Assembly (NCBI GenBank): GCA_038253225.1
Contig: JBBSHH010000002.1
Location: forward strand, 971 to 64,970
Length of the DNA: 64,000 bases
Direction of reading: 5' to 3'
DNA from: Mycobacteriales bacterium
Lineage (GTDB): Bacteria > Actinomycetota > Actinomycetes > JALYNC01
In this document: positions 1 to 64,000 of the stretch, one piece after another
Numbering within the stretch: the stretch's first letter is position 1
Layout: every line of letters starts with the position of its first letter
Position numbers and translations under genes: made by a program
Notes under the pieces: generated by a model
The model's database searches: none
Seen by the model: only the letters and a program-made list of their open reading frames with translations
Told to the model about the DNA's origin: nothing

Positions 1-1561
1 GACGGGCACGTCACGCTGGATGTGGAGTGCCTGGATCGGATCTACCTGAACTTGTACGTGCCGAACTTGCAGGTTCCTGGGCAGGTGGTGACGTTCCTGA
101 CGCGGCATCTGGGGTTCCCGATCCCGTCGCCAGCGGTGATCGAGAAGATCGGGACCCGGTTCCGCCGGTCGGTTGAGGACTTCGCGAAGGCCAACGATGT
201 GCCGCTGGTCCGGTTCGCCAAGGGCGACCGCAAAATCGAGGTGATGCGGCCGTACGTGCAGCGCCAGGAGGCGACGGGGCACTCGGGTGTCGCGGCGGCC
301 GGCGTGGCGCAGGAGTTCCAGACGGTGACGACCGCGACCTGCCGGCCCTCCCGCAGCGGTGGCGCTCCGCAGTTCAGCTATGGACGCGCTCCAGCGGCGG
401 GTGATCTGTTACTACTTCTACCTGTGGGACGTCGACTTCGGGCCGGCGTTCATCAAGATCTGCGCCTACTTCCCGTATCCCGGCAAGGTCTGGATCAACG
501 GCATGAGTGGGCGAAGCGGCAGGCCAGCAAGCTGGGGGCGGCGTTCACCGCGCTGTCCAACGGTTTCGCGTCCTGCTCGGAGCCGCAGGTGTTGCAGGCG
601 ATCTGCGACCGGCTCGGCCCGCGGACGATCGGCGTGTTCCTGGAACGCTGGTGGGCCCGGCTGCCGCTGCCCCTGACGGCGGCGGACCGGGCCGGTGGGT
701 ACTGGTGGGAGTGCTCGATGCGGCAGGTCGAGACCTCCCGCACGCTGGTGTTCGACGCACCCCGGTCCGGCCGGGCGTTCTTCGAGGCGCTGATCGCCGA
801 CAACCTCGATCTGGGCCGCCCGGACACGATGGAGCTGATCTTCGGCCGGCAGGTCCGGTCGACGACGACCGGCGTCTTCGCTACCCGGGTCGTCACCAGA
901 GGCGTTGATGTCACCATCAACGCGTTCTACAAGCACAGCAGGATCAAGCAGTACTTCAAGGAAGGCCGCGCGCTGCGGATCGAGACGGTGATCAACAGCC
1001 CGACCGACCTGGGGGTCCTGCGACGCCTGGAGCACCTGGACGAGCTGCAGGCCAAGGCACGTGACGTGAACCGCCGGCTGTTGGACTATGAGCGGGTCGG
1101 TCAGGGCTGTGTCCTCGCGAGCCCAGCCTTTGAGCGGGTCGCGTCCCCGTCCCAGGTGGACGGGCAGAGGGCCCCAGCCCTGCGCTTCGGCGACCCTCGG
1201 GTCATGGCCCTGACCGGCGCCCTTGGCGATCGCCACCAACGTGATCGCCGGGTTCACCAACCGCAGCTTGCGCGCGCAGGTCAGCGCGCTGCTCGGCGCG
1301 TCCTACAGCCAGGCCCAGGCCAGCTACGACCTGCGCCGGCTGCGCCTGAAAGGACTGATCGTCCGGCTCGAGCACAGCAACACCTACGTCCTGACCCCCG
1401 ACGGACAGCGCGTCGCGATCTTCTACACCAAAGTCCACCACCGGCTGCTGCCGCTGTTCGCGGCCGACCAACCGCCCGCGCACCTCCCCGTTCGACAAGC
1501 CCTACGCACACTCGACCACGCCGGAAGCGACTACATCGGCCAGGCCCACATGGCCGCATAG
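1..1561 (+). pseudogene. DDE-type IS transposase remnant, 5'-truncated by the window edge and frameshifted (family not assigned)
   Basis: The native-looking protein text jumps between frames. Frame 1 runs 22-~360 (…LDRIYLNLYVPNLQ…VQRQEATGHSGV…). Frame 2 runs 359-~490 (QRRVICYYFYLWDVDFGPAFIKICAYFPYPGKVWING). Frame 1 resumes ~490-~1200 (HEWAKRQASKLG…YKHSRIKQYFKEGRALRIETVINSPTDLG…). Frame 2 finishes 1223-1561 (…NTYVLTPDGQRVAIFYTKVHH…), with stop TAG at 1559-1561. Between these segments the single-frame translation is Pro/Arg/Gly-rich junk. That implies at least 3 frameshifts. Confidence 0.5.
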
Positions 1562-1584
1562 AACTTGCCTCAAACGTCAACGCC

Positions 1585-1618
1585 CTAGCGACCAAGGGTC
1601 GCGACCAAGGGTCGCTAG
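1585..1618. repeat. Nested palindrome with tandem 13-bp unit (GCGACCAAGGGTC x2) immediately 3' of the transposase stop; candidate IS terminal repeat or transposase binding site
   Basis: CTAGCGACC AAGG GTCGCGACC AAGG GTCGCTAG. The outer 9-bp arms CTAGCGACC/GGTCGCTAG form an inverted repeat. The inner GGTCGCGACC is a perfect palindrome. The unit GCGACCAAGGGTC occurs at 1588-1600 and again at 1601-1613. Confidence 0.4.
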
Positions 1619-2334
1619 GCGGTCAGAGCTCGTCTCGGCCTGAAGGCCCCAACGAGCCGGGCGAAGATCGCTTGAGCGGCATTGAGGCGGTCCGGGTTCA
1701 GTCCCCCGGCCGGTCCCCTCAGCCCATTCAGCCTGCGCGATCTCGATCGTGTGCAGCGCATTCATTCCCGGGAGCGGTGAGCGCCAGCAGCTTTACGCGG
1801 CGATGGGCAGGATCGTCCAGGTACTGGGCCAGCCCTTCGGAGACAAGCAGGTCGCCTTCGCGCTGGACGCTCTGACGCGTCAGCGCCAGCGCTCGCGCGA
1901 TCGAGGGGATCGTCGCCCGCTGGGCTCAGCACGAGCAGCTCGCGGGCGGCGGTGGCCCTGCCGATGTCGGGGCCCGCGCCGGACGCCGACCCGGCCGCGG
2001 AGCGCGACCCAGCGCCGTGCCGCCGCCGACCCGCTGGACGGCTTTGATCGGCGGGCAGCGGCCCAGTCCGGGATCCCTACCTGGTGATTTGGCCGCGGTG
2101 CGAGGGGCGTCCGGCGGCGAACAGGCAACACACCGCAGGGCCCGAACCGCTCCATGCTGGAGCGACGCGTGACCATGGGCACCTTGATCAGCGTGCCCCC
2201 TACGCCCTTTCCATGCCGGTAACAGCGGTACCAACGGGTCCGCCATTGGCGGGTACGGACAACTGGCGCGGATCACCGCTCCTGCCCAGACAGCGTTTCC
2301 GCACGTCAGGGGCACTACGGGTGAACAGGGGTAC

Positions 2335-2419
2335 TGGTGGCAGGTGTTGGGTTCGAACCAACGTAGGCTGAGCCGGCGGTTTTACAGACCGCTCCCTTTG
2401 GCCACTCGGGCAACCTGCC
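2335..2419 (-). tRNA. tRNA-Tyr (anticodon GTA), type II with long variable arm, CCA encoded
   Basis: The reverse complement reads GGCAGGTTGCCCGAGTGGCCAAAGGGAGCGGTCTGTAAAACCGCCGGCTCAGCCTACGTTGGTTCGAACCCAACACCTGCCACCA. It has a 7-bp acceptor stem GGCAGGT/ACCTGCC, anticodon loop CTGTAAA, T-loop GGTTCGAACC, a long extra arm typical of Tyr, and discriminator A plus CCA. Confidence 0.85.
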
Positions 2420-2477
2420 GTGGGGTCCGAGGATAGCCGATGGGTGCCGGTCCCAAACGAAGCGGGGAGGCGGACCA

Positions 2478-2969
2478 GTGGCCGACGCGTCGTTCGACGT
2501 GGTGAGCAAGGTGGACCGGCAGGAGGTCGACAACGCGCTGAACCAGGCGGCGAAGGAGGTCGCGCAGCGGTATGACTTCAAGGGGGTCGGCGCCTCGATC
2601 GCGTGGTCCGGGGACGCCGTGGAGATCAAAGCCAACAGCGACGACCGGGTCCGGGCGGTCCTCGAGGTCTTCCAGGAGAAGCTGATCAAGCGCGGCGTCT
2701 CGCTCAAGGCGCTGGACCACGGCGACCCGCAGCCGGCCGGCGGCAGCACGTCCCGGCTGAGCATCAGCGTCCAGCAGGGCATCGACGACGAGAAGGCCAA
2801 GACGATCGCCAAGAAGATCAGGGGTGCCGGCCTCAAGGGCGTGCAGGCGCAGATCCAGGGCGACCAGCTGCGAGTGTCCGGGAAGAAGCGGGACGACCTG
2901 CAGGCGGTTATCGCGCTGCTCAAGGACAGCGACTTCGGCGTACCGCTGCAGTTCGTCAACTACCGCTGA
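2478..2969 (+). CDS. yajQ: YajQ-family (UPF0234) nucleotide-binding protein
   Basis: 163 aa starting [36 protein letters not shown]…, which is the characteristic YajQ N-terminus and length. GTG start at 2478. Confidence 0.85.
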
Positions 2970-2981
2970 GTTCGCCGCGTC

Positions 2982-3002
2982 GAACCGGTGCCGGGCCGGT
3001 TC
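2982..3002. terminator. Hairpin between convergent yajQ and nuoN2 (GAACCGG-N7-CCGGTTC); probable bidirectional terminator
   Basis: 7-bp perfect stem (2982-2988 / 2996-3002) with a 7-nt loop, in the 41-bp gap between two convergent stop codons. Confidence 0.45.
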
Positions 3003-3010
3003 CCTCGGGG

Positions 3011-4519
3011 TCAGCCCCGGCCGGCCAGCGGGGTGATGTGCAGCACCAGCTCGGGGTCGAGGCTGAGCACCACCGTGACCACCACGGCGACGGCGATCGC
3101 CACCGCCACCGGACGGCTGGCCGGGCCGTCCGGCGGCTCGACCGCAGGGACCCCGGCCGACCCCCGGTCCTCCGGGGCGAACAGCAGCGCGGCCAGGCGC
3201 AGGTAGTAGAACAGCGCGACGACGGTGTTGACCGCCATCACGACACCCAGCCACACCACCTCGCCGCGCACCGCCGCGGAGAACACCACGACCTTGGCGA
3301 AGAGCCCGGCCAGGCCCGGTGGCAGCCCGGCCAGGCAGGCGAGGAAGAACGCCAGCGCCAGCGCTACCAGGGGCGAGCGGCGGGCCAGTCCGCGGTAGTC
3401 CGCCACCGCGTTGCGCGGCCGGTCCCCGGCCACCCACACCACGCAGGCAAAGGCGCCGAGCGTCATCGCCGCGTAGAACACGACGTATCCCAGCGTCGCA
3501 GCCGCGGCGTCGTCGAGCACCCGGGCCCGGCCGTACGCCGACGCCGCCACCCCGAGCGGCACCAGCATGTAGCCGGCCTGAGCCACCGAGGACCAGGCCA
3601 GCAGTCGGATGACGTACCGCTGCCGGAGAGCCACCAGGTTGCCCACGGTCATGGTCAGCGCGGCGATAACGGCGAGCATCGGGCCCCACACGTCGGCGTA
3701 GCCGCGGAAACCGACGAGCAGCACGATCAGCAGGCCGGCGAAGCCCGCGGCCTTCGACGCGACCGACAGGAACGCCGCCACCGGCAGCGGGGCGCCCTGG
3801 TAGGTGTCCGGCGCCCAGGCGTGGAACGGCACGGCGGAGACCTTGAACGCGAAGCCGACGATGACCAGCGCGATGCCGGCGGAGGTCACCGGCTGCCGCA
3901 GCCGCGGGCGGGCCAGCGCGGCGGCGACCTGGTCGAGCTGCAGCGAGCCGGTGACGCCGTACACCAGGCTGGCACCGAAGATCAGCACGGCCGTCGCCAA
4001 CACCGAGATCAGGAAGAACTTCAGCGCGGCCTCGCTGGAGCGCGGGTCGGCCCGACGGAAGCCGGCGAGCACGAACACCGGGACCGTGACCACCTCGAGG
4101 GAGAGCACGAGCAGCAGCAGGTCCCGACTGCCGGCCAGAGTGATCATCCCGGTGAGCGAGACCAGCAGCAGGAAGTGGTACTCCCCCGCCGGCAGCCGCT
4201 GCGCCCGCACGGTCGGCTCGGAGAGCAACAACACCACGGCGGTGGCGAGCAGGAAGAGCCCGCTGAACAGCAGGCTGAACCGGTCCACGGCGTAGGAGCA
4301 GCCGCCCGCGGCGGTGCAGAACGTGGACCGGTCGTCGCCGGCGGCCAGCGCCCCGGTGGCCACCATGGCGGCCACGACCCCGGCGAGCGACACCGGCAGC
4401 GCGACCCCGCGCCGGTCCGCCGGGACGAACAGGTCGAGGACGAGGACGCCGAGAGCGGTGCCGACCGCCAGCAGCGGCGGCGCGATCGCTGCGTAGTCGA
4501 TGGAGGCGGCGAAGGGCAC
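3011..4519 (-). CDS. nuoN: Complex-I-like antiporter subunit NuoN2 (second, partial nuo cluster)
   Basis: 502 aa polytopic membrane protein. It carries the NuoN/NuoM-family motifs (…AAFLSVASKAAGFAGLL…, …VGNLVALRQRYVIRLLAWSSVAQAGYML…). It follows nuoM2 after a 7-nt gap. Confidence 0.8.
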   Translation of the reverse strand: MPFAASIDYAAIAPPLLAVGTALGVLVLDLFVPADRRGVALPVSLAGVVAAMVATGALAAGDDRSTFCTAAGGCSYAVDRFSLLFSGLFLLATAVVLLLSEPTVRAQRLPAGEYHFLLLVSLTGMITLAGSRDLLLLVLSLEVVTVPVFVLAGFRRADPRSSEAALKFFLISVLATAVLIFGASLVYGVTGSLQLDQVAAALARPRLRQPVTSAGIALVIVGFAFKVSAVPFHAWAPDTYQGAPLPVAAFLSVASKAAGFAGLLIVLLVGFRGYADVWGPMLAVIAALTMTVGNLVALRQRYVIRLLAWSSVAQAGYMLVPLGVAASAYGRARVLDDAAAATLGYVVFYAAMTLGAFACVVWVAGDRPRNAVADYRGLARRSPLVALALAFFLACLAGLPPGLAGLFAKVVVFSAAVRGEVVWLGVVMAVNTVVALFYYLRLAALLFAPEDRGSAGVPAVEPPDGPASRPVAVAIAVAVVVTVVLSLDPELVLHITPLAGRG

Positions 4520-4526
4520 CCCGAGG

Positions 4527-6011
4527 TCACCCGCCGCCGAGCAGCCGGCGGACCGCAGCGTCGGTCACACCGAGCACGAGTCGTGGGTAGAGACCCAGGA
4601 CCAGGGTGAGCGCGAGCAGCGGCGCCCACGCAGCCAGCTCGACCGACGTGACGTCGCCGAACCGGCGCTCCCGCCACCGCTCCGGCACGACCCCGAGCGT
4701 CACCCGGCGCAGCAGCACCAGCAGGTACACCGCGGTCAGCACCGTACCGACACCGGCCAGCACCATCAGCGTAAGGAACAGCCCGCGGTGCAGGCCCTGC
4801 GCCGGCCGGAACGCCCCCAGCATCGCGAGCATCTCGCCCCAGAACCCGGCCAGCCCCGGCAGCCCGAGGCTCGCGATCGCGGCGAAGGTCAGCAGCCCGC
4901 CCAGCAGCGGCGCCTTGGCCAGCACCCCGCCGCCGATCTCGGCGATGTCCTGCGAGTGGTAGCGGTCCTTGAGCGCGCCGACGAGGAAGAACAGCAGCCC
5001 GGTCACCACCCCGTGCGCGACGTTGGCCAGCAGGGCGGCGTTGACCCCGACCGGGGTCAACGTGGCGATGCCGAGCAGGACGAAGCCCATGTGCCCGACG
5101 CTGGAGTAGGCGATGAGCCGCTTGATGTCGCGTTGTACGAGGCAGCACAGCGCGCCGTAGATGATGCCCACGACGGCGAGCACACCGAGGTACGGCGCGA
5201 AGTCGCGAGCTGCGGCCGGCAGCTCGGTGACCGCGATCCGGACCAGCCCGTAGGTGCCCATCTTCAGCAGCACGCCGGCGAGCAGCACCGAGCCGACGGT
5301 CGGTGCCTCGGTGTGCGCGTCCGGCAGCCAGCTGTGCAGCGGCCACATCGGCGTCTTGACCGCAAAGCCGAGGAACAGCCCGAGGAACGCCAGGTCCTGC
5401 GCCGCCCGGGGCAGGTCGGCGCCGCCTCGCCGGCCCAGCCGGACCATGTCGAACGTTGCGGTGTGCGCGTAGATGACCAGGATGCCGAGCAGCAGCAGCA
5501 CCGAGCCGAGCAGCGTGAACAGGATGAACTTCGTCGCCGCGTAGCTCCGGCGCTCGCCGCCCCAGAGCGCGATGAGGAAGTACATGGGGGCGAGGACGAC
5601 CTCGAAGAACACGAAGAACAGCAGCAGGTCGAGCGCCAGGAACGTGCCCAGCATGCCGACCTCGAGCAGCAGCACCAGCGCCAGGAACGCCCGCGGTCGG
5701 CCGGGCTCGGGCAGGGTCTTCAGGGTGTAGACCGCGCACAGGAAGCTCAGCAGCGTGGTCAGCACCACCAGCGGCAGCGAGATCCCGTCCAGCCCGAGGT
5801 GGAACCGGATGTCCGCGGCCGGCACCCAGGCGCGGTCGACGCCGAGCTGGAAGCCGCCCCGGTGGTAGTCGTACGCCGCGAGCAGCGCCAGGCTCAGCCC
5901 GAACGTCGTGGCCGTGGCGGCGACCCCGATCCGGCGGGCCCAGCGATCCGGCGCCGCGAGCAGCCCGGCGCAGCCGGCCAGGGGCAGGAGGAGCAGCGCG
6001 ACCAGGATCAC
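4527..6011 (-). CDS. nuoM: Complex-I-like subunit NuoM2
   Basis: 494 aa. GTG start ([13 protein letters not shown]…) overlaps the nuoL2 stop (GTGA). Motifs FFVFFEVVLAPMYFLIALWGG, WLPDAHTEAPTVGSVLLAGVLLKMGTYG and LIAYSSVGHMGF are present. The 1126-aa track ORF 4527..7907 is a read-through artefact. Confidence 0.85.
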   Translation of the reverse strand: MILVALLLLPLAGCAGLLAAPDRWARRIGVAATATTFGLSLALLAAYDYHRGGFQLGVDRAWVPAADIRFHLGLDGISLPLVVLTTLLSFLCAVYTLKTLPEPGRPRAFLALVLLLEVGMLGTFLALDLLLFFVFFEVVLAPMYFLIALWGGERRSYAATKFILFTLLGSVLLLLGILVIYAHTATFDMVRLGRRGGADLPRAAQDLAFLGLFLGFAVKTPMWPLHSWLPDAHTEAPTVGSVLLAGVLLKMGTYGLVRIAVTELPAAARDFAPYLGVLAVVGIIYGALCCLVQRDIKRLIAYSSVGHMGFVLLGIATLTPVGVNAALLANVAHGVVTGLLFFLVGALKDRYHSQDIAEIGGGVLAKAPLLGGLLTFAAIASLGLPGLAGFWGEMLAMLGAFRPAQGLHRGLFLTLMVLAGVGTVLTAVYLLVLLRRVTLGVVPERWRERRFGDVTSVELAAWAPLLALTLVLGLYPRLVLGVTDAAVRRLLGGG

Positions 6012-7921
6012 GTCAGCACCGCCACGCCGGCGACCAGCACCAGCACCCCCAGGAACAGCGCGGTCGCGTAGGCCTGCACGTTGCCGTTCTGCAGCCGCCG
6101 GAGCCCACCGCCGGCGAGCCACGCGCCGGAGCCGGACCCGCTCGCCAGCCCGTCGACGCCGGTGACGTCGAAGCCCAGCACCGCCCGGGCCAGTCGCGGC
6201 AGCGGTCGGACCAGCACCGCGTCGTAGAGCTCGTCGAGGTAGAACGCCCGCTCGAAGGGCCGCCGGGCCCGGCCCAGCAGCCGGGCCGGGTCGGCCGCCG
6301 GTGCCCGCCGCCAGCCGGTGTAGGTCACCAGCACCCCGAGCAGGCCGAGCGCGGTGGCGACCAGCGCGGTGCCGGCCTGCGGCCCGAGCGACGGCGTCGG
6401 CGGCGCGGTCAGCGGCAACGGCGTGTAGGCGAAGAACGCGACGTCCCGGCCGTACCCGAGCCAGCCCGGCAGCCAGCCGGAGCGCAGGCCGACGAACCCG
6501 AACGCGGCGGCGGGCAGCGCCAGCAGCAGCAGCGGCACCCGCATCGCGGTCGGCGCCTCCTCGATGACGGCGGTCCCGCGGTAGGTGCCGAAGAACGTCC
6601 GCAGCCACAGCCGGGTGGCGTAGGCCCCGGTCAGCAGCACGGTCAGCATCCCGGCGACGAACACCAGCCAGGCCGCCGGTCGGTCCAGCACCGGCCGCGC
6701 CGCGCCCGTCGCGGCCGCCCACGCCGAGCCGAGCACCGCGTCCTTGCTGAAGAAGCCGCTGAACGGCGGCAGCCCGGCCAGCGCGGCGAGCCCGACCGTC
6801 ATGGTCGCGAACGTGACGGGCAGCCCGCGACGCAGCCCCCCCATCTCGCTCATCAGGTTGGTGCCGACGGTGCGGATCACCGCGCCGGCGCAGAGGAACA
6901 GCAGCGCCTTGAACGCGGCGTGGCTGAGCAGGTGGAACAGGCCGGCGGCGTACCCGCCGACCGCCAGGCCGCCGGTCATGTACGCGAGCTGACTGACCGT
7001 CGAGTACGCCAAGACCCGCTTGAGGTCGTCCTGGGCCAGCGCGGCCAGCGCGCCGAGCAGCATGGTGACGGCGGCGCTGACGGCGAGCACGTCGAGGGTG
7101 ACCGGGGAGAGCACGAACACCGGGTAGAGCCGGGCGACGACGTACACGCCGGCCGCGACCATGGTGGCCGCGTGGATCAGAGCCGAGATCGGGGTCGGCC
7201 CGGCCATCGCGTCGGGCAGCCAGGTGTGCAGCGGGAACTGCGCGCTCTTGCCGACCACCCCGCAGACCAGCAGCAGCGTCCCGACCAGCACCGCGGTGTG
7301 GCCGAGCCGGGGCGCCCGGTCGAGCAGCGCGCTGATCCGGAACGAGCCGGCCGCCGTACCCAGGGTGAAGATGCCGAACAGGAACCCGACGTCCCCCACC
7401 CGGGTGGTGAGGAACGCCTTGACCGCGGCCGCCGAGGCGCTCGGCTGCTGCCAGTAGTGGCCGATGAGGAAGTAGGAGCAGACGCCCATCACCTCCCAGC
7501 CCACGAGCAGCTCGAGCAGGTCGGCGGAGACCACCACGAGCAGCATCGCGGCGGTGAACAGCGACACGAGCGCGGCGTACGACGGGTAGCGAGGGTCGCC
7601 GCGCAGGTAGGCGGTGGAGTAGACCTGCACGAGCAACGCCACTACGCAGACCATGACCGCGACGACCGCGGCCAGCCCGTCGACCCGGGTACCGACGGCG
7701 ATCGGCACGGCCCCGGTGGGGGTCAGCAGCGTGCTCGTCTCCCGGACCCGGCCGGGGTCGCCGAGCACCGCGACGGCCAGCGCCAGCGCCAGCCCGGTGG
7801 GGACGGCGGTGCCGAGGACCGCGACGCCGGCCGGGCCGCCGGGCAGCCGGCGTCCGGCCAGCAGCCCGAGCACCGCGGCGAGGAACGGCACGGCCGGCAC
7901 CAGCCAAGCGGCGCCGGTCAC
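6008..7921 (-). CDS. nuoL: Complex-I-like subunit NuoL2
   Basis: 637 aa. GTG start ([17 protein letters not shown]…) overlaps the nuoK2 stop (GTGA). Motifs [49 protein letters not shown] and [16 protein letters not shown] are present. Confidence 0.85.
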
Positions 7922-8253
7922 CGCTGCAGCTCCGGCTCGGGCGGGTCGACGTCGGCGAGCTCCCGGACCCGGTCGATGTCGATCGACTCCCGGTTGCGGT
8001 AGACCAGCAGCACGATTGCGAGACCGACGCCCACCTCGGCGGCGGCGACGACGATCACGAACAGCGCGAACACCTGGCCGCCGAGCAGCCGGTCCTGCAG
8101 GTAGACGCTGAACGCGACCAGGTTGACGTTCGCACCGTTGAGCATCAGCTCGACCGACATCAGCACGAGCACCGCGTTGCGCCGGGCCAGCACGCCGTAC
8201 ACCCCGAGCGCGAACAGCCCGGCGGCGAGCAGTAGCGGGTAGACGAGGTGCAC
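7918..8253 (-). CDS. nuoK: Complex-I-like subunit NuoK2
   Basis: 111 aa starting [49 protein letters not shown]…. The GTG start overlaps the nuoJ2 TAG stop (TAGTG). The upstream part of the 256-aa track ORF is an Arg-rich artefact. Confidence 0.8.
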
Positions 8254-8852
8254 TACGGCGCTCCGCGTCCGTCGGGCGGCCGGTCGGCGCCGATGTCCGG
8301 GCGGGACAGCACGATCGCGCCAACCAGCGCGGCCAGCAGCAGCACCGAGGCGACCTCGAACGGCAGCACGAAATAGCGGAAGATCGCCCCGCCGGTGGCC
8401 GCCGGGCCACCGGGTGCGGTGTCGAGGTCGACGTAGGCCGCCCGGAACCCGTCGACGAGCAGCCCGCCGAGCGCGCCGAACGTCGCGACCGCGGCGAGCA
8501 GCGCCGCCGGCCGGTTCGCGCTGTCGAGGTCGGCGCTGCGCCCGATCGGGGCCCGGGTGAGCATGGCCCCGAAGAGCAGCAGCACCACGACAGCGCCGAC
8601 GTAGATCAGCACCTGCACCCAGGCGACGAACTCGGCGGTCAGCAGCAGATAGCAGCCGGCGACCGCGCCGAGCGCGACGACCAGCCATAGGGCCGCGTGA
8701 ATGACGTTGCGGGTGGTGACGACGAGCACGCCGGCCGCGAGCGCCAGCAGCGCCAACGCGACGAACACCGCCTCCTGCGGATCCCAGCCGAGGAAGCCCG
8801 GCGCGGTGCGGGGCACCGGCAGCGCACCGGCGAGCAGGTCAGCCGGGCTCAC
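8253..8852 (-). CDS. nuoJ: Complex-I-like subunit NuoJ2
   Basis: 199 aa from GTG (VSPADLLAG…) preceded by GGAGA. The protein is NuoJ-like (…[18 protein letters not shown]…). The upstream portion of the track ORF is junk. Confidence 0.7.
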
Positions 8853-9390
8853 GGCGTGGTCTCCGTTCGGCCCGGGCCGCGGTCGGGACGTCTCCGCGGG
8901 CGACCTGGACCTCCTTCGGCGTCTCCCCGGCCGGGTCGAGCGCCGGGGGCGGCGGCACCGTCCACATCCACTCGCGGAGCCGGTCCTTCTCGTGGGTGAG
9001 CTCGCTGACGTCGTACGTCGCGTACTCGAACTCCGGCGACCAGAACAGCGCGTCGAACGGGCAGACCTCGATGCAGATCCCGCAGTACATGCACAGGGCG
9101 AAGTCGATCGCGAACCGGTCGAGGATGTTGCGGGTCCGGGCCCGGGCGCCGGGCTCGCGCGGCGGGACGGTCTCCTTGTGCGAGTCGATGTAGATGCACC
9201 AGTCGGGGCACTCCCGGGCGCAGAGCATGCAGACCGTGCAGTTCTCCTCGAACAGCGCGATGACACCGCGGGACCGGGGCGGTAGCTCAGGCTTGAGGTC
9301 CGGGTACTGCGCGGTCACCGCCGGCCGCAGCATCGTGCGCAGCGTGACCGCGAGCCCGCGGGCCAACCCGCCGCCGGGCGGTCCGGTCAC
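8839..9390 (-). CDS. nuoI: Complex-I-like subunit NuoI2 (2x[4Fe-4S] ferredoxin)
   Basis: 183 aa. GTG start ([31 protein letters not shown]…) overlaps the nuoH2 stop (GTGA). It has two CxxCxxCxxxCP motifs ([15 protein letters not shown] and [12 protein letters not shown]). Confidence 0.85.
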
Positions 9391-10379
9391 CGGCGCACCA
9401 CCTCCACGACCCCGGTGAGCAGCAGCTGCCCGAACGCGAGCGGCACCAGCGTCAGCCAGGCGAAGCGCTGCAGCTGGTCCTCTCGCAGCCGGGGGTAGCT
9501 GACCCGCAGCCAGATCACGAGGAAGGACAGCGCGAGCACCTTGACCAGCGTCCAGAGCCAGCCGAGCTGGACGTCGAGGAACGGCCCCTTCCAGCCGCCG
9601 AGGAACAGCACGGTGGTCAGCGCCGCGAACACCACGATGCCGGCGTACTCGGCCAGCAGGAAGAACGCGAACCGCAGCCCGGTGTACTCGGTGAGCGGTC
9701 CGAACACCAGCTCGGAGTCGGCGTAGGGCATGTCGAACGGCGGCCGCCGCAGCTCGGCGAGGCCGGCGGTGAAGAAGATGACGCCGGCCACCCCCTGGTA
9801 GGGCAGCCACCACCAGTGCCAGGCCTGCGCAATGCCGGTCAGCGACAACGTGCCGGCGGCCATGGCCGCGGACGCTGCGGCGAGCACCAGCGGCAGCTCG
9901 TAGGCCATCAGCTGGGCCGCCGCCCGCAGGCCGCCGAGCAGCGCGTACTTGTTCGCGCTGGCCCAGCCCGCCATCAGCGTCCCGAGGACCCCCACCCCGG
10001 CCATCGCGAGCGCGAAGAAGATGCCGACGTCGAGCTCCTGCGCGACCTGCTCGCCCGGACCGACCGGGACGACGAGCAGCACCAGCAGGTAGGGGAGCAG
10101 CTGCACCACCGGGGCGAGTCGGAACACCGCCCGGTCGGCGGCGGCCGGCACGATCTCCTCCTTCTGGACGAACTTCACGCCGTCGGCGACGAGCTGAGCC
10201 CAGCCATGGAACCCGCCGGCGTACATCGGGCCGACCCGGGCCTGCATGTGCGCCATCGCCTTGTGCTCCAGCTGCCCGACCAGCAGCGGCAGGGTGAGGA
10301 ACGCGACCAGGCAGCCGAGCAGCTTGGCGGCGACCTCAATCCACAGCGGCAGGCTCACCGGCTCGACTCCGGTCCCCAC
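9387..10379 (-). CDS. nuoH: Complex-I-like subunit NuoH2
   Basis: 330 aa. NuoH-family motifs are present (…[35 protein letters not shown]…, …[40 protein letters not shown]…). It is clearly a divergent paralogue of nuoH at 22652..23956. Confidence 0.85.
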
Positions 10380-10921
10380 TCCGCCGGGTCGGGCACCCCG
10401 AGCGGGCCCATCCGGCGCCGACCCGGTGCCCCCTCGGCGCCCTCCCCCGGCTCCTTGGCCCCCGGCCAGGCCTTGGCGACCCGGGAGGCGAGCACGAAGG
10501 TCTTGCGCAGCGGGTGGCCCTCGAAGCCCTCCGGCAGCAGCAGCGGCACCAGGTTGGGGTGACCGTCGAACGTGATCCCGAACATCTCGAAGGTCTCCCG
10601 CTCGTGCCAGCCGGCGCCGCGGAACACCGGGAGCAGGCTCGGCAGCCGGGGCGCCTCGACCGGCACCCGGGTGCGGAGCAGCACGTGGAAGCGGCGGTCG
10701 ATCGCGTAGAGGTGCAGCACCACCGCGAAGCCCTCGGCCAGCAGGTCGTAGGCCGAGAGCCAGTCGAAGAACCGGGCGCCCAGCTCGTCCCTGGCGAACG
10801 TCGCGGCGGCCACCCAGCTGGCCGCCGGCACCTCGACGGTGACCTGGCCGTACGCCGGCTCGAGCACCGCCTCGACGCCGAAGCGGTCGACGAACGCGGC
10901 GCCGACCTGCTCCGGTGTCAC
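10355..10921 (-). CDS. nuoC: Complex-I-like subunit NuoC2 (30 kDa subunit, short)
   Basis: 188 aa. It carries the NuoC signature …[41 protein letters not shown]…. The GTG start overlaps the nuoB2 stop (GTGA). Confidence 0.85.
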
Positions 10922-11511
10922 CGGCTGCCCGGCGGCCGGACCAACGCCTGCTGCAGCGCCGCGTCCGGCAGGGCCGGGCGGACCGGGGCGGGGCGGTAGC
11001 GGTCGCCGAGCGACTCGCGGCCGATCTTGTCCTGCAACCGCAGGATCCCGTGCAGCAGCGCCTCCGGCCGGGGTGGGCAGCCGGGCACGTAGACGTCGAC
11101 CGGGATGATCTGGTCGACGCCCTTCGTGACGCAGTAGCTGTCCCAGTAGGGACCGCCGCAGTTCGAGCAGGCGCCGAAGGAGATGACGTACTTGGGCTCC
11201 GGCATCTGCTCGTAGAGTCGGCGCACCGCCGGCGCCATCTTGTCGGTCACGGTGCCGGAGACCACCATCAGGTCGGCCTGACGCGGCCCGTGGGCGAACG
11301 GGATGACACCGAGGCGGATGAAGTCGTGGCGGGACATCGAACTGGCGATGAACTCGATCGCGCAGCAGGCCAGCCCGAAGTTGAACACCCAGAGGCTGTA
11401 CTTGCGGCCCCAGTTCAGCACGAAACGCATCGGCGCCGGAACCTCGGCCCCGAGCACACCGATGCCCTCCGCCGGCTCGGGCCGCCGACGGATCGTCGGG
11501 ATCAGGTCCAC
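10918..11511 (-). CDS. nuoB: Complex-I-like subunit NuoB2 (N2 cluster subunit)
   Basis: About 197 aa from GTG ([10 protein letters not shown]…), which overlaps the nuoA2 stop. The cysteine ligands of cluster N2 are retained ([29 protein letters not shown]). The 639-aa track ORF 10918..12837 is a read-through artefact. Confidence 0.85.
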
Positions 11512-11915
11512 GTCAGCACCTTCTTGCGCCAGGCGTAGAGCAACCCGACGGCCAGCAACCCCAGGAAGATCACCATCTCGACCAGCGGGGCCACCCCGAA
11601 CGCGGGCAGCGCGAACACCGTCGCCCACGGGAACAGGAACACCGCGTCGACGGCGAAGACGACGTAGAGGAAAGCGAAGACGTAGTAGCGGATCTGGCTC
11701 TGGGCCCAGCCGTCGCCGACCGGGTCGAGCCCGCACTCGTAGCTGGTGAGCTTCTCCGGGGTCCGCCGGTAGGGCCGCAGCAGCCGGTTCGCGGTGAAGG
11801 CGACGGTGACGAAGCCGATGCCGAGGAGCGCCAACAGGGCGAGCATCGCGTAGCTGGCGATGTAGCCGTCCAGATCGCCACCTCCCGCATCCTCGCGCGC
11901 ATCGTAGGCCGCCAC
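11502..11915 (-). CDS. nuoA: Complex-I-like subunit NuoA2
   Basis: 137 aa (or about 114 aa from the internal Met). It carries the NuoA motif …[40 protein letters not shown]…. Confidence 0.8.
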
Positions 11916-12006
11916 CGCGGCTTCGGCCGGATTCCCAGGCCCATCGCGGCGTACGATAGGCGGTCGGCGTCACCCAGGACGGGGCGCGCCACAGGAGGCC
12001 TCCGGC

Positions 12007-13857
12007 GTGACCAAGCAGGTGCGGCAGCTCGACCGCGTGGTGATCCGCTTCGCCGGCGACTCCGGCGACGGGATGCAGCTCACCGGTGACCGGTTCACCG
12101 CCGAGACCGGCGCGTTCGGAAACGACCTGTCCACGTTGCCCGATTTCCCGGCCGAGATCCGCGCCCCGGCCGGCACCCTGCCGGGGGTGTCCGCGTTCCA
12201 GCTGCACTTCTCCGACCATGAGATCCTCACCCCGGGCGACGCGCCGGACGTGCTCGTGGCGATGAACCCGGCGGCGCTCAAGGCCAACGTCCGGGACCTG
12301 CGCAAGGGCGCCGACATCATCGTCAACACCGACGAGTTCACCAAGCGCAACCTCACCAAGGTCGGGTACGCCGCCAGCCCGCTCGACGACGGCTCGCTGG
12401 AGGAGTACCGGGTGCACCCGGTGGCGCTGACGTCGATGACGATCACCGCGTTGGCGGCGTACGACATCGGCAAGAAGGACGCCGGGCGGGCCAAGAACAT
12501 GTTCGCGCTCGGCCTGCTCTCCTGGCTGTACAACCGGCCGACCGAAGGGACGCTCGAGTTCCTCGCGAAGAAGTTCGCGAAGCAGCCGGAGATCGCCAAG
12601 GGCAACGTCGCGGCGTTCCAGGCCGGCTGGAGCTTCGGGGAGACCACCGAGTCGTTCTCGGTCAGCTACGAGGTCAAGCCGGCCGTGATGCGGCCCGGGA
12701 CCTACCGCAACGTCTCCGGGAACCTGGCCTTGGCCTACGGGCTGATCGCCGGCTCCCGGCTCAGCGGGCTGCCGTTGTTCCTCGGCTCGTACCCGATCAC
12801 CCCGGCGTCGGACATCCTGCACGAGCTGAGCCGGCACAAGCGGTTCGGGGTGCGGACCTTCCAGGCCGAGGACGAGATCGCCGGCATCGGCGCGGCCCTC
12901 GGGGCCGCCTTCGGTGGCGCGCTGGGGGTCACCACGACCAGCGGGCCCGGGGTGGCGCTGAAGTCCGAGACGATCGGCCTGGCGGTCTCGATCGAGCTGC
13001 CGCTGGTCATCTGCGACATCCAGCGTGGCGGTCCGTCCACCGGGCTGCCGACCAAGACCGAGCAGTCAGACCTGCTGCAGGTGATGTTCGGCCGCAACGG
13101 CGAGGCACCGGTGCCGATCGTGGCGCCGCGGTCGCCGGCGGACTGCTTCGACGCAGCGATCGAGGCGGTCCGGATCGCTACGAAGTACCGCACGCCGGTC
13201 TTCGTGCTCTCCGACGGCTACCTCGCCAACGGCTCCGAGCCGTGGCTGCTGCCGGACGTCGGCGGGCTGCCGGACCTGCGGGTCGAGTTCACCACCGCGC
13301 CCAACGGCCCGGACGGTGAGTTCCTGCCGTTCCGGCGCGACCCCGAGACGCTGGCCCGGCCGTGGGCGGTGCCCGGCACCCCGGGCCTGGAGCACCGGAT
13401 CGGCGGCCTGGAGAAGGCCGACGGCACCGGCAACATCTCCTACGACCCGGCCAACCACGACACGATGGTGCGGCTGCGCGCGGCGAAGATCGACGGCATC
13501 GCCCGCGACATCCCGCCGCTGGAGGTCGACGACCCGTCCGGGCGGGCCGGCGTGCTCGTCCTCGGGTGGGGATCGACGTACGGGCCGATCGGCGCGGCGG
13601 TGCGGCGGATCCGGGACGAGGGCGGCGCGGTCGCGCAGGCCCACCTGCGTCACCTGCACCCGTTCCCCACCAACACCGGCGAGGTGCTCCGGCGATACGA
13701 CCGGGTGCTCGTGCCGGAGATGAACCTGGGCCAGCTGGCGATGCTGCTGCGGGCCCGCTACCTCGTCGACGTCATCACCTACAACCAGGTCCGCGGGATG
13801 CCGTTCCAGGCAGCCGAGCTGGCCGGAGTGCTCCGGGACGTGATCGACAGTGACTGA
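12007..13857 (+). CDS. korA: 2-oxoglutarate:ferredoxin oxidoreductase alpha subunit (KorA, 2-oxoacid:acceptor oxidoreductase)
   Basis: 616 aa. GTG start with the SD sequence ACAGGAGG. The protein is KorA-typical along its whole length (…[38 protein letters not shown]…, [12 protein letters not shown]…). It is divergent from nuoA2, separated by a 91-bp gap. Confidence 0.9.
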
Positions 13858-14911
13858 CCCGCAGCTCCACCTCGGTGCCCTCGACCTGGTGCCGAAGTCC
13901 GGGGAGAAGCAGACCGCGAAGGACTTCAAGACCGACCAGGAGGTCCGCTGGTGCCCCGGCTGCGGGGACTACGCGATCCTGGCGGCGGTGCAGGGCTTCC
14001 TGCCCGAGCTGGGGCTGCGCCGGGAGAACATCGTGTTCGTCTCCGGCATCGGCTGCTCCTCGCGTTTCCCGTACTACATGAACACCTACGGGATGCACTC
14101 GATCCACGGTCGGGCGCCGGCGATCGCCACCGGGCTGGCCACCTCCCGCCCCGACCTGTCCGTGTGGGTGATCACCGGGGACGGCGACGGGCTCTCGATC
14201 GGCGGCAACCACCTCATCCACGCGCTGCGCCGGAACGTCAACCTCAAGATCCTGCTGTTCAACAACCGGATCTACGGGCTGACGAAGGGCCAGTACAGCC
14301 CCACCTCGGAGCTCGGGAAGGTCACCAAGTCGACGCCGCTGGGCTCGCTGGACTACCCGTTCAACCCGGTCTCGCTCGCACTCGGGGCGGAGGCGTCGTT
14401 CGTCGCCCGCACCGTCGACTCCGACCGGCGGCACCTCACCTCGGTGCTGCGGGCGGCCGCCGAGCACCGCGGCACCGCGTTCGTGGAGATCTACCAGAAC
14501 TGCAACATCTTCAACGACGGCGCGTTCGAGGCGATCAAGGACCCGGACACCCGCGAGGACGTGACGATCCGGCTCGAGCACGGCGAGCCGATCCGGTTCG
14601 GCCGGCCGGGCGCGGAGAAGGTGGTACGCCGGACCGCCGGGGGCGGCGTCGAGGTGGTCGACGGCACCGGTCCGGCGGCGGCCGAGGCCGTCGTCTTCGA
14701 CGCCCACGCCGCCGAGCCGATGCTGGCCTTCGCGCTGTCCCGACTGGCCGACGCCACCGGCGGCTACACCCCGATCGGGGTGTTCCGCGACGTCGTCCGA
14801 CCGGTGTACGACGACCTGATGCGCGAGCAGCTGGAGCGGGCCGAGGCGACCTCCGGCCCCGGCGAGCTCGCCGAGCTGCTCACCAGCGGCGACACCTGGC
14901 GCATCGGCTAG
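13850..14911 (+). CDS. korB: 2-oxoglutarate:ferredoxin oxidoreductase beta subunit (KorB, TPP-binding)
   Basis: 353 aa. It has the CPGCGDY motif, GIGCSSRFPYYMNTYGMHSIHGRAPAIATG, and the TPP motif GDGDGLSIGGNHL. It overlaps korA by 8 nt. Confidence 0.9.
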   Translation: MTDPQLHLGALDLVPKSGEKQTAKDFKTDQEVRWCPGCGDYAILAAVQGFLPELGLRRENIVFVSGIGCSSRFPYYMNTYGMHSIHGRAPAIATGLATSRPDLSVWVITGDGDGLSIGGNHLIHALRRNVNLKILLFNNRIYGLTKGQYSPTSELGKVTKSTPLGSLDYPFNPVSLALGAEASFVARTVDSDRRHLTSVLRAAAEHRGTAFVEIYQNCNIFNDGAFEAIKDPDTREDVTIRLEHGEPIRFGRPGAEKVVRRTAGGGVEVVDGTGPAAAEAVVFDAHAAEPMLAFALSRLADATGGYTPIGVFRDVVRPVYDDLMREQLERAEATSGPGELAELLTSGDTWRIG

Positions 14912-14924
14912 CCCGGCCGGCGGG

Positions 14925-15917
14925 TCAGCCGGTGCGGGCGACGACGAAGTCGCAGAGCGCCTCGAGCGCACCGCGGGCCGGTACGTCGGGCAGCGGCGCC
15001 AGCACCGAGCGGGCCTCCTCGGCCCAGGCCCGCAGCGCCCCCCGGGACCGCTCCATCGCCGGGTGTGCCCGCAGCAGCCGCAGCGCCTCGGCGTGCCGCC
15101 CGTCGTCGGTCAGGTCGCCCGCCAGCAGCTCCCGCAGCCGACCCGAGCCCGCGTCGTCGGCGGCCAGCGCGTAGAGCACCGGCAGCGTGCGGATCCCTTC
15201 GCGCAGGTCCGTGCCGGGGGTCTTGCCGGACTGGCCCGTCTCGCTGGCCACGTCGAGCAGGTCGTCGGAGAGCTGGAAGGCAACCCCGATCCGCTCGCCG
15301 TAGCGGGTGAGCACCTCCACCGCGGTCGGGTCGCCACCGGAGAGCAGCGCCCCGAGCCGGCCGGAGGTGGCGATCAGCGACCCGGTCTTCTCCGCCACCA
15401 CCTGCAGGTAGTGCGCGACCGCGTCGGCGCCCGGCGAGGGTCCCACGGTCTCCCGGATCTGCCCCTCGCACATCACCGCGATCGTGCGGGACAGGATCCG
15501 GGTCGCCTCGGTACCGAGGTCGGCGGTGATCTCCGACGCCCGGGCAAACAGGAAGTCCCCGGTCAGGATCGCGATCGTGTTGCTCCAGCGGGCGTTGGCC
15601 GACACGGCCCCGCGGCGTACGGCCGCCTCGTCCATCACGTCGTCGTGGTAGAGCGTCGAGAGGTGCGTCAGCTCGATCGCCGCCGCCGCCGGGACAACGC
15701 CCGGCGCGTGCGGGTCGGCGAGCGCCGCGGCAAGGAGCACCACCAGCGGCCGGAACCGCTTCCCGCCGGCGTCGACGAGGTGCCGGGAGGCCTCGGTGAC
15801 GAACGGGTAGTCGCTCTTCACCGACGAACGCAGCAGCGCCTCCACCGCGTCCAGCCCACCCCTGACGTCGGCCTCGAGGACCGGGTCGGTGAACGGGATG
15901 CCCAGCGAGGACGGCAC
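14925..15917 (-). CDS. Polyprenyl-diphosphate synthase (trans-isoprenyl diphosphate synthase, HepT/GrcC1-like)
   Basis: About 330 aa from GTG (VPSSLGIPF…), preceded by GGGAG and located 23 nt after the nuoN stop. It has FARM (LYHDDVMDE) and SARM (QLSDDLLD) motifs. The 859-aa track ORF 14925..17504 is a read-through artefact. Confidence 0.85.
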   Translation of the reverse strand: MPSSLGIPFTDPVLEADVRGGLDAVEALLRSSVKSDYPFVTEASRHLVDAGGKRFRPLVVLLAAALADPHAPGVVPAAAAIELTHLSTLYHDDVMDEAAVRRGAVSANARWSNTIAILTGDFLFARASEITADLGTEATRILSRTIAVMCEGQIRETVGPSPGADAVAHYLQVVAEKTGSLIATSGRLGALLSGGDPTAVEVLTRYGERIGVAFQLSDDLLDVASETGQSGKTPGTDLREGIRTLPVLYALAADDAGSGRLRELLAGDLTDDGRHAEALRLLRAHPAMERSRGALRAWAEEARSVLAPLPDVPARGALEALCDFVVARTG

Positions 15918-15940
15918 GGCGGCGGGCTCCCAGTCCTCGG

Positions 15941-17500
15941 TCAGCGGACGAACAGTGCGGCCCGCGAGGCCAGGTCGAGGACCGGTTGCGGGTAGACACC
16001 GAGCACCACCGTAACCGCCAACCCCAGCGCTAGCGCGGCAGATGTGAAGAACCCCGGTACGGCGACGGTCGGGCCGTCCGCCGCCGGGTCCTGGAAGAAC
16101 ATCAGCACGATCACGCGGACGTAGAAGAACGCGGCGATCGCGCTCGCGACCAGGCCGACGATGACCAGACCGGTCGCGCCACCCTGGATCGCGGCCACGA
16201 ACACCGCGTACTTGCCGGTGAAGCCGCTCGTCAACGGGATCCCGGCCAGCGCCAGCAGGAAGAACGCGAACGCGCCGGCGATCAGCGGCGAGCGCTTGCC
16301 CAGTCCCGCCCAGCGGGACAGATGGGTGGCCTCCCCGTCGGCGTCGCGCACCAGCGTGACGACCGCGAACGCACCGACGGTGGTGAAGCCGTACGCCAGC
16401 AGGTAGAACATCACCCCGGCCAGGCCCCGGTTGTTGGCCGCGACCACGCCGGTGAGCAGGAAGCCGGCGTGCGCGATCGAGGAGTAGGCGAGCATCCGCT
16501 TGACGTCGGTCTGGGTGATCGCGATGAGCGCGCCGACCCCCATGGTCAGGATCGCCACCCCCCACATCAGCGGCCGCCAGTCCCAACGCAGGCCGCCGAA
16601 CGCGACGAACATCACCCGCAGCAACGCGCCGAAGGCGGCGACCTTGGTGCAGGCCGCCATCAGCGCGGTGATCGGCGTGGGCGCCCCCTGGTAGACGTCC
16701 GGGGTCCAGGAGTGGAACGGCGCCGCGCCGATCTTGAACAGCAGCCCGACTCCGAGCAGCGCAAGCCCGAGGTAGAGCAGGGCGTCGCTGCGGCCCGGGG
16801 TGGTGGTGGCCGCGGCGATTCCGCTGATGTTGGTGGTGCCGGCGTAGCCGTAGAGCAGCGCCAGCCCGTAGAGGAAGAACCCGGAGGAGAACGCGCCCAG
16901 CAGGAAGTACTTGACCGCGGCCTCCTGCGAGAGCAGCCGCCGGCGACGGGCCAGCCCGCAGAGCAGGTACAGCGGCAGCGAGAGCACCTCGAGCGCGACG
17001 AACATCAGCAGCAGGTCGTTGCTGGCGGGGAACAGCAGCATGCCGCCGACGGCGAACAGCACCAGCGGGAAGACCTCGGTCTGGACGTGCCCGGATCGCA
17101 GCAGCTGGCGCTCGTGGCTCGACCCCGGCAACGCCGATGCCTGGGCGGTGAACGCCCCGCCGCCCGCGTCCGGTGACCGGTCCGCGAGCAGCAGCACGCT
17201 GGCGATCGCCAGCACCAGGATCGTGCCCTGGATGAACAGCGTCGGGCCGTCGACCGCGATCGCCGCGCTGGCGACCAGCCGGTCGGTCCGGCCGGCGAGC
17301 AGCGCGGTCGCCACCAGCGCGGCGGTGAGCCCGCCGAGGGCCACCGGCAGCTGCAGCGCCCAGCGCAACCGGGCCGGCGCGGCGGCCTCCACCAGCACCG
17401 CGGCGGTCGCGGCGCCGAACACGATGAGCATGGGCATGATCGCGCTGTAGGCGATCGAGGGCGCCACGATGTCGCCGGGCGCGGCGAGCACGGGGCTCAC
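15941..17500 (-). CDS. nuoN: NADH-quinone oxidoreductase subunit N
   Basis: 519 aa. The ATG start overlaps the nuoM stop (ATGA). It is NuoN-typical (…LYLGLALLGVGLLFKIGAAPFHSWTPDVYQGAPTPITALM…). Confidence 0.9.
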   Translation of the reverse strand: MSPVLAAPGDIVAPSIAYSAIMPMLIVFGAATAAVLVEAAAPARLRWALQLPVALGGLTAALVATALLAGRTDRLVASAAIAVDGPTLFIQGTILVLAIASVLLLADRSPDAGGGAFTAQASALPGSSHERQLLRSGHVQTEVFPLVLFAVGGMLLFPASNDLLLMFVALEVLSLPLYLLCGLARRRRLLSQEAAVKYFLLGAFSSGFFLYGLALLYGYAGTTNISGIAAATTTPGRSDALLYLGLALLGVGLLFKIGAAPFHSWTPDVYQGAPTPITALMAACTKVAAFGALLRVMFVAFGGLRWDWRPLMWGVAILTMGVGALIAITQTDVKRMLAYSSIAHAGFLLTGVVAANNRGLAGVMFYLLAYGFTTVGAFAVVTLVRDADGEATHLSRWAGLGKRSPLIAGAFAFFLLALAGIPLTSGFTGKYAVFVAAIQGGATGLVIVGLVASAIAAFFYVRVIVLMFFQDPAADGPTVAVPGFFTSAALALGLAVTVVLGVYPQPVLDLASRAALFVR

Positions 17501-19047
17501 TCACTTACCTCCGTTGCTGCCGGCGGGGGCGGCGGTGGCGGGATGGGTGGCCGCGGGTCGCTGTGCTCGACGTGGGCCAACGTGCGTTCGACCGACGGGG
17601 TGATGACGTCGAGCACCGGCTTGGGGTAGACCCCGAGCGCCACCACCAGCGCCAGCACCGGCGCGATGACGAACGCCTCCCGGGCGGAAAGGTCGCGTAG
17701 CCCGCGGTTCGCCTCGCTGAGCGGACCCTGCATGGTGCGCTGGTACATGATCAGGATGTACATCGCGGCCAGCACGATGCCGAGCGTGGCGAGGATCGCG
17801 AACACCCGGTAGCGGGTGAAGGTCCCGACCAGCACGAGGAACTCGCTGACGAAGCTGTTCAGGCCAGGCAGCGCCAGGCTGGACAGGCCGGCGACCAGGA
17901 ACGTGCCGGCCAGCACCGGAGCCGCCTTCCCGACGCCCTGGTAGTCCGCGATCAGCCGGGTCCGCCGTCGGGCCACCAGGAAACCGACGATGAGGAACAG
18001 CGCGCCGGTGGACAGGCCGTGGTTCACCATGTAGAGCACCGCCCCGGTGCCGCCCTGGGAGGTGAACGCGAACGTGCCGAGAGCGATGAAACCGAAGTGC
18101 GCCACCGACGTGTAGGACACCAGCCGTTTCATGTCTGTCTGGCCCATCGCCAGCAGCGCGCCGTAGAGGATGCCGATCACCGCGAGGGCCAGCACGTACG
18201 GCGCGAAGTCGCGGGCGGCGTCGGGGAACAGCGGCAGGCAGTAGCGCAGGAAGCCGAACGTGCCGACCTTGTCGAGCACGCCGACCAGCAGCACCGCGGC
18301 ACCGGTCGGCGCCTCCGCGCCCGCGTCCGGCAGCCAGGTGTGGAACGGGAACAGCGGCGCCTTGATCGCAAAGGCGATGAAGAAGCCGAGGAACAGCGCC
18401 TTCTGCACGCCGGGGGTGATGTCCAGGCCGACCAGGCGGGAGAACGCGAACGTGCCGGTGCCCTGCCCGGCGGAGACGACGTAGAGACCGATCACCGCGC
18501 CGAGCATGAGCAGGCCGCCGAGCAGGCTGTAGAGCAGGAACTTGACCGCCGCGTACTGGCGTTGCGGGCCGCCGTAGCTGCCGATCAGGAAGTACATCGG
18601 GATCAGCATCGCCTCGAAGAACACGTAGAACAGGAACACGTCGGTCGCGGCGAAGACCCCGACGAGCATCGTCTCGAGCACCAGCAGCAGCGCGAAGTAG
18701 GTCTTGACGCTGCGCCGGCCCTCCGCCGCCTCGTGCCAGGACGCCAGCACGACCACCGGCATGAGCACCGCGGTCAGCGCGATCAGCACCAGCGCGATGC
18801 CGTCCGCGCCGACGGCGTACTGCGCGCCGAACGCCGGGATCCACTCGTAGGCCTGGGCGAACTGGAACGCCGCGCCGCGCGGCTCGAACGCCGCGCACAT
18901 GGCGATGGTCAGCCCGAGCGTCACCAGCGTGACGGCCAGCGCCAGCGGTTTGGCCGCCTGCTCGCGGCGGGCCGGCAGCGCCATCGTGGCGACGGAGCCG
19001 ACGAGCGGCACGAGCCCGATGACGGTCAGCCAGGGGAAGTCGCTCAT
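17497..19047 (-). CDS. nuoM: NADH-quinone oxidoreductase subunit M
   Basis: 516 aa from ATG ([15 protein letters not shown]…), overlapping the nuoL stop (ATGA). Motifs [21 protein letters not shown] and [28 protein letters not shown] are present. The 1235-aa track ORF is an artefact. Confidence 0.9.
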
Positions 19048-20987
19048 GCCACGGTCACCAGCAGCAGCGCGGCGAGCACCAGCGCCGCGCCGCCGAACAT
19101 CGCCAGCGCGTAGGAGCGCACGAACCCCGTCTGCGCCCGGCGGGCCCGGCCGGACGAGCCGCCCAGCAGCGCGGCCAGGCCGTTCACACCGCCGTCGATG
19201 CCGCGGTTGTCGACGTAGACCAGCGCGCGGGTGAGGTACTGCCCGGGCCGCATCAGGACCGACTCGTTGAACGCGTCGGCGTAGAGGTTGTTCCGGGCCG
19301 CCACCGTCACCGGCGTGACCGCGACCGGCGCCGTGGTGGGGATCGCCCGGCCGACGTACTGCCGGTACGCCGCCCCGACGCCGCCGACGACGACGAGCAG
19401 CGTCAGCAGGGTCAGCACGATCGGGGAGATCGTGTGGCTGCCGAGCTCCGGCGAGAGCCCGACCGAGGGTGCCAGCCAATCCCTGAGGTCGAAGACCTCC
19501 TTGAGCAGGAAGCCGGCGGCCACGGAGCCGGCCGCGAGGATGACCATGGGCACGGTCATCACCGCCGGTGACTCGTGCGGGTGGACCTCGGGTGTCCACC
19601 GGCGGTCGCCGAAGAACGTCATGATCACCAATCGGGTCATGTAGTACGCGGTGAGCCCGGCGCCGAGCAGGGCGACAGTGCCGAGGAGATAGCCGGAGGT
19701 GCCGCCCTTGTCGTAGGCGGTCTCGATGATGGCGTCCTTGGAGTAGAACCCGGACAGCGGCGGGAAGCCGATGATCGCGAGATAGCCGGCCATGAACGTC
19801 GCGAACGTCACCGGCATGACCGTGCGCAGGCCGCCGAAGCGGCGCATGTCCACCTGGTCGTTCATGCCGTGCATGACCGACCCGGCGCCGAGGAACATCG
19901 TCGCCTTGAAGAACCCGTGGGTGAGCAGGTGGAAGATCCCGACCGCGTAACCGGCCGGCCCGAGCCCGACGGCGAGGAACATGTAGCCGATCTGGCTGAC
20001 GGTGGAGTAGGCCAGCACCTTCTTGATGTCGTCGTACGCGCAGCCGATGACGCAGCCGATCAGCAGCGTGACCGCGCCGACGATCGCCACCACCGTGCGG
20101 CCGTCCTGGGTGACGTTGTAGATGGGGTTGGCCCGGGCGATCAGGTAGGCGCCAGCCGTGACCATCGTCGCGGCGTGGATCAGCGCCGAGACCGGCGTCG
20201 GGCCCTCCATCGCGTCGGGCAGCCAGGTCTGCAGCGGGAACTGTCCGGACTTCCCGCAGGCGCCGAGCAGCAGCAGCAGCGCCAGCGCGGTGGCGGTGCC
20301 GGTCGCCAACTGGCCGGCCGCCCCGAACACCCCGGCGAACGACGTGGTGCCGGTGGTCGCGAACATCAGCATGATCGCGAGGGACAGCCCGACATCGCCG
20401 ACCCGGTTGGCGATGAACGCCTTCTTGGCCGCGGTCGCCGCCGACGGCCGGTCGGCGTACCAGCCGATGAGCAGGTACGACGCGAGCCCGACCCCCTCCC
20501 AGCCGACGTAGAGCGCGAGGAAGCTGTTGCCGAGGATCAGCAGCAGCATCGCCGCGACAAAAAGGTTGAGGTAGGCGAAGAACCGCCGCCGGGCGGCGTC
20601 GTGCGCCATGTAACCGACCGAGTAGATGTGGATCAGCGAGCCGACGCCGGTGATGAGCAGCACGAACGTCATCGAGAGCGGGTCGAGCAGGAGCCCGGCC
20701 TCGACCTGGAAGCCGCGGACCGGGATCCAGCTGAACAGGTGCTGGTCGAAGTGCCGGCCGCTGGTGGTCCTCCCGACCAGCGCGAAGAACAGCACGACGC
20801 CGAGGACGAACGACGCGAGCGGTGCGGCCACGCCGAGCAGGTGGCCCCAGCGGTCGGTGCGGCGACCGCCGAGCAGCAGCACGGTGGCGCCGGCCAGCGG
20901 CAGCGCGATGAGCAGCCAGGTGTAGTCGAACACCCCGGTGGCGGCGTTGTACCGCACCGACTGGGCGGTCAGAACGCTGGAGGTCAC
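19044..20987 (-). CDS. nuoL: NADH-quinone oxidoreductase subunit L
   Basis: 647 aa. Motifs [43 protein letters not shown] and [16 protein letters not shown] are present. Confidence 0.92.
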
Positions 20988-20999
20988 GGAGCTCCCCGG

Positions 21000-21299
21000 T
21001 CAGTACTTCAGCAGGTTGGCGTCGTCGACCGACGCGGAGCGCCGCGACCGGAAGATCGTCACGATGATCGCCAGGCCGACCACGACCTCGGCCGCGGCGA
21101 CGACCATGACGAAGAACGCGATGATCTGGCCGTCGAGCGTGCCGTTGATGCGGGCAAAGGAGACCAGGGTCAGGTTCACCGCGTTGAGCATGAGCTCGAC
21201 GCACATGAAGACCACGATCGCGTTACGGCGGATCAGCACACCGATCGCGCCGATCGTGAACAGCATCGCGGATAGGAACAGGTAGTTCGCCGGGTTCAC
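21000..21299 (-). CDS. nuoK: NADH-quinone oxidoreductase subunit K
   Basis: 99 aa: [48 protein letters not shown]…. Confidence 0.92.
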
Positions 21300-22102
21300 C
21301 GGGAATCCTCCGACTCCAGCGGCAGTGGCGCGGGTCGGGGGTGGCGGGCCGCGCTGCTGCGCTCGAGCACCGCCGAGACGCTGCCCGCGGCGACGCTGCC
21401 GTCGGGCAGCAGCGCCGGGGTGTCCACCGCGTCGGAGGTGGCGTAGACGCCGGGGCCGGGCAGCGTGCTGGGGTTGCCACCGGTCCGGAACCGCTGCTCG
21501 GAGAGCTGCCGCTGGGTCGATCGAGGGACCAGCCGTTCCTTGTGGGCGAGCACCATCGCGCCGAGCGCGGCGGTGATCAGCAGCGCGCTGGTGACCTCGA
21601 AGGCGAAGACGTAGCGGGTGAACAGCAGCCGGGCGATGCCCTGCACGTTGCCCTCGTCGTTCGCCGAATGCAGGCCGGTCAGCGTCATCGAGCCGACCGC
21701 GCCGCCGATCGCGCCGATCAACAGCACGACGAACGCCACACCCACCACCACGGCGGCGAGCCGTTGGCCGCGCAGCGTTTCGACGAGGGAGTCGGCCGAA
21801 TCGATGCCGACCAGCATCAGCACGAACAGGAACAGCATCATGATGGCGCCGGTGTAGACGATGACCTGCACGAAGGCGAGGAACGGCGCGTCCTCGGCGG
21901 CGTAGAAGACCGCCAGCGAAACCATCACGACGGCGAGCAGCAACGCGGCATGAACGGCGCTGCGCGACAGGATCATGCCCAGCGCCGCCACCACCATGAT
22001 CGGCGCAAGGATCCAGAACGTGACCCCCTCCGCGATGCTGGTGCTCTGGATCGCCAGCGTCGTCGCGTGGCCCAGGGTCGGACCCATCACCGCCGGGCTC
22101 AT
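21296..22102 (-). CDS. nuoJ: NADH-quinone oxidoreductase subunit J (with C-terminal extension)
   Basis: 268 aa from ATG ([19 protein letters not shown]…), overlapping the nuoI stop (ATGA). The upstream part of the track ORF is an artefact. Confidence 0.85.
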
Positions 22103-22659
22103 GACGCGGCCTCGCGCTGGTCGGCGCCCGTCCGGCCCCCGGGGACCGGAACCGTCCGCACGGCCGGGCCGGCGTAGTAGTCGGTCTCGTTCTCGCCCAG
22201 CCGCATCGGATGCGGCGGCGGCTCCATGCCGGGCAACAGCGGGGTCAACAGCTGCTCCTTGGTGAAGATGAGGTCGTTGCGGCTGTCGTCGGCGAGCTCG
22301 TACTCGTTGGTCATCGTCAGCGCGCGCGTCGGGCAGGCCTCGATGCACAGGCCGCAGAAGATGCAGCGCAAGTAGTTGATCTGGTAGATCCGGCCGTAGC
22401 GCTCCCCGGGTGAGTACCGCTCGTCCTCGGTGTTGTCGGCACCTTCGACGTAGATCGCGTCGGCGGGGCAGGCCCAGGCGCACAACTCGCACCCGACGCA
22501 CTTCTCCAGGCCGTCCGGGTGCCGGTTGAGCACGTGCCGGCCGTGGTAGCGCGGCGCTGTCGGGCGCTTCTCCTCCGGGTAGAGCTCGGTGTTGACCTTC
22601 CGGAACATCGTCGCGAAGGTCAGCCCGAAACCCTTGACCGGGTTGAGGAAGTCAAGCAC
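22099..22659 (-). CDS. nuoI: NADH-quinone oxidoreductase subunit I
   Basis: 186 aa from GTG ([31 protein letters not shown]…), preceded by GGAGGG. It has two 4Fe-4S motifs ([17 protein letters not shown] and [16 protein letters not shown]). Confidence 0.88.
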
Positions 22660-23956
22660 TAGGAACGTCCCTCCGGGTGCTGCTACCGGCTGCCGGCGGG
22701 GCACCGTCACCGTCGTACCCGGGCAGCGCGGGGACGGGGAACCTGGGCGGCTCGAGGACGTCGTCGGTCGAGTCGCCGCCACCTGCTGCCTCGTCCGTCG
22801 CGGGTGTCGACTGCGGCCAGATCGCGATGGCGACCAGGACGACGACCACCGGGATGCCGACGTAGATCAGCACCGTGCGACGGTCGATGCCCTCCAGCGA
22901 CACGGTCCGCACCGCCGCGACGATCAGGATCCACACCAGGCTGGTGGGGATCAGCCGCTTCCAGCCGAACTTCATGAACTGGTCGTAGCGCAGGCGAGGC
23001 AGCGTGCCACGCAGCCAGATGAAGCCGAACAGCAGGGCGAACAGCTTGATGGCGAACCACAGCGGACCCCACCAGCCGACCAGGCCGGAGATCCCGGGGA
23101 TCGGGAACGGCCGCCAGCCGCCGAGGAACAGCGTGGTGGCGACCGCGCTGACCGTGGTCATGTTGATGTACTCGGCCAGGAAGAACATCGCGAACTTCAG
23201 CGACGAGTACTCGGTGTGGAACCCGCCGACCAGCTCGCCCTCGGCCTCCGGCAGGTCGAAGGGCGCCCGGTTCGTCTCGCCCACCGCCGAGATCGCGTAG
23301 ATGACGAACGAGACGAACAGCGGCACGACGTACCACAGGCCGTGCTGGGCGTCGACGATCTGCGAGGTCGACAGCGAGCCGGAGTAGATGAAGACCGCCA
23401 CCAGCGCGAGGCTCAGCGACACCTCGTAGCTGATCACCTGGGCGGCCGAGCGCAGCCCCCCGAGCAGCGGGTACGTCGAGCCGCTGGACCAGCCGGCGAG
23501 CACCAGCCCGTAGACCCCGAACGAGGAGCAGGCCAGCACGAACAGCACGGCGACCGGCAGGTCGGTGAGCTGCAGCGGCGTGCGGTGACCGAAGACCGAC
23601 ACGGTCGGTCCGAGCGGGATGACCGCAAAGGCGAGGACCGCGGGGATCGCCGAGATGACCGGGGCGAGCAGGTAGACCGGCCGGTCCGCGAGCGCCGGGA
23701 TGATGTCTTCCTTCAGCGCCAGCTTGACGCCGTCGGCGAGGCCCTGTCCGAGCCCCATCGGGCCGACCCGGTTCGGGCCGAGCCGCTGCTGCATCCGGGC
23801 CACGACCCGGCGCTCGGCCCAGATCATGACCAGCGTGCTGGCGACCAGGAACACGAACACGAACAGCGTCTTGGCGACGAGCAGCCACCACGGGTCGCGG
23901 CCGAACGCGGACAGCGTCGGCGCGTCGGTCGCGGCAAGCAGCGGGACGGCGCTCAT
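22652..23956 (-). CDS. nuoH: NADH-quinone oxidoreductase subunit H
   Basis: 434 aa from ATG ([37 protein letters not shown]…), overlapping the nuoG stop. Motifs [24 protein letters not shown]…[25 protein letters not shown] are present. It has a C-terminal Pro/Gly-rich tail. Confidence 0.9.
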
Positions 23957-26418
23957 GAGGCGGCTCCGGTGGAGATGCGGACGACGGCGCCGGTGTCGGC
24001 GGCCAGGTCGACCCGCACCGCCGACCCGGGGGAGTTCGTCGGCAACCAGACCACCCGGTCGGGGAGATCGGCGATGCCGAGTGGCAGCGTAACCGCGCCG
24101 CGGTCGGTGCTGACCGTGACCGGGTCGCCGTGCCGGGCCCCGATCTCCGCGGCGGTGGCCGCCGACAGGTGCAGCCGGGGCCGCTTCGCGGTGCCGGCGA
24201 GGAACGGCTCGCCGTCCTGCAGCCGGCCGCCGTCGAGCAGCCAGTGCCAGGTCGCGAGCACCGCCTGACCGCGGCCGGGTCGCGACAGCAGGCCGGAGGG
24301 CAGCTCCGGGGCGGCCGGCCGCGGCCCCGCCCACGCGCCGAGTCGGGAGATCTCCGCGCGGGCCGCGGCGGCCGACGGCAGCCCCAGGTCGAGGTCCATC
24401 TCGGCGGCGAGCGTGTGCAGCACCCGGCCGTCGGCCAGCGCCCCGGTGTTGCGCAGGGTGGCCTCGAATGGGCGCGGCCGGCCCTCCCAGTCCAGGTAGG
24501 TGCCGTCCTTCTCCACCGCGGGTGCGACCGGTAGCACGACGTCGGCCCGGTCGGTGACCGCGCTGGCCCGCAGCTCCAGGCTGACCAGAAACGGGACCCG
24601 CTCGAGCGCGGCGAGCGCGCCGGCCGGGTCGGGCAGGTCGGCCGGATCGACGCCCGCGACGAGCAGTGCCCGCAGCTCCCCCGCGCCGGCCGCGGCGAGC
24701 ATGGCCCCGGTGTCCCGGCCGGGCCCGGCCGGCAGGGAGGAGCCGGTCACCCCCCAGACGATGGCCGCCTCGCTGCGGGCGGCCGGCTCGCCAACCGGGC
24801 GGCCGCCGGGCAGCAGGCTCGGCAGCGCGCCGGCCTCGAGCGCGCCGCGGTCACCGGCCCGGCGCGGCACCCAGGCCAGCCGGGCGCCGGTCGCCGCGGC
24901 CAGCCGGGCCACCGCCGAGAAGCCGCCGGCGGAGGTCGCCAGCCGCTCACCGGCCAGGATCACCGCACCCGGTCGGCGCAGCGCAGCGGCGGCGGCGTTC
25001 TCGCCGGACGGATGCGGACCGCCGGAGAGGATCGCCTCGATCCCGCCGGCCTCCCCACCCGGGGCGCTGCGCAGCAGCGTGCCGGAGAGCTTGTCCAGGC
25101 CCTTGGTGGCCAGCGGCGCCATCCCGAACACGGCGGTCCCGTTCTCCCGGACCGCCTTGCGCAGCCGCAGGAAGACGATCGGGGACTCCTCCTCCGGCTC
25201 GAACCCCACCAGCAGCACGGCAGGGGCCCGCTCCAGGTCGAGGTACGTCGTTTCGAGGTAGCGACCGGCGACGGCGGCGGCCAGGAACTGCTCCTCCTCG
25301 GCGGAGTGCGGCCGGGCGCGGAAGTCGATGTCGTTGGTGTCGAGCGCGAGCCGGGCGAACTTCGCATAGGCGTAGGCGTCCTCGACGGTGAGCCGGCCGC
25401 CGGTCATCACGCCGGCGCGGCCACGGGCGGCGGTGAGGCCGGCGGTGGCCCGGGCCAGCGCGTCGGGCCAGGACGCCTCCACCAGGTAGCCGTCGGGGTC
25501 GCGGACGAGCGGCGTGGTCAGCCGGTCGGCGGCGCTGGCGTAGGTGAACGCCCACCGCCCCTTGTCGCAGTTCCACTCCTCGTTGACATCCGGGTCGTTG
25601 CCGGCCAGCCGGCGCATGACCTTGCCGCGGCGCCAGTCGGTGCGCAGCGCGCAGCCCGACGCGCAGTGCTCGCAGACCCCCGGGGTCGACATCAAATCGA
25701 ACGGGCGGGCCCGGAACCGGTACGCCGCACCGGTCAGCGCACCCACCGGACAGATCTGCACGGTGTTGCCGGAGAAGTAGGACTCGCACGGCTCGTCCTC
25801 GTAAATCGCCACCTGCTCGAGGGCGCCGCGCTCGAACAGCTCGATGAACGGGTCGCCGGCGATCTGCGCGGAGAACCGGGTGCAGCGGGCGCAGAGCACG
25901 CAGCGCTCCCGGTCGAGCAGCACCTGGCTGGAGATCGCGATCGGCTTCGGGTAGGTCCGCTTGACGTCGCGGAACCGGGACTCGGCGTAGCCGTTGCTCA
26001 TCGCCTGGTTCTGCAGCGGGCACTCGCCACCCTTGTCGCAGACCGGGCAGTCCAGCGGGTGGTTGATCAGCAGCAGCTCCAGCGTGCCGGCCTGCGCCTT
26101 GGCGGCGACCGGCGAGCTGAGCTGGGTGTGCACGACCATGCCGTCGGTCACCGTCGTCGTGCAGGCGGTCAGCGGCTTGCGCTGCCCCTCCACCTCGACG
26201 ATGCATTCCCGGCAGGCGCCGATGGGGTCGAGCAGCGGATGGTCGCAGAACCGGGGGATCTGGATGCCGATCAGCTCGGCGGCCCGGATCACCAGGGTGT
26301 GCTTGGGCACCGAGACCGCAAACCCGTCGATGGTCACGGTGACCATCTCGACGGCCTTCTCGACCGCGGCGTCGACGCCGGCCGGCGCGGCGCCGGACGT
26401 GCCGGTGGTGACGGTCAT
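23953..26418 (-). CDS. nuoG: NADH-quinone oxidoreductase subunit G (75 kDa, Fe-S/molybdopterin-fold)
   Basis: 821 aa. N-terminal 2Fe-2S and 4Fe-4S motifs are present ([47 protein letters not shown]). The ATG is adjacent to the nuoF TAG stop. Confidence 0.92.
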
Positions 26419-27711
26419 CTAGTGGGCTCCCGCCAGGGCCGGCACCCGGTTGCCCAGGGGGCAGCGACCCTGCTCGTAGTGGGCGACGAACTCGTCGCGG
26501 AAGAACGCGATGGCGGAGACGATCGGGCTGGTCGCGCCGTCGCCGAGCGCGCAGAACGACCGACCGAAGATGTTGTCGCAGGTGTCGAGCAGGGTGGTGA
26601 TGTCGTCCTCGCTGCCGGTGCCGGCCTCGAGGCGCTGCAGGATCTGCACCATCCAGTAGGTGCCCTCGCGGCACGGCGTGCACTTCCCGCACGACTCGTG
26701 CGCGTAGAACTGGGTCAGCCGCAGGCAGGTGTTGACCATGCAGGTGGTGTCGTCCATCACCATGATCGCGGTCGTGCCCAGCAGCGACCCGGCCTCGATC
26801 ATCCCCTCGAAGTCCATCGGCGCATCGAGGTGCTCGGCGGTGAGCATCGGGGTCGAGGAACCCCCCGGGGTCCAGGCCTTGAGCGGTCGGTCGTCGCGGA
26901 CCCCACCGGAGAGCTCGAGCAGCTCGCGCAGCGTGGTGCCGAGCGGCATCTCGTACTGGCCGGGCCGGGTCACGTGCCCCGAGATGCTGAAGATCTTCGG
27001 GCCGGGTGACTTCTCGGTCCCCATCGAGCGGAACCACTCCACCCCGCGGTTGACGATGTAGGGGACGGTGGCGATCGTCTCCACGTTGTTGATGACCGTG
27101 GGGCTGGCGTAGAGCCCGGCGACCGCGGGGAACGGCGGGCGCAGCCGGGGCTGGCCGCGGAAGCCCTCCAGCGAGTCGAGCAGCGCGGTCTCCTCACCGC
27201 AGATGTACGCCCCGGCGCCGCGGTGCAGGGTCAGCTCGAGGGCGAAGCCGCTGCCGAGGATGTCCGCGCCGAGGTAGCCGGCGGCGTAGGCCTCCCGGAT
27301 CGCGTGCTCCAGCCGGCGGCCGGCGTGCACCAGCTCGCCGCGCAGGTAGATGAACGCGTGGTTCGAGCGCACGGCGTACGCCGAGATGATGATGCCCTCC
27401 ACCAGCGCGTGCGGGTCGGCCATCATCAGCGGGGTGTCCTTGCACGTGCCGGGCTCCCCCTCGTCAGCGTTCACGACCAGGTAGTGCGGCTTGCCGTCGC
27501 CCTGCGGGATGAACCCCCATTTCAGCCCGGTGGGGAAACCGGCGCCGCCGCGGCCACGCAGGCCGGCGTCCTTGACCAGCGAGATGACCGCGTCCGGCTC
27601 CATCGCGAGCGCCCGGCGCAGCGCCGTGTAGCCCTCGGTCCGCTCGTAGGCGGCCAGCGTCCAGGACTCCGGCTCGTTCCAGCGGCCGGTCAGGACGGGG
27701 GTCAACGGCAT
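26419..27711 (-). CDS. nuoF: NADH-quinone oxidoreductase subunit F (NADH/FMN-binding, N3 cluster)
   Basis: 430 aa. Motifs GRGGAGFPTGLKW, YLVVNADEGEPGTCKD, GAGAYICGEETALLDSLEG and ESCGKCTPCREG are present. Confidence 0.93.
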   Translation of the reverse strand: MPLTPVLTGRWNEPESWTLAAYERTEGYTALRRALAMEPDAVISLVKDAGLRGRGGAGFPTGLKWGFIPQGDGKPHYLVVNADEGEPGTCKDTPLMMADPHALVEGIIISAYAVRSNHAFIYLRGELVHAGRRLEHAIREAYAAGYLGADILGSGFALELTLHRGAGAYICGEETALLDSLEGFRGQPRLRPPFPAVAGLYASPTVINNVETIATVPYIVNRGVEWFRSMGTEKSPGPKIFSISGHVTRPGQYEMPLGTTLRELLELSGGVRDDRPLKAWTPGGSSTPMLTAEHLDAPMDFEGMIEAGSLLGTTAIMVMDDTTCMVNTCLRLTQFYAHESCGKCTPCREGTYWMVQILQRLEAGTGSEDDITTLLDTCDNIFGRSFCALGDGATSPIVSAIAFFRDEFVAHYEQGRCPLGNRVPALAGAH

Positions 27712-28547
27712 CTAGTGGTCACTTCCCTGGGTCTGCTGGTCGCGGCTGGGGCTCGGCGTCCCGGTGGCCGGGCCGGCCCCGGCGTCCAGGTCGCTGCCGT
27801 CGCCGTAGGTGTCGGCCGCGGCCTGTGACGAGAGCGCCTCCTCGGTCATCCCGCCGGGTACGCCGTACTCGCCCGCGGTGCGCGGCGCCGCGATGTCGCT
27901 GCCCTCGAGCGGCTCGGTGCCCCGGCTGTCGGTGGGGGTCGGGGCGGTCGGGTGCCCGGACGTCGCCCCCGGCCGGACCGCGTCGGTCAGCACGTCGGCG
28001 TCGACGAAGCCGGCGAGCTCGTGGGAGATCTCCCGGAAACCGCGCAGCGCGCCGCCGCGGGTGGGGTGCGGCCGCTCGCCGCCCTGCAGCGCCTGCACCA
28101 GCTCCAGGGCGGAGTCCGGGGTGGCGTTGTCGTAGAACTCGTAGTTGACCGTGACGACCGGCGCGTAGTCGCAGGCCGCCAGGCACTCGGCGTGCTCGAG
28201 GGTGATGGTGCCGTCGGCGGTGGTCTCGTCGTGACCGACGCCGAGGTGCTTGGACAGCCGGGCGTAGACGTCCTCGGCACCGAGCAACTGGCAGGACAGG
28301 TTGGTGCAGACGCTGACCAGGTAGTCGCCCACCGGCCGGCGCTTGTACATGGTGTAGAAGGTCGCGACCGCGCCGACCTCGGCCTTGGTCAGCCCGAGCA
28401 CCGAGGCGCACAGCGCGATGCCCGCCGGGGAGACGTAGCCCTCGGCACCCTGCACGAGGTGCAGCATCGGCAGCAGCGCGGAGCGGGGCTTGGGGTAGCG
28501 GGCCACGATCTCGCGGGCCTGCGCCACCGTCTGCTCGGTCAGCGGCA

Positions 28548-28548
<1 letters not shown>
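27712..28548 (-). CDS. nuoE: NADH-quinone oxidoreductase subunit E (2Fe-2S), with an acidic low-complexity C-terminal tail of about 100 aa
   Basis: 278 aa from ATG (MPLTEQTVAQAREIVARYPKPRSALLPMLHLVQ…), overlapping the nuoD stop (ATGA). Cluster N1a cysteines are present (CTNLSCQLLG…ECLAACDYAP). The track ORF 27712..29442 is a read-through artefact. Confidence 0.88.
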
Positions 28549-29893
<1,345 letters not shown>

Positions 29894-29897
<4 letters not shown>

Positions 29898-30541
29898 GCG
29901 TAGGCCCTCCGCTCGTCCGGCGGCGGCACCTGTGCGCCCTTGTACTCGACCGGCACGCCGCCGAGCGGGTAGTCCTTGCGCTGCGGGTGTCCCGGCCAGT
30001 CGTCCGGCATGATGATCCGGGTCAGCGCCGGGTGGCCGTCGTAGACAATCCCGAAGAAGTCCCAGGTCTCGCGCTCGTGCCAGTCGGCGGTCGGGTAGAC
30101 CTCGACCAGGGACGGCACGTGCGGGTCGTCGATCGTCACCGCGACCTCGAGGCGGATCGTCCGCCGGTAGGTCATCGAGGTCAGGTGCACCACCGAGTGC
30201 AGTCGCCGCTCGGTGGCCGGGTAGTCGACACCGCTGATGCTCGAGCACTGCTCGAAGCGCAGCGCCGGGTCGTCACGCAGCACCTGCGCCACGTCGCGGA
30301 GCCGGTCGGGTCGCACGAACAGCGTCAGCTCGTCGCGGTCGACGACGACCCGTTCCACCGCGTCGGCGAAGTCCGGGAGCGCCCGCTCGAGGGCGTCGGC
30401 GGCCTCGTCGAACCAGTCGCCGTACGGGCGCGGGGTCGACGTCGAAGCCGGCGCCCGGACCACCAGCCCGCCGAAGCCGGAGGTGTCACCGCTGCCGGTG
30501 ACACCGAACATGCCGCTGCGGCCGCTGATCGGCTCGGTCAT
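29894..30541 (-). CDS. nuoC: NADH-quinone oxidoreductase subunit C (30 kDa)
   Basis: 215 aa: …[50 protein letters not shown]…. Confidence 0.92.
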
Positions 30542-31113
30542 CGGCCGGTCACCCCCGGCACCAGCTCGCCCAGGGACAGCGCGGTGTCCCTGTCGATCGG
30601 CTTGAGGTAGGGCGCGTGCCCCGGGCTGGTCATCGACACCCGGCCGCTCACGTCACCGTGCTGGATCTTCGCGTGCAGCTTGAGGATCGCGTCGATGAGC
30701 ATCTCCGGCCGGGGCGGGCAGCCGGGCAGATACATGTCGACCGGCACCACGTGGTCGACGCCCTGCACGATCGCGTAGTTGTTGAACATGCCGCCGGAGG
30801 AGGCGCACACGCCCATCGCGAGCACCCACTTGGGCTCGGGCATCTGGTCGTAGATCTGCCGCAGCACCGGTGCCATCTTCTGACTGACGCGGCCCGCCAC
30901 GATCATCAGGTCGGCCTGTCGGGGCGAGGCCCGGAAGACCTCCATACCGAAGCGGGCGAGGTCGTAGCGACCCGCCCCGGTGGCCATCATCTCGATCGCA
31001 CAGCAAGCCAACCCGAACGTCGCCGGCCACAGCGAGGACTTGCGGGCATAGTTCGCGAGCTGCTCGACGGTGGTCAGCAGCACGCCGCTTGGGATCTTGT
31101 CCTCGAGTCCCAT
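30538..31113 (-). CDS. nuoB: NADH-quinone oxidoreductase subunit B
   Basis: 191 aa. N2 ligands are present ([30 protein letters not shown]). Confidence 0.93.
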
Positions 31114-31186
31114 CAGCAGATCCCTCTTCGTCCGGTGGCGGCCGGGGTATCAGGGGTCACCGCGGCGGCGGTTCCCCGGCTGGTGG

Positions 31187-31552
31187 TCAGTCCCACTCGA
31201 GCCCGCCACGCCGCCACACATAGGCGTAGGCGACGAACAAGGTGGCGATGAACAGCACCATCTCGACCAGCCCGAACAGCCGCAGCCGGCTGAACGCGAC
31301 CGCCCATGGGATGAGGAAGATGATCTCGATGTCGAAGATGATGAACAGCATCGCGGTCAGGTAGTACTTCACCGGGAAGCGACCGCCACCGGTCGGCTGC
31401 GGCGTCGGCTCGATGCCGCACTCGTAGGCCTCGAGCTTCGCCCGGTTGTACCGCTTGGGACCGATGACCGCGCCGGCGCTGACGGAGCCGACGGCGAATG
31501 CCGCGGCCAGCACGAACAGCGCCAGGATCGGCACGTACGCCGAGTGCGCCAT
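31187..31552 (-). CDS. nuoA: NADH-quinone oxidoreductase subunit A
   Basis: 121 aa: MAHSAYVPILALFVLAAAFAVGSV…YECGIEPTPQPTGGGRFPVKYYLTAMLFIIFDIEIIFLIPWA…. SD AGGAGGAG precedes the ATG. Confidence 0.92.
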   Translation of the reverse strand: MAHSAYVPILALFVLAAAFAVGSVSAGAVIGPKRYNRAKLEAYECGIEPTPQPTGGGRFPVKYYLTAMLFIIFDIEIIFLIPWAVAFSRLRLFGLVEMVLFIATLFVAYAYVWRRGGLEWD

Positions 31553-31593
31553 CAGCTCCTCCGTTCCTCATCGGGGGGCAAGTCTAGGTGTGG

Positions 31594-31616
31594 CCCCGTG
31601 ACCCGACCGCACGGGG
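31594..31616. terminator. Hairpin CCCCGTG-N9-CACGGGG between the menJ-like stop and nuoA start; putative terminator or attenuator in the nuo leader
   Basis: 7-bp perfect stem with a 9-nt loop, located within the 86-bp intergenic region. Confidence 0.3.
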
Positions 31617-31638
31617 CGCGCCCGGATCCGGTGCGGGC

Positions 31639-33057
31639 TCAGGCCGCCGGCGCCAGCCGGCTCAGGGCGTTGATGAGCCGGTCGAGCGCGTCGCCGCCAC
31701 GCGGGTCGGTGAGGTTGGCGAGCAGCTTGAGCGTGAAGCGCATCAGGGTCGGACGGGAGAGCCCCCGGCTGGTCGCCGCCCGCATGACCGCCGGGTGGCC
31801 GATGAGCGTCACGAAGACCCGGCCCAGGGTGAAGTAGCCGCCGTAGGTATCCCGCAGCGCCTGCGGATACGCCGCCAGCGCGCGTTCCCTGGCCGGTCCG
31901 GCCGCCCGGTCGCGGGCTTGGAGCACCACCTCGGCGGCCAGCGCCGCGGACTCCATCGCGTAGGCGATGCCCTCGCCGTTGAACGGGTTGACCACCCCAC
32001 CGGCGTCCCCGACCAGCAGTAGCCCGCGGGTGTAGTGGGGCGTCCGGTTGAAGCCCATCGGCAACGCCCCGCCGCGCACCGGCCCGGTGGCGTTCGCCGG
32101 GGTGAAGCCCCACTCGCCGGGTAGGCCGCCGAGCCAGCGGCTCAGCAGCTCCTTGTAGTCGGTCTGCCGGAACGCCGCCGTCGTGTTGAGCATCCCCAGC
32201 CCCACGTTGCTGGTGCCGTCGCCGACACCGAACACCCAGCCGTAGCCGGGCAGCAGCCGACCGGCGCCGGGCGTCCCGTCCCACAGCTCGAGCCAGGACT
32301 CCAGGAAGTCGTCGTTCGACCGTGGCGTCGTGAAGTAGCGCCGGACCGCCACCCCCATCGGCCGGTCCTTGCGCGGACGCAGGCCGAGCGCGAGCCCGAG
32401 CCGGCTGGAGCTCCCGTCCGCGGCGATGACCAGCGGCGCCCGGTAGCTGACCTCGACGGGCCGGTCGCCGGGACCCTCCGGCGCCGGCCGCGCGGTCACC
32501 CCGACCACCCGGCCGGCGCCGTCGAGCACCGGCCCGGTGACAGTGGTCCGCTCGTGCAGCCGGGCGCCGGCCTTCGCGGCCCGGCGGGCCAGCAGCTCGT
32601 CGAAGTCCAGCCGCGGCCGCACCAGTCCGTACGACGGAAAGCTGGCCAGCTCGGGCCAGGGCAGCTCCAGGCACATCCCGCCGCCGTAGATCCGCAGGCC
32701 CCGGTTGCGGATCCAGCCCGCCGCCGGGGAGGTGTCGACGCCCATCGCGACCAGCTGGCGGACCGCGCGGGGGGTCAGCCCGTCACCGCAGACCTTCTCC
32801 CGCGGGAACGCCGCCTTCTCCAGCAGCAGCACGTCGAGCCCGGCGGCCGCCAGGTGGTGCGCCGCGGTGGCGCCCGCCGGGCCCGCGCCGACCACGATGA
32901 CGTCGGCGTCGGTGGGGGTATCGGCGTCGGCGATCGCATCCGCCGGAGAGCGCTCTGGCGCGCTGCGGCCTCCCGGCGCGGAGGCGAAGCTGGAGGTCAC
33001 GCGATGCCTTCTTCGACCGGGGCGGCGGGACCGCCGAGGGCTTGTGAACGTCTTCAC
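31639..33057 (-). CDS. menJ: Geranylgeranyl-reductase-family FAD oxidoreductase (menaquinone side-chain reductase, MenJ-like). The start is uncertain; the true start may be a downstream GTG.
   Basis: The 472-aa ORF has a GxGxxG FAD motif (DVIVVGAGPAGATAAHHLAAAGLDVLLLEK), then …REKVCGDGLTP… and …LLVGDAGGVVNPFNGEGIAYAMESA…. The N-terminal 60 aa are Arg/Pro/Ser-rich. Confidence 0.75.
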   Translation of the reverse strand: MKTFTSPRRSRRPGRRRHRVTSSFASAPGGRSAPERSPADAIADADTPTDADVIVVGAGPAGATAAHHLAAAGLDVLLLEKAAFPREKVCGDGLTPRAVRQLVAMGVDTSPAAGWIRNRGLRIYGGGMCLELPWPELASFPSYGLVRPRLDFDELLARRAAKAGARLHERTTVTGPVLDGAGRVVGVTARPAPEGPGDRPVEVSYRAPLVIAADGSSSRLGLALGLRPRKDRPMGVAVRRYFTTPRSNDDFLESWLELWDGTPGAGRLLPGYGWVFGVGDGTSNVGLGMLNTTAAFRQTDYKELLSRWLGGLPGEWGFTPANATGPVRGGALPMGFNRTPHYTRGLLLVGDAGGVVNPFNGEGIAYAMESAALAAEVVLQARDRAAGPARERALAAYPQALRDTYGGYFTLGRVFVTLIGHPAVMRAATSRGLSRPTLMRFTLKLLANLTDPRGGDALDRLINALSRLAPAA

Positions 33058-33148
33058 GAGGGACCTGCGGTGCCGAGTCTAGGCCCATCCGCACGCGCCG
33101 GCAGCCCCCGGGTCGAGGGCCGGTGCGGACCCCACCGCCGACGTCGCG

Positions 33149-33198
33149 TCGATCGATAGCGGCTGAGCCGCGGGCCGCGCGGCAGATTCGCTATCGAT
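33149..33198. repeat. Perfect 11-bp inverted repeat GATCGATAGCG / CGCTATCGATC separated by 27 bp, an AT-containing palindrome in a GC-rich background
   Basis: 33150-33160 and 33188-33198. It lies downstream of the menG stop and upstream of the menJ-like start. Confidence 0.4.
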
Positions 33199-33208
33199 CA
33201 CCCGCAGG

Positions 33209-33270
33209 GTGGGCGGCGGAGGTGGGCGGCGGAGGCGGGCGGCGGAGATGGGCGGCGGAGATGGGCAGGG
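33209..33270. repeat. 13-bp tandem repeat (GTGGGCGGCGGAG) about 4.4 copies
   Basis: The copies are GTGGGCGGCGGAG, GTGGGCGGCGGAG, GCGGGCGGCGGAG, ATGGGCGGCGGAG and ATGGGCAGGG, in the non-coding gap between menG and the menJ-like gene. Confidence 0.6.
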
Positions 33271-33286
33271 ACTGGCCGCCGACCAA

Positions 33287-33997
33287 CTAGCGCGGCCGGA
33301 AGGCTCGGTGCAGCGCGACGATCCCGCCGCTCAGATTGCGCCAGGCGACCCTTTCCCAGCCCGTGCCGGCGATCCGGGCGGCGAGCGCCGGCTGGTCCGG
33401 CCAGGCCCGGATCGACTCGGCCAGATATTCGTAGGCGGCGGGGTTGCTGCTGACCGCACGGGCGATCCGGGGCAGTGCCCGCATCAGGTACTTGGTGTAG
33501 GCGGTGCGCAGCGGCGCCAGCACCGGTGCGCTGAACTCGCAGATGACCACCCGGCCGCCCGGCCGGGTGACCCGCAGCAGCTCGGTCAGGGCAGCGTCGA
33601 GGTCGGTGACGTTGCGCAGCCCGAAGGACGTCGTCACCCCGTCGAACCCGCCGGTTCGCAGCGGCAGGCGCAGCGCGTCGCCGGCGACGAAGCTGACCCC
33701 GCCGACGGCGGCACCGCCGCGACGCAGCGCCCCCGCCCGCAGCATCCCCAGGGAGAAGTCGCAGGCCACCACGCTCGCCCCGGCCGCCGCGATCGGCTCC
33801 GCCGAGGTCCCGGTGCCGGCCGCGAGGTCCAGCACGCGCTCGCCGGGGCGTATCGCCAGGGCGGCGGCGGTGGCTCGCCGCCAGCGCCGGGCCTGCCCGG
33901 CCGAGAGGACGTCGTTGGTCAGGTCATACCGGCGGGCGACCGCGTCGAACATCGCCGCGACGTCGGCGGCGCTCTTGTCGAGGCCGGCCCGGGTCAC
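33287..33997 (-). CDS. menG: Demethylmenaquinone methyltransferase (UbiE/MenG family SAM-dependent methyltransferase)
   Basis: 236 aa. Motif [11 protein letters not shown] is present, and the rest of the protein is UbiE-like (…[39 protein letters not shown]…). Confidence 0.85.
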
Positions 33998-34326
33998 GCC
34001 GGCGGGTCCGTCCGCCGGTCCGCCTCGAGCCGGTCGACGTAGGCGTCCTCCTCCTCCCGGGCGGCGCCCATGCGCCGGCGCAGCCGGCCGGAGCCGGCCG
34101 TGCGGCCGGCCAGCCGCCCCTCGACGGTCCGGGCCATGGCCACCCGTTGCGGCGCGAGCAGCACGTAGCTGATGACGCCCGAGCCCAGCACCCCGAGGAC
34201 CAGCAGCAGCGGGCCGCGCAGCCCCACCAGGCGCAGCACGAGCAGGACGGCGCCGAGCAGCGTGACCCGGGCGACCGTATAGATCAGCACGGGCCGGGCC
34301 CCGGTCGGCGCCGCAGGGGGGTTCAT
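33994..34326 (-). CDS. DUF4229-like small membrane protein
   Basis: 110 aa from ATG ([36 protein letters not shown]…[24 protein letters not shown]…). The upstream 182 aa of the track ORF are junk. The ATG overlaps the Lrp stop. Confidence 0.55.
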
Positions 34327-34874
34327 GGCGTCGGCTCCTGCCCGGGCGTGGCGTCGGGTCGGGTCAGCGTACGCCCGCCGATCACCGCGCCCGCGGTCAG
34401 CTGAACCCGGCCCTCCCACCGGGTGGAGAGCACCACGGTGGTCACCGTCCGGCTCACGCCGGGGACCCGACGCAGCACGCCGAGAAGCTGTTCGAGCGCG
34501 TCGACGTCGGGCACCCGCACCTTGACGACGAAGGCCTCCGCACCCGCGACGAACCAGCAGTCCTCGATCTCCGGCACCGCCCGCAGTCCCTCGGCCACGT
34601 CGTCCTGCTCGGCCGAATCCGACTGGGAAATCCCCACCAGCGCCGTGACGCCCAGGCCGAGGGCCGCCGGCGCGACCGCCGCGTGGTAGCCGGTGATCAC
34701 CCCGACGGCCTCCAGCCGCGCCACCCGGTCGTGGACCGACGGGGCCGAGCGCCCGACGAGCCGGCTCAGCTCGGTGTACGTGGTGCGGGCGTTCGCCCGC
34801 AACGCAGCAACGAGCTGCGCGTCGATCCCTTCCAGTGACGACACCGGACCTCCACCGAGTGATGTTCGACACAT
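34323..34874 (-). CDS. Lrp/AsnC-family transcriptional regulator
   Basis: It has an HTH region ([47 protein letters not shown]) and a RAM domain (…[27 protein letters not shown]…). Confidence 0.8.
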
Positions 34875-34891
34875 AGCAGCTTCAAGCTCGA

Positions 34892-34916
34892 TTGTGAAGG
34901 AACAGCGTCCTTACAA
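34892..34916. promoter_or_regulatory. Imperfect inverted repeat TTGTGAAGGA-N6-TCCTTACAA, 18-42 bp upstream of the Lrp start; candidate operator
   Basis: AT-richer palindromic element in the Lrp / bldC divergent region. The spacing does not fit the Rex ROP consensus. Confidence 0.3.
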
Positions 34917-35275
34917 CCTTCGTTATCCAGGTATGATCCGCACAGAAGGGAGGGGACATGTACACCACTGACATCATGCGCGAGCGGGCCCGTGAGCTGC
35001 GCCAGGCCGGCCGCGCCACGACTGGCGGCCGCCTTCCAGCCGGACCTCGGCGTCGCCGCGGCCTGCGCCTGCGGGCCGACCGGACCCGCTGACGGGGGAA
35101 ACCGCCCCGGGACCGAATCGGAGCAGAACGGGAGCGGCAGCGAATCGCGCTGCCGCTCCCGAGGCATTTCGCCGGTAGACGTCGCGAAAGCGCCCGGCAA
35201 GGCATATCTTCCTCCACAGATACCCTGGCCGTCGGCGGGAACGGGCGAGCCGGGCGAGGCCCCAGGAGGCGTCCC

Positions 35276-35530
35276 GTGCAGACAGACGACCGGCTGCTGA
35301 CCCCGGGGGAGGTCGCCAGCCTGTTCCGCGTCGACCCGAAAACGGTGACCCGCTGGGCCGCCGCCGGGCGCATCAACAGCCTCCGTACGCCCGGCGGTCA
35401 CCGCCGGTTCCGGGAGTCCGAGGTGCGGGCCCTGCTCGGCGGGACGCCGGCCGCCCCGCAGGTCGCGACCCCGCCGCAGCCGCGGGCGGCCGCTGACGAG
35501 GACGCCGACCGGACCGCCGTCAGCCGCTAG
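35276..35530 (+). CDS. bldC: BldC-like small MerR-family DNA-binding protein
   Basis: 84 aa: …LLTPGEVASLFRVDPKTVTRWAAAGRINSLRTPGGHRRFRESEVRALLGG…, which matches the BldC core. Confidence 0.85.
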   Translation: MQTDDRLLTPGEVASLFRVDPKTVTRWAAAGRINSLRTPGGHRRFRESEVRALLGGTPAAPQVATPPQPRAAADEDADRTAVSR

Positions 35531-35581
35531 TGCCCGCGGGGCGACTCGGTCACCACCCGCCGAAGCTCCGCCGCGCGCCGG

Positions 35582-36679
35582 CTAGACGCCCGAGTAGGAG
35601 TGCAGGCCGCTGACGCCGATGTTGATCCAGTAGTAGTCGACCATCAGCGCGGCGAACCCGAGCAGCCCGAGGTAGGCCGCCCGCCGGCCCTTCCAGCCGG
35701 CCGTCGTCCGGGCGTGCAGGTAGCCGGCGTAGACGACCCAGGTGATGAACGACCAGGTCTCCTTGGGGTCCCAGCCCCAGTACCGGCCCCAGGCCGCCTC
35801 CGCCCAGATGGCGCCCGCGATCACCGCGAACGTCCATACCGGGAACGCAAAGGCGGTGACCCGGTACGACGTCCGGTCCAGCGCCGCCGCCGAGGGCAGC
35901 CGGTGGGCCAGCGCGGCGACGCCGGCGGGGCGCCCGGCCGCGACCCGGTCCTCGTAGCGAGCGCGCAGCAGGAACAGCATGATCACCACGCCGCTGACCA
36001 TGAACGTCCCGGTCGCGGTGATCGCTGCCACAACATGGATCTTGATCCAGTAGGAGTTCAGCGCCGGCACCAGCGGGGCGGCCGGCACATAGAGCACGGT
36101 GCCGGCCAGGCCCAGGTAGAGCACCACCGGCAGCAGCACGAACGCGCCGAGATAGCGGACCCGCTCCCGCACGGCCAGCACCAGGAAGGCGGTCACCGCG
36201 ACCAGCGCCACCATCGAGCTGAACTCGTACATGTTGCCCCAGGGCACCCGGTGCGCGGCGAACCCGCGGGCGACGACCGAACCGACGTGCACCGCCCAGC
36301 CCACGACGGTCAGGGCGAGAGCCGCCTGGCCGAGCCGGCCGGGCGGGCCGGCGGCGTCCTCGCTGCCCGGCCGGCCGGCCCCGCGCCCCGGCAACGGCCC
36401 GGCCGGCAGGGTCGAAGTCGCACCCGACGAGCCGGCCGGGACCTCGAACCCGGACCCGGACCGGGACTCGGACCCGGCGGAGCCGACCAGCACCCGGGCG
36501 GGCGCGGGGCCGGCCACCCGCACCGGCACGCTGTCGCCGCGGTCCAGCACCCGGGTCAGCGCGGACCGGCGACCGAAGGAGAACTCGGCGGCGAAGCCGA
36601 GCATCGCCAGCGAGTACGCGACCATGCTCGCGACCAGCAGGTGGTTGCTCAGCGACCCGAACGTGGCGTCGGCGGGCAC
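35582..36679 (-). CDS. ccsB: Cytochrome c-type biogenesis protein CcsB/ResC (heme handling, system II)
   Basis: About 365 aa from GTG (VPADATFGSL…), preceded by GAGGAG with a 6-nt spacer; the GTG lies just after the resB TGA. Motif WGRYWGWDPKETWSFITWVVYAGYLHAR is present (the WWD/heme-binding region). Confidence 0.85.
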   Translation of the reverse strand: MPADATFGSLSNHLLVASMVAYSLAMLGFAAEFSFGRRSALTRVLDRGDSVPVRVAGPAPARVLVGSAGSESRSGSGFEVPAGSSGATSTLPAGPLPGRGAGRPGSEDAAGPPGRLGQAALALTVVGWAVHVGSVVARGFAAHRVPWGNMYEFSSMVALVAVTAFLVLAVRERVRYLGAFVLLPVVLYLGLAGTVLYVPAAPLVPALNSYWIKIHVVAAITATGTFMVSGVVIMLFLLRARYEDRVAAGRPAGVAALAHRLPSAAALDRTSYRVTAFAFPVWTFAVIAGAIWAEAAWGRYWGWDPKETWSFITWVVYAGYLHARTTAGWKGRRAAYLGLLGFAALMVDYYWINIGVSGLHSYSGV

Positions 36680-36692
36680 GGGCTGCTCCTCG

Positions 36693-38330
36693 TCAGTGGT
36701 GCGGGTTGTCGGCGGACCGGCCGAGCGCCGCGACCAGCTCGGCGAACTCCTCGGCAAAGGCGTCGGTGTCGGTGCGGGCCAGGCCACCGACCGAGACGAC
36801 CGTACGCCCGGCGGTGCCGCCGTCGCTCGCCGGGACCGCGCGCACCCATAGCCGTCGGCGTCGCACCCGCAACGAGAGCACCAGCCCGAGCAGGATCGCC
36901 CCGCTGGCGGCCAGCGCCGGGGTGTTGCCGGGATCCGAGCCGACCTGGACGGTGATCCACTGGTCGATGCCGGCGAAGGTCAGGCTGCCGCCGCCGGGCA
37001 GCCGCCAGGTCTGCCCCGGCGCCAGCGTCTTCGACTGGATCCGGCGTAGTCCCCCGGTGCTGAGCTGGTAGACCGACTGCGGCCGGCCGGAGTCCAGCCC
37101 GAGGTCGCCGCGGTAGGCCAGCAGGGTCAGCCGCGGGACGCGCAGCCCGGGATACGCCGACGCCAGGCCGCTCGGGGTGGCCACGGTGGTGGGGGTCAGG
37201 AAGCCGGAGAACCCCAGCTGCGCCGGCCGCGCGTCCGGGACCTTGATCGCGCCCACCGAGGTGAAGTTCTGGTCCTTGGGCAGGAACGGCACCGGCTGGT
37301 CGAGCGCGACCCTGCCGTCGGCGCCGCGGACGGTGACGTGCACCGCGTAGCCGTGGCCGATCAGGTAGACGCTCGCGCCGTCGACCGTCAGCGGGTGGTT
37401 GACCTGCAGCCGGTAGGGCCGCCAGCGGCCGCCGGCACCCTGCGCCGAGGGCAGGTACCGAACGTCCGCGATGAACTGGCGCGCCTCCCCTGAGGGCTGG
37501 TACGAGGCGGTGAACCGGTCCAGCACGAACGCGAACGGCGCCAGCCTCGAGCCGGAGAACAACCGGCCCGGATGGAAGTCGTCGTACTGGGTGACGGTGT
37601 TGGTGAAGCTGCCGCTGGCCTCGTCGCCGGCGACGAGGAGCCGGGTGCCCTTGTAGCCGAACAACCCCCCCATGGCGACGCCGACCAGCAGCCCCACCAG
37701 GGCGACGTGGAACAGCAGGTTCCCGGTCTCCCGCAGGTAGCCCTTCTCCGCGCCGAGGCTGGCGCCCCCGCCGGCCTCGGCCCGGACGTCGGTCCGCCAC
37801 CGCCGGCGCCGCAGCAGCGCGCGGGCCGCGGCCACCGCGGCCTGCGGCGCCGCCTCGGTCTCCCACCCGGCGGTGTGGGGCAACCGCTCCAGATGCTGCG
37901 GCGCCGCGGGCGGCCGGGCCCGCAGGGCCCGGGCGTGCAACCGGATCCGCGGCCCGAGGCAGCCGACCAGCGAGACGAACAGCAGCAGGTAGACCGCGGC
38001 GAACCAGGGCGCGGCGAAGACGTCGAACAGTGAGAACCGGTCGAGGACCGGCGCCAGCCTCGGGTGCGCCGCGAAGTAGTCGGCGACCTGCACCGGGTTC
38101 AGCCCCCGCTGCGGCAGCGCGGCGCCGGGCACGGCGGCCAGCGCCAGCAGGAACAGCAGCAGCAGCGCGGTCCGCATCGAGGTCAGCTGCCGCCAGGCGT
38201 TGCGGGCGGCGGCCAGCGGCTGTCGGCGGCGGCGTGGTGCCGGCGGCGGCGGCGACGGCTGGGTGGACAACCCGCCGGCGACGCGCTCCCGCTCGGTGGT
38301 CAGCTCCCGCTCGGTGGTCAGCTCGGTCAT
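36693..38330 (-). CDS. resB: Cytochrome c biogenesis protein ResB/Ccs1
   Basis: 545 aa from ATG (MTELTTERELTTERERVAGG…). It is ResB-typical (…LFLLALAAVPGAALPQRGLNPVQVADYFAAHP…, VYLIGHGYAVHVTVR…). The upstream part of the track ORF is junk. Confidence 0.85.
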   Translation of the reverse strand: MTELTTERELTTERERVAGGLSTQPSPPPPAPRRRRQPLAAARNAWRQLTSMRTALLLLFLLALAAVPGAALPQRGLNPVQVADYFAAHPRLAPVLDRFSLFDVFAAPWFAAVYLLLFVSLVGCLGPRIRLHARALRARPPAAPQHLERLPHTAGWETEAAPQAAVAAARALLRRRRWRTDVRAEAGGGASLGAEKGYLRETGNLLFHVALVGLLVGVAMGGLFGYKGTRLLVAGDEASGSFTNTVTQYDDFHPGRLFSGSRLAPFAFVLDRFTASYQPSGEARQFIADVRYLPSAQGAGGRWRPYRLQVNHPLTVDGASVYLIGHGYAVHVTVRGADGRVALDQPVPFLPKDQNFTSVGAIKVPDARPAQLGFSGFLTPTTVATPSGLASAYPGLRVPRLTLLAYRGDLGLDSGRPQSVYQLSTGGLRRIQSKTLAPGQTWRLPGGGSLTFAGIDQWITVQVGSDPGNTPALAASGAILLGLVLSLRVRRRRLWVRAVPASDGGTAGRTVVSVGGLARTDTDAFAEEFAELVAALGRSADNPHH

Positions 38331-38332
38331 CG

Positions 38333-39247
38333 TCAGACCGCCGGGGTGAAACCGCTGACGAGCGCGCGGAGGTGGACAGTGAGCGCGTCCCACAGGCCGC
38401 TGACCAGCAGCGCGCCGAGCAGCACCAGCAGGGCGCCACCGGCGCGCATCACCCAGCGGTAGTGCCGGCGGACCACCGCGAACGCTCCCAGGGCGCGCCG
38501 GAACGCCAGGCCGGACAGGACGAACGGCAGCCCCAGGCCGACGCAGTACACCGCGGTGAGGAAGGCGCCCCGCCCGGCGCTGGCGCTGTCGTAGGCGAGG
38601 GTCTGCACGGCTCCCAGCGTCGGGCCTATACAAGGGGTCCAGCCGACGCCGAACAGCACCCCCAGCAGCGGCGCGGAGGCCAGCCCGCCGGGAGGGAGCC
38701 GGTGCACCCGCCACTCCCGCTGCAGACCCGGCAGCCAGCCGAGAAACGCCAGCCCGAGAACGATCGTCACCGCCCCCAGCACCCGGGTGACGACCGCGGC
38801 GTGCACGGACAGCGCCGCCCCGAGACCACCGAAGAGGGCCCCGGCGCTGACGAACACGGCCGAGAAACCGAGCACGAACAGGGACGAGCCGGCCAGCACC
38901 CGACCTCGGCGTACGGCCGGAGCCACCGGGGCCGCCGGAGTCGCCGGCGCGACCGTTGCCACCGCCGTGCCCGCCGAGGTGCCGACCGCTGCGCCCACAG
39001 CCGTGCCGACAGCCCTACCGACGGCGCCGGCGTCGCCGCCGCGGGGATGCGCCGGCTCCGGTGCGGCGGCGAGGTCGGCGCCGGAGAGCCCGGGGTCGGT
39101 GGACAGGTAGCCCGGTACCAGCGGCAGCACACACGGGGACAGGAACGACACCAGGCCGGCGAGCAGCGCGACCGGCGCGGCCACCAGCAACGGGCCGGCG
39201 AGCACGGTGTGCGCGAACGTGTCACCGGTCGCCGCCAGCAGCGTCAC
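38333..39247 (-). CDS. ccdA: Cytochrome c biogenesis thiol-disulfide transporter CcdA (DsbD-like membrane protein)
   Basis: About 304 aa from GTG (VTLLAATGDTFAHTVLAGPLL…), overlapping the resA stop. It has the CVLPLVP motif in TM1 and a second conserved Cys (GWTPCIGPTLG). An Ala/Gly/Val/Thr-rich insert of about 55 aa follows TM1. Confidence 0.8.
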   Translation of the reverse strand: MTLLAATGDTFAHTVLAGPLLVAAPVALLAGLVSFLSPCVLPLVPGYLSTDPGLSGADLAAAPEPAHPRGGDAGAVGRAVGTAVGAAVGTSAGTAVATVAPATPAAPVAPAVRRGRVLAGSSLFVLGFSAVFVSAGALFGGLGAALSVHAAVVTRVLGAVTIVLGLAFLGWLPGLQREWRVHRLPPGGLASAPLLGVLFGVGWTPCIGPTLGAVQTLAYDSASAGRGAFLTAVYCVGLGLPFVLSGLAFRRALGAFAVVRRHYRWVMRAGGALLVLLGALLVSGLWDALTVHLRALVSGFTPAV

Positions 39248-39834
39248 GCCGGGCGCTCCGCGGCCACCCGCAGCACCACCGGCGCGAGCTGGGTGAAGCG
39301 CAGCGGCCCCAGCCCCCGGGCGGCGATCCGGCCGGACCGGTCGATCACGAGCGTGGTCGGGATCGCCTCCGGCGGCAGCGTGCCGCGGAAGTCCAGAGCC
39401 ACCCGGCCGGCCGGGTCGAACAGGCTGGGGAAAGCCACCGCGGACGTGCGGAGAAAGGCCTGGGCGGCGGCTCGCGAGTCGCGCACATTGACGCCGACGA
39501 CATGGACGCCGCGGGGTCTCAGTTCGGTGGCGAGGCCCTGCAGGCCCGGCAGCTCGGCCCGGCACGGGCCGCACCACGATCCCCAGAAGTTCAGCACGAC
39601 CACCGTGCCGCGCAACGAGCTCAAGGAGAACGCCGCACCGTCGAGCAGCCGGCCGCGCACCGACGGAGCTGCCTTGCGGTCGGCGGCCGCCACCGTCCGC
39701 AGCGTACCGGCGCCGGCGATGTACCGGCGGTCCCCGTTGCCGCGGTCCTGCGCGACCGCGTTGCTGCGGGTGCAGGCCGACGTCAGCACCGCAAGCGCAG
39801 CGAGCCCGGTCAGCGCAGCCCGCCGGGCCGGCAT
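39244..39834 (-). CDS. resA: Thiol-disulfide oxidoreductase ResA/TlpA-family thioredoxin lipoprotein
   Basis: Starts at M25 (MPARRAALTGLAALAVLTSAC, with a lipobox). It has a WCGPC active site (VVLNFWGSWCGPCRAELP). The alternative start is 39906. Confidence 0.85.
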   Translation of the reverse strand: MPARRAALTGLAALAVLTSACTRSNAVAQDRGNGDRRYIAGAGTLRTVAAADRKAAPSVRGRLLDGAAFSLSSLRGTVVVLNFWGSWCGPCRAELPGLQGLATELRPRGVHVVGVNVRDSRAAAQAFLRTSAVAFPSLFDPAGRVALDFRGTLPPEAIPTTLVIDRSGRIAARGLGPLRFTQLAPVVLRVAAERPA

Positions 39835-39931
39835 CCGGCCCGGTCGGGGCCTGGACGAGCGAGGGGGCACGACGGTCTCCGGTGAGGGTGCGGGTGGTCG
39901 GCCCATTCTCGCCCCGCCGTGGCTGCCGCGC

Positions 39932-40576
39932 TCACGCGCCCGGCACCGCCGGCCGGCGGGCCGCCGGCCCGGCCGGCTCGGAGTAGGTCACCGAGACGAC
40001 CTCGGAGCCGCGATAGGTCAACGAGGTGAGGCTGGCCAGCCCGCACTGACGATGGTCCGGCCGGTGCCAGAGCCGTCGCCCCTCCACCGCCCGGCGGGTC
40101 ACCCAGATCGGCAGCTGGTGGCTGACGCAGACGACCTCGCCGCCGGGGTAGGCATCCCGGGCGGCCGCGACGGCGGCGAGGACGCGGGCGGCGATCTCGG
40201 CGTAGGGCTCCCCCCAGGACGGGGTGAACGGGTCCCGGAGGTGCCGCCAGGTCGCCGGCCGGCGCAGCGAGCCGTCCCCGACGCCGAACGTCGCACCCTC
40301 AAAGACGTTCGCGGCCTCGGTCAGCCGGTCGTCGACCACCACCGACAGGCCGAACGCCGCGGCGACCGGGGCGGCGGTCTGGCCGGCCCGCTCCATCGGC
40401 GAGGAGATCACCGCCGCGACCGGCCGGTCGGCGAGCGCGGCGGCTGCCGCTCGGGCCATCCGCTCCCCCGCGGCGGAGAGCCGGAACCCCGGCAGCCGGC
40501 CGTAGAGCACGCCGCCGGGGTTGTGCACCTCGCCGTGCCGAAGCAGGTGCACGGTGGTCGTCGACGCCGCGCTCAC
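39932..40576 (-). CDS. Histidine phosphatase family protein (phosphoglycerate mutase-like)
   Basis: It has the RHGE motif ([11 protein letters not shown]), and the protein is 214 aa. It overlaps the hemL stop. Confidence 0.8.
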
Positions 40577-41892
40577 GCCGCGTCGGCGGGGGCGGCGGCG
40601 GCGGCGCGGGCGGCGGCGGGGAGCGCGGCGGCGATCCGGTCCAGGACGGCGGTGTCGTGTGCGGCGCTGACGAACCAGGCCTCGAACGCCGACGGCGGGA
40701 GGTAGACGCCGGCGGCCAGCATGGCGTGGAAGAAGGCCGGGTACCGGAACGTCTGCGCCGCGGCGGCTCCGGCGTAGTCGACCACCGCCGCGTCGGTGAA
40801 GAACACCGAGAAGAGGTTGCCGGCTGCGGCCACTCGGTGCGCCACCCCGGCCTCGGTGAGCGCGTCGCTGACCAGCGCGGCCACGGTCAGCGCCGTCGCA
40901 TCGAGGTGCCGGTAGAGGTTGTCGTCGCAGGCCCGCAGGGTGGCGAGCCCGGCGGCGACCGCGACCGGGTTCCCGGACAGCGTCCCGGCCTGGTAGACCG
41001 GCCCGGCCGGGGCCAGCCGGCTCATCACCTCGGCCCGGCCACCGAACGCGGCGGCCGGCAGCCCGCCGCCCATGACCTTGCCGAACGTGAACAGGTCAGG
41101 GGTCACCCCTTCGAGCCCCCACCAGCCGGCCCGGCTCACCCGGAACCCGGTCATCACCTCGTCGAGGACGAGCAGGGCCCCGTCGGCGGCACACAGCCGG
41201 GCCAGTCCGGCGTTGAAACCGGGCAGCGGAGCCACCACGCCCATGTTCGCGGCCGCCGCCTCGGTGATCACGCAGGCGATCGCGCCGGGATACCGCTCGA
41301 ACGCCGCCGCGACCGCGTCGAGGTCGTTGTAGGGCAGCACGATCGTGTCGGCCGTGGACGCGCCGGTGACCCCCGGGGTGTCCGGCAGGCCGAGCGTGGC
41401 CACCCCGGAGCCGGCGCTGGCGAGCAGCGCGTCGACGTGCCCGTGGTAGCAGCCGGCGAACTTGACCACCTTGGCCCGGCCGGTGAACCCGCGGGCCAGC
41501 CGCACGGCGGACATCGTCGCCTCGGTGCCGGAGTTGACCAGCCGCACCTGCTCGACCGCCGGCACCCGCCTGATGATCTCCTCCGCCAGCTCCACCTCCC
41601 CCGGCGTCGGCGTGCCGAAGCTGGTGCCGGCGGCGACCGCCCGCTGGACGGCGTCGACCACCGCCGGGGCGGCATGGCCCAGGATCATGGGTCCCCATGA
41701 GCAGACCAGGTCGACGTACTCGCGACCGTCGGCGTCGGTCAGGTACGCGCCGCGACCGGAGAGCATGAACCGCGGCGTGCCCCCCACCGCCCGGAACGCC
41801 CGGACCGGGGAGTTCACCCCACCGGGTGTCACCGCGCCGGCCCGCTCGAACAGCGCCGCGGACCGCGGGGCGACCGCGCCGTCTGCCGTCAT
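40573..41892 (-). CDS. hemL: Glutamate-1-semialdehyde 2,1-aminomutase
   Basis: 439 aa from ATG ([38 protein letters not shown]…). The PLP lysine region [10 protein letters not shown] is present. The track ORF's N-terminal 198 aa are junk. Confidence 0.9.
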
Positions 41893-41950
41893 GCCGGCAT
41901 CCTCGCAGGGGGGCCGGCACCGGTCGGCCCGTCGAGGGCCAACCGGCCGG

Positions 41951-43051
41951 TCAGGCGTAGCGAAGCAGCGCGCCGACGCCGTCGGGGAGGGCGGCGGCGT
42001 CCTCCGGCGCCAGCAGGTGCAGCGCGGCGCCGGTGCCGGCCGCCGCCCGCAGCAACACGTCGGCGAGTGGCGCCTCGGTCGCCGGTACTCCCAGTCCGGC
42101 CAACGTGTCGCGGTCGAGGGCGACCGCCGTCGGGTCCGGACCGAACCAGCCGGTCCGCTCCGCCAGGCCGGTCGCGGCCACCAGCAGCGTGCCGACCTGC
42201 GCGCGGGAGAGCGCCGCAGCGGTGGCGGCGGCTCCCTCCGCCGCCCGATCGCCCTGGCCGCGCTCCTCGGCGTAGCGCTGGAGCAGTGCCGCGGCCCGGG
42301 CCCGGACCTCCGCCTGCACCTGCTCGGCGACCTCCCGGGAGCGAACCGCCGCCGCTCCGTCGACGTGCCGACCACCGCCGGTGTCGAGCCGCCGGGCCAG
42401 CGGTCGAGTGCGCTCGGAGAGGTGCTCGAGCAGGAAGCCCTCGGCCCGCACGTCGCCGGTGACGAGCACGAGCTCCGCGCCGACATCGGCTACCACCCGG
42501 TCCACGACCGCGGCCGCCTCGGCGGCGTTGTGCTCCCACGAGTCCTCGGCACGGTGTTGGAACCGCAGCTGGGACCAGCCGCCGGGGGCGCTGCGCTGGA
42601 TCTCGTCGTTGGAGCCGGTGATCTCCTGCACCAGCACCGGCTCGCGCCCGTCGTCGTAGGCGGCGATGTCGGCGCCGGTACGGTCCACCGCGACCACGAC
42701 GTGCCGGAGCCGGGTCTGCGCCCAGGCGAGCAGCGGGCCGGCGTGCGGCAGCGGGCCGGCGTGCGCGGCGTCGGCGATCGCGGCGTCCTCGACCCGCAGC
42801 CGGAAGCGGACCTTCCCGCCGGCGGCGAAGGCGACCAGCGCGGCGTCACCCGGCCGGGCGCTGCCGACCTCGGCGTCGAGCGCCTGGAGCGTGTCCGGGT
42901 CGGTGCCGGCGGCGGCCAGCCGGCCGCGCAGCCCCCGCCACCGCAGCTCGAGGTGCCGCGCGGCGTTCTCCACCCGGCCGGTCAGGTCGAGGTAGACGGT
43001 GGCGAACGGGCCGCTCTCGGCGTAGAGCCCGGCGACGTCGGCGACCTGCAT
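41951..43051 (-). CDS. Hypothetical protein, bacterial eRF1-like (Rv2629/Vms1-type release-factor-fold) family; assignment tentative
   Basis: 366 aa: …[24 protein letters not shown]…[16 protein letters not shown]…[33 protein letters not shown]…. Confidence 0.4.
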
Positions 43052-43110
43052 AGGGCTGTCCTCCCGTAGGTTCGGCGGCTGGTTCGGCGGCCCGCTCCGG
43101 CCCGCTCGGG

Positions 43111-44097
43111 TCAGGTGGCCAGCCGTCGGGCGACCTCGGCGGCCCAGTAGGTCAGCACGATGTCGGCCCCGGCCCGCCGGATCGAGGTCAGCGTCTCCAG
43201 GATCACCCGGTCCCGGTCGACCCAGCCGTGCCCGGCGGCCGCCTCCACCATGGCGTACTCACCGCTCACCTGGTAGGCCGCGACCGGCACGTCGACGGCG
43301 TCGGCGACCCGGCGGACGATGTCGAGGTAGGCCATCGCGGGCTTGACCATCACCGCGTCGGCGCCCTCGGCGATGTCGAGCGCGACCTCCCGCAGCGCCT
43401 CGTCGCCGTTCGCGGGGTCCTGCTGGTAGCCGGCCCGGTCGCCGAACCGGGGGGCGCACTCGGCGGCATCGCGGAACGGCCCGTAGAAGGCCGACGCGTA
43501 CTTCGCGGCGTACGCCAGCACCGCCACCTCGGAGTGGCCGGCGGCATCCAGCGCGGACCGGATCACCGCCACCTGGCCGTCCATCATCCCGCTGGGCGCG
43601 ACCACGTGCGCGCCGGCCGTGGCCTGCGTCACCGCGACCGAGGCGTAGCGCGCCAGCGTCGCGTCGTTGTCGACCGCGCCGGCGGCGGTGAGCACCCCGC
43701 AGTGCCCGGTGTCGGTGTACTCGTCGAGGCAGCAGTCGGCCATCAGCACGGTGGAGTCGCCCACCTCGGCCACCAGGTCGGCGAGCGCGAGAGCGACGAT
43801 CCCCCTCGGGTCGTCGGCGGCCGACCCGCGCGGATCCTTGTGTGCCGGGATGCCGAACACGATCAGGCCGCCGACCCCGGCCAGCACGGCGTCGTGCGCG
43901 GCCTTGCGCAGCGAGTCCCGGGTGTGCTGGACCACCCCCGGCATCGACCCGACCGGCTGCGGCTCGTCGATCCCCTCCTTGACGAAGACCGGCAGGACCA
44001 GGTCACCCGGCGCCAGCCGGGTCTGCGCGACCAGCCGGCGCAGCGCCGCGGTCCGCCGCAGCCGACGCGGCCGGACGACGGGGTAGCCGCCGCTCAC
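43111..44097 (-). CDS. hemB: Porphobilinogen synthase (delta-aminolevulinate dehydratase)
   Basis: 328 aa from GTG (VSGGYPVVRPRRLRRTAALRRLV…). It has the Schiff-base lysine region (VMVKPAMAYLDIV), and the GTGA overlaps the upstream stop. The track ORF 43111..44754 is a read-through artefact. Confidence 0.88.
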   Translation of the reverse strand: MSGGYPVVRPRRLRRTAALRRLVAQTRLAPGDLVLPVFVKEGIDEPQPVGSMPGVVQHTRDSLRKAAHDAVLAGVGGLIVFGIPAHKDPRGSAADDPRGIVALALADLVAEVGDSTVLMADCCLDEYTDTGHCGVLTAAGAVDNDATLARYASVAVTQATAGAHVVAPSGMMDGQVAVIRSALDAAGHSEVAVLAYAAKYASAFYGPFRDAAECAPRFGDRAGYQQDPANGDEALREVALDIAEGADAVMVKPAMAYLDIVRRVADAVDVPVAAYQVSGEYAMVEAAAGHGWVDRDRVILETLTSIRRAGADIVLTYWAAEVARRLAT

Positions 44098-45674
44098 TTC
44101 GCCTTCTTGGCCTTGGCGAGCGGGCGGTCCGAGGGCCGGGCCTGCTCGCCGGCCAGCCGGCGCTGGGTGGCGAACTCGGCCAGCGCCTCCGCGAGTGCCG
44201 GGGCCGCCGGCTCGCTGGCCTGTACGTCGACCCGCAGCCCGAGCTCCTCGGCGGTCTTGCGGGTCTGCGGGCCGATGACGGCGATGACCGTGGACGGGTG
44301 TGGCTTGCCGGCGATCCCGACCAGGTTGCGCACCGTGGAGGAGGAGGTGAACAGCACCCCGTCGAAGCCGCCGCTCTTGATCGCGTCCCGGGTCTCGGCC
44401 GGCGGCGGGGCGGCCCGGACGGTCCGGTAGGCGGTCACGTCGTCCACCGCCCAGCCGCGCTCCTTGAGCCCGGCGACCAGCGTTTCGGTCGCGATGTCGG
44501 CGCGGGGCAGGAACACCCGGTCCAGCGGGTCGAGGATGTCGTCGTAGGGCGGCCAGTCGGCGAGCAGGCCCTCGGAGGACTGCTCGCCGGCAGGTACCAG
44601 TTCCGGCCGGATACCGAACGCGACCAGCGCCGCTGCGGTCGCCTCCCCGACCGCCGCGACCTTGACCCCGGCGAACGCCCGAGCGTCGAGCCCCACCTCC
44701 TCGAACCTCTCCCGGACCGCCCGGACCGCGTTGGTGGAGGTGAAGGCGATCCACTGGTAGCGACCGGAGACCAGCCCCTTGATCGCCCGGTCCATCGGCG
44801 CCGAGGTGCGCGGCGGCTCGACCGCGATCGTGGGCACCTCCACCGGCACCGCGCCGTAGCGGCGCAGCTGCTCGACCAACGCACTGGCCTGCTCCTTGGT
44901 CCGCGGCACCAGCACCCGCCAGCCGAACAGCGGCCGGGTCTCATACCACGACAGCCGCTCCCGCAGCCGGACCGCGTCCCCGACGACCGCGACCGCGACG
45001 TCGGTACGGCCGGTGCCGGCCGCCTCCGCCGCCACCGTGTCCAGCGAGCAGACCAGGGTCAGCTGCCCGGGGGTGCTGCCCGCCCAGGTCAGCGCGACCA
45101 GGGTCTCGGCGGGGCGGCCGGCGGCGAGCAGCCGGTCGGCGAGCTTCGCGACACCGGCCGCGGTGACCGGCACGACCAGGCTGCGCCGGCCGGTGGCCAG
45201 CCCGGCCCAGTCCACCGAGGTGTCATCCGGAGCGGCTAGCAGCGTCACGGACTGGCCGCCCTTGCCGGACGTCAGCGGCACGCCGGCGTAGGTCGGTACG
45301 CCGGTCAGCGCGCTCACGCCGGGCACCACCTCGTAGGGCACCTTGGCCCGCACGCAGGCCTCGACCTCCTCCGCGCCGTGGCCGCCGAGGAAGGGGTCGC
45401 CCGGCATCAGCCGGACCACGACCTTGCCGGCGCGGGCGGCGGTGACGACCAACCGGCCGCTCTCCGCCGCCGTCACCCCGGAGGTGTCGAGGGTCTCGAC
45501 ATCGGCGCGTAGCCGGGCCGTCAATGCCAGCGGCAGCGGCCCGTCGGCGACGACCGTGTCGGCGGCGGCCAGCCGTTCCGCTCCGCGCAGGGTGAGCAGG
45601 CCGGGGTCGCCGGGGCCCGCCCCCACCCAGGTGACCGAACCAAGGGGCTTCTTCTTCGTCGGACGGGTGCTCAC
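44094..45674 (-). CDS. Bifunctional uroporphyrinogen-III C-methyltransferase / uroporphyrinogen-III synthase (CobA-HemD fusion)
   Basis: 526 aa. The N-terminus is SAM-methylase-like (VTWVGAGPGDPGLLTLRG…). The C-terminal half is HemD-like. Confidence 0.85.
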   Translation of the reverse strand: MSTRPTKKKPLGSVTWVGAGPGDPGLLTLRGAERLAAADTVVADGPLPLALTARLRADVETLDTSGVTAAESGRLVVTAARAGKVVVRLMPGDPFLGGHGAEEVEACVRAKVPYEVVPGVSALTGVPTYAGVPLTSGKGGQSVTLLAAPDDTSVDWAGLATGRRSLVVPVTAAGVAKLADRLLAAGRPAETLVALTWAGSTPGQLTLVCSLDTVAAEAAGTGRTDVAVAVVGDAVRLRERLSWYETRPLFGWRVLVPRTKEQASALVEQLRRYGAVPVEVPTIAVEPPRTSAPMDRAIKGLVSGRYQWIAFTSTNAVRAVRERFEEVGLDARAFAGVKVAAVGEATAAALVAFGIRPELVPAGEQSSEGLLADWPPYDDILDPLDRVFLPRADIATETLVAGLKERGWAVDDVTAYRTVRAAPPPAETRDAIKSGGFDGVLFTSSSTVRNLVGIAGKPHPSTVIAVIGPQTRKTAEELGLRVDVQASEPAAPALAEALAEFATQRRLAGEQARPSDRPLAKAKKAK

Positions 45675-46615
45675 CGGGACTCCATCAGGTCGCCCGCGCC
45701 GGCGGCGAGGAGGTCGGCCGCCAGCCGGCGACCCACCTCCGCCGCGGCCGAGAACGGGCCGGTAGCGGACAGGCGGACGACCCGGGTGCCGTCGAGTGCA
45801 GCGACGACGGCACGCAGGTAGATCTCAAGGTCGCCGTCGTCGCCCTCCGCGACGTCGGCGAGGGCGCCGACCGGCGCGGTGCAGCCGGCCTCCAGGGCGG
45901 TGAGCAGCGACCGCTCGGCCGCGACGGCGGCGGCGGTGATCGGATCCTCGAGCCGGGCCAGCAGCGCGACGAGCTCGCCGTCGTCGGCTCGGCACTCCAC
46001 GGCGAGCGCGCCCTGGCCGGGGGCGGGCAGCATCTGCAGCGGGTCGAGCACCTCGCTGACCTCGCCGAGCCGGCCGAGCCGGGCCAGCCCCGCGCGGGCC
46101 AGCACCACCGCGTCCAGCTCGCCGGCGGTGACCTTGGCCAGCCGGGTGTCGACGTTGCCGCGCAGCCCCACCACGTCGAGCCGGAGACCCAGCGCGCGCA
46201 GCTGGGCGGCCCGACGGGGCGCGCCAGTGCCGACCACCGACCCGGGCGGCAGCTCACCGAGGGTGCGGCCGCCGGCGGCGACCAGCACGTCGCGCGGGTC
46301 CTCCCGGGTCGGCACCGCGGCGACGACGAGCCCGTCGGCCGGGCCGGTCGGCAGGTCCTTGAGGGAGTGCACCGCGAGGTCGACGTCCCCCGCCAGCAGC
46401 CGGTCCCGCAGCGCGGTGACGAAGACGCCGGTGCCGCCGAGCCGGGCGATCGCCGTCGCGGTGGTGTCGCCGAACGTCGTCACCGGAACCAGGTCGACGG
46501 CGGCGCCGGTGCCGTCCCGCAGGGCCGCCGCGACGAGCTCGGACTGGGTCAGCGCGAGCCGGCTGCGCCGGGTTCCGAGCCGCAGCGGCTTGGTCAGCAG
46601 CCCGGCGGTGCTCAC
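45671..46615 (-). CDS. hemC: Hydroxymethylbilane synthase (porphobilinogen deaminase)
   Basis: 314 aa: LRLGTRRSRLALTQSELVAAAL…DLAVHSLKDLPT…. Confidence 0.9.
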   Translation of the reverse strand: MSTAGLLTKPLRLGTRRSRLALTQSELVAAALRDGTGAAVDLVPVTTFGDTTATAIARLGGTGVFVTALRDRLLAGDVDLAVHSLKDLPTGPADGLVVAAVPTREDPRDVLVAAGGRTLGELPPGSVVGTGAPRRAAQLRALGLRLDVVGLRGNVDTRLAKVTAGELDAVVLARAGLARLGRLGEVSEVLDPLQMLPAPGQGALAVECRADDGELVALLARLEDPITAAAVAAERSLLTALEAGCTAPVGALADVAEGDDGDLEIYLRAVVAALDGTRVVRLSATGPFSAAAEVGRRLAADLLAAGAGDLMESR

Positions 46616-47910
46616 GACTCGTCCTCGACGGCCACGGCGGCCCGCGTCACGGCCGCCGGCGTGGCCGGGTCCAGGCCGAACAGCTCGCGCACCGCGTCGG
46701 CGTACGCGTCACCGCCCGGCTCCTCGGCTCGTTCCTTGATCCGCACGGTGGGGGCGTGCAGCAGCTTGTCGACGACCCGGTGCACGGTGGCGGCGACCTC
46801 GGCGCGGCTGCGCTGGTCGAGGTCGGGCACCCGGCCGGCGAGTCGCAGCAGCTCCGCCTCGACCACCTCGGCGGCCTTCGAGCGCAGCGCCACCACGGTC
46901 GGGGCGACCCGGGCCGAGCGCACCTCGGCGAGGAACTCGCCGACCTCCTCGGTGACGATCCGACGTACCGCCTCGACCTCACGCGCCACCGGCTCGGCGT
47001 CGAGCGCGACCCGCAGGGTCTCGAGGTCCACCACGGTGACCCCGGCCCGCTCCCGCACCGCCGGGTCGACGTCGCGGGGCAACGCCAGGTCGAGCACGAA
47101 CAGCGGCCGGGTGGGTCGGTCCGGCAACATCTCCGCCACCACGACGACGCCGGTCGCGCCGGTCGAGCAGACCAGCAGCTCCGCACCGGCGACGGCCGCC
47201 GGCAGCCCGGGCAGACCCACCCCCCGACCGCCGAGGGTGGCGGCGAGGCGCCGCGCGGTCGCGACCGTCCGGTTGACGACCGTGATGTCGGTGACGCCGC
47301 TGCGGCGCAGGGCCGCCCCGGCCAGGGCGCCCATCGAGCCGGCCCCGACCAGGACGGCGCGCCGCCCCGCGAGCGGGCCGATCCGCTCGGCCGCGAGCGA
47401 CAGGCCGGTCTGCACGAGCGACGCCCCGGCCCGGTCGATGCCGGTCTCGGAGTGCGCGCGCTTGCCGACCCGCAGGGCCTGCTGCAGCAGCCGGCCGAGC
47501 ACCCGCCCGGTCGTCTCCTCGTCCCGAGCCAGCCGGTAGGCGACCCGCAGCTGCCCCAGGATCTGGCCCTCCCCGAGGACCATGGACTCCAGCCCGCAGG
47601 CCACCGAGAACAGGTGCTGCACCGCGGCGTCCTCGTAGTGCACGTAGAGGTGCCCGGTGAGGGACTCCAGCGGGACGCCGGAGCTGCGCGCGAGCAGCTC
47701 GGAGATCTCCGCGACGCCGCCGTGGAACTTGGAGACCTCGGCGTAGACCTCGACCCGGTTGCAGGTGGAGAGGACCAGCGCCTCCTCGACGTACGTCGCC
47801 TGCTGCAGGTCGTGCAGCACCTTGACGACCGCGTCGACGGAGAGAGCCAGCTGCTCCAGCAGCGCCACCGGGGCGCTGCGGTGGGAGAGGCCGACCACCA
47901 GCACGCTCAT
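46612..47910 (-). CDS. hemA: Glutamyl-tRNA reductase
   Basis: 432 aa from ATG (MSVLVVGLSHRSAPVALLEQL…LSTCNRVEVYAEV…), overlapping the rex stop (ATGA). The 1009-aa track ORF is a read-through artefact. Confidence 0.9.
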   Translation of the reverse strand: MSVLVVGLSHRSAPVALLEQLALSVDAVVKVLHDLQQATYVEEALVLSTCNRVEVYAEVSKFHGGVAEISELLARSSGVPLESLTGHLYVHYEDAAVQHLFSVACGLESMVLGEGQILGQLRVAYRLARDEETTGRVLGRLLQQALRVGKRAHSETGIDRAGASLVQTGLSLAAERIGPLAGRRAVLVGAGSMGALAGAALRRSGVTDITVVNRTVATARRLAATLGGRGVGLPGLPAAVAGAELLVCSTGATGVVVVAEMLPDRPTRPLFVLDLALPRDVDPAVRERAGVTVVDLETLRVALDAEPVAREVEAVRRIVTEEVGEFLAEVRSARVAPTVVALRSKAAEVVEAELLRLAGRVPDLDQRSRAEVAATVHRVVDKLLHAPTVRIKERAEEPGGDAYADAVRELFGLDPATPAAVTRAAVAVEDES

Positions 47911-48650
47911 GCCCGCACCGCCGTCGGCAGCCCCGCGAGCGCGGTCGCGACCTCGGCGTCCAAACCGGCGGGCACCGCGGTCAGTGCGGCCTTTCGCTGC
48001 TCGTGGAACGCCAGGATCTGCAGCTCGATGGACAGGTCGACCTTGCGGACATCGACCCCCGCCCGGACGCTGAGCAGCGCCGGCGCGAAGTTCAGAATGC
48101 TGGTGACCCCGGCGGCGACCAGCCGGTCGCAGACGTCCTGCGCGGCGGTGTCCGGGGTGGCGATGACGCCGATGGACACCGACTCCGCTTGGACGACCTC
48201 CGACAGGTCGTCGATGTGACGCACCGTCAACCCGACGATCGGCTCGCCGACGCGGGACCGGTCCGCGTCCAGCAGCGCCGCGACCCGGAAACCACGGGTG
48301 GCGAACCCGCCGTAGTTGGCGAGCGCCTGGCCCAGGTTGCCGATCCCGACGATCGCGACCGCCCAGTCCTGGGTGAGCCCGAGCTCGCGGGAGATCTGGT
48401 ACAGCAGGTACTGCACGTCGTAGCCCACGCCGCGGGTGCCGTACGAACCGAGGTGGGAGAGGTCCTTGCGGACCTTGGCCGAGTTGACCCCGGCGGCCGC
48501 GGCGAGTGCGTCCGAGCTGACCGTGGTGCGGCCCGCCTCGGCGAGGCCGTGCAGTGCCCGCAGGTAGAGCGGGAGCCTGGCGACGGTGGCATCGGGGATG
48601 CCGCTCGCCCTCGCGCGGACGCGGGGAGCTGCGGTTCCGGGGTCGGGCAC
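47907..48650 (-). CDS. rex: Redox-sensing transcriptional repressor Rex
   Basis: 247 aa: …ATVARLPLYLRALHGLAEAGRTTVSSDALAAAAGVNSAKVRKDLSHLGSYGTRGVGYDV… plus a Rossmann region AIVGIGNLGQALANY. Confidence 0.9.
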   Translation of the reverse strand: MPDPGTAAPRVRARASGIPDATVARLPLYLRALHGLAEAGRTTVSSDALAAAAGVNSAKVRKDLSHLGSYGTRGVGYDVQYLLYQISRELGLTQDWAVAIVGIGNLGQALANYGGFATRGFRVAALLDADRSRVGEPIVGLTVRHIDDLSEVVQAESVSIGVIATPDTAAQDVCDRLVAAGVTSILNFAPALLSVRAGVDVRKVDLSIELQILAFHEQRKAALTAVPAGLDAEVATALAGLPTAVRA

Positions 48651-48699
48651 GAAAGCGGCTCCGGGGAGTGGTACTGGGGTCCGCGGACACGCTACGTCC

Positions 48700-48717
48700 T
48701 TGTGAACGATTGCACAA
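48700..48717. promoter_or_regulatory. Rex operator (ROP-like) TTGTGAAcgatTGCACAA about 50 bp upstream of rex
   Basis: It matches the actinobacterial ROP consensus TTGTGAA-N4-TTCACAA with one mismatch. It sits between rex and the divergent DUF349 gene. Confidence 0.6.
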
Positions 48718-48819
48718 AGAGACGCTGGTGCCGCCGGTCCGGCCCGGCTGACCGTGGCCGGGGAGGCCGGGGAACAATGCCGCCAGGACCGATCTCACCG
48801 ACGAACTCGCGGGACGGCC

Positions 48820-50043
48820 ATGACCGCCATGCACACCTCCGACTGGGGCCGCATCGAGCCCGACGGCACGGTCTACGTTCGGACCCGAGCCGGCGAGCGC
48901 CCGGTCGGTGAGTGGCACGCCGGCGACCCGGCCGCCGGTCTCGCCTACTACGAGCGCCGGTACGGCGCGCTGGTGACCGAGGCCGGGCTGCTCGAGCGCC
49001 GGCTGGCCAGCGGCGCCGGTGACCCGCGCGACGTGCTCGCCAGCACCCGACGGCTGCTGGAGTCGCTGCCGTCGGCAGCCGCGGTCGGGGATCTGGACGG
49101 GCTGGCCGACCGGTTGGCGGCACTCGCCGCCGACGCGACCGAGCGGGCCGAGCAGTTCGGCCACGACCGGGCCGCGGCCGCCGAGCGGGCGGTCGCGGCC
49201 AAGGAGGCGCTGGCGGCGGAGGCGGAGGCGCTGGCTCAGAGCGAGAGCTGGAAGGCCACCGGGGACCGCTTCCGCGCCCTCGCGCAGGAGTGGCAGGCCC
49301 TGACCGGCGCCGGCCGGCTCCGCGAGGCGGACCGGCGGGTCGAGGCGACGCAGTGGCGGCGGGTGGTCGCCGCCCGGGAGGAGTTCGGCCGGCGCCGCGG
49401 CGCGCACTTCGCCGCGCTGGAGCAGGAGCGCGGCATCGCCAGGAAGCGCAAGGAGGCGCTCGTCCGGACGGCCGAGGAGCTGGCCGAGTCGACCGACTGG
49501 GCGCCGACGGCGGACCGGCTCAAGGGCCTGATGACCGAGTGGAAGGCCGCCGGCCGGGCGGCCAAACCGGCGGACGACGCGCTCTGGCAGCGGTTCCGAG
49601 CCGCCTCGGACGCGTTCTTCGCTCGCCGCTCGGCCCTGCACGCCGAGCGGGATTCGGCGCTGCGCGACAACGTCGCGGTCAAGGAGGCGCTGGTGGCCGA
49701 GGCCGAGGCGCTGGATCCGGCCGACCTCACCGCGACGCAGGGCCGGCTCCGGGATATCCAGGACCGGTGGGAGGCGGCCGGGGAGGTCCCCCGGGAGGCG
49801 CTGGCCGGGCTCGAGCGGCGGATGGCGACGGTCGAGCGACGGCTGCGGGAGCGCGCGCAGGAGCGGTGGCGGCCGGATCCGGCGTCCTCGCCGCTGGTCA
49901 CCCGGCTGCGGGAGTCGGTGGCGAAGCTGGAGCGGCGGGTCGAGCGGGAGCGCGCCGCCGGCCGGGTCGCCGCCGCCGCCGAGGCGGAGGCGACCCTGAC
50001 CAGCCAGCGGGAGTGGCTGGCTCAGGCCGAGAACGTGAAATGA
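48820..50043 (+). CDS. DUF349 domain-containing protein (repetitive coiled-coil)
   Basis: Starts at MTAMHTSDWGRIEPDGTVYVRTRAGERPVGEWHAG… and continues with repeated DUF349-like units (…WQRFRAASDAFFARR…). Confidence 0.75.
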   Translation: MTAMHTSDWGRIEPDGTVYVRTRAGERPVGEWHAGDPAAGLAYYERRYGALVTEAGLLERRLASGAGDPRDVLASTRRLLESLPSAAAVGDLDGLADRLAALAADATERAEQFGHDRAAAAERAVAAKEALAAEAEALAQSESWKATGDRFRALAQEWQALTGAGRLREADRRVEATQWRRVVAAREEFGRRRGAHFAALEQERGIARKRKEALVRTAEELAESTDWAPTADRLKGLMTEWKAAGRAAKPADDALWQRFRAASDAFFARRSALHAERDSALRDNVAVKEALVAEAEALDPADLTATQGRLRDIQDRWEAAGEVPREALAGLERRMATVERRLRERAQERWRPDPASSPLVTRLRESVAKLERRVERERAAGRVAAAAEAEATLTSQREWLAQAENVK

Positions 50044-50047
50044 CGGC

Positions 50048-50070
50048 CCGGGCGCACGGGCGGCGCCCGG
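50048..50070. terminator. Hairpin CCGGGCGC-N7-GCGCCCGG between convergent DUF349 and htrA-like genes
   Basis: 8-bp perfect GC stem in a 51-bp convergent gap. Confidence 0.45.
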
Positions 50071-50094
50071 TAGGGAGCACCGGCGGGAGCAGGG

Positions 50095-51375
50095 TCAGGC
50101 GCGGGGGGCCGCAACCGTCGTGACCGTGACCGTGTGCGACGCGCCGTTGCGGAGGTAGGTCAGCCGCAGCGCGGTGCCGACCCCGGCCGAGCGGACCGCG
50201 GCGACCAACCCGTCGACGGTGTTCACCGGCCGCCCACGCACCGCGGTCACCACGTCGCCGACCTGCAGGCCGGCCTTGGCGGCCGGAGCTCCGCTCTGCA
50301 CCGAGCGCAGCTCGGCGCCGGTGCCGTCGGTCGGGTCGCTGCCGGCGGTGGTGCTGCCGGCGGTGGTGGCCTCGACGCCGAGGTAGGCGTGGGTCGCCGA
50401 CCCGGTGCGGATCAGCTGGTCGGCGATACCGCGGGCGTAGTCGATCGGGATCGCGAAGCCCACCCCGATGTTGCCGGACTGCCCGGCGGAGCCGGTCGAG
50501 TCCCCACCCAGGGTGGCGATGGCGGAGTTGATCCCGAGGACTCGTCCGGCGCTGTCGACCAGCGGGCCGCCGGAGTTCCCCGGGTTGATCGCAGCGTCGG
50601 TCTGTACCGCGTCGAGCACCGCGTCGCTGTCGCTGACCGACGGGTCGCCGGTCCGCACCGGCCGGTGCAGCGAGCTGACGATGCCGGAGGTCACGGTCCC
50701 GGCCAGGCCGAGCGGCGCGCCGATCGCCACCACGAGGTCGCCGACCTGGAGCCCCTCGGAGGACCCGAGCGTGGCGGGCACCAGGCCGGCGACGCCGCGG
50801 ATTTGGATGACCGCCAGGTCCGAGGACGGGTCCCGTCCGACGATGCGGGCGCTGGACCGCCTGCCGTCGGCCAGCGTGACCGAGACCGTGCCGCCGTCCG
50901 CCGCCTCGGCCACGACATGGTTGTTGGTCAGGATGTAGCCGTCTCGGGTCAGCACGACGCCGGAGCCGGTGGCGCTGCCACCCGCACCGTGCTCGGTGAT
51001 CTTCACGACGCTCGGGGTCGCGGTCGCGGCCGCTGCGGCGACGGTCCCGGCGCCGGCCTGGACCGGCGCGGTGCCGGTGGTCGCGATGCCGGTCGTCGAG
51101 GTGCCGGCCGAGGTGCGCAGCGGCGAGCTTGCCGGCGTGGCCCGGGACGTGCTCTCGACGCCGACGGCCGCGCCGACACCGCCGCCGAGCAGCGACGCAC
51201 CGAGCGCCAGCGCGACCAGCGCCAGCGACGGGCGGTGCCGTCCCGTCGACGGCACCGGGCCGGCCGAGCGGGCCGGTGGCTCGTCGTGGTCTTGCTGCGG
51301 CCAGGGCTGGCCGTAGGAGGGGGTGTCGGAGGGAACCGTCGGTGTGGTCATGCAGACACCTTCGGCGGTGGGCAT
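50095..51375 (-). CDS. HtrA/DegP-family trypsin-like serine protease with C-terminal PDZ domain (start uncertain, possibly 51351)
   Basis: Catalytic region GSGVVLTRDGYILTNNHVV…, the GNSGGPL serine motif, and a PDZ region (…GAELRSVQSGAPAAKAGLQVGDVVTAV…). Confidence 0.85.
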   Translation of the reverse strand: MPTAEGVCMTTPTVPSDTPSYGQPWPQQDHDEPPARSAGPVPSTGRHRPSLALVALALGASLLGGGVGAAVGVESTSRATPASSPLRTSAGTSTTGIATTGTAPVQAGAGTVAAAAATATPSVVKITEHGAGGSATGSGVVLTRDGYILTNNHVVAEAADGGTVSVTLADGRRSSARIVGRDPSSDLAVIQIRGVAGLVPATLGSSEGLQVGDLVVAIGAPLGLAGTVTSGIVSSLHRPVRTGDPSVSDSDAVLDAVQTDAAINPGNSGGPLVDSAGRVLGINSAIATLGGDSTGSAGQSGNIGVGFAIPIDYARGIADQLIRTGSATHAYLGVEATTAGSTTAGSDPTDGTGAELRSVQSGAPAAKAGLQVGDVVTAVRGRPVNTVDGLVAAVRSAGVGTALRLTYLRNGASHTVTVTTVAAPRA

Positions 51376-51451
51376 GTGACCGGGCTGAGCGCTGGCTGAA
51401 CGTTGGCTGTGAACCCCGGCCGCGCCACGACCGGCTCGGCCCGCCGGCCCG

Positions 51452-51709
51452 TCAGCGCAGGGCAGCCCGCAGTCGGCTCTCCTGCACCCGCCAGAAGTCG
51501 TGGACGACGCCGTCGATCAACGTGACCGGCACGAGGTCCACGTACTCCTTGTCGGCCGGGGCGTCGGTCAGATCGCGTTCCTCCAGCGCCACCCCGAGCT
51601 CGGCGCAGACCCGCTGCAACACGGCCCGCGCCTCGGCGCACAGGTGGCACCCCGGCCGGCCGACCAGCGTGACCTTGTGCCCGGAAGAAGCGTTCCCGCC
51701 TGGCGCCAC
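51452..51709 (-). CDS. Glutaredoxin-like protein (DUF836/YruB family, CxxC)
   Basis: 85 aa with a CHLC motif (KVTLVGRPGCHLCAEARAVL). Confidence 0.7.
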   Translation of the reverse strand: MAPGGNASSGHKVTLVGRPGCHLCAEARAVLQRVCAELGVALEERDLTDAPADKEYVDLVPVTLIDGVVHDFWRVQESRLRAALR

Positions 51710-51991
51710 GATCGCAGCGTAATGGCCCGGACGTCGAGTCGAGCGGCCGGCGACGATTGCTCCTCAAGGTCCAGCCCGGCTACGCCGATCGGAGGAACGT
51801 CAGCAAGTTCAACCGCCCGGGCGACCACCGGCGCGACAAAGGCACACCGTGCGCAAGCACGGGCCGCAAAGGCACGGGACTGCTGCACCGCAAGCAGTTC
51901 GCCGGCCTGCCGACGTCCGACTGGCCGCTGTCCGCAGCGTCGCGACCCTTATTCGCGGTGTGCGCCCTGGCCATTCGTCAGAGGTGTCGCC

Positions 51992-52786
51992 GTGACTGTT
52001 CCGCTCGCTGCCCCGATGTCTGCTGCGTCTGTCGGCTCGAACGCCGGCCGACTCTCCCGCCGAGTCCGCCACGCCGGCCGGGTGAGCCTGGCCGCGGCCA
52101 CCCTGGCCGGCGGTCTGGTCGCGGGGATCGCCACCGCCGGACCGGCCGCCGCATCCGCCTCGTTCGTCGGCACGATCAACGCGGCCCGGGCGAGCGCCGG
52201 ACTGGCGCCGCTGTCCGTCGCCGGTGACCTCACCGCGGTCGCCGCCGGCCACTCGGCCGCGATGGCCGCCTCGCACCAGCTTTACCACAACCCGAGCCTG
52301 ACCAGCTCGGTGCACAACTGGACCGTGCTGGGTGAGAACGTCGGCACCGGCCCGGACGCTGCGTCGATCGCGTCCGCGTTCATGGCCAGCGCCCCGCACC
52401 GCGCGAACATCCTCAACAGCCGCTACACCCAGGTCGGCGTGGCCGTCTCGGTGAGCTCCGACGGTGCGCTGTGGGTCACCGAGGACTTCAAGCGCCCGAC
52501 CGGCTCGGTGTCGACGCCGGCCCCGACGTCCCCGTCGAGCGGTTCGCACTCGACCGCCAGTGCTAGCTCGACCGGCAGTGCGTCGGTTCGCTCGCGCACC
52601 GGCGTCGGCACCCGCCCCGCGAGCGGGGTGGCGCGCCGAACGACGCCGACCTCGGGCGGGGCGCCGCGCCCCCTGACGCTGGCGGAGCGGCTGCGGCTGG
52701 CCGCCGCGGTCGCCGGCCGGCCCACCGACCCGCTGGCCAAGGCGCTGGACTACACCCACGTGATGGCCACGCTCACCAGGCACTGA
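51992..52786 (+). CDS. CAP-domain (SCP/PR-1-like) secreted protein with Ser/Thr/Pro-rich C-terminal linker
   Basis: From GTG (VTVPLAAPMSAASVG…), with a signal-like N-terminus. The CAP core is …GHSAAMAASHQLYHNPSL…GENVG…HRANILNSRYTQVGVAV…. Confidence 0.7.
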   Translation: MTVPLAAPMSAASVGSNAGRLSRRVRHAGRVSLAAATLAGGLVAGIATAGPAAASASFVGTINAARASAGLAPLSVAGDLTAVAAGHSAAMAASHQLYHNPSLTSSVHNWTVLGENVGTGPDAASIASAFMASAPHRANILNSRYTQVGVAVSVSSDGALWVTEDFKRPTGSVSTPAPTSPSSGSHSTASASSTGSASVRSRTGVGTRPASGVARRTTPTSGGAPRPLTLAERLRLAAAVAGRPTDPLAKALDYTHVMATLTRH

Positions 52787-52919
52787 CGCACCGGAGGCTG
52801 CGGCCGGCCCGGGTGGGGACAGGAAACCACCGAGTCGTGGCGACGATCCGGTCGTGACGCGAAGCAATAGGGCAACTACGATCCGCCACCAGAGGGGAAA
52901 TTCCGCGGGAGGAGCGTCC

Positions 52920-53312
52920 ATGTCGGTCCGGGTGCTCGTCGTCGACGACACCGAGCACGTTCGCGCCATGCTCGTCGAGATGCTGCGCCTGGACGGCTTC
53001 GACGTGGTCGGGGAGGCCGCCGACGGCGAGTCGGCGGTCGCCGCGGCGATCCGGACCGACCCGCAGGTCATCGTCATGGACCTGCGCATGCCGCGGGTCG
53101 ACGGCCTCGAGGCCACCCGCCGGATCCGGGCCGAGCGACCCGACCAGCCGATCGTGATCTACACCGCCTACCTCGACACCAAGATCGAGAACGCTGCCCG
53201 GGAGGCCGGCGCCGAGCTGTGCCTCGGCAAGATCGACGGTCTGCCCAAGCTGGAGCGCGAGCTGGCCCGGCTGACGATGCACCTCGCCGGGGGAGACCGA
53301 GCGGCGCCCTAG
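52920..53312 (+). CDS. Single-domain response regulator (CheY-like receiver)
   Basis: [40 protein letters not shown]…[21 protein letters not shown]…. No output domain is present. Confidence 0.8.
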
Positions 53313-53313
53313 C

Positions 53314-54252
53314 ATGGTTGCGGTGCGACCCCGACCCCGACCCCGACCCCGACCCTCCGCCGACGTCCGGGCGGCCCTCGCCGGCGCAGCCAGCGCCGCG
53401 GCCGCCGAAGTCGACGGTCCCCGGCTAGCGCCTCCGGACCCGACGGCGGCGGCCTTCTTCGACGTCGACAACACGATGATGGTCGGCGCGTCGATCTACC
53501 ACTTCGCCCAGGGCCTCGCGGCCCGCAAGTTCTTCACGAGCCGGGACCTCCTCCGATTCGCCTACCGGCAACTCGCCTTTCGGGTGGGCGGCGTGGAGCA
53601 GTCCGGGACGATGCTGCAGGCGCGGGAGGCCGCGCTCGCCTTCGTCGCCGGCCGCCGGGTTGCCGAGATCGTCGGTTTCGGCGAGGAGATCTACGACGAG
53701 CTGATGGCGCAGCGGGTGTGGCCGGGGACCCGCACGCTCGCGCAGCGTCACCTCGACGTCGGGCAGCGGGTCTGGCTGGTGACGGCCACGCCGGTGGAGC
53801 TGGCCCGCATCATCTCCAGCCGACTGGGGCTGACCGGCGCGCTCGGCACGGTGAGCGAGATCGACCGCGGCGTCTACACCGGTCGGCTCGTCGGAGAGCC
53901 GCTGCACGGCCCGGCGAAGGCAGCGGCGATCCGCGCCCTGGCCGAGCGGGAGGGGCTGGATCTGCGCCGATGCACGGCGTACAGCGACTCGCTCAACGAC
54001 CTGCCGATGCTCGAGCTGGTCGGTACCGCGGTGGCCGTCAACCCCGACCCTGACCTGCGGCGGGTGGCCCGGGAGCGAGGCTGGGCGGTGTGGGACTTCC
54101 GCACCGGGCGAAAGGCCGCCCGGATCGGCATCCCGGCCGCCGCCGGGATGGGCGCGGTCGCCGGGGGGATGGCGGCCGGAGTCGTGCTGCGGCGTTCCCG
54201 CGGTCGGCGCCGACGTCGACCGCCGTGGCGGGCGCTGCCGGTCGGCCGGTGA
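53314..54252 (+). CDS. HAD-IB family hydrolase (phosphoserine-phosphatase-like)
   Basis: It has the FFDVDNTMM motif I and the …[10 protein letters not shown]… motif. The N-terminus carries a (RP)5 repeat. Confidence 0.8.
53326..53355 (+). repeat. Hexanucleotide microsatellite (CGACCC)x5 inside the 5' end of the HAD hydrolase gene, encoding (RP)5
   Basis: cgaccccgaccccgaccccgaccccgaccc. It is in frame, so the copy number would change the Arg-Pro repeat length. Confidence 0.6.
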
Positions 54253-54262
54253 ACCGTCGGGC

Positions 54263-55138
54263 TCAGTGGAACGGCGAGGACCGCCGCGCCAGCAGGTCGT
54301 AGAGGGAGGACTGGATGGTCTCCCGCACCCGGTCGGTGAGCTGCTGTAGCAGCACCGGGTCGTCGGCGGCCGCGGCGCCCCCGAGCCGGTCGGTCGGGAT
54401 CGGCTCGGCGAACTCGATGAGCCACTTCGAGGGCAGCGGGATCGCCCCGAGCGGGCCGAGCCACGGGAACGTCGGAGTGATCGGGAAGTACGGCAGGCCC
54501 AACAGCCGGGCCCCGGTCCGCCAGTTCGCCAGCATCGGGTAGGTCTCCTCGGCGCCGACGATCGCCACCGGCACGATCGGAACGCCGGTCCGCAGCGCCG
54601 CGCCGACGAAGCCGCCGCGGCCGAAGCGCTGGAGTCGGTACCGCTCGGCGAAGGGCTTGCCCACGCCCTTGAAGCCTTCTGGCCACACCCCGACCAGATG
54701 GCCGTCGGCGAGCAGCCGTTCCGCGTCGGCCACGCAGGCCAGCGTCGTCCCGCTCTTGCGGGCCAGCGGCGCAAGGAACGGCAGTCGGAACACGAGGTCG
54801 GCCCCGAGCATCCGTAGGTGGCGATGCCCGGCATGGTGGTCCAGGATCGCCAGCGAGGTCATCAGCGAGTCCAGCGCGATCGTCCCGGAGTGGTTCCCGA
54901 CGACCAGCGCCCCGCCCACGGTCGGCACGTTCGCCAGCCCGCGGGCCTCGACCCGGAAGTACCGCCGGTAGAGCGGGCGGAGCGCGGCCATCAGGACCGC
55001 GTCGTTGAGCTCGACGTCGAAGCCGAACTCGTCGACGACGTAGTCGCCGGTCAGCCGCCGCCGCAGGAACCCCAGCACGGCGCCGACCCGGCGGTCCCAC
55101 TCGTCGACCGGGGCGCCCGGCGCGGCCGGCTCCGTCAC
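54263..55138 (-). CDS. 1-acyl-sn-glycerol-3-phosphate acyltransferase family (PlsC-like lysophospholipid acyltransferase)
   Basis: It has the HxxxxD motif region (NHSGTIALDS) and the …FPEG-like VWPEGFKG… motif. The protein is 291 aa. Confidence 0.8.
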   Translation of the reverse strand: MTEPAAPGAPVDEWDRRVGAVLGFLRRRLTGDYVVDEFGFDVELNDAVLMAALRPLYRRYFRVEARGLANVPTVGGALVVGNHSGTIALDSLMTSLAILDHHAGHRHLRMLGADLVFRLPFLAPLARKSGTTLACVADAERLLADGHLVGVWPEGFKGVGKPFAERYRLQRFGRGGFVGAALRTGVPIVPVAIVGAEETYPMLANWRTGARLLGLPYFPITPTFPWLGPLGAIPLPSKWLIEFAEPIPTDRLGGAAAADDPVLLQQLTDRVRETIQSSLYDLLARRSSPFH

Positions 55139-56142
55139 CGCGAGAGTCCGCAGCGCACCCGGTCGAGCAACCCGACCAGCTCCCGCTGCAGCCGGGTCAT
55201 CCCCTCGGCCGCGGCGCTCGAGCGCAGTCCACGCGCGGTGAGGAAGTCCTCGAAGGCCTCCGTCGTGCTGTACGCCGGGGTGTAGCCGAACCCCTTGCGC
55301 AGCCGGGTCGTGTCCAGCACCCGGCCGTGCTCGAGGTAGCGCACCTGCGCCGCGGAGACGTCGAGCCCGCCCGCCCGCCGCAGCTGCTGGGTCAGCAGCC
55401 CCACCGCCGGCGCGGGCACCGGCGCGGTCAACCGGCCCGACCGGCGGATCGCCTGCGAGAGCAGCAGTACGCCGCTGCCGGCGACGTTGAACGTCCCAGG
55501 CCGGTCCTCCGTCGCGGCCAGCCGCAGCACCTCCAGGGCGTCGTCCTCGTGGCAGAACTGCAGCCGCGGGTCGAAGCCCAGCACGGTGGGGACCACCGGC
55601 AGCGCGAAGTACTGGCTCAGCGGGGTGTCGACCCGCGGGCCGATCAGCTCGGCGAACCGCAGGATGGTGACCGCGACGTCGGGCCGGCGGCGACCAACGG
55701 CGCGGACGTGGCCCTCGACCTCGACGGCGTCCGTGGCGTCGCCGCTGCGCGGCGTCGCCGGCTGCATCTGCTCGGCGAACACGGCCGGATCCTGCGGCGA
55801 CGAGCCGTACACCGCTCCGGTCGACCGGAGCACCAGCCGGCGCAGCAACGGAGCCTGCTGGCAGGCGGCCAGCAGCTGGCCGGCGCCGACCGGCCCTGGT
55901 GCCACGCCGAGGTGCAGCACCGTGTCGACCGCGGATTCGGCCACCACCCGCCCGATCGCGGTGCTGCGCACATCCACCCGGACGAACTCGGTCCGCCCGA
56001 GGGCGGACCGCAAGCCCGCTCGGGGGGCAACGGTGTCGACCCCGAGCACCCGCTCGATCGCGGGGTCGGCGGCCAGCACCCCGGCCAGCCGCGCGGCGAG
56101 GTCCAGGGCGACCCCGGTGACCAGGACGACCCGCGGCGACAC
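55135..56142 (-). CDS. NAD-dependent epimerase/dehydratase family protein
   Basis: N-terminal Rossmann region VVLVTGVALDLAARLAGVL. It is 335 aa and overlaps the PlsC start. Confidence 0.75.
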   Translation of the reverse strand: MSPRVVLVTGVALDLAARLAGVLAADPAIERVLGVDTVAPRAGLRSALGRTEFVRVDVRSTAIGRVVAESAVDTVLHLGVAPGPVGAGQLLAACQQAPLLRRLVLRSTGAVYGSSPQDPAVFAEQMQPATPRSGDATDAVEVEGHVRAVGRRRPDVAVTILRFAELIGPRVDTPLSQYFALPVVPTVLGFDPRLQFCHEDDALEVLRLAATEDRPGTFNVAGSGVLLLSQAIRRSGRLTAPVPAPAVGLLTQQLRRAGGLDVSAAQVRYLEHGRVLDTTRLRKGFGYTPAYSTTEAFEDFLTARGLRSSAAAEGMTRLQRELVGLLDRVRCGLSR

Positions 56143-56159
56143 CGCAGCTCCGCGGGGGC

Positions 56160-57002
56160 TCAGCCGCCGGACCGGGTGCCGGCCGGCTGCGCTATCCGGC
56201 TGATGACCATCGGGTCACCCCGGCTGACCCGCAGCGTGCGGGCGGCGTGACCGAGGTTCACCGATACCTGGACGGCCCGGAACGAGTCCTCGCACAGCGC
56301 CACCCGGCCACGCGGGACGTCGCCGTAGGTCATCGTGAAGGGCACCGTCATCGTCCGCCCGGCGCAGCGCAGCTCGACGGTGTCGCCGAGGGACATGCCG
56401 GCCGCCTCCAGGTCGGCCCGGGCGACATTCAGCGCCAGGTTGCCGAAATGGTCGACGTTGAGGACCTCACCATGGACGTGGTCGTCATCGATCATGGCGG
56501 CGCGCGCCTTGAGCACGGTGAGCGTGGCCAGCTCGACGGCCGGCCCGACCGTGTCCGGCGGGGTGCCGGCGGCCAGGTGCGCGGCGACCGGTGCGAAGAC
56601 GTCCCGCCCGCGGAAGGTCCGGCTGGGCGTGTCCAGCTCCAGCTCGGTGTTGCGGATCTCGTAGGCGGCGGTGGCCCCGCCCAGCGCCGCCCAGGCCTTG
56701 GACAACACCCCGTTGTCGGGGCCGACCAGCAGCGAGCCGTTGGCAGCCACCACCACACCGCGGGAGACCGTGGCCTGCATCGGGTCGACCAGCCCCAGGT
56801 GCACCGCTGGCGGGAGGTAGGGCATCGCGGCGGCGAAGACCGTCGCGCCCTGGACGACGTCCTGCGGAGCGACCAGATGGCAGATGTCGATCACCCGGAC
56901 CTGCGGCGCGACACAGGCCATCACGCCCTTGCAGACCCCGACGAAGACGTCGTCGAGGCCGTAGTCCGAGAGAAAGGTGATCCAGTCGAAGCGCTGCGCC
57001 AC
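56160..57002 (-). CDS. SAM hydroxide adenosyltransferase (DUF62) family protein
   Basis: ITFLSDYGLDDVFVGVCKGVMACVAP…VIDICHLVAPQDV…NVDHFGNLALN…, which is DUF62-typical. Confidence 0.75.
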   Translation of the reverse strand: MAQRFDWITFLSDYGLDDVFVGVCKGVMACVAPQVRVIDICHLVAPQDVVQGATVFAAAMPYLPPAVHLGLVDPMQATVSRGVVVAANGSLLVGPDNGVLSKAWAALGGATAAYEIRNTELELDTPSRTFRGRDVFAPVAAHLAAGTPPDTVGPAVELATLTVLKARAAMIDDDHVHGEVLNVDHFGNLALNVARADLEAAGMSLGDTVELRCAGRTMTVPFTMTYGDVPRGRVALCEDSFRAVQVSVNLGHAARTLRVSRGDPMVISRIAQPAGTRSGG

Positions 57003-57020
57003 CGTGCCGAACCTCCCGCG

Positions 57021-57119
57021 CTACTTCTTGTTGCGCCGCTGGACCCGGGTGCGCTTGAGCAGCTTGCGGTGCTTCTTCTTCGCCATCCGCTTGCGGCGCT
57101 TCTTGATGACCGAGCCCAC
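57021..57119 (-). CDS. 30S ribosomal protein bS22 (32 aa). This small gene is absent from the supplied ORF track.
   Basis: The reverse complement reads GTG GGC TCG GTC ATC AAG AAG CGC CGC AAG CGG ATG GCG AAG AAG AAG CAC CGC AAG CTG CTC AAG CGC ACC CGG GTC CAG CGG CGC AAC AAG AAG TAG, giving [32 protein letters not shown]. It lies just upstream of an excisionase-like HTH gene, which is the conserved actinobacterial arrangement. Confidence 0.85.
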
Positions 57120-57238
57120 AGAAAACCTTCTCACTGCCTACGACGGCTGTGCTGCTCACGACGGAAAGGGCGACACCGCAGCAACTCGTGCGGGTCGCCG
57201 TTGCGCGCCGAGCCTAGCCGATCCGCCGTCCGGGCCGG

Positions 57239-57442
57239 TCAGCCGGCTTCGATGAACGCGTTGCTGAGGTAGTCGTGGACGGCCTGCTCGGGCACCCGGA
57301 ACGACCGGCCGACCCGGATCGCCGGCAGCCGGCCGTCGTGCACCAGCCGGTAGACCGTCATCTTCGACACCCGCATGACGGCCGCGACCTCGGCCACGGT
57401 GAGAAAGCGCACCTCGGACAGAGGTCGCTCGGATATCGCCAT
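57239..57442 (-). CDS. Helix-turn-helix (excisionase/MerR-like) DNA-binding protein
   Basis: MAISERPLSEVRFLTVAEVAAVMRVSKMTVYRLVHDGRLPAIRVGRSFRVPEQAVHDYL…. The track ORF extends to 57499. Confidence 0.8.
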   Translation of the reverse strand: MAISERPLSEVRFLTVAEVAAVMRVSKMTVYRLVHDGRLPAIRVGRSFRVPEQAVHDYLSNAFIEAG

Positions 57443-57548
57443 GGGCACCGCGCCTTCGGCACGCGACGGGCGCCGGCTTCCCCTCCGGCACGAAGTCACG
57501 CACGTGCCCGCTCAGCGTAACGGGTGGGCCAGGTCGACGTCACCGTGA

Positions 57549-58340
57549 TCAGCGGGACGGGAGGTGTGCGAGCAAATAGGCGGCGAGCGGGGTGTAGTGG
57601 TGCGGGAGGACGTTGTCGTCGAGCGGTACGGCGACCAGCACCCGTCCCTCCGCCTCGCCCACGAACAGCGCCGGGTCGTTGCAGTCGGCGAAGCCCACGC
57701 TCTCGACGCCGGCCGCGCCGGCGGCACCGGCCCAGCCGTGGTCGCCGACCACCAGGTCCGGCGGCTCCGCACCCGCGTCGGCGAGCGCCTTGAGGATGGC
57801 CTCCATCGGAGCCGGTGAGTGGGTGTGGTTGAGCCCCGCGCCGCTGCTGACCATGCCGACGCCGCCGATGTAGCGCAGCTCCCGGTGCCGGCCGTCCTCG
57901 TTGCGGTGCGACCAGCCCTCCGCCGGCGTGAGCAGCTCGCAGCCGTGGTCGGCCAGCGCCCGCGCCACCTCGGCGTGGATGGCCCCGACGCCGGCCGGAT
58001 GGCCGGTGCATACCAGCACCCGTTCCCGGCGCCGCGCCGCGGTCGCGATCCGCTGCCCCATCGCGTCGAGCCGGTCTACGGTGGCGTCCGGGTCGATGGT
58101 GTCGCCGCCCTGGGTGTAGGCCGGGTCGGGGTTGACGCCCACCCGATCGGCCATCAGCGCGAGCACGTCTGCCGCGGTCCAGGCGCCGTCGAAGGTCAAC
58201 CCGAACAGGTAGAGCGGCTCCCGGTCGCTGAGCTTGCGGAAGTTGCCCAAGTTGTTCTCCCGCGGAGTGGCGACCGAGCCGGCGATGCGGGTGGCGATGA
58301 GGTGCTCGCGCAGCTCTGCGCGGGTCGGGACGGCGGTCAC
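57549..58340 (-). CDS. Conserved hypothetical protein (function unknown)
   Basis: 263 aa with good coding character (…RVLVCTGHPAGVGAIHAEVARAL…GLNHTHSPAPMEAIL…). The ATGA overlaps the upstream AcuC-like gene stop. Confidence 0.5.
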   Translation of the reverse strand: MTAVPTRAELREHLIATRIAGSVATPRENNLGNFRKLSDREPLYLFGLTFDGAWTAADVLALMADRVGVNPDPAYTQGGDTIDPDATVDRLDAMGQRIATAARRRERVLVCTGHPAGVGAIHAEVARALADHGCELLTPAEGWSHRNEDGRHRELRYIGGVGMVSSGAGLNHTHSPAPMEAILKALADAGAEPPDLVVGDHGWAGAAGAAGVESVGFADCNDPALFVGEAEGRVLVAVPLDDNVLPHHYTPLAAYLLAHLPSR

Positions 58341-59527
58341 GAGGCTCCCAGCGGGTCGAGGGAATGGCGGGCGAAGACCGCGTCTCGGGTGGCCGCCACC
58401 GCTCGGTCGACCGCGTCGGCGGGGTCACCGCGGCCGCCCGGCCAGCTGCGGATCACCGGCGCCGCGCCGTCGGTCATCCGGGCCGGGGCGCTCTGGCCGG
58501 TGCGAGCCCGGCAGAGCTCACGCCACGGCGCGGGGGTGGCGGTCTCCGGCGGGATCGGTCGACCGGCCGCCTCGGCGAGCAGGTGGGTCCACGCGCGTGG
58601 AACCACCTGGACGAGCTGGTAGCCGCCACCGCCGGTGGCGACCCAGCGACCGTCGCAGATCTCGTGCGCGAGTGCGTGCAGGGCGGCGTACGTCGTGCGC
58701 TGCCCGTCGAGGCTGAGCATCAGGTGGGCCAGCGGGTCCAGGGCGTGGCCGTCGCAGCCGGCCTGGGTGACCAGCACCTGCGGCCCAAACGACCGCAGCA
58801 GCGGCGGAACCACCGCGGCGAAGGCCCGCAGCCAGCCGTCGTCGCCGGTACCGGCCGGCAACGCGACGTTGACGGCGTACCCCTGCGCCCCCGCTGCCCC
58901 GGTCTCGCTGGGGAACCCGGTGCCCGGGAACAGGGTGCGGCCGGACTCGTGCAGGCTGATCGTGAGCACTCTCGGGTCGGCGTAGAACGCGGCTTGGACG
59001 CCGTCCCCGTGGTGCACGTCGACGTCGACGTAGCCGACCCGTTCGCAGCCCTGCTCCAGCAGCCAGGCGATCGCGACGGCGGGGTCGTTGTAGACGCAGA
59101 ACCCGGCGGCGGCGTCGGGCATCGCGTGGTGCAGGCCACCGGCGATGTTCACCGCATGCTCGCTGGCACCGGTCCAGACCGACCGGGCCGCGGCGACGGT
59201 GGCCCCGGCGACCAGCGCCGACGCCTCGTGCATGCCCGCGAACACCGGGTCGTCGGGGGTGCCGAGCCCGTGCCGCACGTCCGCCCGGTGTGGGCGGCCC
59301 CCGGCCCGGCGGACCGCCGCGACGTAGTCGGAGGTGTGCACCAGCCGGAGCAGGTCGTCGGCGGCGGTCTCCGGTCGCTGCAGCGTGACCCGGTCGGCAT
59401 CGAGGACACCGAGGCCGCTGGCCAACGCGATCGTGAGCTCCACCCGGACCGGTGCGAGCGGGTGTCCGGGGCCGAAGTCGTAGTCGAGGAGCGCCTCGTC
59501 CCACACCACCGTCAGGGACTCGCTCAC
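58337..59527 (-). CDS. Histone deacetylase-family protein (acetoin utilization AcuC-like)
   Basis: …AVNIAGGLHHAMPDAAAGFCVYND…DVDVHHGDGVQ…, which are HDAC active-site regions. The protein is 396 aa. Confidence 0.85.
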   Translation of the reverse strand: MSESLTVVWDEALLDYDFGPGHPLAPVRVELTIALASGLGVLDADRVTLQRPETAADDLLRLVHTSDYVAAVRRAGGRPHRADVRHGLGTPDDPVFAGMHEASALVAGATVAAARSVWTGASEHAVNIAGGLHHAMPDAAAGFCVYNDPAVAIAWLLEQGCERVGYVDVDVHHGDGVQAAFYADPRVLTISLHESGRTLFPGTGFPSETGAAGAQGYAVNVALPAGTGDDGWLRAFAAVVPPLLRSFGPQVLVTQAGCDGHALDPLAHLMLSLDGQRTTYAALHALAHEICDGRWVATGGGGYQLVQVVPRAWTHLLAEAAGRPIPPETATPAPWRELCRARTGQSAPARMTDGAAPVIRSWPGGRGDPADAVDRAVAATRDAVFARHSLDPLGAS

Positions 59528-59553
59528 CGGCCCAGGCTACGGGGCGGCCCCGG

Positions 59554-60734
59554 CTACTCCGTTCGCAGGGCGACGACGGGCTCGAGCCGCCCGGCGCGGC
59601 GGGCCGGGACCACGCCGAAGAAGATGCCGACCGCCGCCGACACCCCGAACGCCAGCACCGGCGACCACCACGAAATGACCGCCGGCAGCGGCGAGACCGC
59701 GTCGAGCAGGGCGCAAACGCCGAAGCCGATCGCGATGCCGAGCAGCCCACCGAGCACCGTGAGCAGCACCGCCTCGATGAGGAACTGCAGCAGGATGTCG
59801 CGCTGCCGCGCACCGAGGGCCTTGCGCAGCCCGATCTCGCGGGTCCGCTCGCGGACCGAGACCAGCATGATGTTGGAGACGCCGACACCGCCGACGAGCA
59901 GGCTGATCGCCGCGATCGCGGCGAGCACCAGCGTGAGCAGGCCGAGGATCTTGCCGATCGTGCCGAGGATCTGGGTCTGGGTGACGGCCGAGAACTCCTC
60001 GTTGGGGTAGCGCCGTTGGAGCGTACGGACCGCCAGCCGCCGCACCCGGTCGATCGCGGCGGTGGTCGGTGCCTTGATCGCGAGCGCGTCGACCCGCTGG
60101 GTGCCGAACAGCCGCTGGGCCGCGGTGATCGGCACGTGCACCTCGCCGTCCCGGCTGACCCCGAAGGCGGAGCCGGCCGCCGGGAACACCCCGACGACCC
60201 GGAACCGCACGCCGGCGATGGTGACCTGCCGGCCGAGCGGGTCGCGGTCGGGGAACAGCCGCCCGCCGGCCTGCGAGCCGAGGACCGCCACCCGCCGCCG
60301 GGTGTCCACGTCGCTGGTGGTGATGTAGCGGCCGCGCTGCACCGGGCGGTCGAAGACCCGGCCGACGTTGGCGTTGGTGCCGTTGACGGTCGCGAAGAAG
60401 GTGCGGCTGCCCGAGCGCACGGTCTCCCCGGACGCGACCGTCGCACCCACCGCGTGCGGGTCGTCGAGGGCCCGGCCCACCGCGTCGACGTCGGTGAGCT
60501 GGAGCCGGCTCACGGTGGGCGCCGAGCCGAACTCGAACCGGCCGGGCACCACGATCACGATGTTGGAGCCGAGCCCCTCCACCTGGCTGGTGACCTCGTC
60601 CTTGGCCCCGGTGCCGATCGCCACCAGTACCACGACGGCGGCCACGCCGATGACGACACCGAGCATGGTCAGCGCGCTGCGCAGTCGGTTCGCGCGCAGT
60701 GCGTCGACCGCGACCCGGAACGCCTCCGCGGACC

Positions 60735-60738
<4 letters not shown>
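59554..60738 (-). CDS. ABC transporter permease, MacB/FtsX family
   Basis: 394 aa: N-terminal TM, a periplasmic domain, then a C-terminal FtsX 4-TM region (…LLVGGVGVSNIMLVSVRERTREIGLRKALGA…). Confidence 0.85.
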
Positions 60739-61432
<694 letters not shown>

Positions 61433-61436
<4 letters not shown>

Positions 61437-62791
61437 GGCCAGGGCAGCTTCTGCCCGGCCGTGACGGTGTCCGCGCCGTGGACGACGACCCGCTCCCCGG
61501 GCCGGAGGCCCTCGAGCACCTGGACCAGCTCGTCGCCCTGGGCGCCGAGCGTCACCGGGCGGCGCCGGGCCCGCCCGGCGAGGTCGACGTACACGGCGTC
61601 CCGGCTGCCGTCGCGGACGATCGCGCTGGCCGGTACGGCGACCGCGTCGACGGCGCGCCGCACCTGCATGTCCGCGACCGCGCTCATGCCGGGGCGCGGT
61701 GGCGGCGCCGGCCCGCCGTCCGGCAACCGGCCCGGGCCGAGGGCGAGCCTGACCCGGTAGCTGACCCCGCCGCCGGTCGAGCCGGTGGGCGCCAGGTCGA
61801 CGCTGGTGACCCGGGCCACGTAGCGGGCGCCCGGCAGCGCGTCGAGGTCGACGGTGGCCGGCACGCCGGGGCGGACCAGGAAGACGTCGGTCTCGTCGAC
61901 CTCCGCGGTGAGGGTCAGCGTCGAGATGTCGGTGACGGTCGCCACCGCGGCACCGCTGCCGACCGGCGCGCCCACCGCGATGCTGGCCACGCTGGTCTGC
62001 GCGCCACCGGTGCCGCCGAGGGCCTGCTGCGCCTGCCCCTGCAGCGAGGACGGCAACGAGCCGAGAACGCCGGACAGGGCGGCGGAGCCGGTGTCGGAGC
62101 CGGCCCCGGACCCGGACCCGGACCCGCCGAGAGACACCACGCCGGCGATCGGCGCCCGTACCACCAGCGCCGCCACCGCCTGCCGGGCGACCGCGACGAC
62201 GGCGCGGGTCTGCACCCGCTGCGCCGAGGTGAGCGAGGACAGGGCCCGGGACAGGCTGCCGAGCCCGGCGTTGAACGACCGGACGGCAGCGGTGGCGGCA
62301 GCCCGCGCGGAGCCGTACCGGGCGACCGCGGCCGCGATCCGGGCCAGCGCCGGCGTCCGCGCCGGCGCCGGCAGCAACTGCGCCGCCTGCCGGGACGCCT
62401 CGAAGGCCGCATTCGCGGCCGCGTCGCTCTGGGCCTGGAAGCCGGACAGGTCGGGCTGCGGCACCCGCACCGTCGAGCTGGTCGCCTGCTGGTCCGCGGT
62501 CTCCGCCTGCGCCAGCCGCTGTCGGGCCGCCGGCGAGTCGATCCGCAGCAGCACGGCGCCGGGCGCGACCCGCTGCCCGTCGCGGACCAACAGCTGCGCC
62601 ACGCGCCCCTCCGCGGCGGCGTGCAGCGTCGCCGACGCGCGGGCGACCACGGTCGCCGGTGCCTCCACCACTTCGGTCACGGTCGACCGGCCGACGGTGC
62701 CCACCCGGACCGGTCGCGCGGTGCCGCCGCTGCAGGCGGCCAGCACCACCAGCAGTACGACGACCGCGCCGGTGGCCCGCAGCGGTTTCAT
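61433..62791 (-). CDS. Efflux periplasmic adaptor (HlyD/MacA-like) lipoprotein
   Basis: 452 aa from ATG (MKPLRATGAVVVLLVVLAACSGG, with a lipobox). It has an Ala/Gln-rich coiled-coil middle and a C-terminal beta-barrel. The track ORF's N-terminal 127 aa are junk. Confidence 0.75.
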
Positions 62792-62855
62792 CCCGCCAGG
62801 GTAGGTCGGGGTCGGGTAGCGCGCGCGGGCGTCGGCGCCCGGCCGTGGCGAGCGG

Positions 62856-63359
62856 CTACTCGGGGTGCGCCGCGTAGCCGACCATCCAGTGCGGCCGTAC
62901 CCGCAGGTAGACGATGTCCGGGCCCCAGGAGGACGGCGAGCTGCCGTAGTGGCGGACCAGATGGTCCTCGACGCCGGCGAAGTCCGGGTGCTCCGCGGCG
63001 AGGAACTCGGCCGCACCGTGGACGAAGACGCCCAGGTCGTCGCCCGCGACGTGCGCGACGCTGACCGCCGGCCGGGCTCGCAGCTGACGTGCCTTGGCCG
63101 CCCCACCGGCCGTGGTGAAAACGAACCGGGCGTGCAGGAAGTGGCCGTCGGCGGCGCTGATCCGCGGCTCACCGCCGGCGGTCACGGTCGCCACGGACAA
63201 CGTCCGCATCCCGCTGAGCGCGCGGGTGAGCTGCTCGGCGGTCAGCGAGTGCCGCGGGTCGACGATCGACCGGAGGTGCTCGGTCGAACCGGCCAGCGAC
63301 CGGGTGAGCAGGTCCTGCAACGAGTCGAGCTCGGCGGCGGTCTCCTCCATCCCGGCCAT
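62856..63359 (-). CDS. Pyridoxamine 5'-phosphate oxidase-family (PPOX-like) protein
   Basis: 167 aa: …RTLSVATVTAGGEPRISAADGHFLHARFVFTTAGG…VHGAAEFL…. Confidence 0.55.
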   Translation of the reverse strand: MAGMEETAAELDSLQDLLTRSLAGSTEHLRSIVDPRHSLTAEQLTRALSGMRTLSVATVTAGGEPRISAADGHFLHARFVFTTAGGAAKARQLRARPAVSVAHVAGDDLGVFVHGAAEFLAAEHPDFAGVEDHLVRHYGSSPSSWGPDIVYLRVRPHWMVGYAAHPE

Positions 63360-63409
63360 GCTGCCCCGCTCGCCGCCGGTTGCCCAGGTGCTGACCGCGG
63401 TCGCGGTCG

Positions 63410-64000
63410 CTACTCGTTCCCGCTGGCGAGCTCCCGGCTGCGGTCCCGGGCCGCCTCCAGCGCGGCCAGGAACGCGGCCCGGACGCCGTGCTTCTCGAGC
63501 TCGCGGATCGCGCTGATCGTCGTACCGGCCGGGGAGGTCACCGCCTCGCGCAGCTTCACCGGGTGCTCACCGGAGTCGCGCAGCATCACCGCGGCGCCGA
63601 GCACGGTCTGCAGGATCAGCTCGGCCGCGACCGCGCGGGGCAGGCCCAGCAGGATGCCGGCGTCGGTCATCGCCTCCACCAGGAAGTAGACGTACGCCGG
63701 CCCGCTGCCGGACAACGCCGTGACGGCGTCCTGCTGGGACTCCGGCACCCGCAACACCTTGCCGACCGGGGCGAGCAGCGCCTCGGTGCGGGCCAGGTGC
63801 TCCTCGACGGCGTGCGCACCCGGCGAGATCGCGCTCATCGCCATGTCGACCAACACCGGGGTGTTGCTCATGACCCGCACGACCGGCAGGCCGTCGGGAA
63901 GCCGCCGCTCGATGTAACGGGTGGGGATCCCGGCCGCGAGGGAGATGACCAGCCGGTCGGTCGGGATGACGTCGGCGAGCTCGTCGAGCAGCGCCGCCAT
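63410..64000 (-). CDS. proC: Pyrroline-5-carboxylate reductase, C-terminal part (gene continues beyond window end)
   Basis: MAALLDELADVIPTDRLVISLAAGIPT…VRVMSNTPVLVDMAMSAISPG…SGSGPAYVYFLVEAMTDAGILLGLPR…VTSPAGTTISAIRELE…. Confidence 0.88.
   Translation of the reverse strand: MAALLDELADVIPTDRLVISLAAGIPTRYIERRLPDGLPVVRVMSNTPVLVDMAMSAISPGAHAVEEHLARTEALLAPVGKVLRVPESQQDAVTALSGSGPAYVYFLVEAMTDAGILLGLPRAVAAELILQTVLGAAVMLRDSGEHPVKLREAVTSPAGTTISAIRELEKHGVRAAFLAALEAARDRSRELASGNE

What the first reader, a model, noticed from the sequence alone, without database searches (positions are those of the whole stretch)
3011..14911. Second, NADH-module-less complex-I-like operon (nuoA2B2C2-H2I2J2K2L2M2N2) divergently paired with korAB: candidate ferredoxin:quinone oxidoreductase
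The window holds two full sets of membrane-arm genes. The canonical 14-gene nuoA-N lies at 15941-31552. A second, clearly divergent paralogous set lies at 3011-11915; for example NuoH2 is 330 aa against NuoH's 434 aa, and NuoC2 is 188 aa against NuoC's 215 aa. The second set has no nuoE, nuoF or nuoG, which form the NADH-oxidising N-module.

Its redox subunits still look competent. NuoB2 keeps all N2 cysteine ligands (CCAIE / GACSNCGG / GCPPRP). NuoI2 keeps both CxxCxxCxxxCP motifs. All four antiporter-like and membrane subunits (H, J, K, L, M, N, A) are present with overlapping start/stop codons, which argues against pseudogene decay.

The cluster is transcribed divergently, across a 91-bp gap, from korAB, the 2-oxoglutarate:ferredoxin oxidoreductase that produces reduced ferredoxin. 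By analogy with the 11-subunit Fpo/NDH-1 ancestors that take electrons from ferredoxin or F420 rather than NADH, this looks like an energy-conserving ferredoxin (from Kor) : menaquinone oxidoreductase. Menaquinone genes flank both nuo clusters.
Basis: partly seen in the sequence, partly recalled or inferred. Interest (0 to 1): 0.72.

Follow-up and report, generated by a model that had tools for sequence, protein, structure and literature searches.

The report
NuoD-less second complex I beside korAB
The window carries an intact second, ten-gene respiratory complex-I-like operon (the actinomycete "nuo2" cluster) that lacks the NADH-oxidising subunits and also the quinone-site subunit NuoD, and its iron-sulfur subunits stay next to the 2-oxoglutarate:ferredoxin oxidoreductase genes in relatives, which points to an untested electron route from the TCA cycle into the membrane.

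Summary
Window 3011-11915 (- strand) encodes ten intact, translationally coupled genes, nuoA2-B2-C2-H2-I2-J2-K2-L2-M2-N2. They are 29-53% identical to the canonical nuoA-N at 15941-31552. There is no nuoE, F or G, and also no nuoD, because the nuoC2 stop overlaps the nuoH2 start.

The cluster is the orthologue of the Streptomyces nuo2 cluster (SCO4599-4608). That cluster is expressed, and its function is described as unclear.

All iron-sulfur cysteines and every proton-pump residue I checked are invariant in 62-117 orthologues, so it is not decaying.

In 200 related loci I found three architectures:
- Rare 11-gene clusters with their own short NuoD and no adjacent kor.
- The NuoD-less 10-gene form, with korAB upstream in 74 of 83 loci.
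- A 3-gene nuoB2-C2-I2 operon, with korAB upstream in 14 of 17 loci.

So the FeS trio B2-C2-I2 is the unit linked to Kor.

The best reading is a non-NADH, Kor/ferredoxin-fed, menaquinone-reducing pump that needs a NuoD supplied in trans. A hybrid with Nuo1 subunits, or a truly NuoD-less enzyme, remains possible. The ferredoxin hypothesis is supported only by gene context.

The parts
11502..11915 (-). nuoA2 (137 aa)
   Evidence: PF00507, 110 bits. Orthologue similarity begins at residues 1-18, which supports the GTG start at 11915. The E. coli D79 position is Ala in 102 of 102 NuoD-less orthologues, but Asp in the 3 NuoD-containing relatives.
10918..11511 (-). nuoB2 (197 aa), carrier of the N2-type [4Fe-4S] cluster
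   Evidence: TIGR01957 216 bits, above the 142.7 cutoff. The four Cys (E. coli C63, C64, C129, C158) and E67, D77, D94 are invariant in 110 NuoD-less orthologues. The closest solved homologues are true complex I PSST/NuoB (175-189 bits), against 99-123 bits for MBH, MBS and FHL.
10355..10921 (-). nuoC2 (188 aa), with a conserved C-terminal tail [14 protein letters not shown]...RRRMxPPGVPDxxWGP
   Evidence: PF00329, 121 bits, but TIGR01961 gives 99.3 bits, below the 122.45 cutoff, whereas NuoC1 scores 143.7. The tail is conserved in alignment A1. In the AF2 model, residues 1-127 form a confident NuoC fold, while residues 128-177 have pLDDT below 50 even though much of that stretch is strongly conserved.
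9387..10379 (-). nuoH2 (330 aa, or 323 aa from the GTGA-overlap start at 10358)
   Evidence: PF00146, 332 bits. E36, D63, K70, E71, R148, E157, D213, E220, E228, R286 and R291 are kept. The family-specific changes are R37 to His (117 of 117) and E216 to a hydrophobic residue.
8839..9390 (-). nuoI2 (183 aa), 2x[4Fe-4S], the presumed electron entry point
   Evidence: All eight Cys are invariant. TIGR01971 gives 98.4 bits, below the 113 cutoff, whereas NuoI1 scores 143.4. There are weak hits to the PorD/KorD and OGOR delta ferredoxin-like subunits. The tail [15 protein letters not shown] is conserved.
8253..8852 (-). nuoJ2 (199 aa)
   Evidence: PF00499, 122 bits. Y59 and G61 are invariant in 69 orthologues.
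7918..8253 (-). nuoK2 (111 aa)
   Evidence: PF00420, 98 bits. E36 and E72 are invariant.
6008..7921 (-). nuoL2 (637 aa), antiporter-like subunit of full NuoL length
   Evidence: TIGR01974 514 bits, above the 407.5 cutoff, and matched over the whole model. E144, D178, K229, H254, H334, H338, K342 and K399 are invariant in 67 orthologues.
4527..6011 (-). nuoM2 (494 aa)
   Evidence: TIGR01972, 546 bits. E144, K234, K265, H322, H348 and E407 are invariant in 64 orthologues.
3011..4519 (-). nuoN2 (502 aa)
   Evidence: TIGR01770 351 bits, above the 332.6 cutoff. E133, K217, H224, D229, K247 and K395 are invariant in 62 orthologues.
11916..12006 (.). 91-bp divergent intergenic region between nuoA2 and korA
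   Evidence: An AGGAGG ribosome-binding site precedes the korA GTG, and there is a TACGAT -10-like hexamer. I found no consensus sigma-70 site, no Rex operator and no motif conserved with the six directly adjacent relatives.
12007..13857 (+). korA, alpha subunit of a two-subunit 2-oxoacid:acceptor oxidoreductase
   Evidence: TIGR03710 658 bits, above the 482.75 cutoff. PF01558 + PF01855 + PF17147. The best solved homologue is Magnetococcus OGOR 6N2N, 265 bits over residues 11-605.
13850..14911 (+). korB, beta subunit (TPP site and one [4Fe-4S] site; no delta/ferredoxin domain)
   Evidence: NF008820 260 bits and TIGR02177 247.6 bits, just below the 261.9 cutoff. PF02775. The CPGC...GCSS...NCN cysteines and the GDGD motif are visible in the translation.
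28548..29897 (-). nuoD of the canonical operon, the only NuoD in the window and a candidate trans partner
   Evidence: NF004739, 582 bits. There is no other NuoD-like ORF in the window.

Best explanation
The cluster is this organism's copy of the actinomycete nuo2 operon. It derives from an 11-subunit, N-module-less, complex-I-like enzyme and has lost its own nuoD.

It encodes a complete electron wire: two [4Fe-4S] clusters in NuoI2 and the N2-type cluster in NuoB2. It also encodes a complete proton-pumping membrane arm (A2, H2, J2, K2, L2, M2, N2).

The most likely mechanism (inferred, not shown) runs as follows. KorAB oxidises 2-oxoglutarate. Its low-potential electrons reach NuoI2 through a ferredoxin or by direct docking. 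They pass to N2 and reduce menaquinone at a site completed by a NuoD supplied in trans, most simply NuoD of the neighbouring nuo1. Quinone reduction then drives proton pumping. This would conserve the extra energy of a roughly -500 mV donor that NADH-linked complex I cannot use.

What is shown: subunit identities, intactness, strict conservation of the catalytic residues, orthology to Streptomyces nuo2, absence of nuoD/E/F/G in cis in every NuoD-less and mini locus examined, and conserved linkage of the B2-C2-I2 core to korAB.

What is inferred: the donor, the acceptor, the direction of electron flow, and the source of NuoD.
For: - Subunit identities.
- All 12 FeS cysteines and all checked pump residues in K, J, L, M and N are invariant in 62-117 orthologues, which are only 48-87% identical overall.
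- B2, I2 and H2 are the most conserved subunits, at 69-87% identity.
- B2 and H2 match quinone-reducing complex I far better than MBH, MBS or FHL.
- korA is upstream and divergent in 74 of 83 NuoD-less loci and 14 of 17 mini loci, across Streptomycetales, Streptosporangiales and Mycobacteriales MAGs. This holds despite different insertions between the two gene sets.
- The mini operon nuoB2-C2-I2 keeps exactly the FeS trio next to korAB. That requires separate losses of A2, H2 and J2-N2.
- C2 and I2, which in known structures face NuoD and NuoG, are the divergent subunits and fall below their family cutoffs, while C1 and I1 pass. This argues against binding of the Nuo1 N-module.
- KorAB is the delta-less two-subunit type and needs an external acceptor.
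- The acceptor of mycobacterial KOR is unknown (PMC2773412).
- The donor of 11-subunit complex-I-like enzymes is an open question, with PFOR plus ferredoxin proposed (PMC11238625).
- nuo2 is transcribed as an operon, and its proteins are detected in Streptomyces (PMC3765725, PMC9739823).
- The NuoC2 segment that packs on NuoD in known structures is invariant but unstructured when modelled alone, which implies a partner.
Against: - No NuoD is present in cis in the window or in any NuoD-less or mini locus, and no trans NuoD could be identified.
- No relocated D2 orthologue appears among the best 120 homologues.
- No ferredoxin gene is in the window.
- Adjacency could be inherited synteny, because most loci come from a few lineages.
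- M. tuberculosis has KorAB without nuo2 (my knowledge).
- In Streptomyces, 4 kb of two-component genes separate kor from nuo2.
- NuoD-less forms carry changes near the quinone site and E-channel: NuoA D79 to Ala, invariant in NuoD-less forms only, plus the family-wide NuoH R37 to His and E216 to hydrophobic. These may mean non-canonical chemistry.
- The mini-type B2 and I2 have lost their membrane-arm contact segments, so the trio can evidently work without any pump.
Confidence: 0.42

Rival explanations
1. Hybrid NADH dehydrogenase. Nuo2 supplies alternative A, B, C and H-N subunits, which assemble with NuoD, E, F and G made from nuo1. This gives a second NADH:menaquinone isoenzyme, for example with different regulation or stoichiometry. 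Under this reading korAB is a neighbour by descent only.
For: - The missing genes D, E, F and G form one contiguous block of the canonical gene order, and all four are present 4-18 kb away in nuo1.
- Hybrid assembly is what the Streptomyces literature proposes (PMC9239103, PMC3765725).
- Intact pump residues imply a canonical quinone site.
Against: - The ancestral relatives are 11-gene clusters that never had E, F or G, so only D was lost.
- I2 and C2 are only 33-36% identical to I1 and C1 and fall below the family cutoffs, so they are poor candidates to bind the same NuoG and NuoD.
- The kor linkage is kept much better than other synteny.
- The mini operons have no membrane arm of their own, yet retain kor.
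Confidence: 0.2
2. A truly NuoD-less enzyme. NuoB2-C2-I2 is a three-cluster electron-acceptor module dedicated to the delta-less KorAB, with NuoI2 acting like the missing delta subunit. KorAB or another protein occupies the place of NuoD. In the 10-gene form the module sits on a pump; in the 3-gene form it is soluble.
For: - The FeS trio is the unit retained with korAB through three separate deletions.
- NuoD-containing relatives lack an adjacent kor (0 of 3), whereas NuoD-less and mini forms have it (88 of 100).
- NuoA D79 to Ala tracks the loss of nuoD exactly, 102 of 102 against 0 of 3.
- NuoI2 gives weak hits to the PorD/KorD and OGOR delta models.
- No D2 orthologue was found in named NuoD-less taxa.
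Against: - In all solved complex I, MBH, MBS and FHL structures, the NuoD homologue is the hub that holds B, C and I and forms the catalytic site (established knowledge).
- NuoC's invariant NuoD-binding motif is retained.
- Coupling to an intact pump without a NuoD-type quinone site has no precedent.
- The correlations rest on perhaps a single evolutionary event.
- Streptomyces is reported to have an unlinked nuoD2 (PMC3765725).
Confidence: 0.2
3. Spare-parts model. Only some Nuo2 subunits, for example the antiporter-like L2 and M2, are swapped into Nuo1, as cyanobacteria do with NdhD/NdhF isoforms. There is no separate Nuo2 complex.
For: Proposed in PMC3765725 and PMC8388888 on the basis of a conserved antisense RNA opposite nuoL2/nuoM2.
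Against: All ten genes are translationally coupled and co-conserved in one order. The most constrained subunits are B2, I2 and H2, not L2 and M2. The mini form keeps no antiporter-like subunit at all.
Confidence: 0.08
4. A decaying, non-functional duplicate.
For: It lacks four subunits considered essential.
Against: All ORFs are intact. Catalytic residues are invariant across at least 100 loci from several orders. Transcripts and proteins are detected in Streptomyces (PMC3765725, PMC9739823).
Confidence: 0.02

Closest known systems
Streptomyces nuo2 cluster (S. coelicolor SCO4599-SCO4608; S. avermitilis and S. venezuelae equivalents)
   Same: The gene order A2-B2-C2-H2-I2-J2-K2-L2-M2-N2 is the same, with no D, E, F or G. 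Identity to about 55 Streptomyces loci is 49-87%. korAB is upstream. It is orthologous.
   Different: In Streptomyces the AbrC1-3 two-component genes (about 4 kb) lie between korA and nuoA2, and NuoC2 carries a long Pro/Ala/Arg-rich repeat extension. In the window korA and nuoA2 are 91 bp apart, and nuo1 is only three genes away. The function is unknown in both (PMC9239103).
11-subunit complex-I-like enzymes (nuoABCDHIJKLMN) of Actinomycetota MAGs, Firmicutes such as Desulfitobacterium hafniense, and others
   Same: There is no N-module. The Q-module FeS sites and the membrane arm are the same. The donor is proposed to be ferredoxin from a 2-oxoacid oxidoreductase (PMC11238625). The closest NuoD-containing relatives share the NuoC2 tail and NuoH R37H / E216-hydrophobic.
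   Different: Those clusters encode their own short NuoD, keep NuoA D79, and are not next to korAB. The window's cluster has no NuoD.
Campylobacter jejuni complex I fed by flavodoxin from 2-oxoglutarate:acceptor oxidoreductase (Weerakoon & Olson 2008, cited in PMC3765725 and PMC4453560)
   Same: It works like the proposed route: 2-oxoglutarate oxidation, then a low-potential carrier, then a complex I without NuoE/F, then quinone.
   Different: C. jejuni keeps NuoD and NuoG and has two replacement subunits for E and F. Its OOR is a four-subunit enzyme. No gene adjacency of the kind seen here has been reported.
Cyanobacterial/chloroplast NDH-1 (ferredoxin:plastoquinone oxidoreductase)
   Same: The core has 11 subunits without an N-module, and ferredoxin donates at the NdhI side. 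B2 and H2 match NdhK and NdhA at 170-190 bits.
   Different: NDH-1 has NdhH (NuoD) and dedicated ferredoxin-docking subunits (NdhS, V, O). Neither a NuoD nor any extra small ORF is present in the window's cluster.
Canonical NuoA-N of the same window (15941-31552)
   Same: All ten shared subunits are homologous, with the same FeS ligands and pump residues.
   Different: Identity is only 29-53%. Nuo1 has D, E, F and G, and each subunit tested (A, B, C, H, I) passes its actinobacterial equivalog or family cutoff. Among the same subunits of Nuo2, A2, C2, H2 and I2 do not.

Membership tests
Respiratory complex I, 14-subunit NADH:quinone oxidoreductase (NuoA-N) | NADH-oxidising N-module (NuoE, NuoF, NuoG) encoded with the complex | tested here: not met
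   The window has no E, F or G homologue outside nuo1, and no F or G hit appears in any of the 80 genome loci.
Respiratory complex I, 14-subunit NADH:quinone oxidoreductase (NuoA-N) | NuoD (49-kDa subunit) forming the quinone site with NuoB and NuoH | tested here: not met
   nuoC2 overlaps nuoH2. tblastn with D1 and D2 finds no second NuoD in the window or in any NuoD-less locus. A NuoD supplied in trans could not be tested.
Respiratory complex I, 14-subunit NADH:quinone oxidoreductase (NuoA-N) | Membrane arm with conserved Glu/Lys/His pump residues in NuoL, M, N, K and J, and NuoL of full length | tested here: met
   All checked residues are invariant in 62-69 orthologues. NuoL2 matches the whole TIGR01974 model.
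11-subunit complex-I-like enzymes (NDH-1 / Fpo core / nuoABCDHIJKLMN) | Eleven core genes, including nuoD, in one cluster | tested here: not met
   There are ten genes and D is absent. The closest relatives that do meet this feature are L086, L087, L203 and L204.
11-subunit complex-I-like enzymes (NDH-1 / Fpo core / nuoABCDHIJKLMN) | Q-module FeS wire: N2 in NuoB and two [4Fe-4S] clusters in NuoI | tested here: met
   All 4 + 8 Cys are invariant.
11-subunit complex-I-like enzymes (NDH-1 / Fpo core / nuoABCDHIJKLMN) | Use of a non-NADH donor (ferredoxin, flavodoxin or F420H2) | not testable with these tools
   There is only context evidence, namely the korAB linkage. No donor-docking subunit (FpoF, NdhS/V/O) or ferredoxin gene is present.
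Actinomycete nuo2 cluster (Streptomyces SCO4599-4608 type) | Gene order A2-B2-C2-H2-I2-J2-K2-L2-M2-N2 without D-G, orthologous sequences, and a second canonical nuo in the genome | tested here: met
   The order is the same in all 137 NuoD-less loci. Identity to Streptomyces, Actinomadura and other taxa is 48-87%. The canonical nuo is in the window.
Group 4 membrane-bound hydrogenases / MBS / FHL and Mrp antiporters | NiFe large-subunit homologue and Mrp-type small subunits; closest sequence affinity to MbhJ/MbhM | tested here: not met
   B2 scores 113-123 bits to MBH/MBS against 175-189 bits to complex I. H2 scores 52 bits to MBS against 183-199 bits. There is no large-subunit homologue.
Two-subunit 2-oxoglutarate:ferredoxin oxidoreductase (KorAB; M. 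tuberculosis Rv2454c/55c, Magnetococcus OGOR) | Alpha subunit with POR + POR_N + PFOR_II domains, beta subunit with a TPP site and a single [4Fe-4S] site, and no delta ferredoxin domain | tested here: met
   plus the Cys and GDGD motifs in the translation.
Two-subunit 2-oxoglutarate:ferredoxin oxidoreductase (KorAB; M. tuberculosis Rv2454c/55c, Magnetococcus OGOR) | Specificity for 2-oxoglutarate and the identity of the physiological acceptor | not testable with these tools
   Specificity is inferred from homology only. The acceptor is unknown even for the characterised mycobacterial enzyme (PMC2773412).

The most novel reading that the evidence does not exclude
KorAB plus NuoB2-C2-I2 would form a new kind of enzyme. 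In it, a complex-I Q-module that has dispensed with NuoD is the built-in electron acceptor of a delta-less 2-oxoglutarate oxidoreductase. In the 10-gene form present in this window, this would be a proton-pumping 2-oxoglutarate:menaquinone oxidoreductase, that is, a TCA-cycle step wired directly to a complex-I pump with no NADH, no free ferredoxin and no NuoD. The 3-gene form would be its soluble or peripheral version.
Probability: 0.15. Interest if true: 0.88.

Novelty: new variant of a known kind. Interest (0 to 1): 0.6.

Why it matters
NuoD is regarded as indispensable in every member of the complex I / membrane-bound hydrogenase superfamily. A widespread, strictly conserved, expressed cluster that keeps everything except NuoD and the N-module is therefore either a case of obligatory subunit sharing between two respiratory complexes or a new architecture.

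Two open questions become testable in a tractable organism such as Streptomyces coelicolor:
- What donates electrons to N-module-less complex-I-like enzymes (PMC11238625).
- What the physiological acceptor of actinobacterial KorAB is (PMC2773412).

The gene-context series bears on both. It runs from the 11-gene form without kor, to the 10-gene NuoD-less form with kor, to the 3-gene B2-C2-I2 form with kor. It points to specific pull-down, activity and deletion experiments.

If the Kor link holds, aerobic actinomycetes would conserve the energy of a low-potential TCA-cycle step. That is relevant to their redox balance and to antibiotic-production physiology.

Tried and rejected
- Rex operator (TTGTGAA-N6-TTCACAA, up to 3 mismatches): none anywhere in the window, although a rex gene is present.
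- Consensus promoter and terminator scan of 2200-16000: nothing above the shuffled expectation.
- Alignment of the korA-nuoA2 intergenic region with the six directly adjacent relatives: no conserved motif beyond -10-like TAnnnT hexamers.
- Rfam scan: no RNA family in or next to the cluster.
- Search for a hidden or degenerate NuoD between C2 and H2, or anywhere in 200 loci, using D1 and D2 as queries: none except in L086, L087 and L139.
- Attempt to find an unlinked actinomycete NuoD2 with the representative-library search on NuoD1: 150 unnamed representatives, none recognisable. This was a dead end.
- Homologue search with the short D2 of L087: only uncultured Actinomycetes, Nitriliruptorales and Egibacteraceae among the best 120 (at least 67% identity). 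A relocated D2 in Streptomyces or Actinomadura is therefore neither found nor excluded.
- Look-up of the window's own contig by exact protein failed. It is an actinomycete with about 72% GC, and its best NuoC2 relatives are about 70% identical.
- Genes inserted between korA and nuoA2 in Streptosporangiales: Pro-rich membrane proteins and deacetylase-like proteins, with no ferredoxin and no NuoD.
- The idea that the NuoC2 C-terminal tail replaces NuoD: rejected, because NuoD-containing relatives have the same tail (they were found through that motif).
- The idea that a shorter NuoH2 means truncation: rejected.

Full report
**What is in the sequence**

The window is about 72% GC. On the - strand between 3011 and 11915 there are ten ORFs. 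Pfam and NCBIfam identify them one by one as NuoA, B, C, H, I, J, K, L, M and N.

With the start codons chosen from the reading frames, the genes are:
- A2: 11502-11915
- B2: 10918-11511
- C2: 10355-10921
- H2: 9387-10379 (or 10358)
- I2: 8839-9390
- J2: 8253-8852
- K2: 7918-8253
- L2: 6008-7921
- M2: 4527-6011
- N2: 3011-4519

Neighbouring genes overlap by 1-14 bases or are 7 bases apart, which indicates translational coupling.

korA (12007-13857) and korB (13850-14911) lie divergently across 91 bp. They belong to the two-subunit 2-oxoacid:acceptor oxidoreductase family (TIGR03710, 658 bits; domains). Their best solved relative is the Magnetococcus 2-oxoglutarate:ferredoxin oxidoreductase 6N2N.

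The canonical nuoA-N at 15941-31552 contains NuoD, E, F and G. The two sets are only 29-53% identical, so this is an old paralogy and not a recent duplication.

The second set lacks nuoD as well as nuoE/F/G. The nuoC2 stop overlaps the nuoH2 start. tblastn with the window's NuoD, and with a NuoD from the closest NuoD-containing relatives, finds no second NuoD anywhere in the window. The cluster therefore has 10 subunits, not the 11 of Fpo/NDH-1-type enzymes. In all solved members of this superfamily, NuoD forms the quinone or catalytic site with NuoB and NuoH (established structural knowledge).

**It is a known cluster of unknown function**

Streptomyces papers describe a second set, nuoA2, B2 and H2-N2, transcribed as one operon, with a conserved antisense RNA opposite nuoL2/M2 and with 'nuoD2' encoded elsewhere (PMC3765725, PMC8388888). 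A 2022 paper states that its function is unclear and suggests hybrid assembly with Nuo1 (PMC9239103). Proteomics detects the SCO4599-4608 products (PMC9739823).

A scan of one genome per species with a NuoC2 alignment matched at least 588 species. The 80 best loci come from Streptomyces, Actinomadura, Actinoallomurus, Spirillospora, Nonomuraea and uncultured Mycobacteriales/Actinomycetes. All of them show the same gene order, at 48-87% identity to the window's proteins, and none has a NuoD, F or G hit. Its NuoC2 is at most about 70% identical to anything else.

**It is under strong purifying selection**

I aligned the sequences with E. coli NuoA-N (locus L081). The following residues are invariant in 62-117 orthologues:
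- The four N2 cysteines and E67, D77 and D94 of NuoB.
- The eight cysteines of NuoI.
- NuoK E36 and E72.
- NuoJ Y59 and G61.
- The TM5 Glu, TM7 Lys, TM8 Lys/His and TM12 Lys/Glu of NuoL, M and N.
- Most conserved charged residues of NuoH.

B2, I2 and H2 are the best conserved subunits. B2 and H2 resemble quinone-reducing complex I (175-199 bits) far more than MBH, MBS or FHL (52-123 bits).

Family-specific substitutions sit around the quinone site and E-channel: NuoH R37 to His, NuoH E216 to a hydrophobic residue, and NuoA D79 to Ala.

The two subunits that face NuoD and NuoG in known structures, NuoC2 and NuoI2, are the divergent ones. They fall below the NuoC and NuoI family cutoffs (99 against 122 bits, and 98 against 113 bits), whereas NuoC1 and NuoI1 pass. 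Both carry conserved C-terminal tails.

An AF2 model of NuoC2 gives a confident NuoC fold for residues 1-127. Confidence is low for the strongly conserved stretch 128-177, as expected for a segment that needs a partner.

**The kor linkage**

Among NuoD-less loci with at least 1.5 kb upstream, korA is present upstream and divergent in 74 of 83. Only L059, L069 and L091 have enough flank to count as real negatives.

The spacing ranges from 51 bp to about 8 kb:
- Directly adjacent in the window and in MAG relatives L003, L004, L006, L027, L037 and L054.
- About 4 kb in Streptomyces, where the AbrC1-3 two-component genes are inserted.
- 2-4 kb in Streptosporangiales, with unrelated inserted genes.

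By contrast, yajQ downstream is kept in only 6 of 35 loci, and the polyprenyl synthase next to korB in only 2. The kor-nuo2 linkage is therefore more than general synteny. However, the sample is dominated by a few lineages, so the statistics are not independent.

**Three architectures**

A metagenome scan for the invariant NuoC2 tail motif WPGAKEPGE gave 120 more loci. Classifying all 200 loci gave the following.

(i) Three loci (L086, L087, L139) have a NuoD between C2 and H2.
- Their NuoD is a short type. It keeps the HPxxHG histidines, lacks the 'MEALIHHFK' insertion, and has Trp in place of the quinone-site Tyr.
- Its homologues occur in uncultured Actinomycetes, Nitriliruptorales and Egibacteraceae, in ordinary nuoABCDHIJKLMN clusters.
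- None of these loci has kor next to it.
- All keep NuoA D79.

(ii) 137 loci have the NuoD-less 10-gene form, like the window. All have NuoA Ala79 (102 of 102).

(iii) 34 loci have only nuoB2-nuoC2-nuoI2.
- These three genes overlap one another.
- Typically korB-korA lies divergently upstream and yajQ convergently downstream. Examples are L202 from a Streptosporangiaceae MAG and L142, L146 and L022.
- korA is adjacent in 14 of 17 loci with enough flank.
- All 12 cysteines are retained.
- The N-terminal segments of B2 and I2, which in complex I lie on NuoH, are gone.

yajQ is the downstream neighbour in both the full and the mini forms. The mini form therefore arose in place by separate losses of A2, H2 and J2-N2, keeping exactly the three FeS-module genes. 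That is strong evidence that B2-C2-I2 is a functional unit in its own right, and that it is the part tied to KorAB.

**Mechanism**

Shown:
- An intact FeS wire and an intact pump.
- No N-module and no NuoD in cis.
- Orthology to an expressed Streptomyces operon.
- Linkage of the FeS trio to a delta-less KorAB that needs an external acceptor.

Inferred: electrons from 2-oxoglutarate oxidation enter at NuoI2, through a ferredoxin or by direct docking. They reach N2 and reduce menaquinone, and this drives the pump.

Canonical coupling needs a NuoD-type quinone site, and NuoC2 keeps its NuoD-binding motif. I therefore think a NuoD supplied in trans is the most likely solution for the 10-gene form. 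This could be NuoD1, 17 kb away, or an unlinked nuoD2 as reported for Streptomyces. I could not test it.

The scheme resembles the 2-oxoglutarate oxidoreductase, flavodoxin, complex I route of Campylobacter and the PFOR, ferredoxin, 11-subunit enzyme proposal for Desulfitobacterium (PMC4453560, PMC11238625). It would also answer the open question of the acceptor of actinobacterial KOR (PMC2773412). The direction could be reversed, with pmf-driven ferredoxin reduction; nothing here decides that.

**Rivals**

- A hybrid NADH dehydrogenase sharing NuoD-E-F-G of Nuo1. The literature favours this, and the contiguous D-G gap fits it. It is weakened by the 11-gene ancestry, by the divergence of C2 and I2, and by the mini operons.
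- A truly NuoD-less enzyme, in which KorAB or another protein takes NuoD's place. The co-occurrence of NuoD loss, the NuoA D79A change and the kor linkage favours this. The hub role of NuoD in every known structure, and the possibility that all three changes reflect one evolutionary event, weigh against it.
- A spare-parts reservoir for Nuo1.
- Decay, which the conservation data effectively exclude.

**Verdict**

The cluster itself is already known as Streptomyces nuo2, but it is uncharacterised. The ferredoxin/Kor interpretation is plausible. Gene context now supports it better than before, notably the mini nuoB2-C2-I2 operons beside korAB. It remains unproven, and the analogy to 11-subunit enzymes fails on NuoD.

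I rate it a new variant of a known kind, with moderate to high interest. It challenges the assumed indispensability of NuoD (or implies obligatory subunit sharing), and it makes two open bioenergetic questions directly testable.

Noticed in passing
L010, L020, L025, L066 (between nuoH2 and nuoI2); Streptomyces loci such as L023 5238-8831: AbrC-type two-component genes lie between korA and nuoA2 in Streptomyces (two histidine kinases plus a response regulator). They have orthologues (response regulator 65-69% identical) inserted inside the nuo2 cluster, between nuoH2 and nuoI2, in Actinoallomurus and one Actinomadura. The same regulator family is thus tied to nuo2 at two different insertion points. 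It is absent from the window.
   Followed up: partly
L007, L006, L020 and other Streptosporangiales loci, between nuoH2 and nuoI2: The nuo2 cluster is split after nuoH2 by 1-7 kb of unrelated genes (an MFS transporter, xanthine-dehydrogenase-type subunits, hydrolases), yet both halves stay intact.
   Followed up: partly
L023 9452-11368 and other Streptomyces loci: Streptomyces NuoC2 continues after the conserved tail into a low-complexity extension of roughly 300 aa, with repeated RPPRR(S/T)RSA(A/S)DGSAS units. This accounts for the 0.6-1.1 kb 'gap' between nuoC2 and nuoH2. The Arg-rich repeats might bind an acidic partner such as ferredoxin, but that is pure speculation.
   Followed up: no
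L086 6796-7872, L087 5152-6228: The NuoD of the 11-gene relatives has Trp where complex I has the quinone-binding Tyr (DRxDY becomes NRHDW). It also lacks the 'MEALIHHFK' insertion.
   Followed up: partly
window 51832-51915 (+): c-di-GMP-I-GGC riboswitch aptamer (RF03167, 62 bits against a gathering score of 59, E = 3e-12). A YajQ-family c-di-GMP-binding protein is encoded at 2478-2969, right after nuoN2.
   Followed up: no
window 47907-48794 (-): A Rex-type redox-sensing repressor gene (PF06971 + PF02629). It sits near genes that by eye encode heme biosynthesis (HemL-like 40573-42489, uroporphyrinogen methyltransferase/HemD fusion 44094-45824) and cytochrome c biogenesis (about 35.6-40 kb). 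No Rex operator consensus is found anywhere in the window, not even upstream of nuoA.
   Followed up: partly
window 2335-2419 (-) and 22-1875 (+): tRNA-Tyr lies just beyond yajQ. The long ORF 22-1875 has no Pfam or NCBIfam match, and its codon-position GC pattern is ambiguous, so it may not be a gene.
   Followed up: no
L173, L183: In two metagenome contigs the mini operon nuoB2-C2-I2 follows directly, on the same strand, after nuo1 (L, M, N) and the polyprenyl synthase, with no korAB in between. This is compatible with the trio working together with Nuo1 components.
   Followed up: no

Follow-up and report, generated by a model that had tools for sequence, protein, structure and literature searches.

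The locus described here raises the question of whether a complex I can be built without NuoD. In the window, by which we mean the whole 64-kb stretch of actinomycete DNA that was analysed, a second, partial nuo cluster (nuo2) runs directly from nuoB2 through nuoC2 to nuoH2. The initial annotation saw no nuoD among these genes and offered two readings, namely that the complex borrows NuoD from the canonical operon or that it has an altered acceptor site. It also stated that the known relatives of complex I all keep a NuoD-like subunit, which we judge to be correct. Neither of the two readings is the best one, since relatives with nuo2 carry a second nuoD gene, nuoD2. We favour, at a probability of roughly 0.65, an explanation in which nuo2 and NuoD2 would together form an 11-subunit complex I that is devoid of the N-module, obtains NuoD2 from a dedicated orphan gene and is possibly fed with ferredoxin reduced by KorAB.

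A Pfam search places ten genes, in the order nuoA2-B2-C2-H2-I2-J2-K2-L2-M2-N2, at positions 3011-11915 of the window on the minus strand (Table 1), and all seven membrane subunits (A, H, J, K, L, M and N) have Pfam matches. Searches of the 64-kb window with Pfam and tblastn found no nuoD (PF00346) inside the cluster. NuoE, NuoF and NuoG are also absent from it, and E. coli queries for these subunits have all their matches in the canonical operon, at 24.4-28.5 kb. The latter is a complete nuoA-N operon at ~14.9-31.6 kb of the window, in which the single copies of NuoE, F and G adjoin the canonical nuoD. The canonical NuoD retains His38 and Tyr87 and matches M. smegmatis NuoD (PDB 8E9G) at 4.6e-204.

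Table 1. Positions of the nuo2 genes, their korAB neighbours and the canonical nuoD in the window
Feature	Position	Strand	Length	Domains and remarks
nuoN2	3011..4519	-		PF00361; antiporter-like subunit
nuoM2	4527..6011	-		PF00361; antiporter-like subunit
nuoL2	6008..7921	-		PF00361 and PF00662; antiporter-like subunit
nuoK2	7918..8250	-		PF00420; start approximate
nuoJ2	8253..8852	-		PF00499; start approximate; 62% identical to N. gerenzanensis J2
nuoI2	8839..9390	-	183 aa	Fer4 family matches; orthologues 73-85% identical
nuoH2	9387..10379	-	330 aa from GTG at 10379	PF00146, E = 3e-99
nuoC2	10355..10921	-	188 aa	PF00329, E = 6.8e-35; NuoC domain and C-terminal tail
nuoB2	10918..11511	-	197 aa	PF01058; start codon chosen by the analyst; carrier of Fe-S cluster N2
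nuoA2	11502..11915	-	137 aa	PF00507, E = 6e-32
nuoA2/korA intergenic interval	11916..12006		91 bp	divergent; from the ORF map
korA	12007..13857	+	616 aa	PF01855, PF01558, PF17147; 2-oxoacid:ferredoxin oxidoreductase alpha; divergent from nuoA2
korB	13850..14911	+	353 aa	PF02775; beta (TPP-binding) subunit
canonical nuoD	28548..29897	-	449 aa	PF00346, E = 1e-115; sole NuoD homologue in the window (tblastn)

The order and coordinates first given for nuoB2, nuoC2 and nuoH2, their tight junctions and the missing nuoD all hold up against Pfam, tblastn and the junction sequence. The stop of nuoB2 and the start of nuoC2 overlap as GTGA. At the next junction, where the stop codon TGA of nuoC2 occupies 10355-10357, the 25-nt overlap first described is possible as written and results from a nuoH2 start at the GTG at 10379. 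The GTG at 10358 is the more likely start, as it would give a protein of 323 aa, a GTGA overlap with the nuoC2 stop and an N-terminus equal in length to that of Streptomyces NuoH2. Whichever start is used, there is no space for a gene between nuoC2 and nuoH2. Nor is NuoD hidden in a NuoCD fusion, which the initial annotation had already discounted; at 188 aa, NuoC2 is a true NuoC by PF00329.

Judging from its predicted Fe-S ligands, 4Fe-4S motifs and pump residues, together with protein abundance in S. coelicolor, Nuo2 looks functional. NuoB2 has kept all four cysteine ligands of cluster N2 (E. coli C63, C64, C129 and C158), and the translation of nuoI2 contains the CxxCxxCxxxCP motif twice, for clusters N6a and N6b. 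E36, E157, D213, E220, E228 and R291 (E. coli numbering) are kept in NuoH2, where most of the acidic residues of the NuoH loop are conserved. The antiporter-like subunits retain E144, D178, K229, H334, H338, K342, K399 and D400 (all kept in NuoL2), E144, K234, K265 and E407 (NuoM2), and E133, K158, K217, K247 and K395 (NuoN2). In S. coelicolor, the Nuo2 subunits were detected as abundant proteins (PMC9739823). A pseudogenised remnant is discounted in view of conservation, intact key residues and the published expression data. We also rejected a hydrogenase-like (MBH/FHL) identity, because NuoB2 and NuoH2 fit complex I 20-45 orders of magnitude better in PDB comparisons and the cluster contains no large subunit. 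NuoB2 matches the PSST/NuoB subunit of complex I at ~1e-50, against 1e-31 for MbhJ and 1e-27 for HycG, and NuoH2 matches ND1/NuoH at ~1e-57, against 8e-13 for MBS subunit M.

The nuo2 layout is not peculiar to the window. The gene order from A2 to N2 is invariant in all 81 related loci that we compared, which come from Streptomyces (~50 loci), Actinomadura, Spirillospora, Nonomuraea and MAGs. Orthologues are 50-87% identical across these loci, and nuoA2 (58-70% identical) heads the cluster in 80 of the 81. None of the 81 related 20-kb nuo2 loci contains a NuoD match (E < 1e-5), and no nuo2-type cluster with an internal nuoD turned up among these genome loci and 80 nuoD2-centred metagenome loci. 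A local accident is thus discounted. A search of genome contigs found NuoC2 matches in more than 588 species. The window NuoC2 shares only 70% identity with its best match. This is a known, conserved and very widespread second complex I operon of actinomycetes, without the NADH-oxidising N-module. On clusters that lack nuoD, the literature gave only annotation-level remarks concerning Streptomyces.

The Streptomyces operon is the nearest described counterpart. The gene order of S. coelicolor SCO4599-SCO4608 is that of the window, including a NuoC-like gene between B2 and H2. The tentative statement in the initial annotation that the partial cluster of some Streptomyces keeps D and lacks C is mistaken: the Streptomyces loci read B2-C2-H2 and have no nuoD. 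They lack nuoE, F and G as well, like nuo2 of the window, and carry korAB (SCO4594/95) upstream of nuo2; their orthologues are 50-85% identical. In the window 91 bp separate korA from nuoA2, but in Streptomyces the gap is ~4 kb and contains the AbrC two-component genes (PMC9739823). The 188-aa NuoC2 of the window contrasts with Streptomyces proteins that have an extra, disordered Pro/Ala/Glu-rich tail of ~350 aa. The length and disorder of this tail are probably why the Streptomyces gene has never been named nuoC2. NuoC2 is only 33-38% identical to canonical NuoC and has a family-specific C-terminal motif, WPGAKEPGE...RRRxxPPGVPDxxWGP, which does not vary among 24 orthologues, occurs in the window protein and is missing from canonical NuoC.

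Published descriptions of Streptomyces list nuoA2, B2, D2 and H2-N2, with the operon forming one transcript unit and nuoD2 lying apart from it (PMC3765725; PMC8388888). The S. ambofaciens supplement includes a 383-aa ‘subunit D’ ~10 kb from GTP cyclohydrolase (PMC8388888), and following this lead we located nuoD2 of N. gerenzanensis by way of ftsH. In the 11.85-Mb chromosome of that species (NZ_LT559118.1), tblastn finds exactly two places each for NuoB, NuoC, NuoD and NuoI. The second NuoD was found neither around nuoD1 nor around nuo2; it lies at 471 kb, adjoining folK-folB-folP-folE-ftsH and ~740 kb from nuo2. NuoD2 has 384 aa and matches PF00346 (E = 7.5e-76), and its 35% identity to the canonical NuoD of the window (E = 6e-78) parallels the 33-52% identity of the other nuo2/nuo1 subunit pairs. 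In N. longicatena, nuo2 is on contig 070 and the orphan nuoD2 on contig 045 of one assembly. The co-occurrence of nuo2 and nuoD2 was established directly in these two Nonomuraea assemblies, to which the Streptomyces literature adds; among named genera, Actinomadura and Spirillospora are closest to the window. The possibility raised at the outset, that a nuoD2 lies elsewhere in the genome, is thus borne out in N. gerenzanensis, N. longicatena and, by published annotation, Streptomyces, all of them carriers of nuo2; the window, 64 kb of a 67.7-kb contig, comes from a genome that we infer to carry nuoD2 too.

The nuoD2 locus is a conserved panC-folK-folE-ftsH region, separate from nuo2, and the gene is always an orphan: 80 metagenomic loci and seven genomic or assembled contexts show no further nuo gene within 10 kb of it. 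NuoD2 proteins are 91-99% identical within Nonomuraea. In a set of 20 diverse family members, Arg84, Asp86 and His169 do not vary, and His38 reaches at least 90% conservation. The quinone-ligating Tyr87 is replaced by Trp family-wide. NuoD2 also lacks Thermus residues 306-330, a 25-residue deletion that we rejected as a signature because it is common to many NuoD and NuoCD proteins that bear Tyr87. The NuoD2 of N. gerenzanensis is not a close Rv0087-type hydrogenase subunit, as Thermus Nqo4, E. coli HycE and Rhodococcus HycE-like queries did not detect it.

In model enzymes, mutations equivalent to the exchange of Tyr87 for Trp cripple the reduction of quinone (summarised in PMC4758237), and NuoD2 may for this reason be unfit for ordinary quinone chemistry. 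The altered acceptor site proposed in the initial annotation is improbable as a NuoD-free site and gains indirect support in another form, from the replacement of Tyr87 throughout the NuoD2 family. A Y87W exchange in a Streptomyces NuoD has reportedly been taken as self-resistance to piericidin; that case probably reflects the NuoD2 paralogue. Of the 30 nuoD2 loci whose upstream flank exceeds 3 kb, 23 have a PF02636 methyltransferase gene upstream on the same strand, usually close to nuoD2. We take PF02636 to be the NDUFAF7/MidA family; the PDB matches of this neighbour are confined to ‘DUF185’ and ‘COG1565’ proteins. NDUFAF7 methylates Arg85 of NDUFS2, the counterpart of NuoD, during complex I assembly (PMC3829151), and the NDUFAF7-like neighbour may modify NuoD2 likewise.

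Strong constraint and the conservation of the residues next to N2 imply that NuoD2 requires a NuoB to pair with; the candidate is NuoB2, the only NuoB whose operon has no nuoD. Parity of copy number, co-occurrence in a few genomes and parsimony likewise suggest that NuoD2 assembles with Nuo2. The operon would then supply ten of eleven core subunits, that is the membrane arm (A2, H2, J2, K2, L2, M2 and N2) together with B2, C2 and I2, and the 49-kDa NuoD would come from nuoD2 at its separate locus. Electrons from a donor other than NADH would enter at NuoI2 and pass through N6a and N6b to N2 in NuoB2. Menaquinone or a related acceptor would be reduced in a pocket formed by NuoD2, NuoB2 and NuoH2, unlike the classical one in having Trp for Tyr87, and the reaction would power proton pumping through L2, M2 and N2.

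As for the donor, the adjacency of korAB makes ferredoxin reduced by KorAB the most likely candidate. Of the 62 loci with more than 5.5 kb of flank, 60 have a korA orthologue (71-82% identical) no more than 10 kb upstream of nuoA2, and korB adjoins korA in 61 related loci. The distance varies from 85 bp to 8 kb, and the adjacency is kept across several orders while the intervening genes change. The 91-bp interval between nuoA2 and korA in the window is a putative shared promoter region. In Streptomyces, the abundance pattern of SCO4594 (2-oxoglutarate:ferredoxin oxidoreductase) matches that of SCO4599-4608 (PMC8981147; PMC9739823). The full proposal, a split-encoded second complex I in which nuo2 joins a Trp87 NuoD2 matured by an NDUFAF7-like methyltransferase and receives electrons from KorAB-ferredoxin and not from NADH, is tentative, with the odds against all of its parts holding at once.

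Actinomycetes make F420, and Fpo, a relative without an N-module, uses F420H2 through FpoF. A complex of nuo2 and NuoD2 could instead take electrons from F420H2 or another carrier by way of an unlinked input module; the ORF map and Pfam searches found no ferredoxin gene in the cluster, and the korAB linkage could be inherited synteny and not functional coupling; the canonical nuo operon is also nearby. Against this stand the persistence of korAB across orders and, more weakly, the finding of no FpoF/FrhB-like gene in the nuo2 loci, which were searched with a limited list of query proteins, and we consider such a donor rather unlikely. That one NuoD serves two complexes is a less probable arrangement still. 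The canonical operon lies only ~3 kb past korAB and holds the sole NuoD visible in 64 kb, and variants of cyanobacterial NDH-1 share core subunits, according to work that a passage of PMC3765725 cites. Relatives with nuo2, however, possess a dedicated and highly conserved second NuoD that has no partner genes of its own, and identity between the Nuo2 subunits presumed to touch NuoD and the canonical paralogues is only 33-50%, which would make an interface shared with NuoD1 unlikely.

Similar divergence (33-52%) is low for interchangeable parts, and it bears on the suggestion that the nuo2 products are isoforms swapped into canonical complex I, so that the operon needs no nuoD. Such a swap has been proposed by analogy with cyanobacterial NdhD/NdhF (PMC3765725; PMC8388888) for Streptomyces NuoL2 and NuoM2, whose genes have conserved antisense RNAs over them. 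Yet the operon provides B, C and I besides the full membrane arm, its junctions are translationally coupled and its gene order is invariant across the 81 loci; with NuoD2 it makes a full set of 11 subunits, and we doubt the swap strongly. Most improbable is a truly NuoD-less enzyme with a new acceptor site composed of NuoB2, NuoC2 and NuoH2, a NuoC2 tail that fills in and a NuoD2 with an unrelated role. It would account for 81 loci with no nuoD inside or nearby, for a conserved, family-specific tail and for a NuoD2 that is never linked to nuo genes and lacks Tyr87. To our knowledge, however, all solved relatives place N2 and the quinone cavity at the interface of NuoB and NuoD. NuoB2 and NuoH2 keep the N2 ligands and the conserved loop residues, the N2-facing Arg84 and His169 of NuoD2 would serve no purpose without a NuoB, and a tail of 40 mostly Pro, Gly and charged residues is no substitute for a 380-residue subunit. 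With separate nuoD2 genes in its relatives, the window enzyme is probably not NuoD-less.

The favoured 11-subunit complex resembles NDH-1 of cyanobacteria and chloroplasts (PDB 6HUM, 6NBY), a ferredoxin:plastoquinone oxidoreductase whose 11-subunit core likewise lacks NuoE, F and G. NuoB2 and NuoH2 match NdhK and NdhA at ~1e-50, although mitochondrial and Thermus complex I are at least as close to Nuo2 as NDH-1 is. In NDH-1, electrons from ferredoxin enter at the NdhI side, and a similar entry is proposed for Nuo2 from korAB adjacency; NDH-1 also has extra, oxygenic-specific ferredoxin-binding subunits (NdhS, NdhV and NdhO), none of which is among the genes assigned in nuo2, and retains ndhH (NuoD) with His and Tyr intact, where the nuo2 operon has no nuoD. 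All core folds of the membrane arm and Q-module, the Fe-S ligands and the pump residues are common to Nuo2 and canonical 14-subunit complex I (Thermus 4HEA, M. smegmatis 8E9G and the window nuoA-N); Nuo2 differs in having no N-module, in the location of nuoD outside the operon and in the Tyr87-to-Trp exchange of its presumed partner NuoD2. Fpo, the F420H2:methanophenazine oxidoreductase of methanogens, which we compared by description only, likewise dispenses with an N-module, uses an alternative donor and has an acceptor pocket modified in FpoD (PMC4758237). Unlike nuo2, it keeps fpoD in its operon and uses FpoF, and FpoD has Tyr87 but neither His38 nor Asp139, the opposite of NuoD2 as far as that description goes. 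MBH, MBS, FHL/Hyc and mycobacterial Rv0082-87-like clusters encode distant homologues of B, C, D, H and L. These relatives have fewer antiporter subunits than Nuo2, and their clusters always include a NuoD-like large subunit, as in Rhodococcus pRZP3, whereas nuo2 has none.

The locus does not, then, reveal a complex I without NuoD, since the gene for the ‘missing’ subunit most likely lies elsewhere. It does expose a gap in annotation, as published descriptions of Streptomyces nuo2 omit the NuoC gene that stands between nuoB2 and nuoH2. NuoD2 defines a large orphan NuoD family, marked by Trp87 and a recurrent NDUFAF7-like neighbour, and arginine methylation of NuoD2, if true, would amount to the assembly step seen in mitochondria. 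The conserved korAB linkage leads to the hypothesis that an abundant respiratory complex of antibiotic-producing actinomycetes pumps protons at the expense of ferredoxin. If that is so, Nuo2 would be a proton-pumping oxidoreductase between ferredoxin and menaquinone, or another acceptor, and would connect the TCA cycle, at its 2-oxoglutarate step, directly with the membrane.

Within the window, which has a G+C content of ~72%, ten consecutive genes of the partial second complex I cluster (nuo2) were assigned by Pfam to NuoA, B, C, H, I, J, K, L, M and N. As the initial annotation had proposed, the cluster contains no nuoD: the sole NuoD in the window is that of the canonical operon, which also holds the only copies of NuoE, F and G. 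The view that NuoC2 is too short to be a NuoCD fusion is borne out as well, since Pfam identifies it as a true 30-kDa NuoC and as neither NuoD nor a CD fusion. The stop codon of nuoB2 overlaps the start of nuoC2 as GTGA, while the stop of nuoC2 overlaps either a GTG at 10379, by 25 nt, or a GTG at 10358, forming a second GTGA. The second start is the more plausible for nuoH2, so that of the tight overlaps described initially the one at B2/C2 stands and the 25-nt overlap probably gives way to a shorter one; there is no space for an extra gene at either junction. The five 4-nt overlaps fit with genes that are translationally coupled from end to end of the cluster; for every gene but C2 and H2, the start codon was picked by homology.

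Features of the nuo2 cluster, nuoD2 and their neighbours (window positions unless a relative's locus or chromosome is named)
Feature	Locus	Coordinates	Strand	Details
nuo2 cluster	window	3011-11915	-	ten genes
nuoC2	window	10355-10921	-	188 aa, between nuoB2 and nuoH2; PF00329, E = 6.8e-35
NuoC2 C-terminal tail	window	10355-10500	-	
B2/C2 overlap	window	10918-10921		4 nt, GTGA/ATGA type
C2/H2 overlap	window	10355-10358		4 nt, GTGA/ATGA type
H2/I2 overlap	window	9387-9390		4 nt, GTGA/ATGA type
K2/L2 overlap	window	7918-7921		4 nt, GTGA/ATGA type
L2/M2 overlap	window	6008-6011		4 nt, GTGA/ATGA type
Canonical nuoA-N operon	window	~14.9-31.6 kb		complete
Canonical nuoD	window	28548-29897		
korA and korB	window	12007-14911	+	divergent from nuoA2 over 91 bp
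nuoD2, N. gerenzanensis	NZ_LT559118.1	471,028-472,179		384 aa; PF00346, E = 7.5e-76
nuoD2 with Trp87	L087	18028-19179		
PF02636 gene near nuoD2	L088	8596-9396		
PF02636 gene near nuoD2	L089 and L090	4239-5201		
PF02636 gene near nuoD2	L092	458-1429		
PF02636 gene near nuoD2	L094	965-1867		
PF02636 gene near nuoD2	36 of L095-L174 (metagenomic)			
bPH_2 beside nuoD2	L094	1864-3761		
bPH_2 beside nuoD2	L104, L123, L126 and 17 more metagenome loci			
nuoC2, Streptomyces	L029	9959-11563		534 aa
nuoB2, Spirillospora	L001	8811-10004		~400 aa
HHH_3 gene between H2 and I2, Spirillospora	L001	11473-12518	opposite	
A2/B2 insert, N. gerenzanensis	L082	14650-16600		~2 kb
H2/I2 insert, N. gerenzanensis	L082	18813-22367		~3.5 kb

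This layout is shared by relatives. NuoC2 has thousands of homologues, the nearest (60-70% identical) coming from Actinomadura, Spirillospora and MAGs, and more than 588 species were matched when one genome was searched for each. From these we took the best 80 loci (Streptomyces, Actinomadura, Spirillospora, Actinoallomurus, Nonomuraea, Bailinhaonella, and MAGs of Mycobacteriales and Streptosporangiales) plus one Spirillospora locus, and searched them with the window proteins using tblastn. The order A2-B2-C2-H2-I2-J2-K2-L2-M2-N2 was found in 81/81, with zero NuoD matches in any of these 20-kb nuo2 loci, so the comparison with related genomes suggested initially yields the identical D-less arrangement. 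Streptomyces has exactly the layout of the window, with C2 between B2 and H2 and no D; the initial suggestion that its partial cluster keeps D and lacks C was wrong. The operon is interrupted in some lineages, with inserts in Nonomuraea gerenzanensis and an opposite-strand gene in Spirillospora, and in two Nonomuraea loci (L056, L070) the genes from I2 onward are absent within the flank.

That the nuo2 operon of actinomycetes has no D was already known. Streptomyces has been described as having additional copies of nuoA2, B2, D2 and H2-N2, contiguous and expressed as a single operon apart from nuoD2, which lies elsewhere (PMC3765725; PMC8388888). These transcriptome papers leave the NuoC-like gene unmentioned, and no D-less cluster features in a wide-ranging survey of complex I variants (PMC4758237). 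The Streptomyces gene has never been named nuoC2, probably because of its low-complexity tail: a Pro/Ala/Glu-rich repeat region of ~350 aa extends past the NuoC domain and a conserved tail that the window protein ends on. This tail, with the motif ...RRRxxPPGVPDxxWGP, is specific to the NuoC2 family and missing from canonical NuoC; our guess is that it may offer a basic patch on which an acidic donor could dock. NuoB2 is the extended subunit in Spirillospora and Actinomadura.

To locate the second NuoD, we searched the 11.85-Mb chromosome of N. gerenzanensis, NZ_LT559118.1, mislabelled as a plasmid in PLSDB. (Other whole chromosomes are filed there as plasmids, including NZ_CP108785.1 and several E. 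coli, Klebsiella and Proteus records, a trap for plasmid statistics.) By tblastn, NuoD, NuoI, NuoC and NuoB each occur in exactly two places; with only two for NuoB, there is no third NuoB-like gene pointing to a separate hydrogenase-type complex. The nuo2 operon lies at ~1.21 Mb and the canonical one at ~1.14 Mb, and the second NuoD is absent from the regions of both. It was traced through a clue from S. ambofaciens, in which a 383-aa ‘NADH-quinone oxidoreductase subunit D’ is encoded ~10 kb from the GTP cyclohydrolase gene and far from both nuo operons (PMC8388888 supplement): ftsH was located and its surroundings read. The gene found, nuoD2, lies between DoxX and acyltransferase genes and adjoins folK-folB-folP-folE-ftsH. 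Its product is 35% identical to the window NuoD (E = 6e-78), on par with the 33-52% of other nuo2/nuo1 pairs. In N. longicatena, too, a single assembly has both: nuo2 is on contig 070, and nuoD2, again an orphan, on contig 045. The candidate nuoD2 of S. coelicolor is SCO3392.

No other nuo genes were found in the nuoD2 flanks in seven genomic or assembled contexts and 80 metagenomic loci centred on NuoD of the Trp87 type. Of the 30 nuoD2 loci with over 3 kb of sequence upstream, 23 have a PF02636 (Methyltransf_28) gene there, in the orientation of nuoD2 and 41-3855 bp from it. These methyltransferases match PF02636 with E = 4e-23 to 4e-17, and in the PDB their relatives are proteins labelled DUF185 and COG1565; we take the family to be that of NDUFAF7/MidA. 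Human NDUFAF7 acts on NDUFS2, which is homologous to NuoD, and dimethylates its Arg85 while mitochondrial complex I is being assembled (PMC3829151). The equivalent Arg is invariant in NuoD2 and, together with the methyltransferase neighbour, supports NuoD2 as a probable real Q-module subunit of complex I. One or two divergent bPH_2 genes (PF03703, bacterial PH-domain membrane protein) accompany nuoD2 in 20/80 metagenomic loci; in Nonomuraea this position is occupied by DoxX and acyltransferase_3 genes.

Within Nonomuraea, NuoD2 proteins share 91-99% identity, and that of Thermoactinospora is 92% identical; MAGs of Nocardioidaceae and Propionibacteriales encode relatives 80-94% identical to the cluster representative P0241. 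At 42% identity to Thermus Nqo4, it retains the GPQHPSTHG loop (His34, His38), Arg84, Asp86 and His169, and at position 87 (Thermus numbering) has Trp for the quinone-ligating Tyr (motif NRHDWLSA/G). Trp87 is present in 54 of 118 full-length sequences among the best 150 cluster representatives (P0241-P0390), indicating a large, diverse family; some Trp87 representatives also lack His38. A 25-residue deletion relative to Thermus was rejected as a signature, being common to many Tyr87-bearing NuoD and NuoCD proteins. Equivalent Tyr-to-Trp mutants of model enzymes show severely lowered decylubiquinone reduction and gain inhibitor resistance, and Y87W in ‘piericidin-producing Streptomyces’ has been attributed to self-resistance (PMC4758237). 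As the whole NuoD2 family has this substitution, we suspect that this report actually read the paralogue.

The remaining subunits look like those of a working complex I. All four N2 cysteines are present in NuoB2 and both CxxCxxCxxxCP motifs in NuoI2; NuoL2, M2 and N2 have retained all the canonical pump residues checked, and NuoH2 most of the conserved loop acidic residues. The matches of B2 and H2 to chains of complex I reach ~1e-50 to 1e-57, those to MBH, MBS and FHL subunits only 1e-13 to 1e-35. Judged by these residues and matches, nuo2 encodes a complex-I-type, quinone-type enzyme without the NADH-oxidising module. Two explanations had been offered for the missing D, that the complex borrows the canonical NuoD or that its acceptor site is altered. 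Borrowing is not favoured, as relatives bearing nuo2 carry a dedicated, unlinked nuoD2. Nor is a NuoD-less complex, though an altered acceptor site survives indirectly through Trp87. Most likely the enzyme is an 11-subunit Nuo2, in which the ten nuo2 products would be joined by NuoD2 from its unlinked gene, and we infer that nuoD2 is present in the window's own genome. Nuo2 subunits count among the abundant proteins detected in S. coelicolor (PMC9739823).

The weakest step is the electron donor. The korAB genes (2-oxoacid:ferredoxin oxidoreductase) separate the nuo2 cluster from the canonical one, the end of korB abutting that of canonical nuoN. Of 62 related loci whose flank was long enough, 60 have a korA orthologue no more than 10 kb upstream of nuoA2, with varying genes separating the two. 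The S. coelicolor orthologue SCO4594 is annotated as 2-oxoglutarate:ferredoxin oxidoreductase and has the same abundance pattern as SCO4599-4608 (PMC8981147; PMC9739823). By analogy with ferredoxin-driven NDH-1, KorAB-reduced ferredoxin might feed Nuo2, at odds we put slightly short of even; F420H2 or another carrier may serve instead. The value for follow-up lies in NuoD2 and in the methyltransferase and korAB associations.
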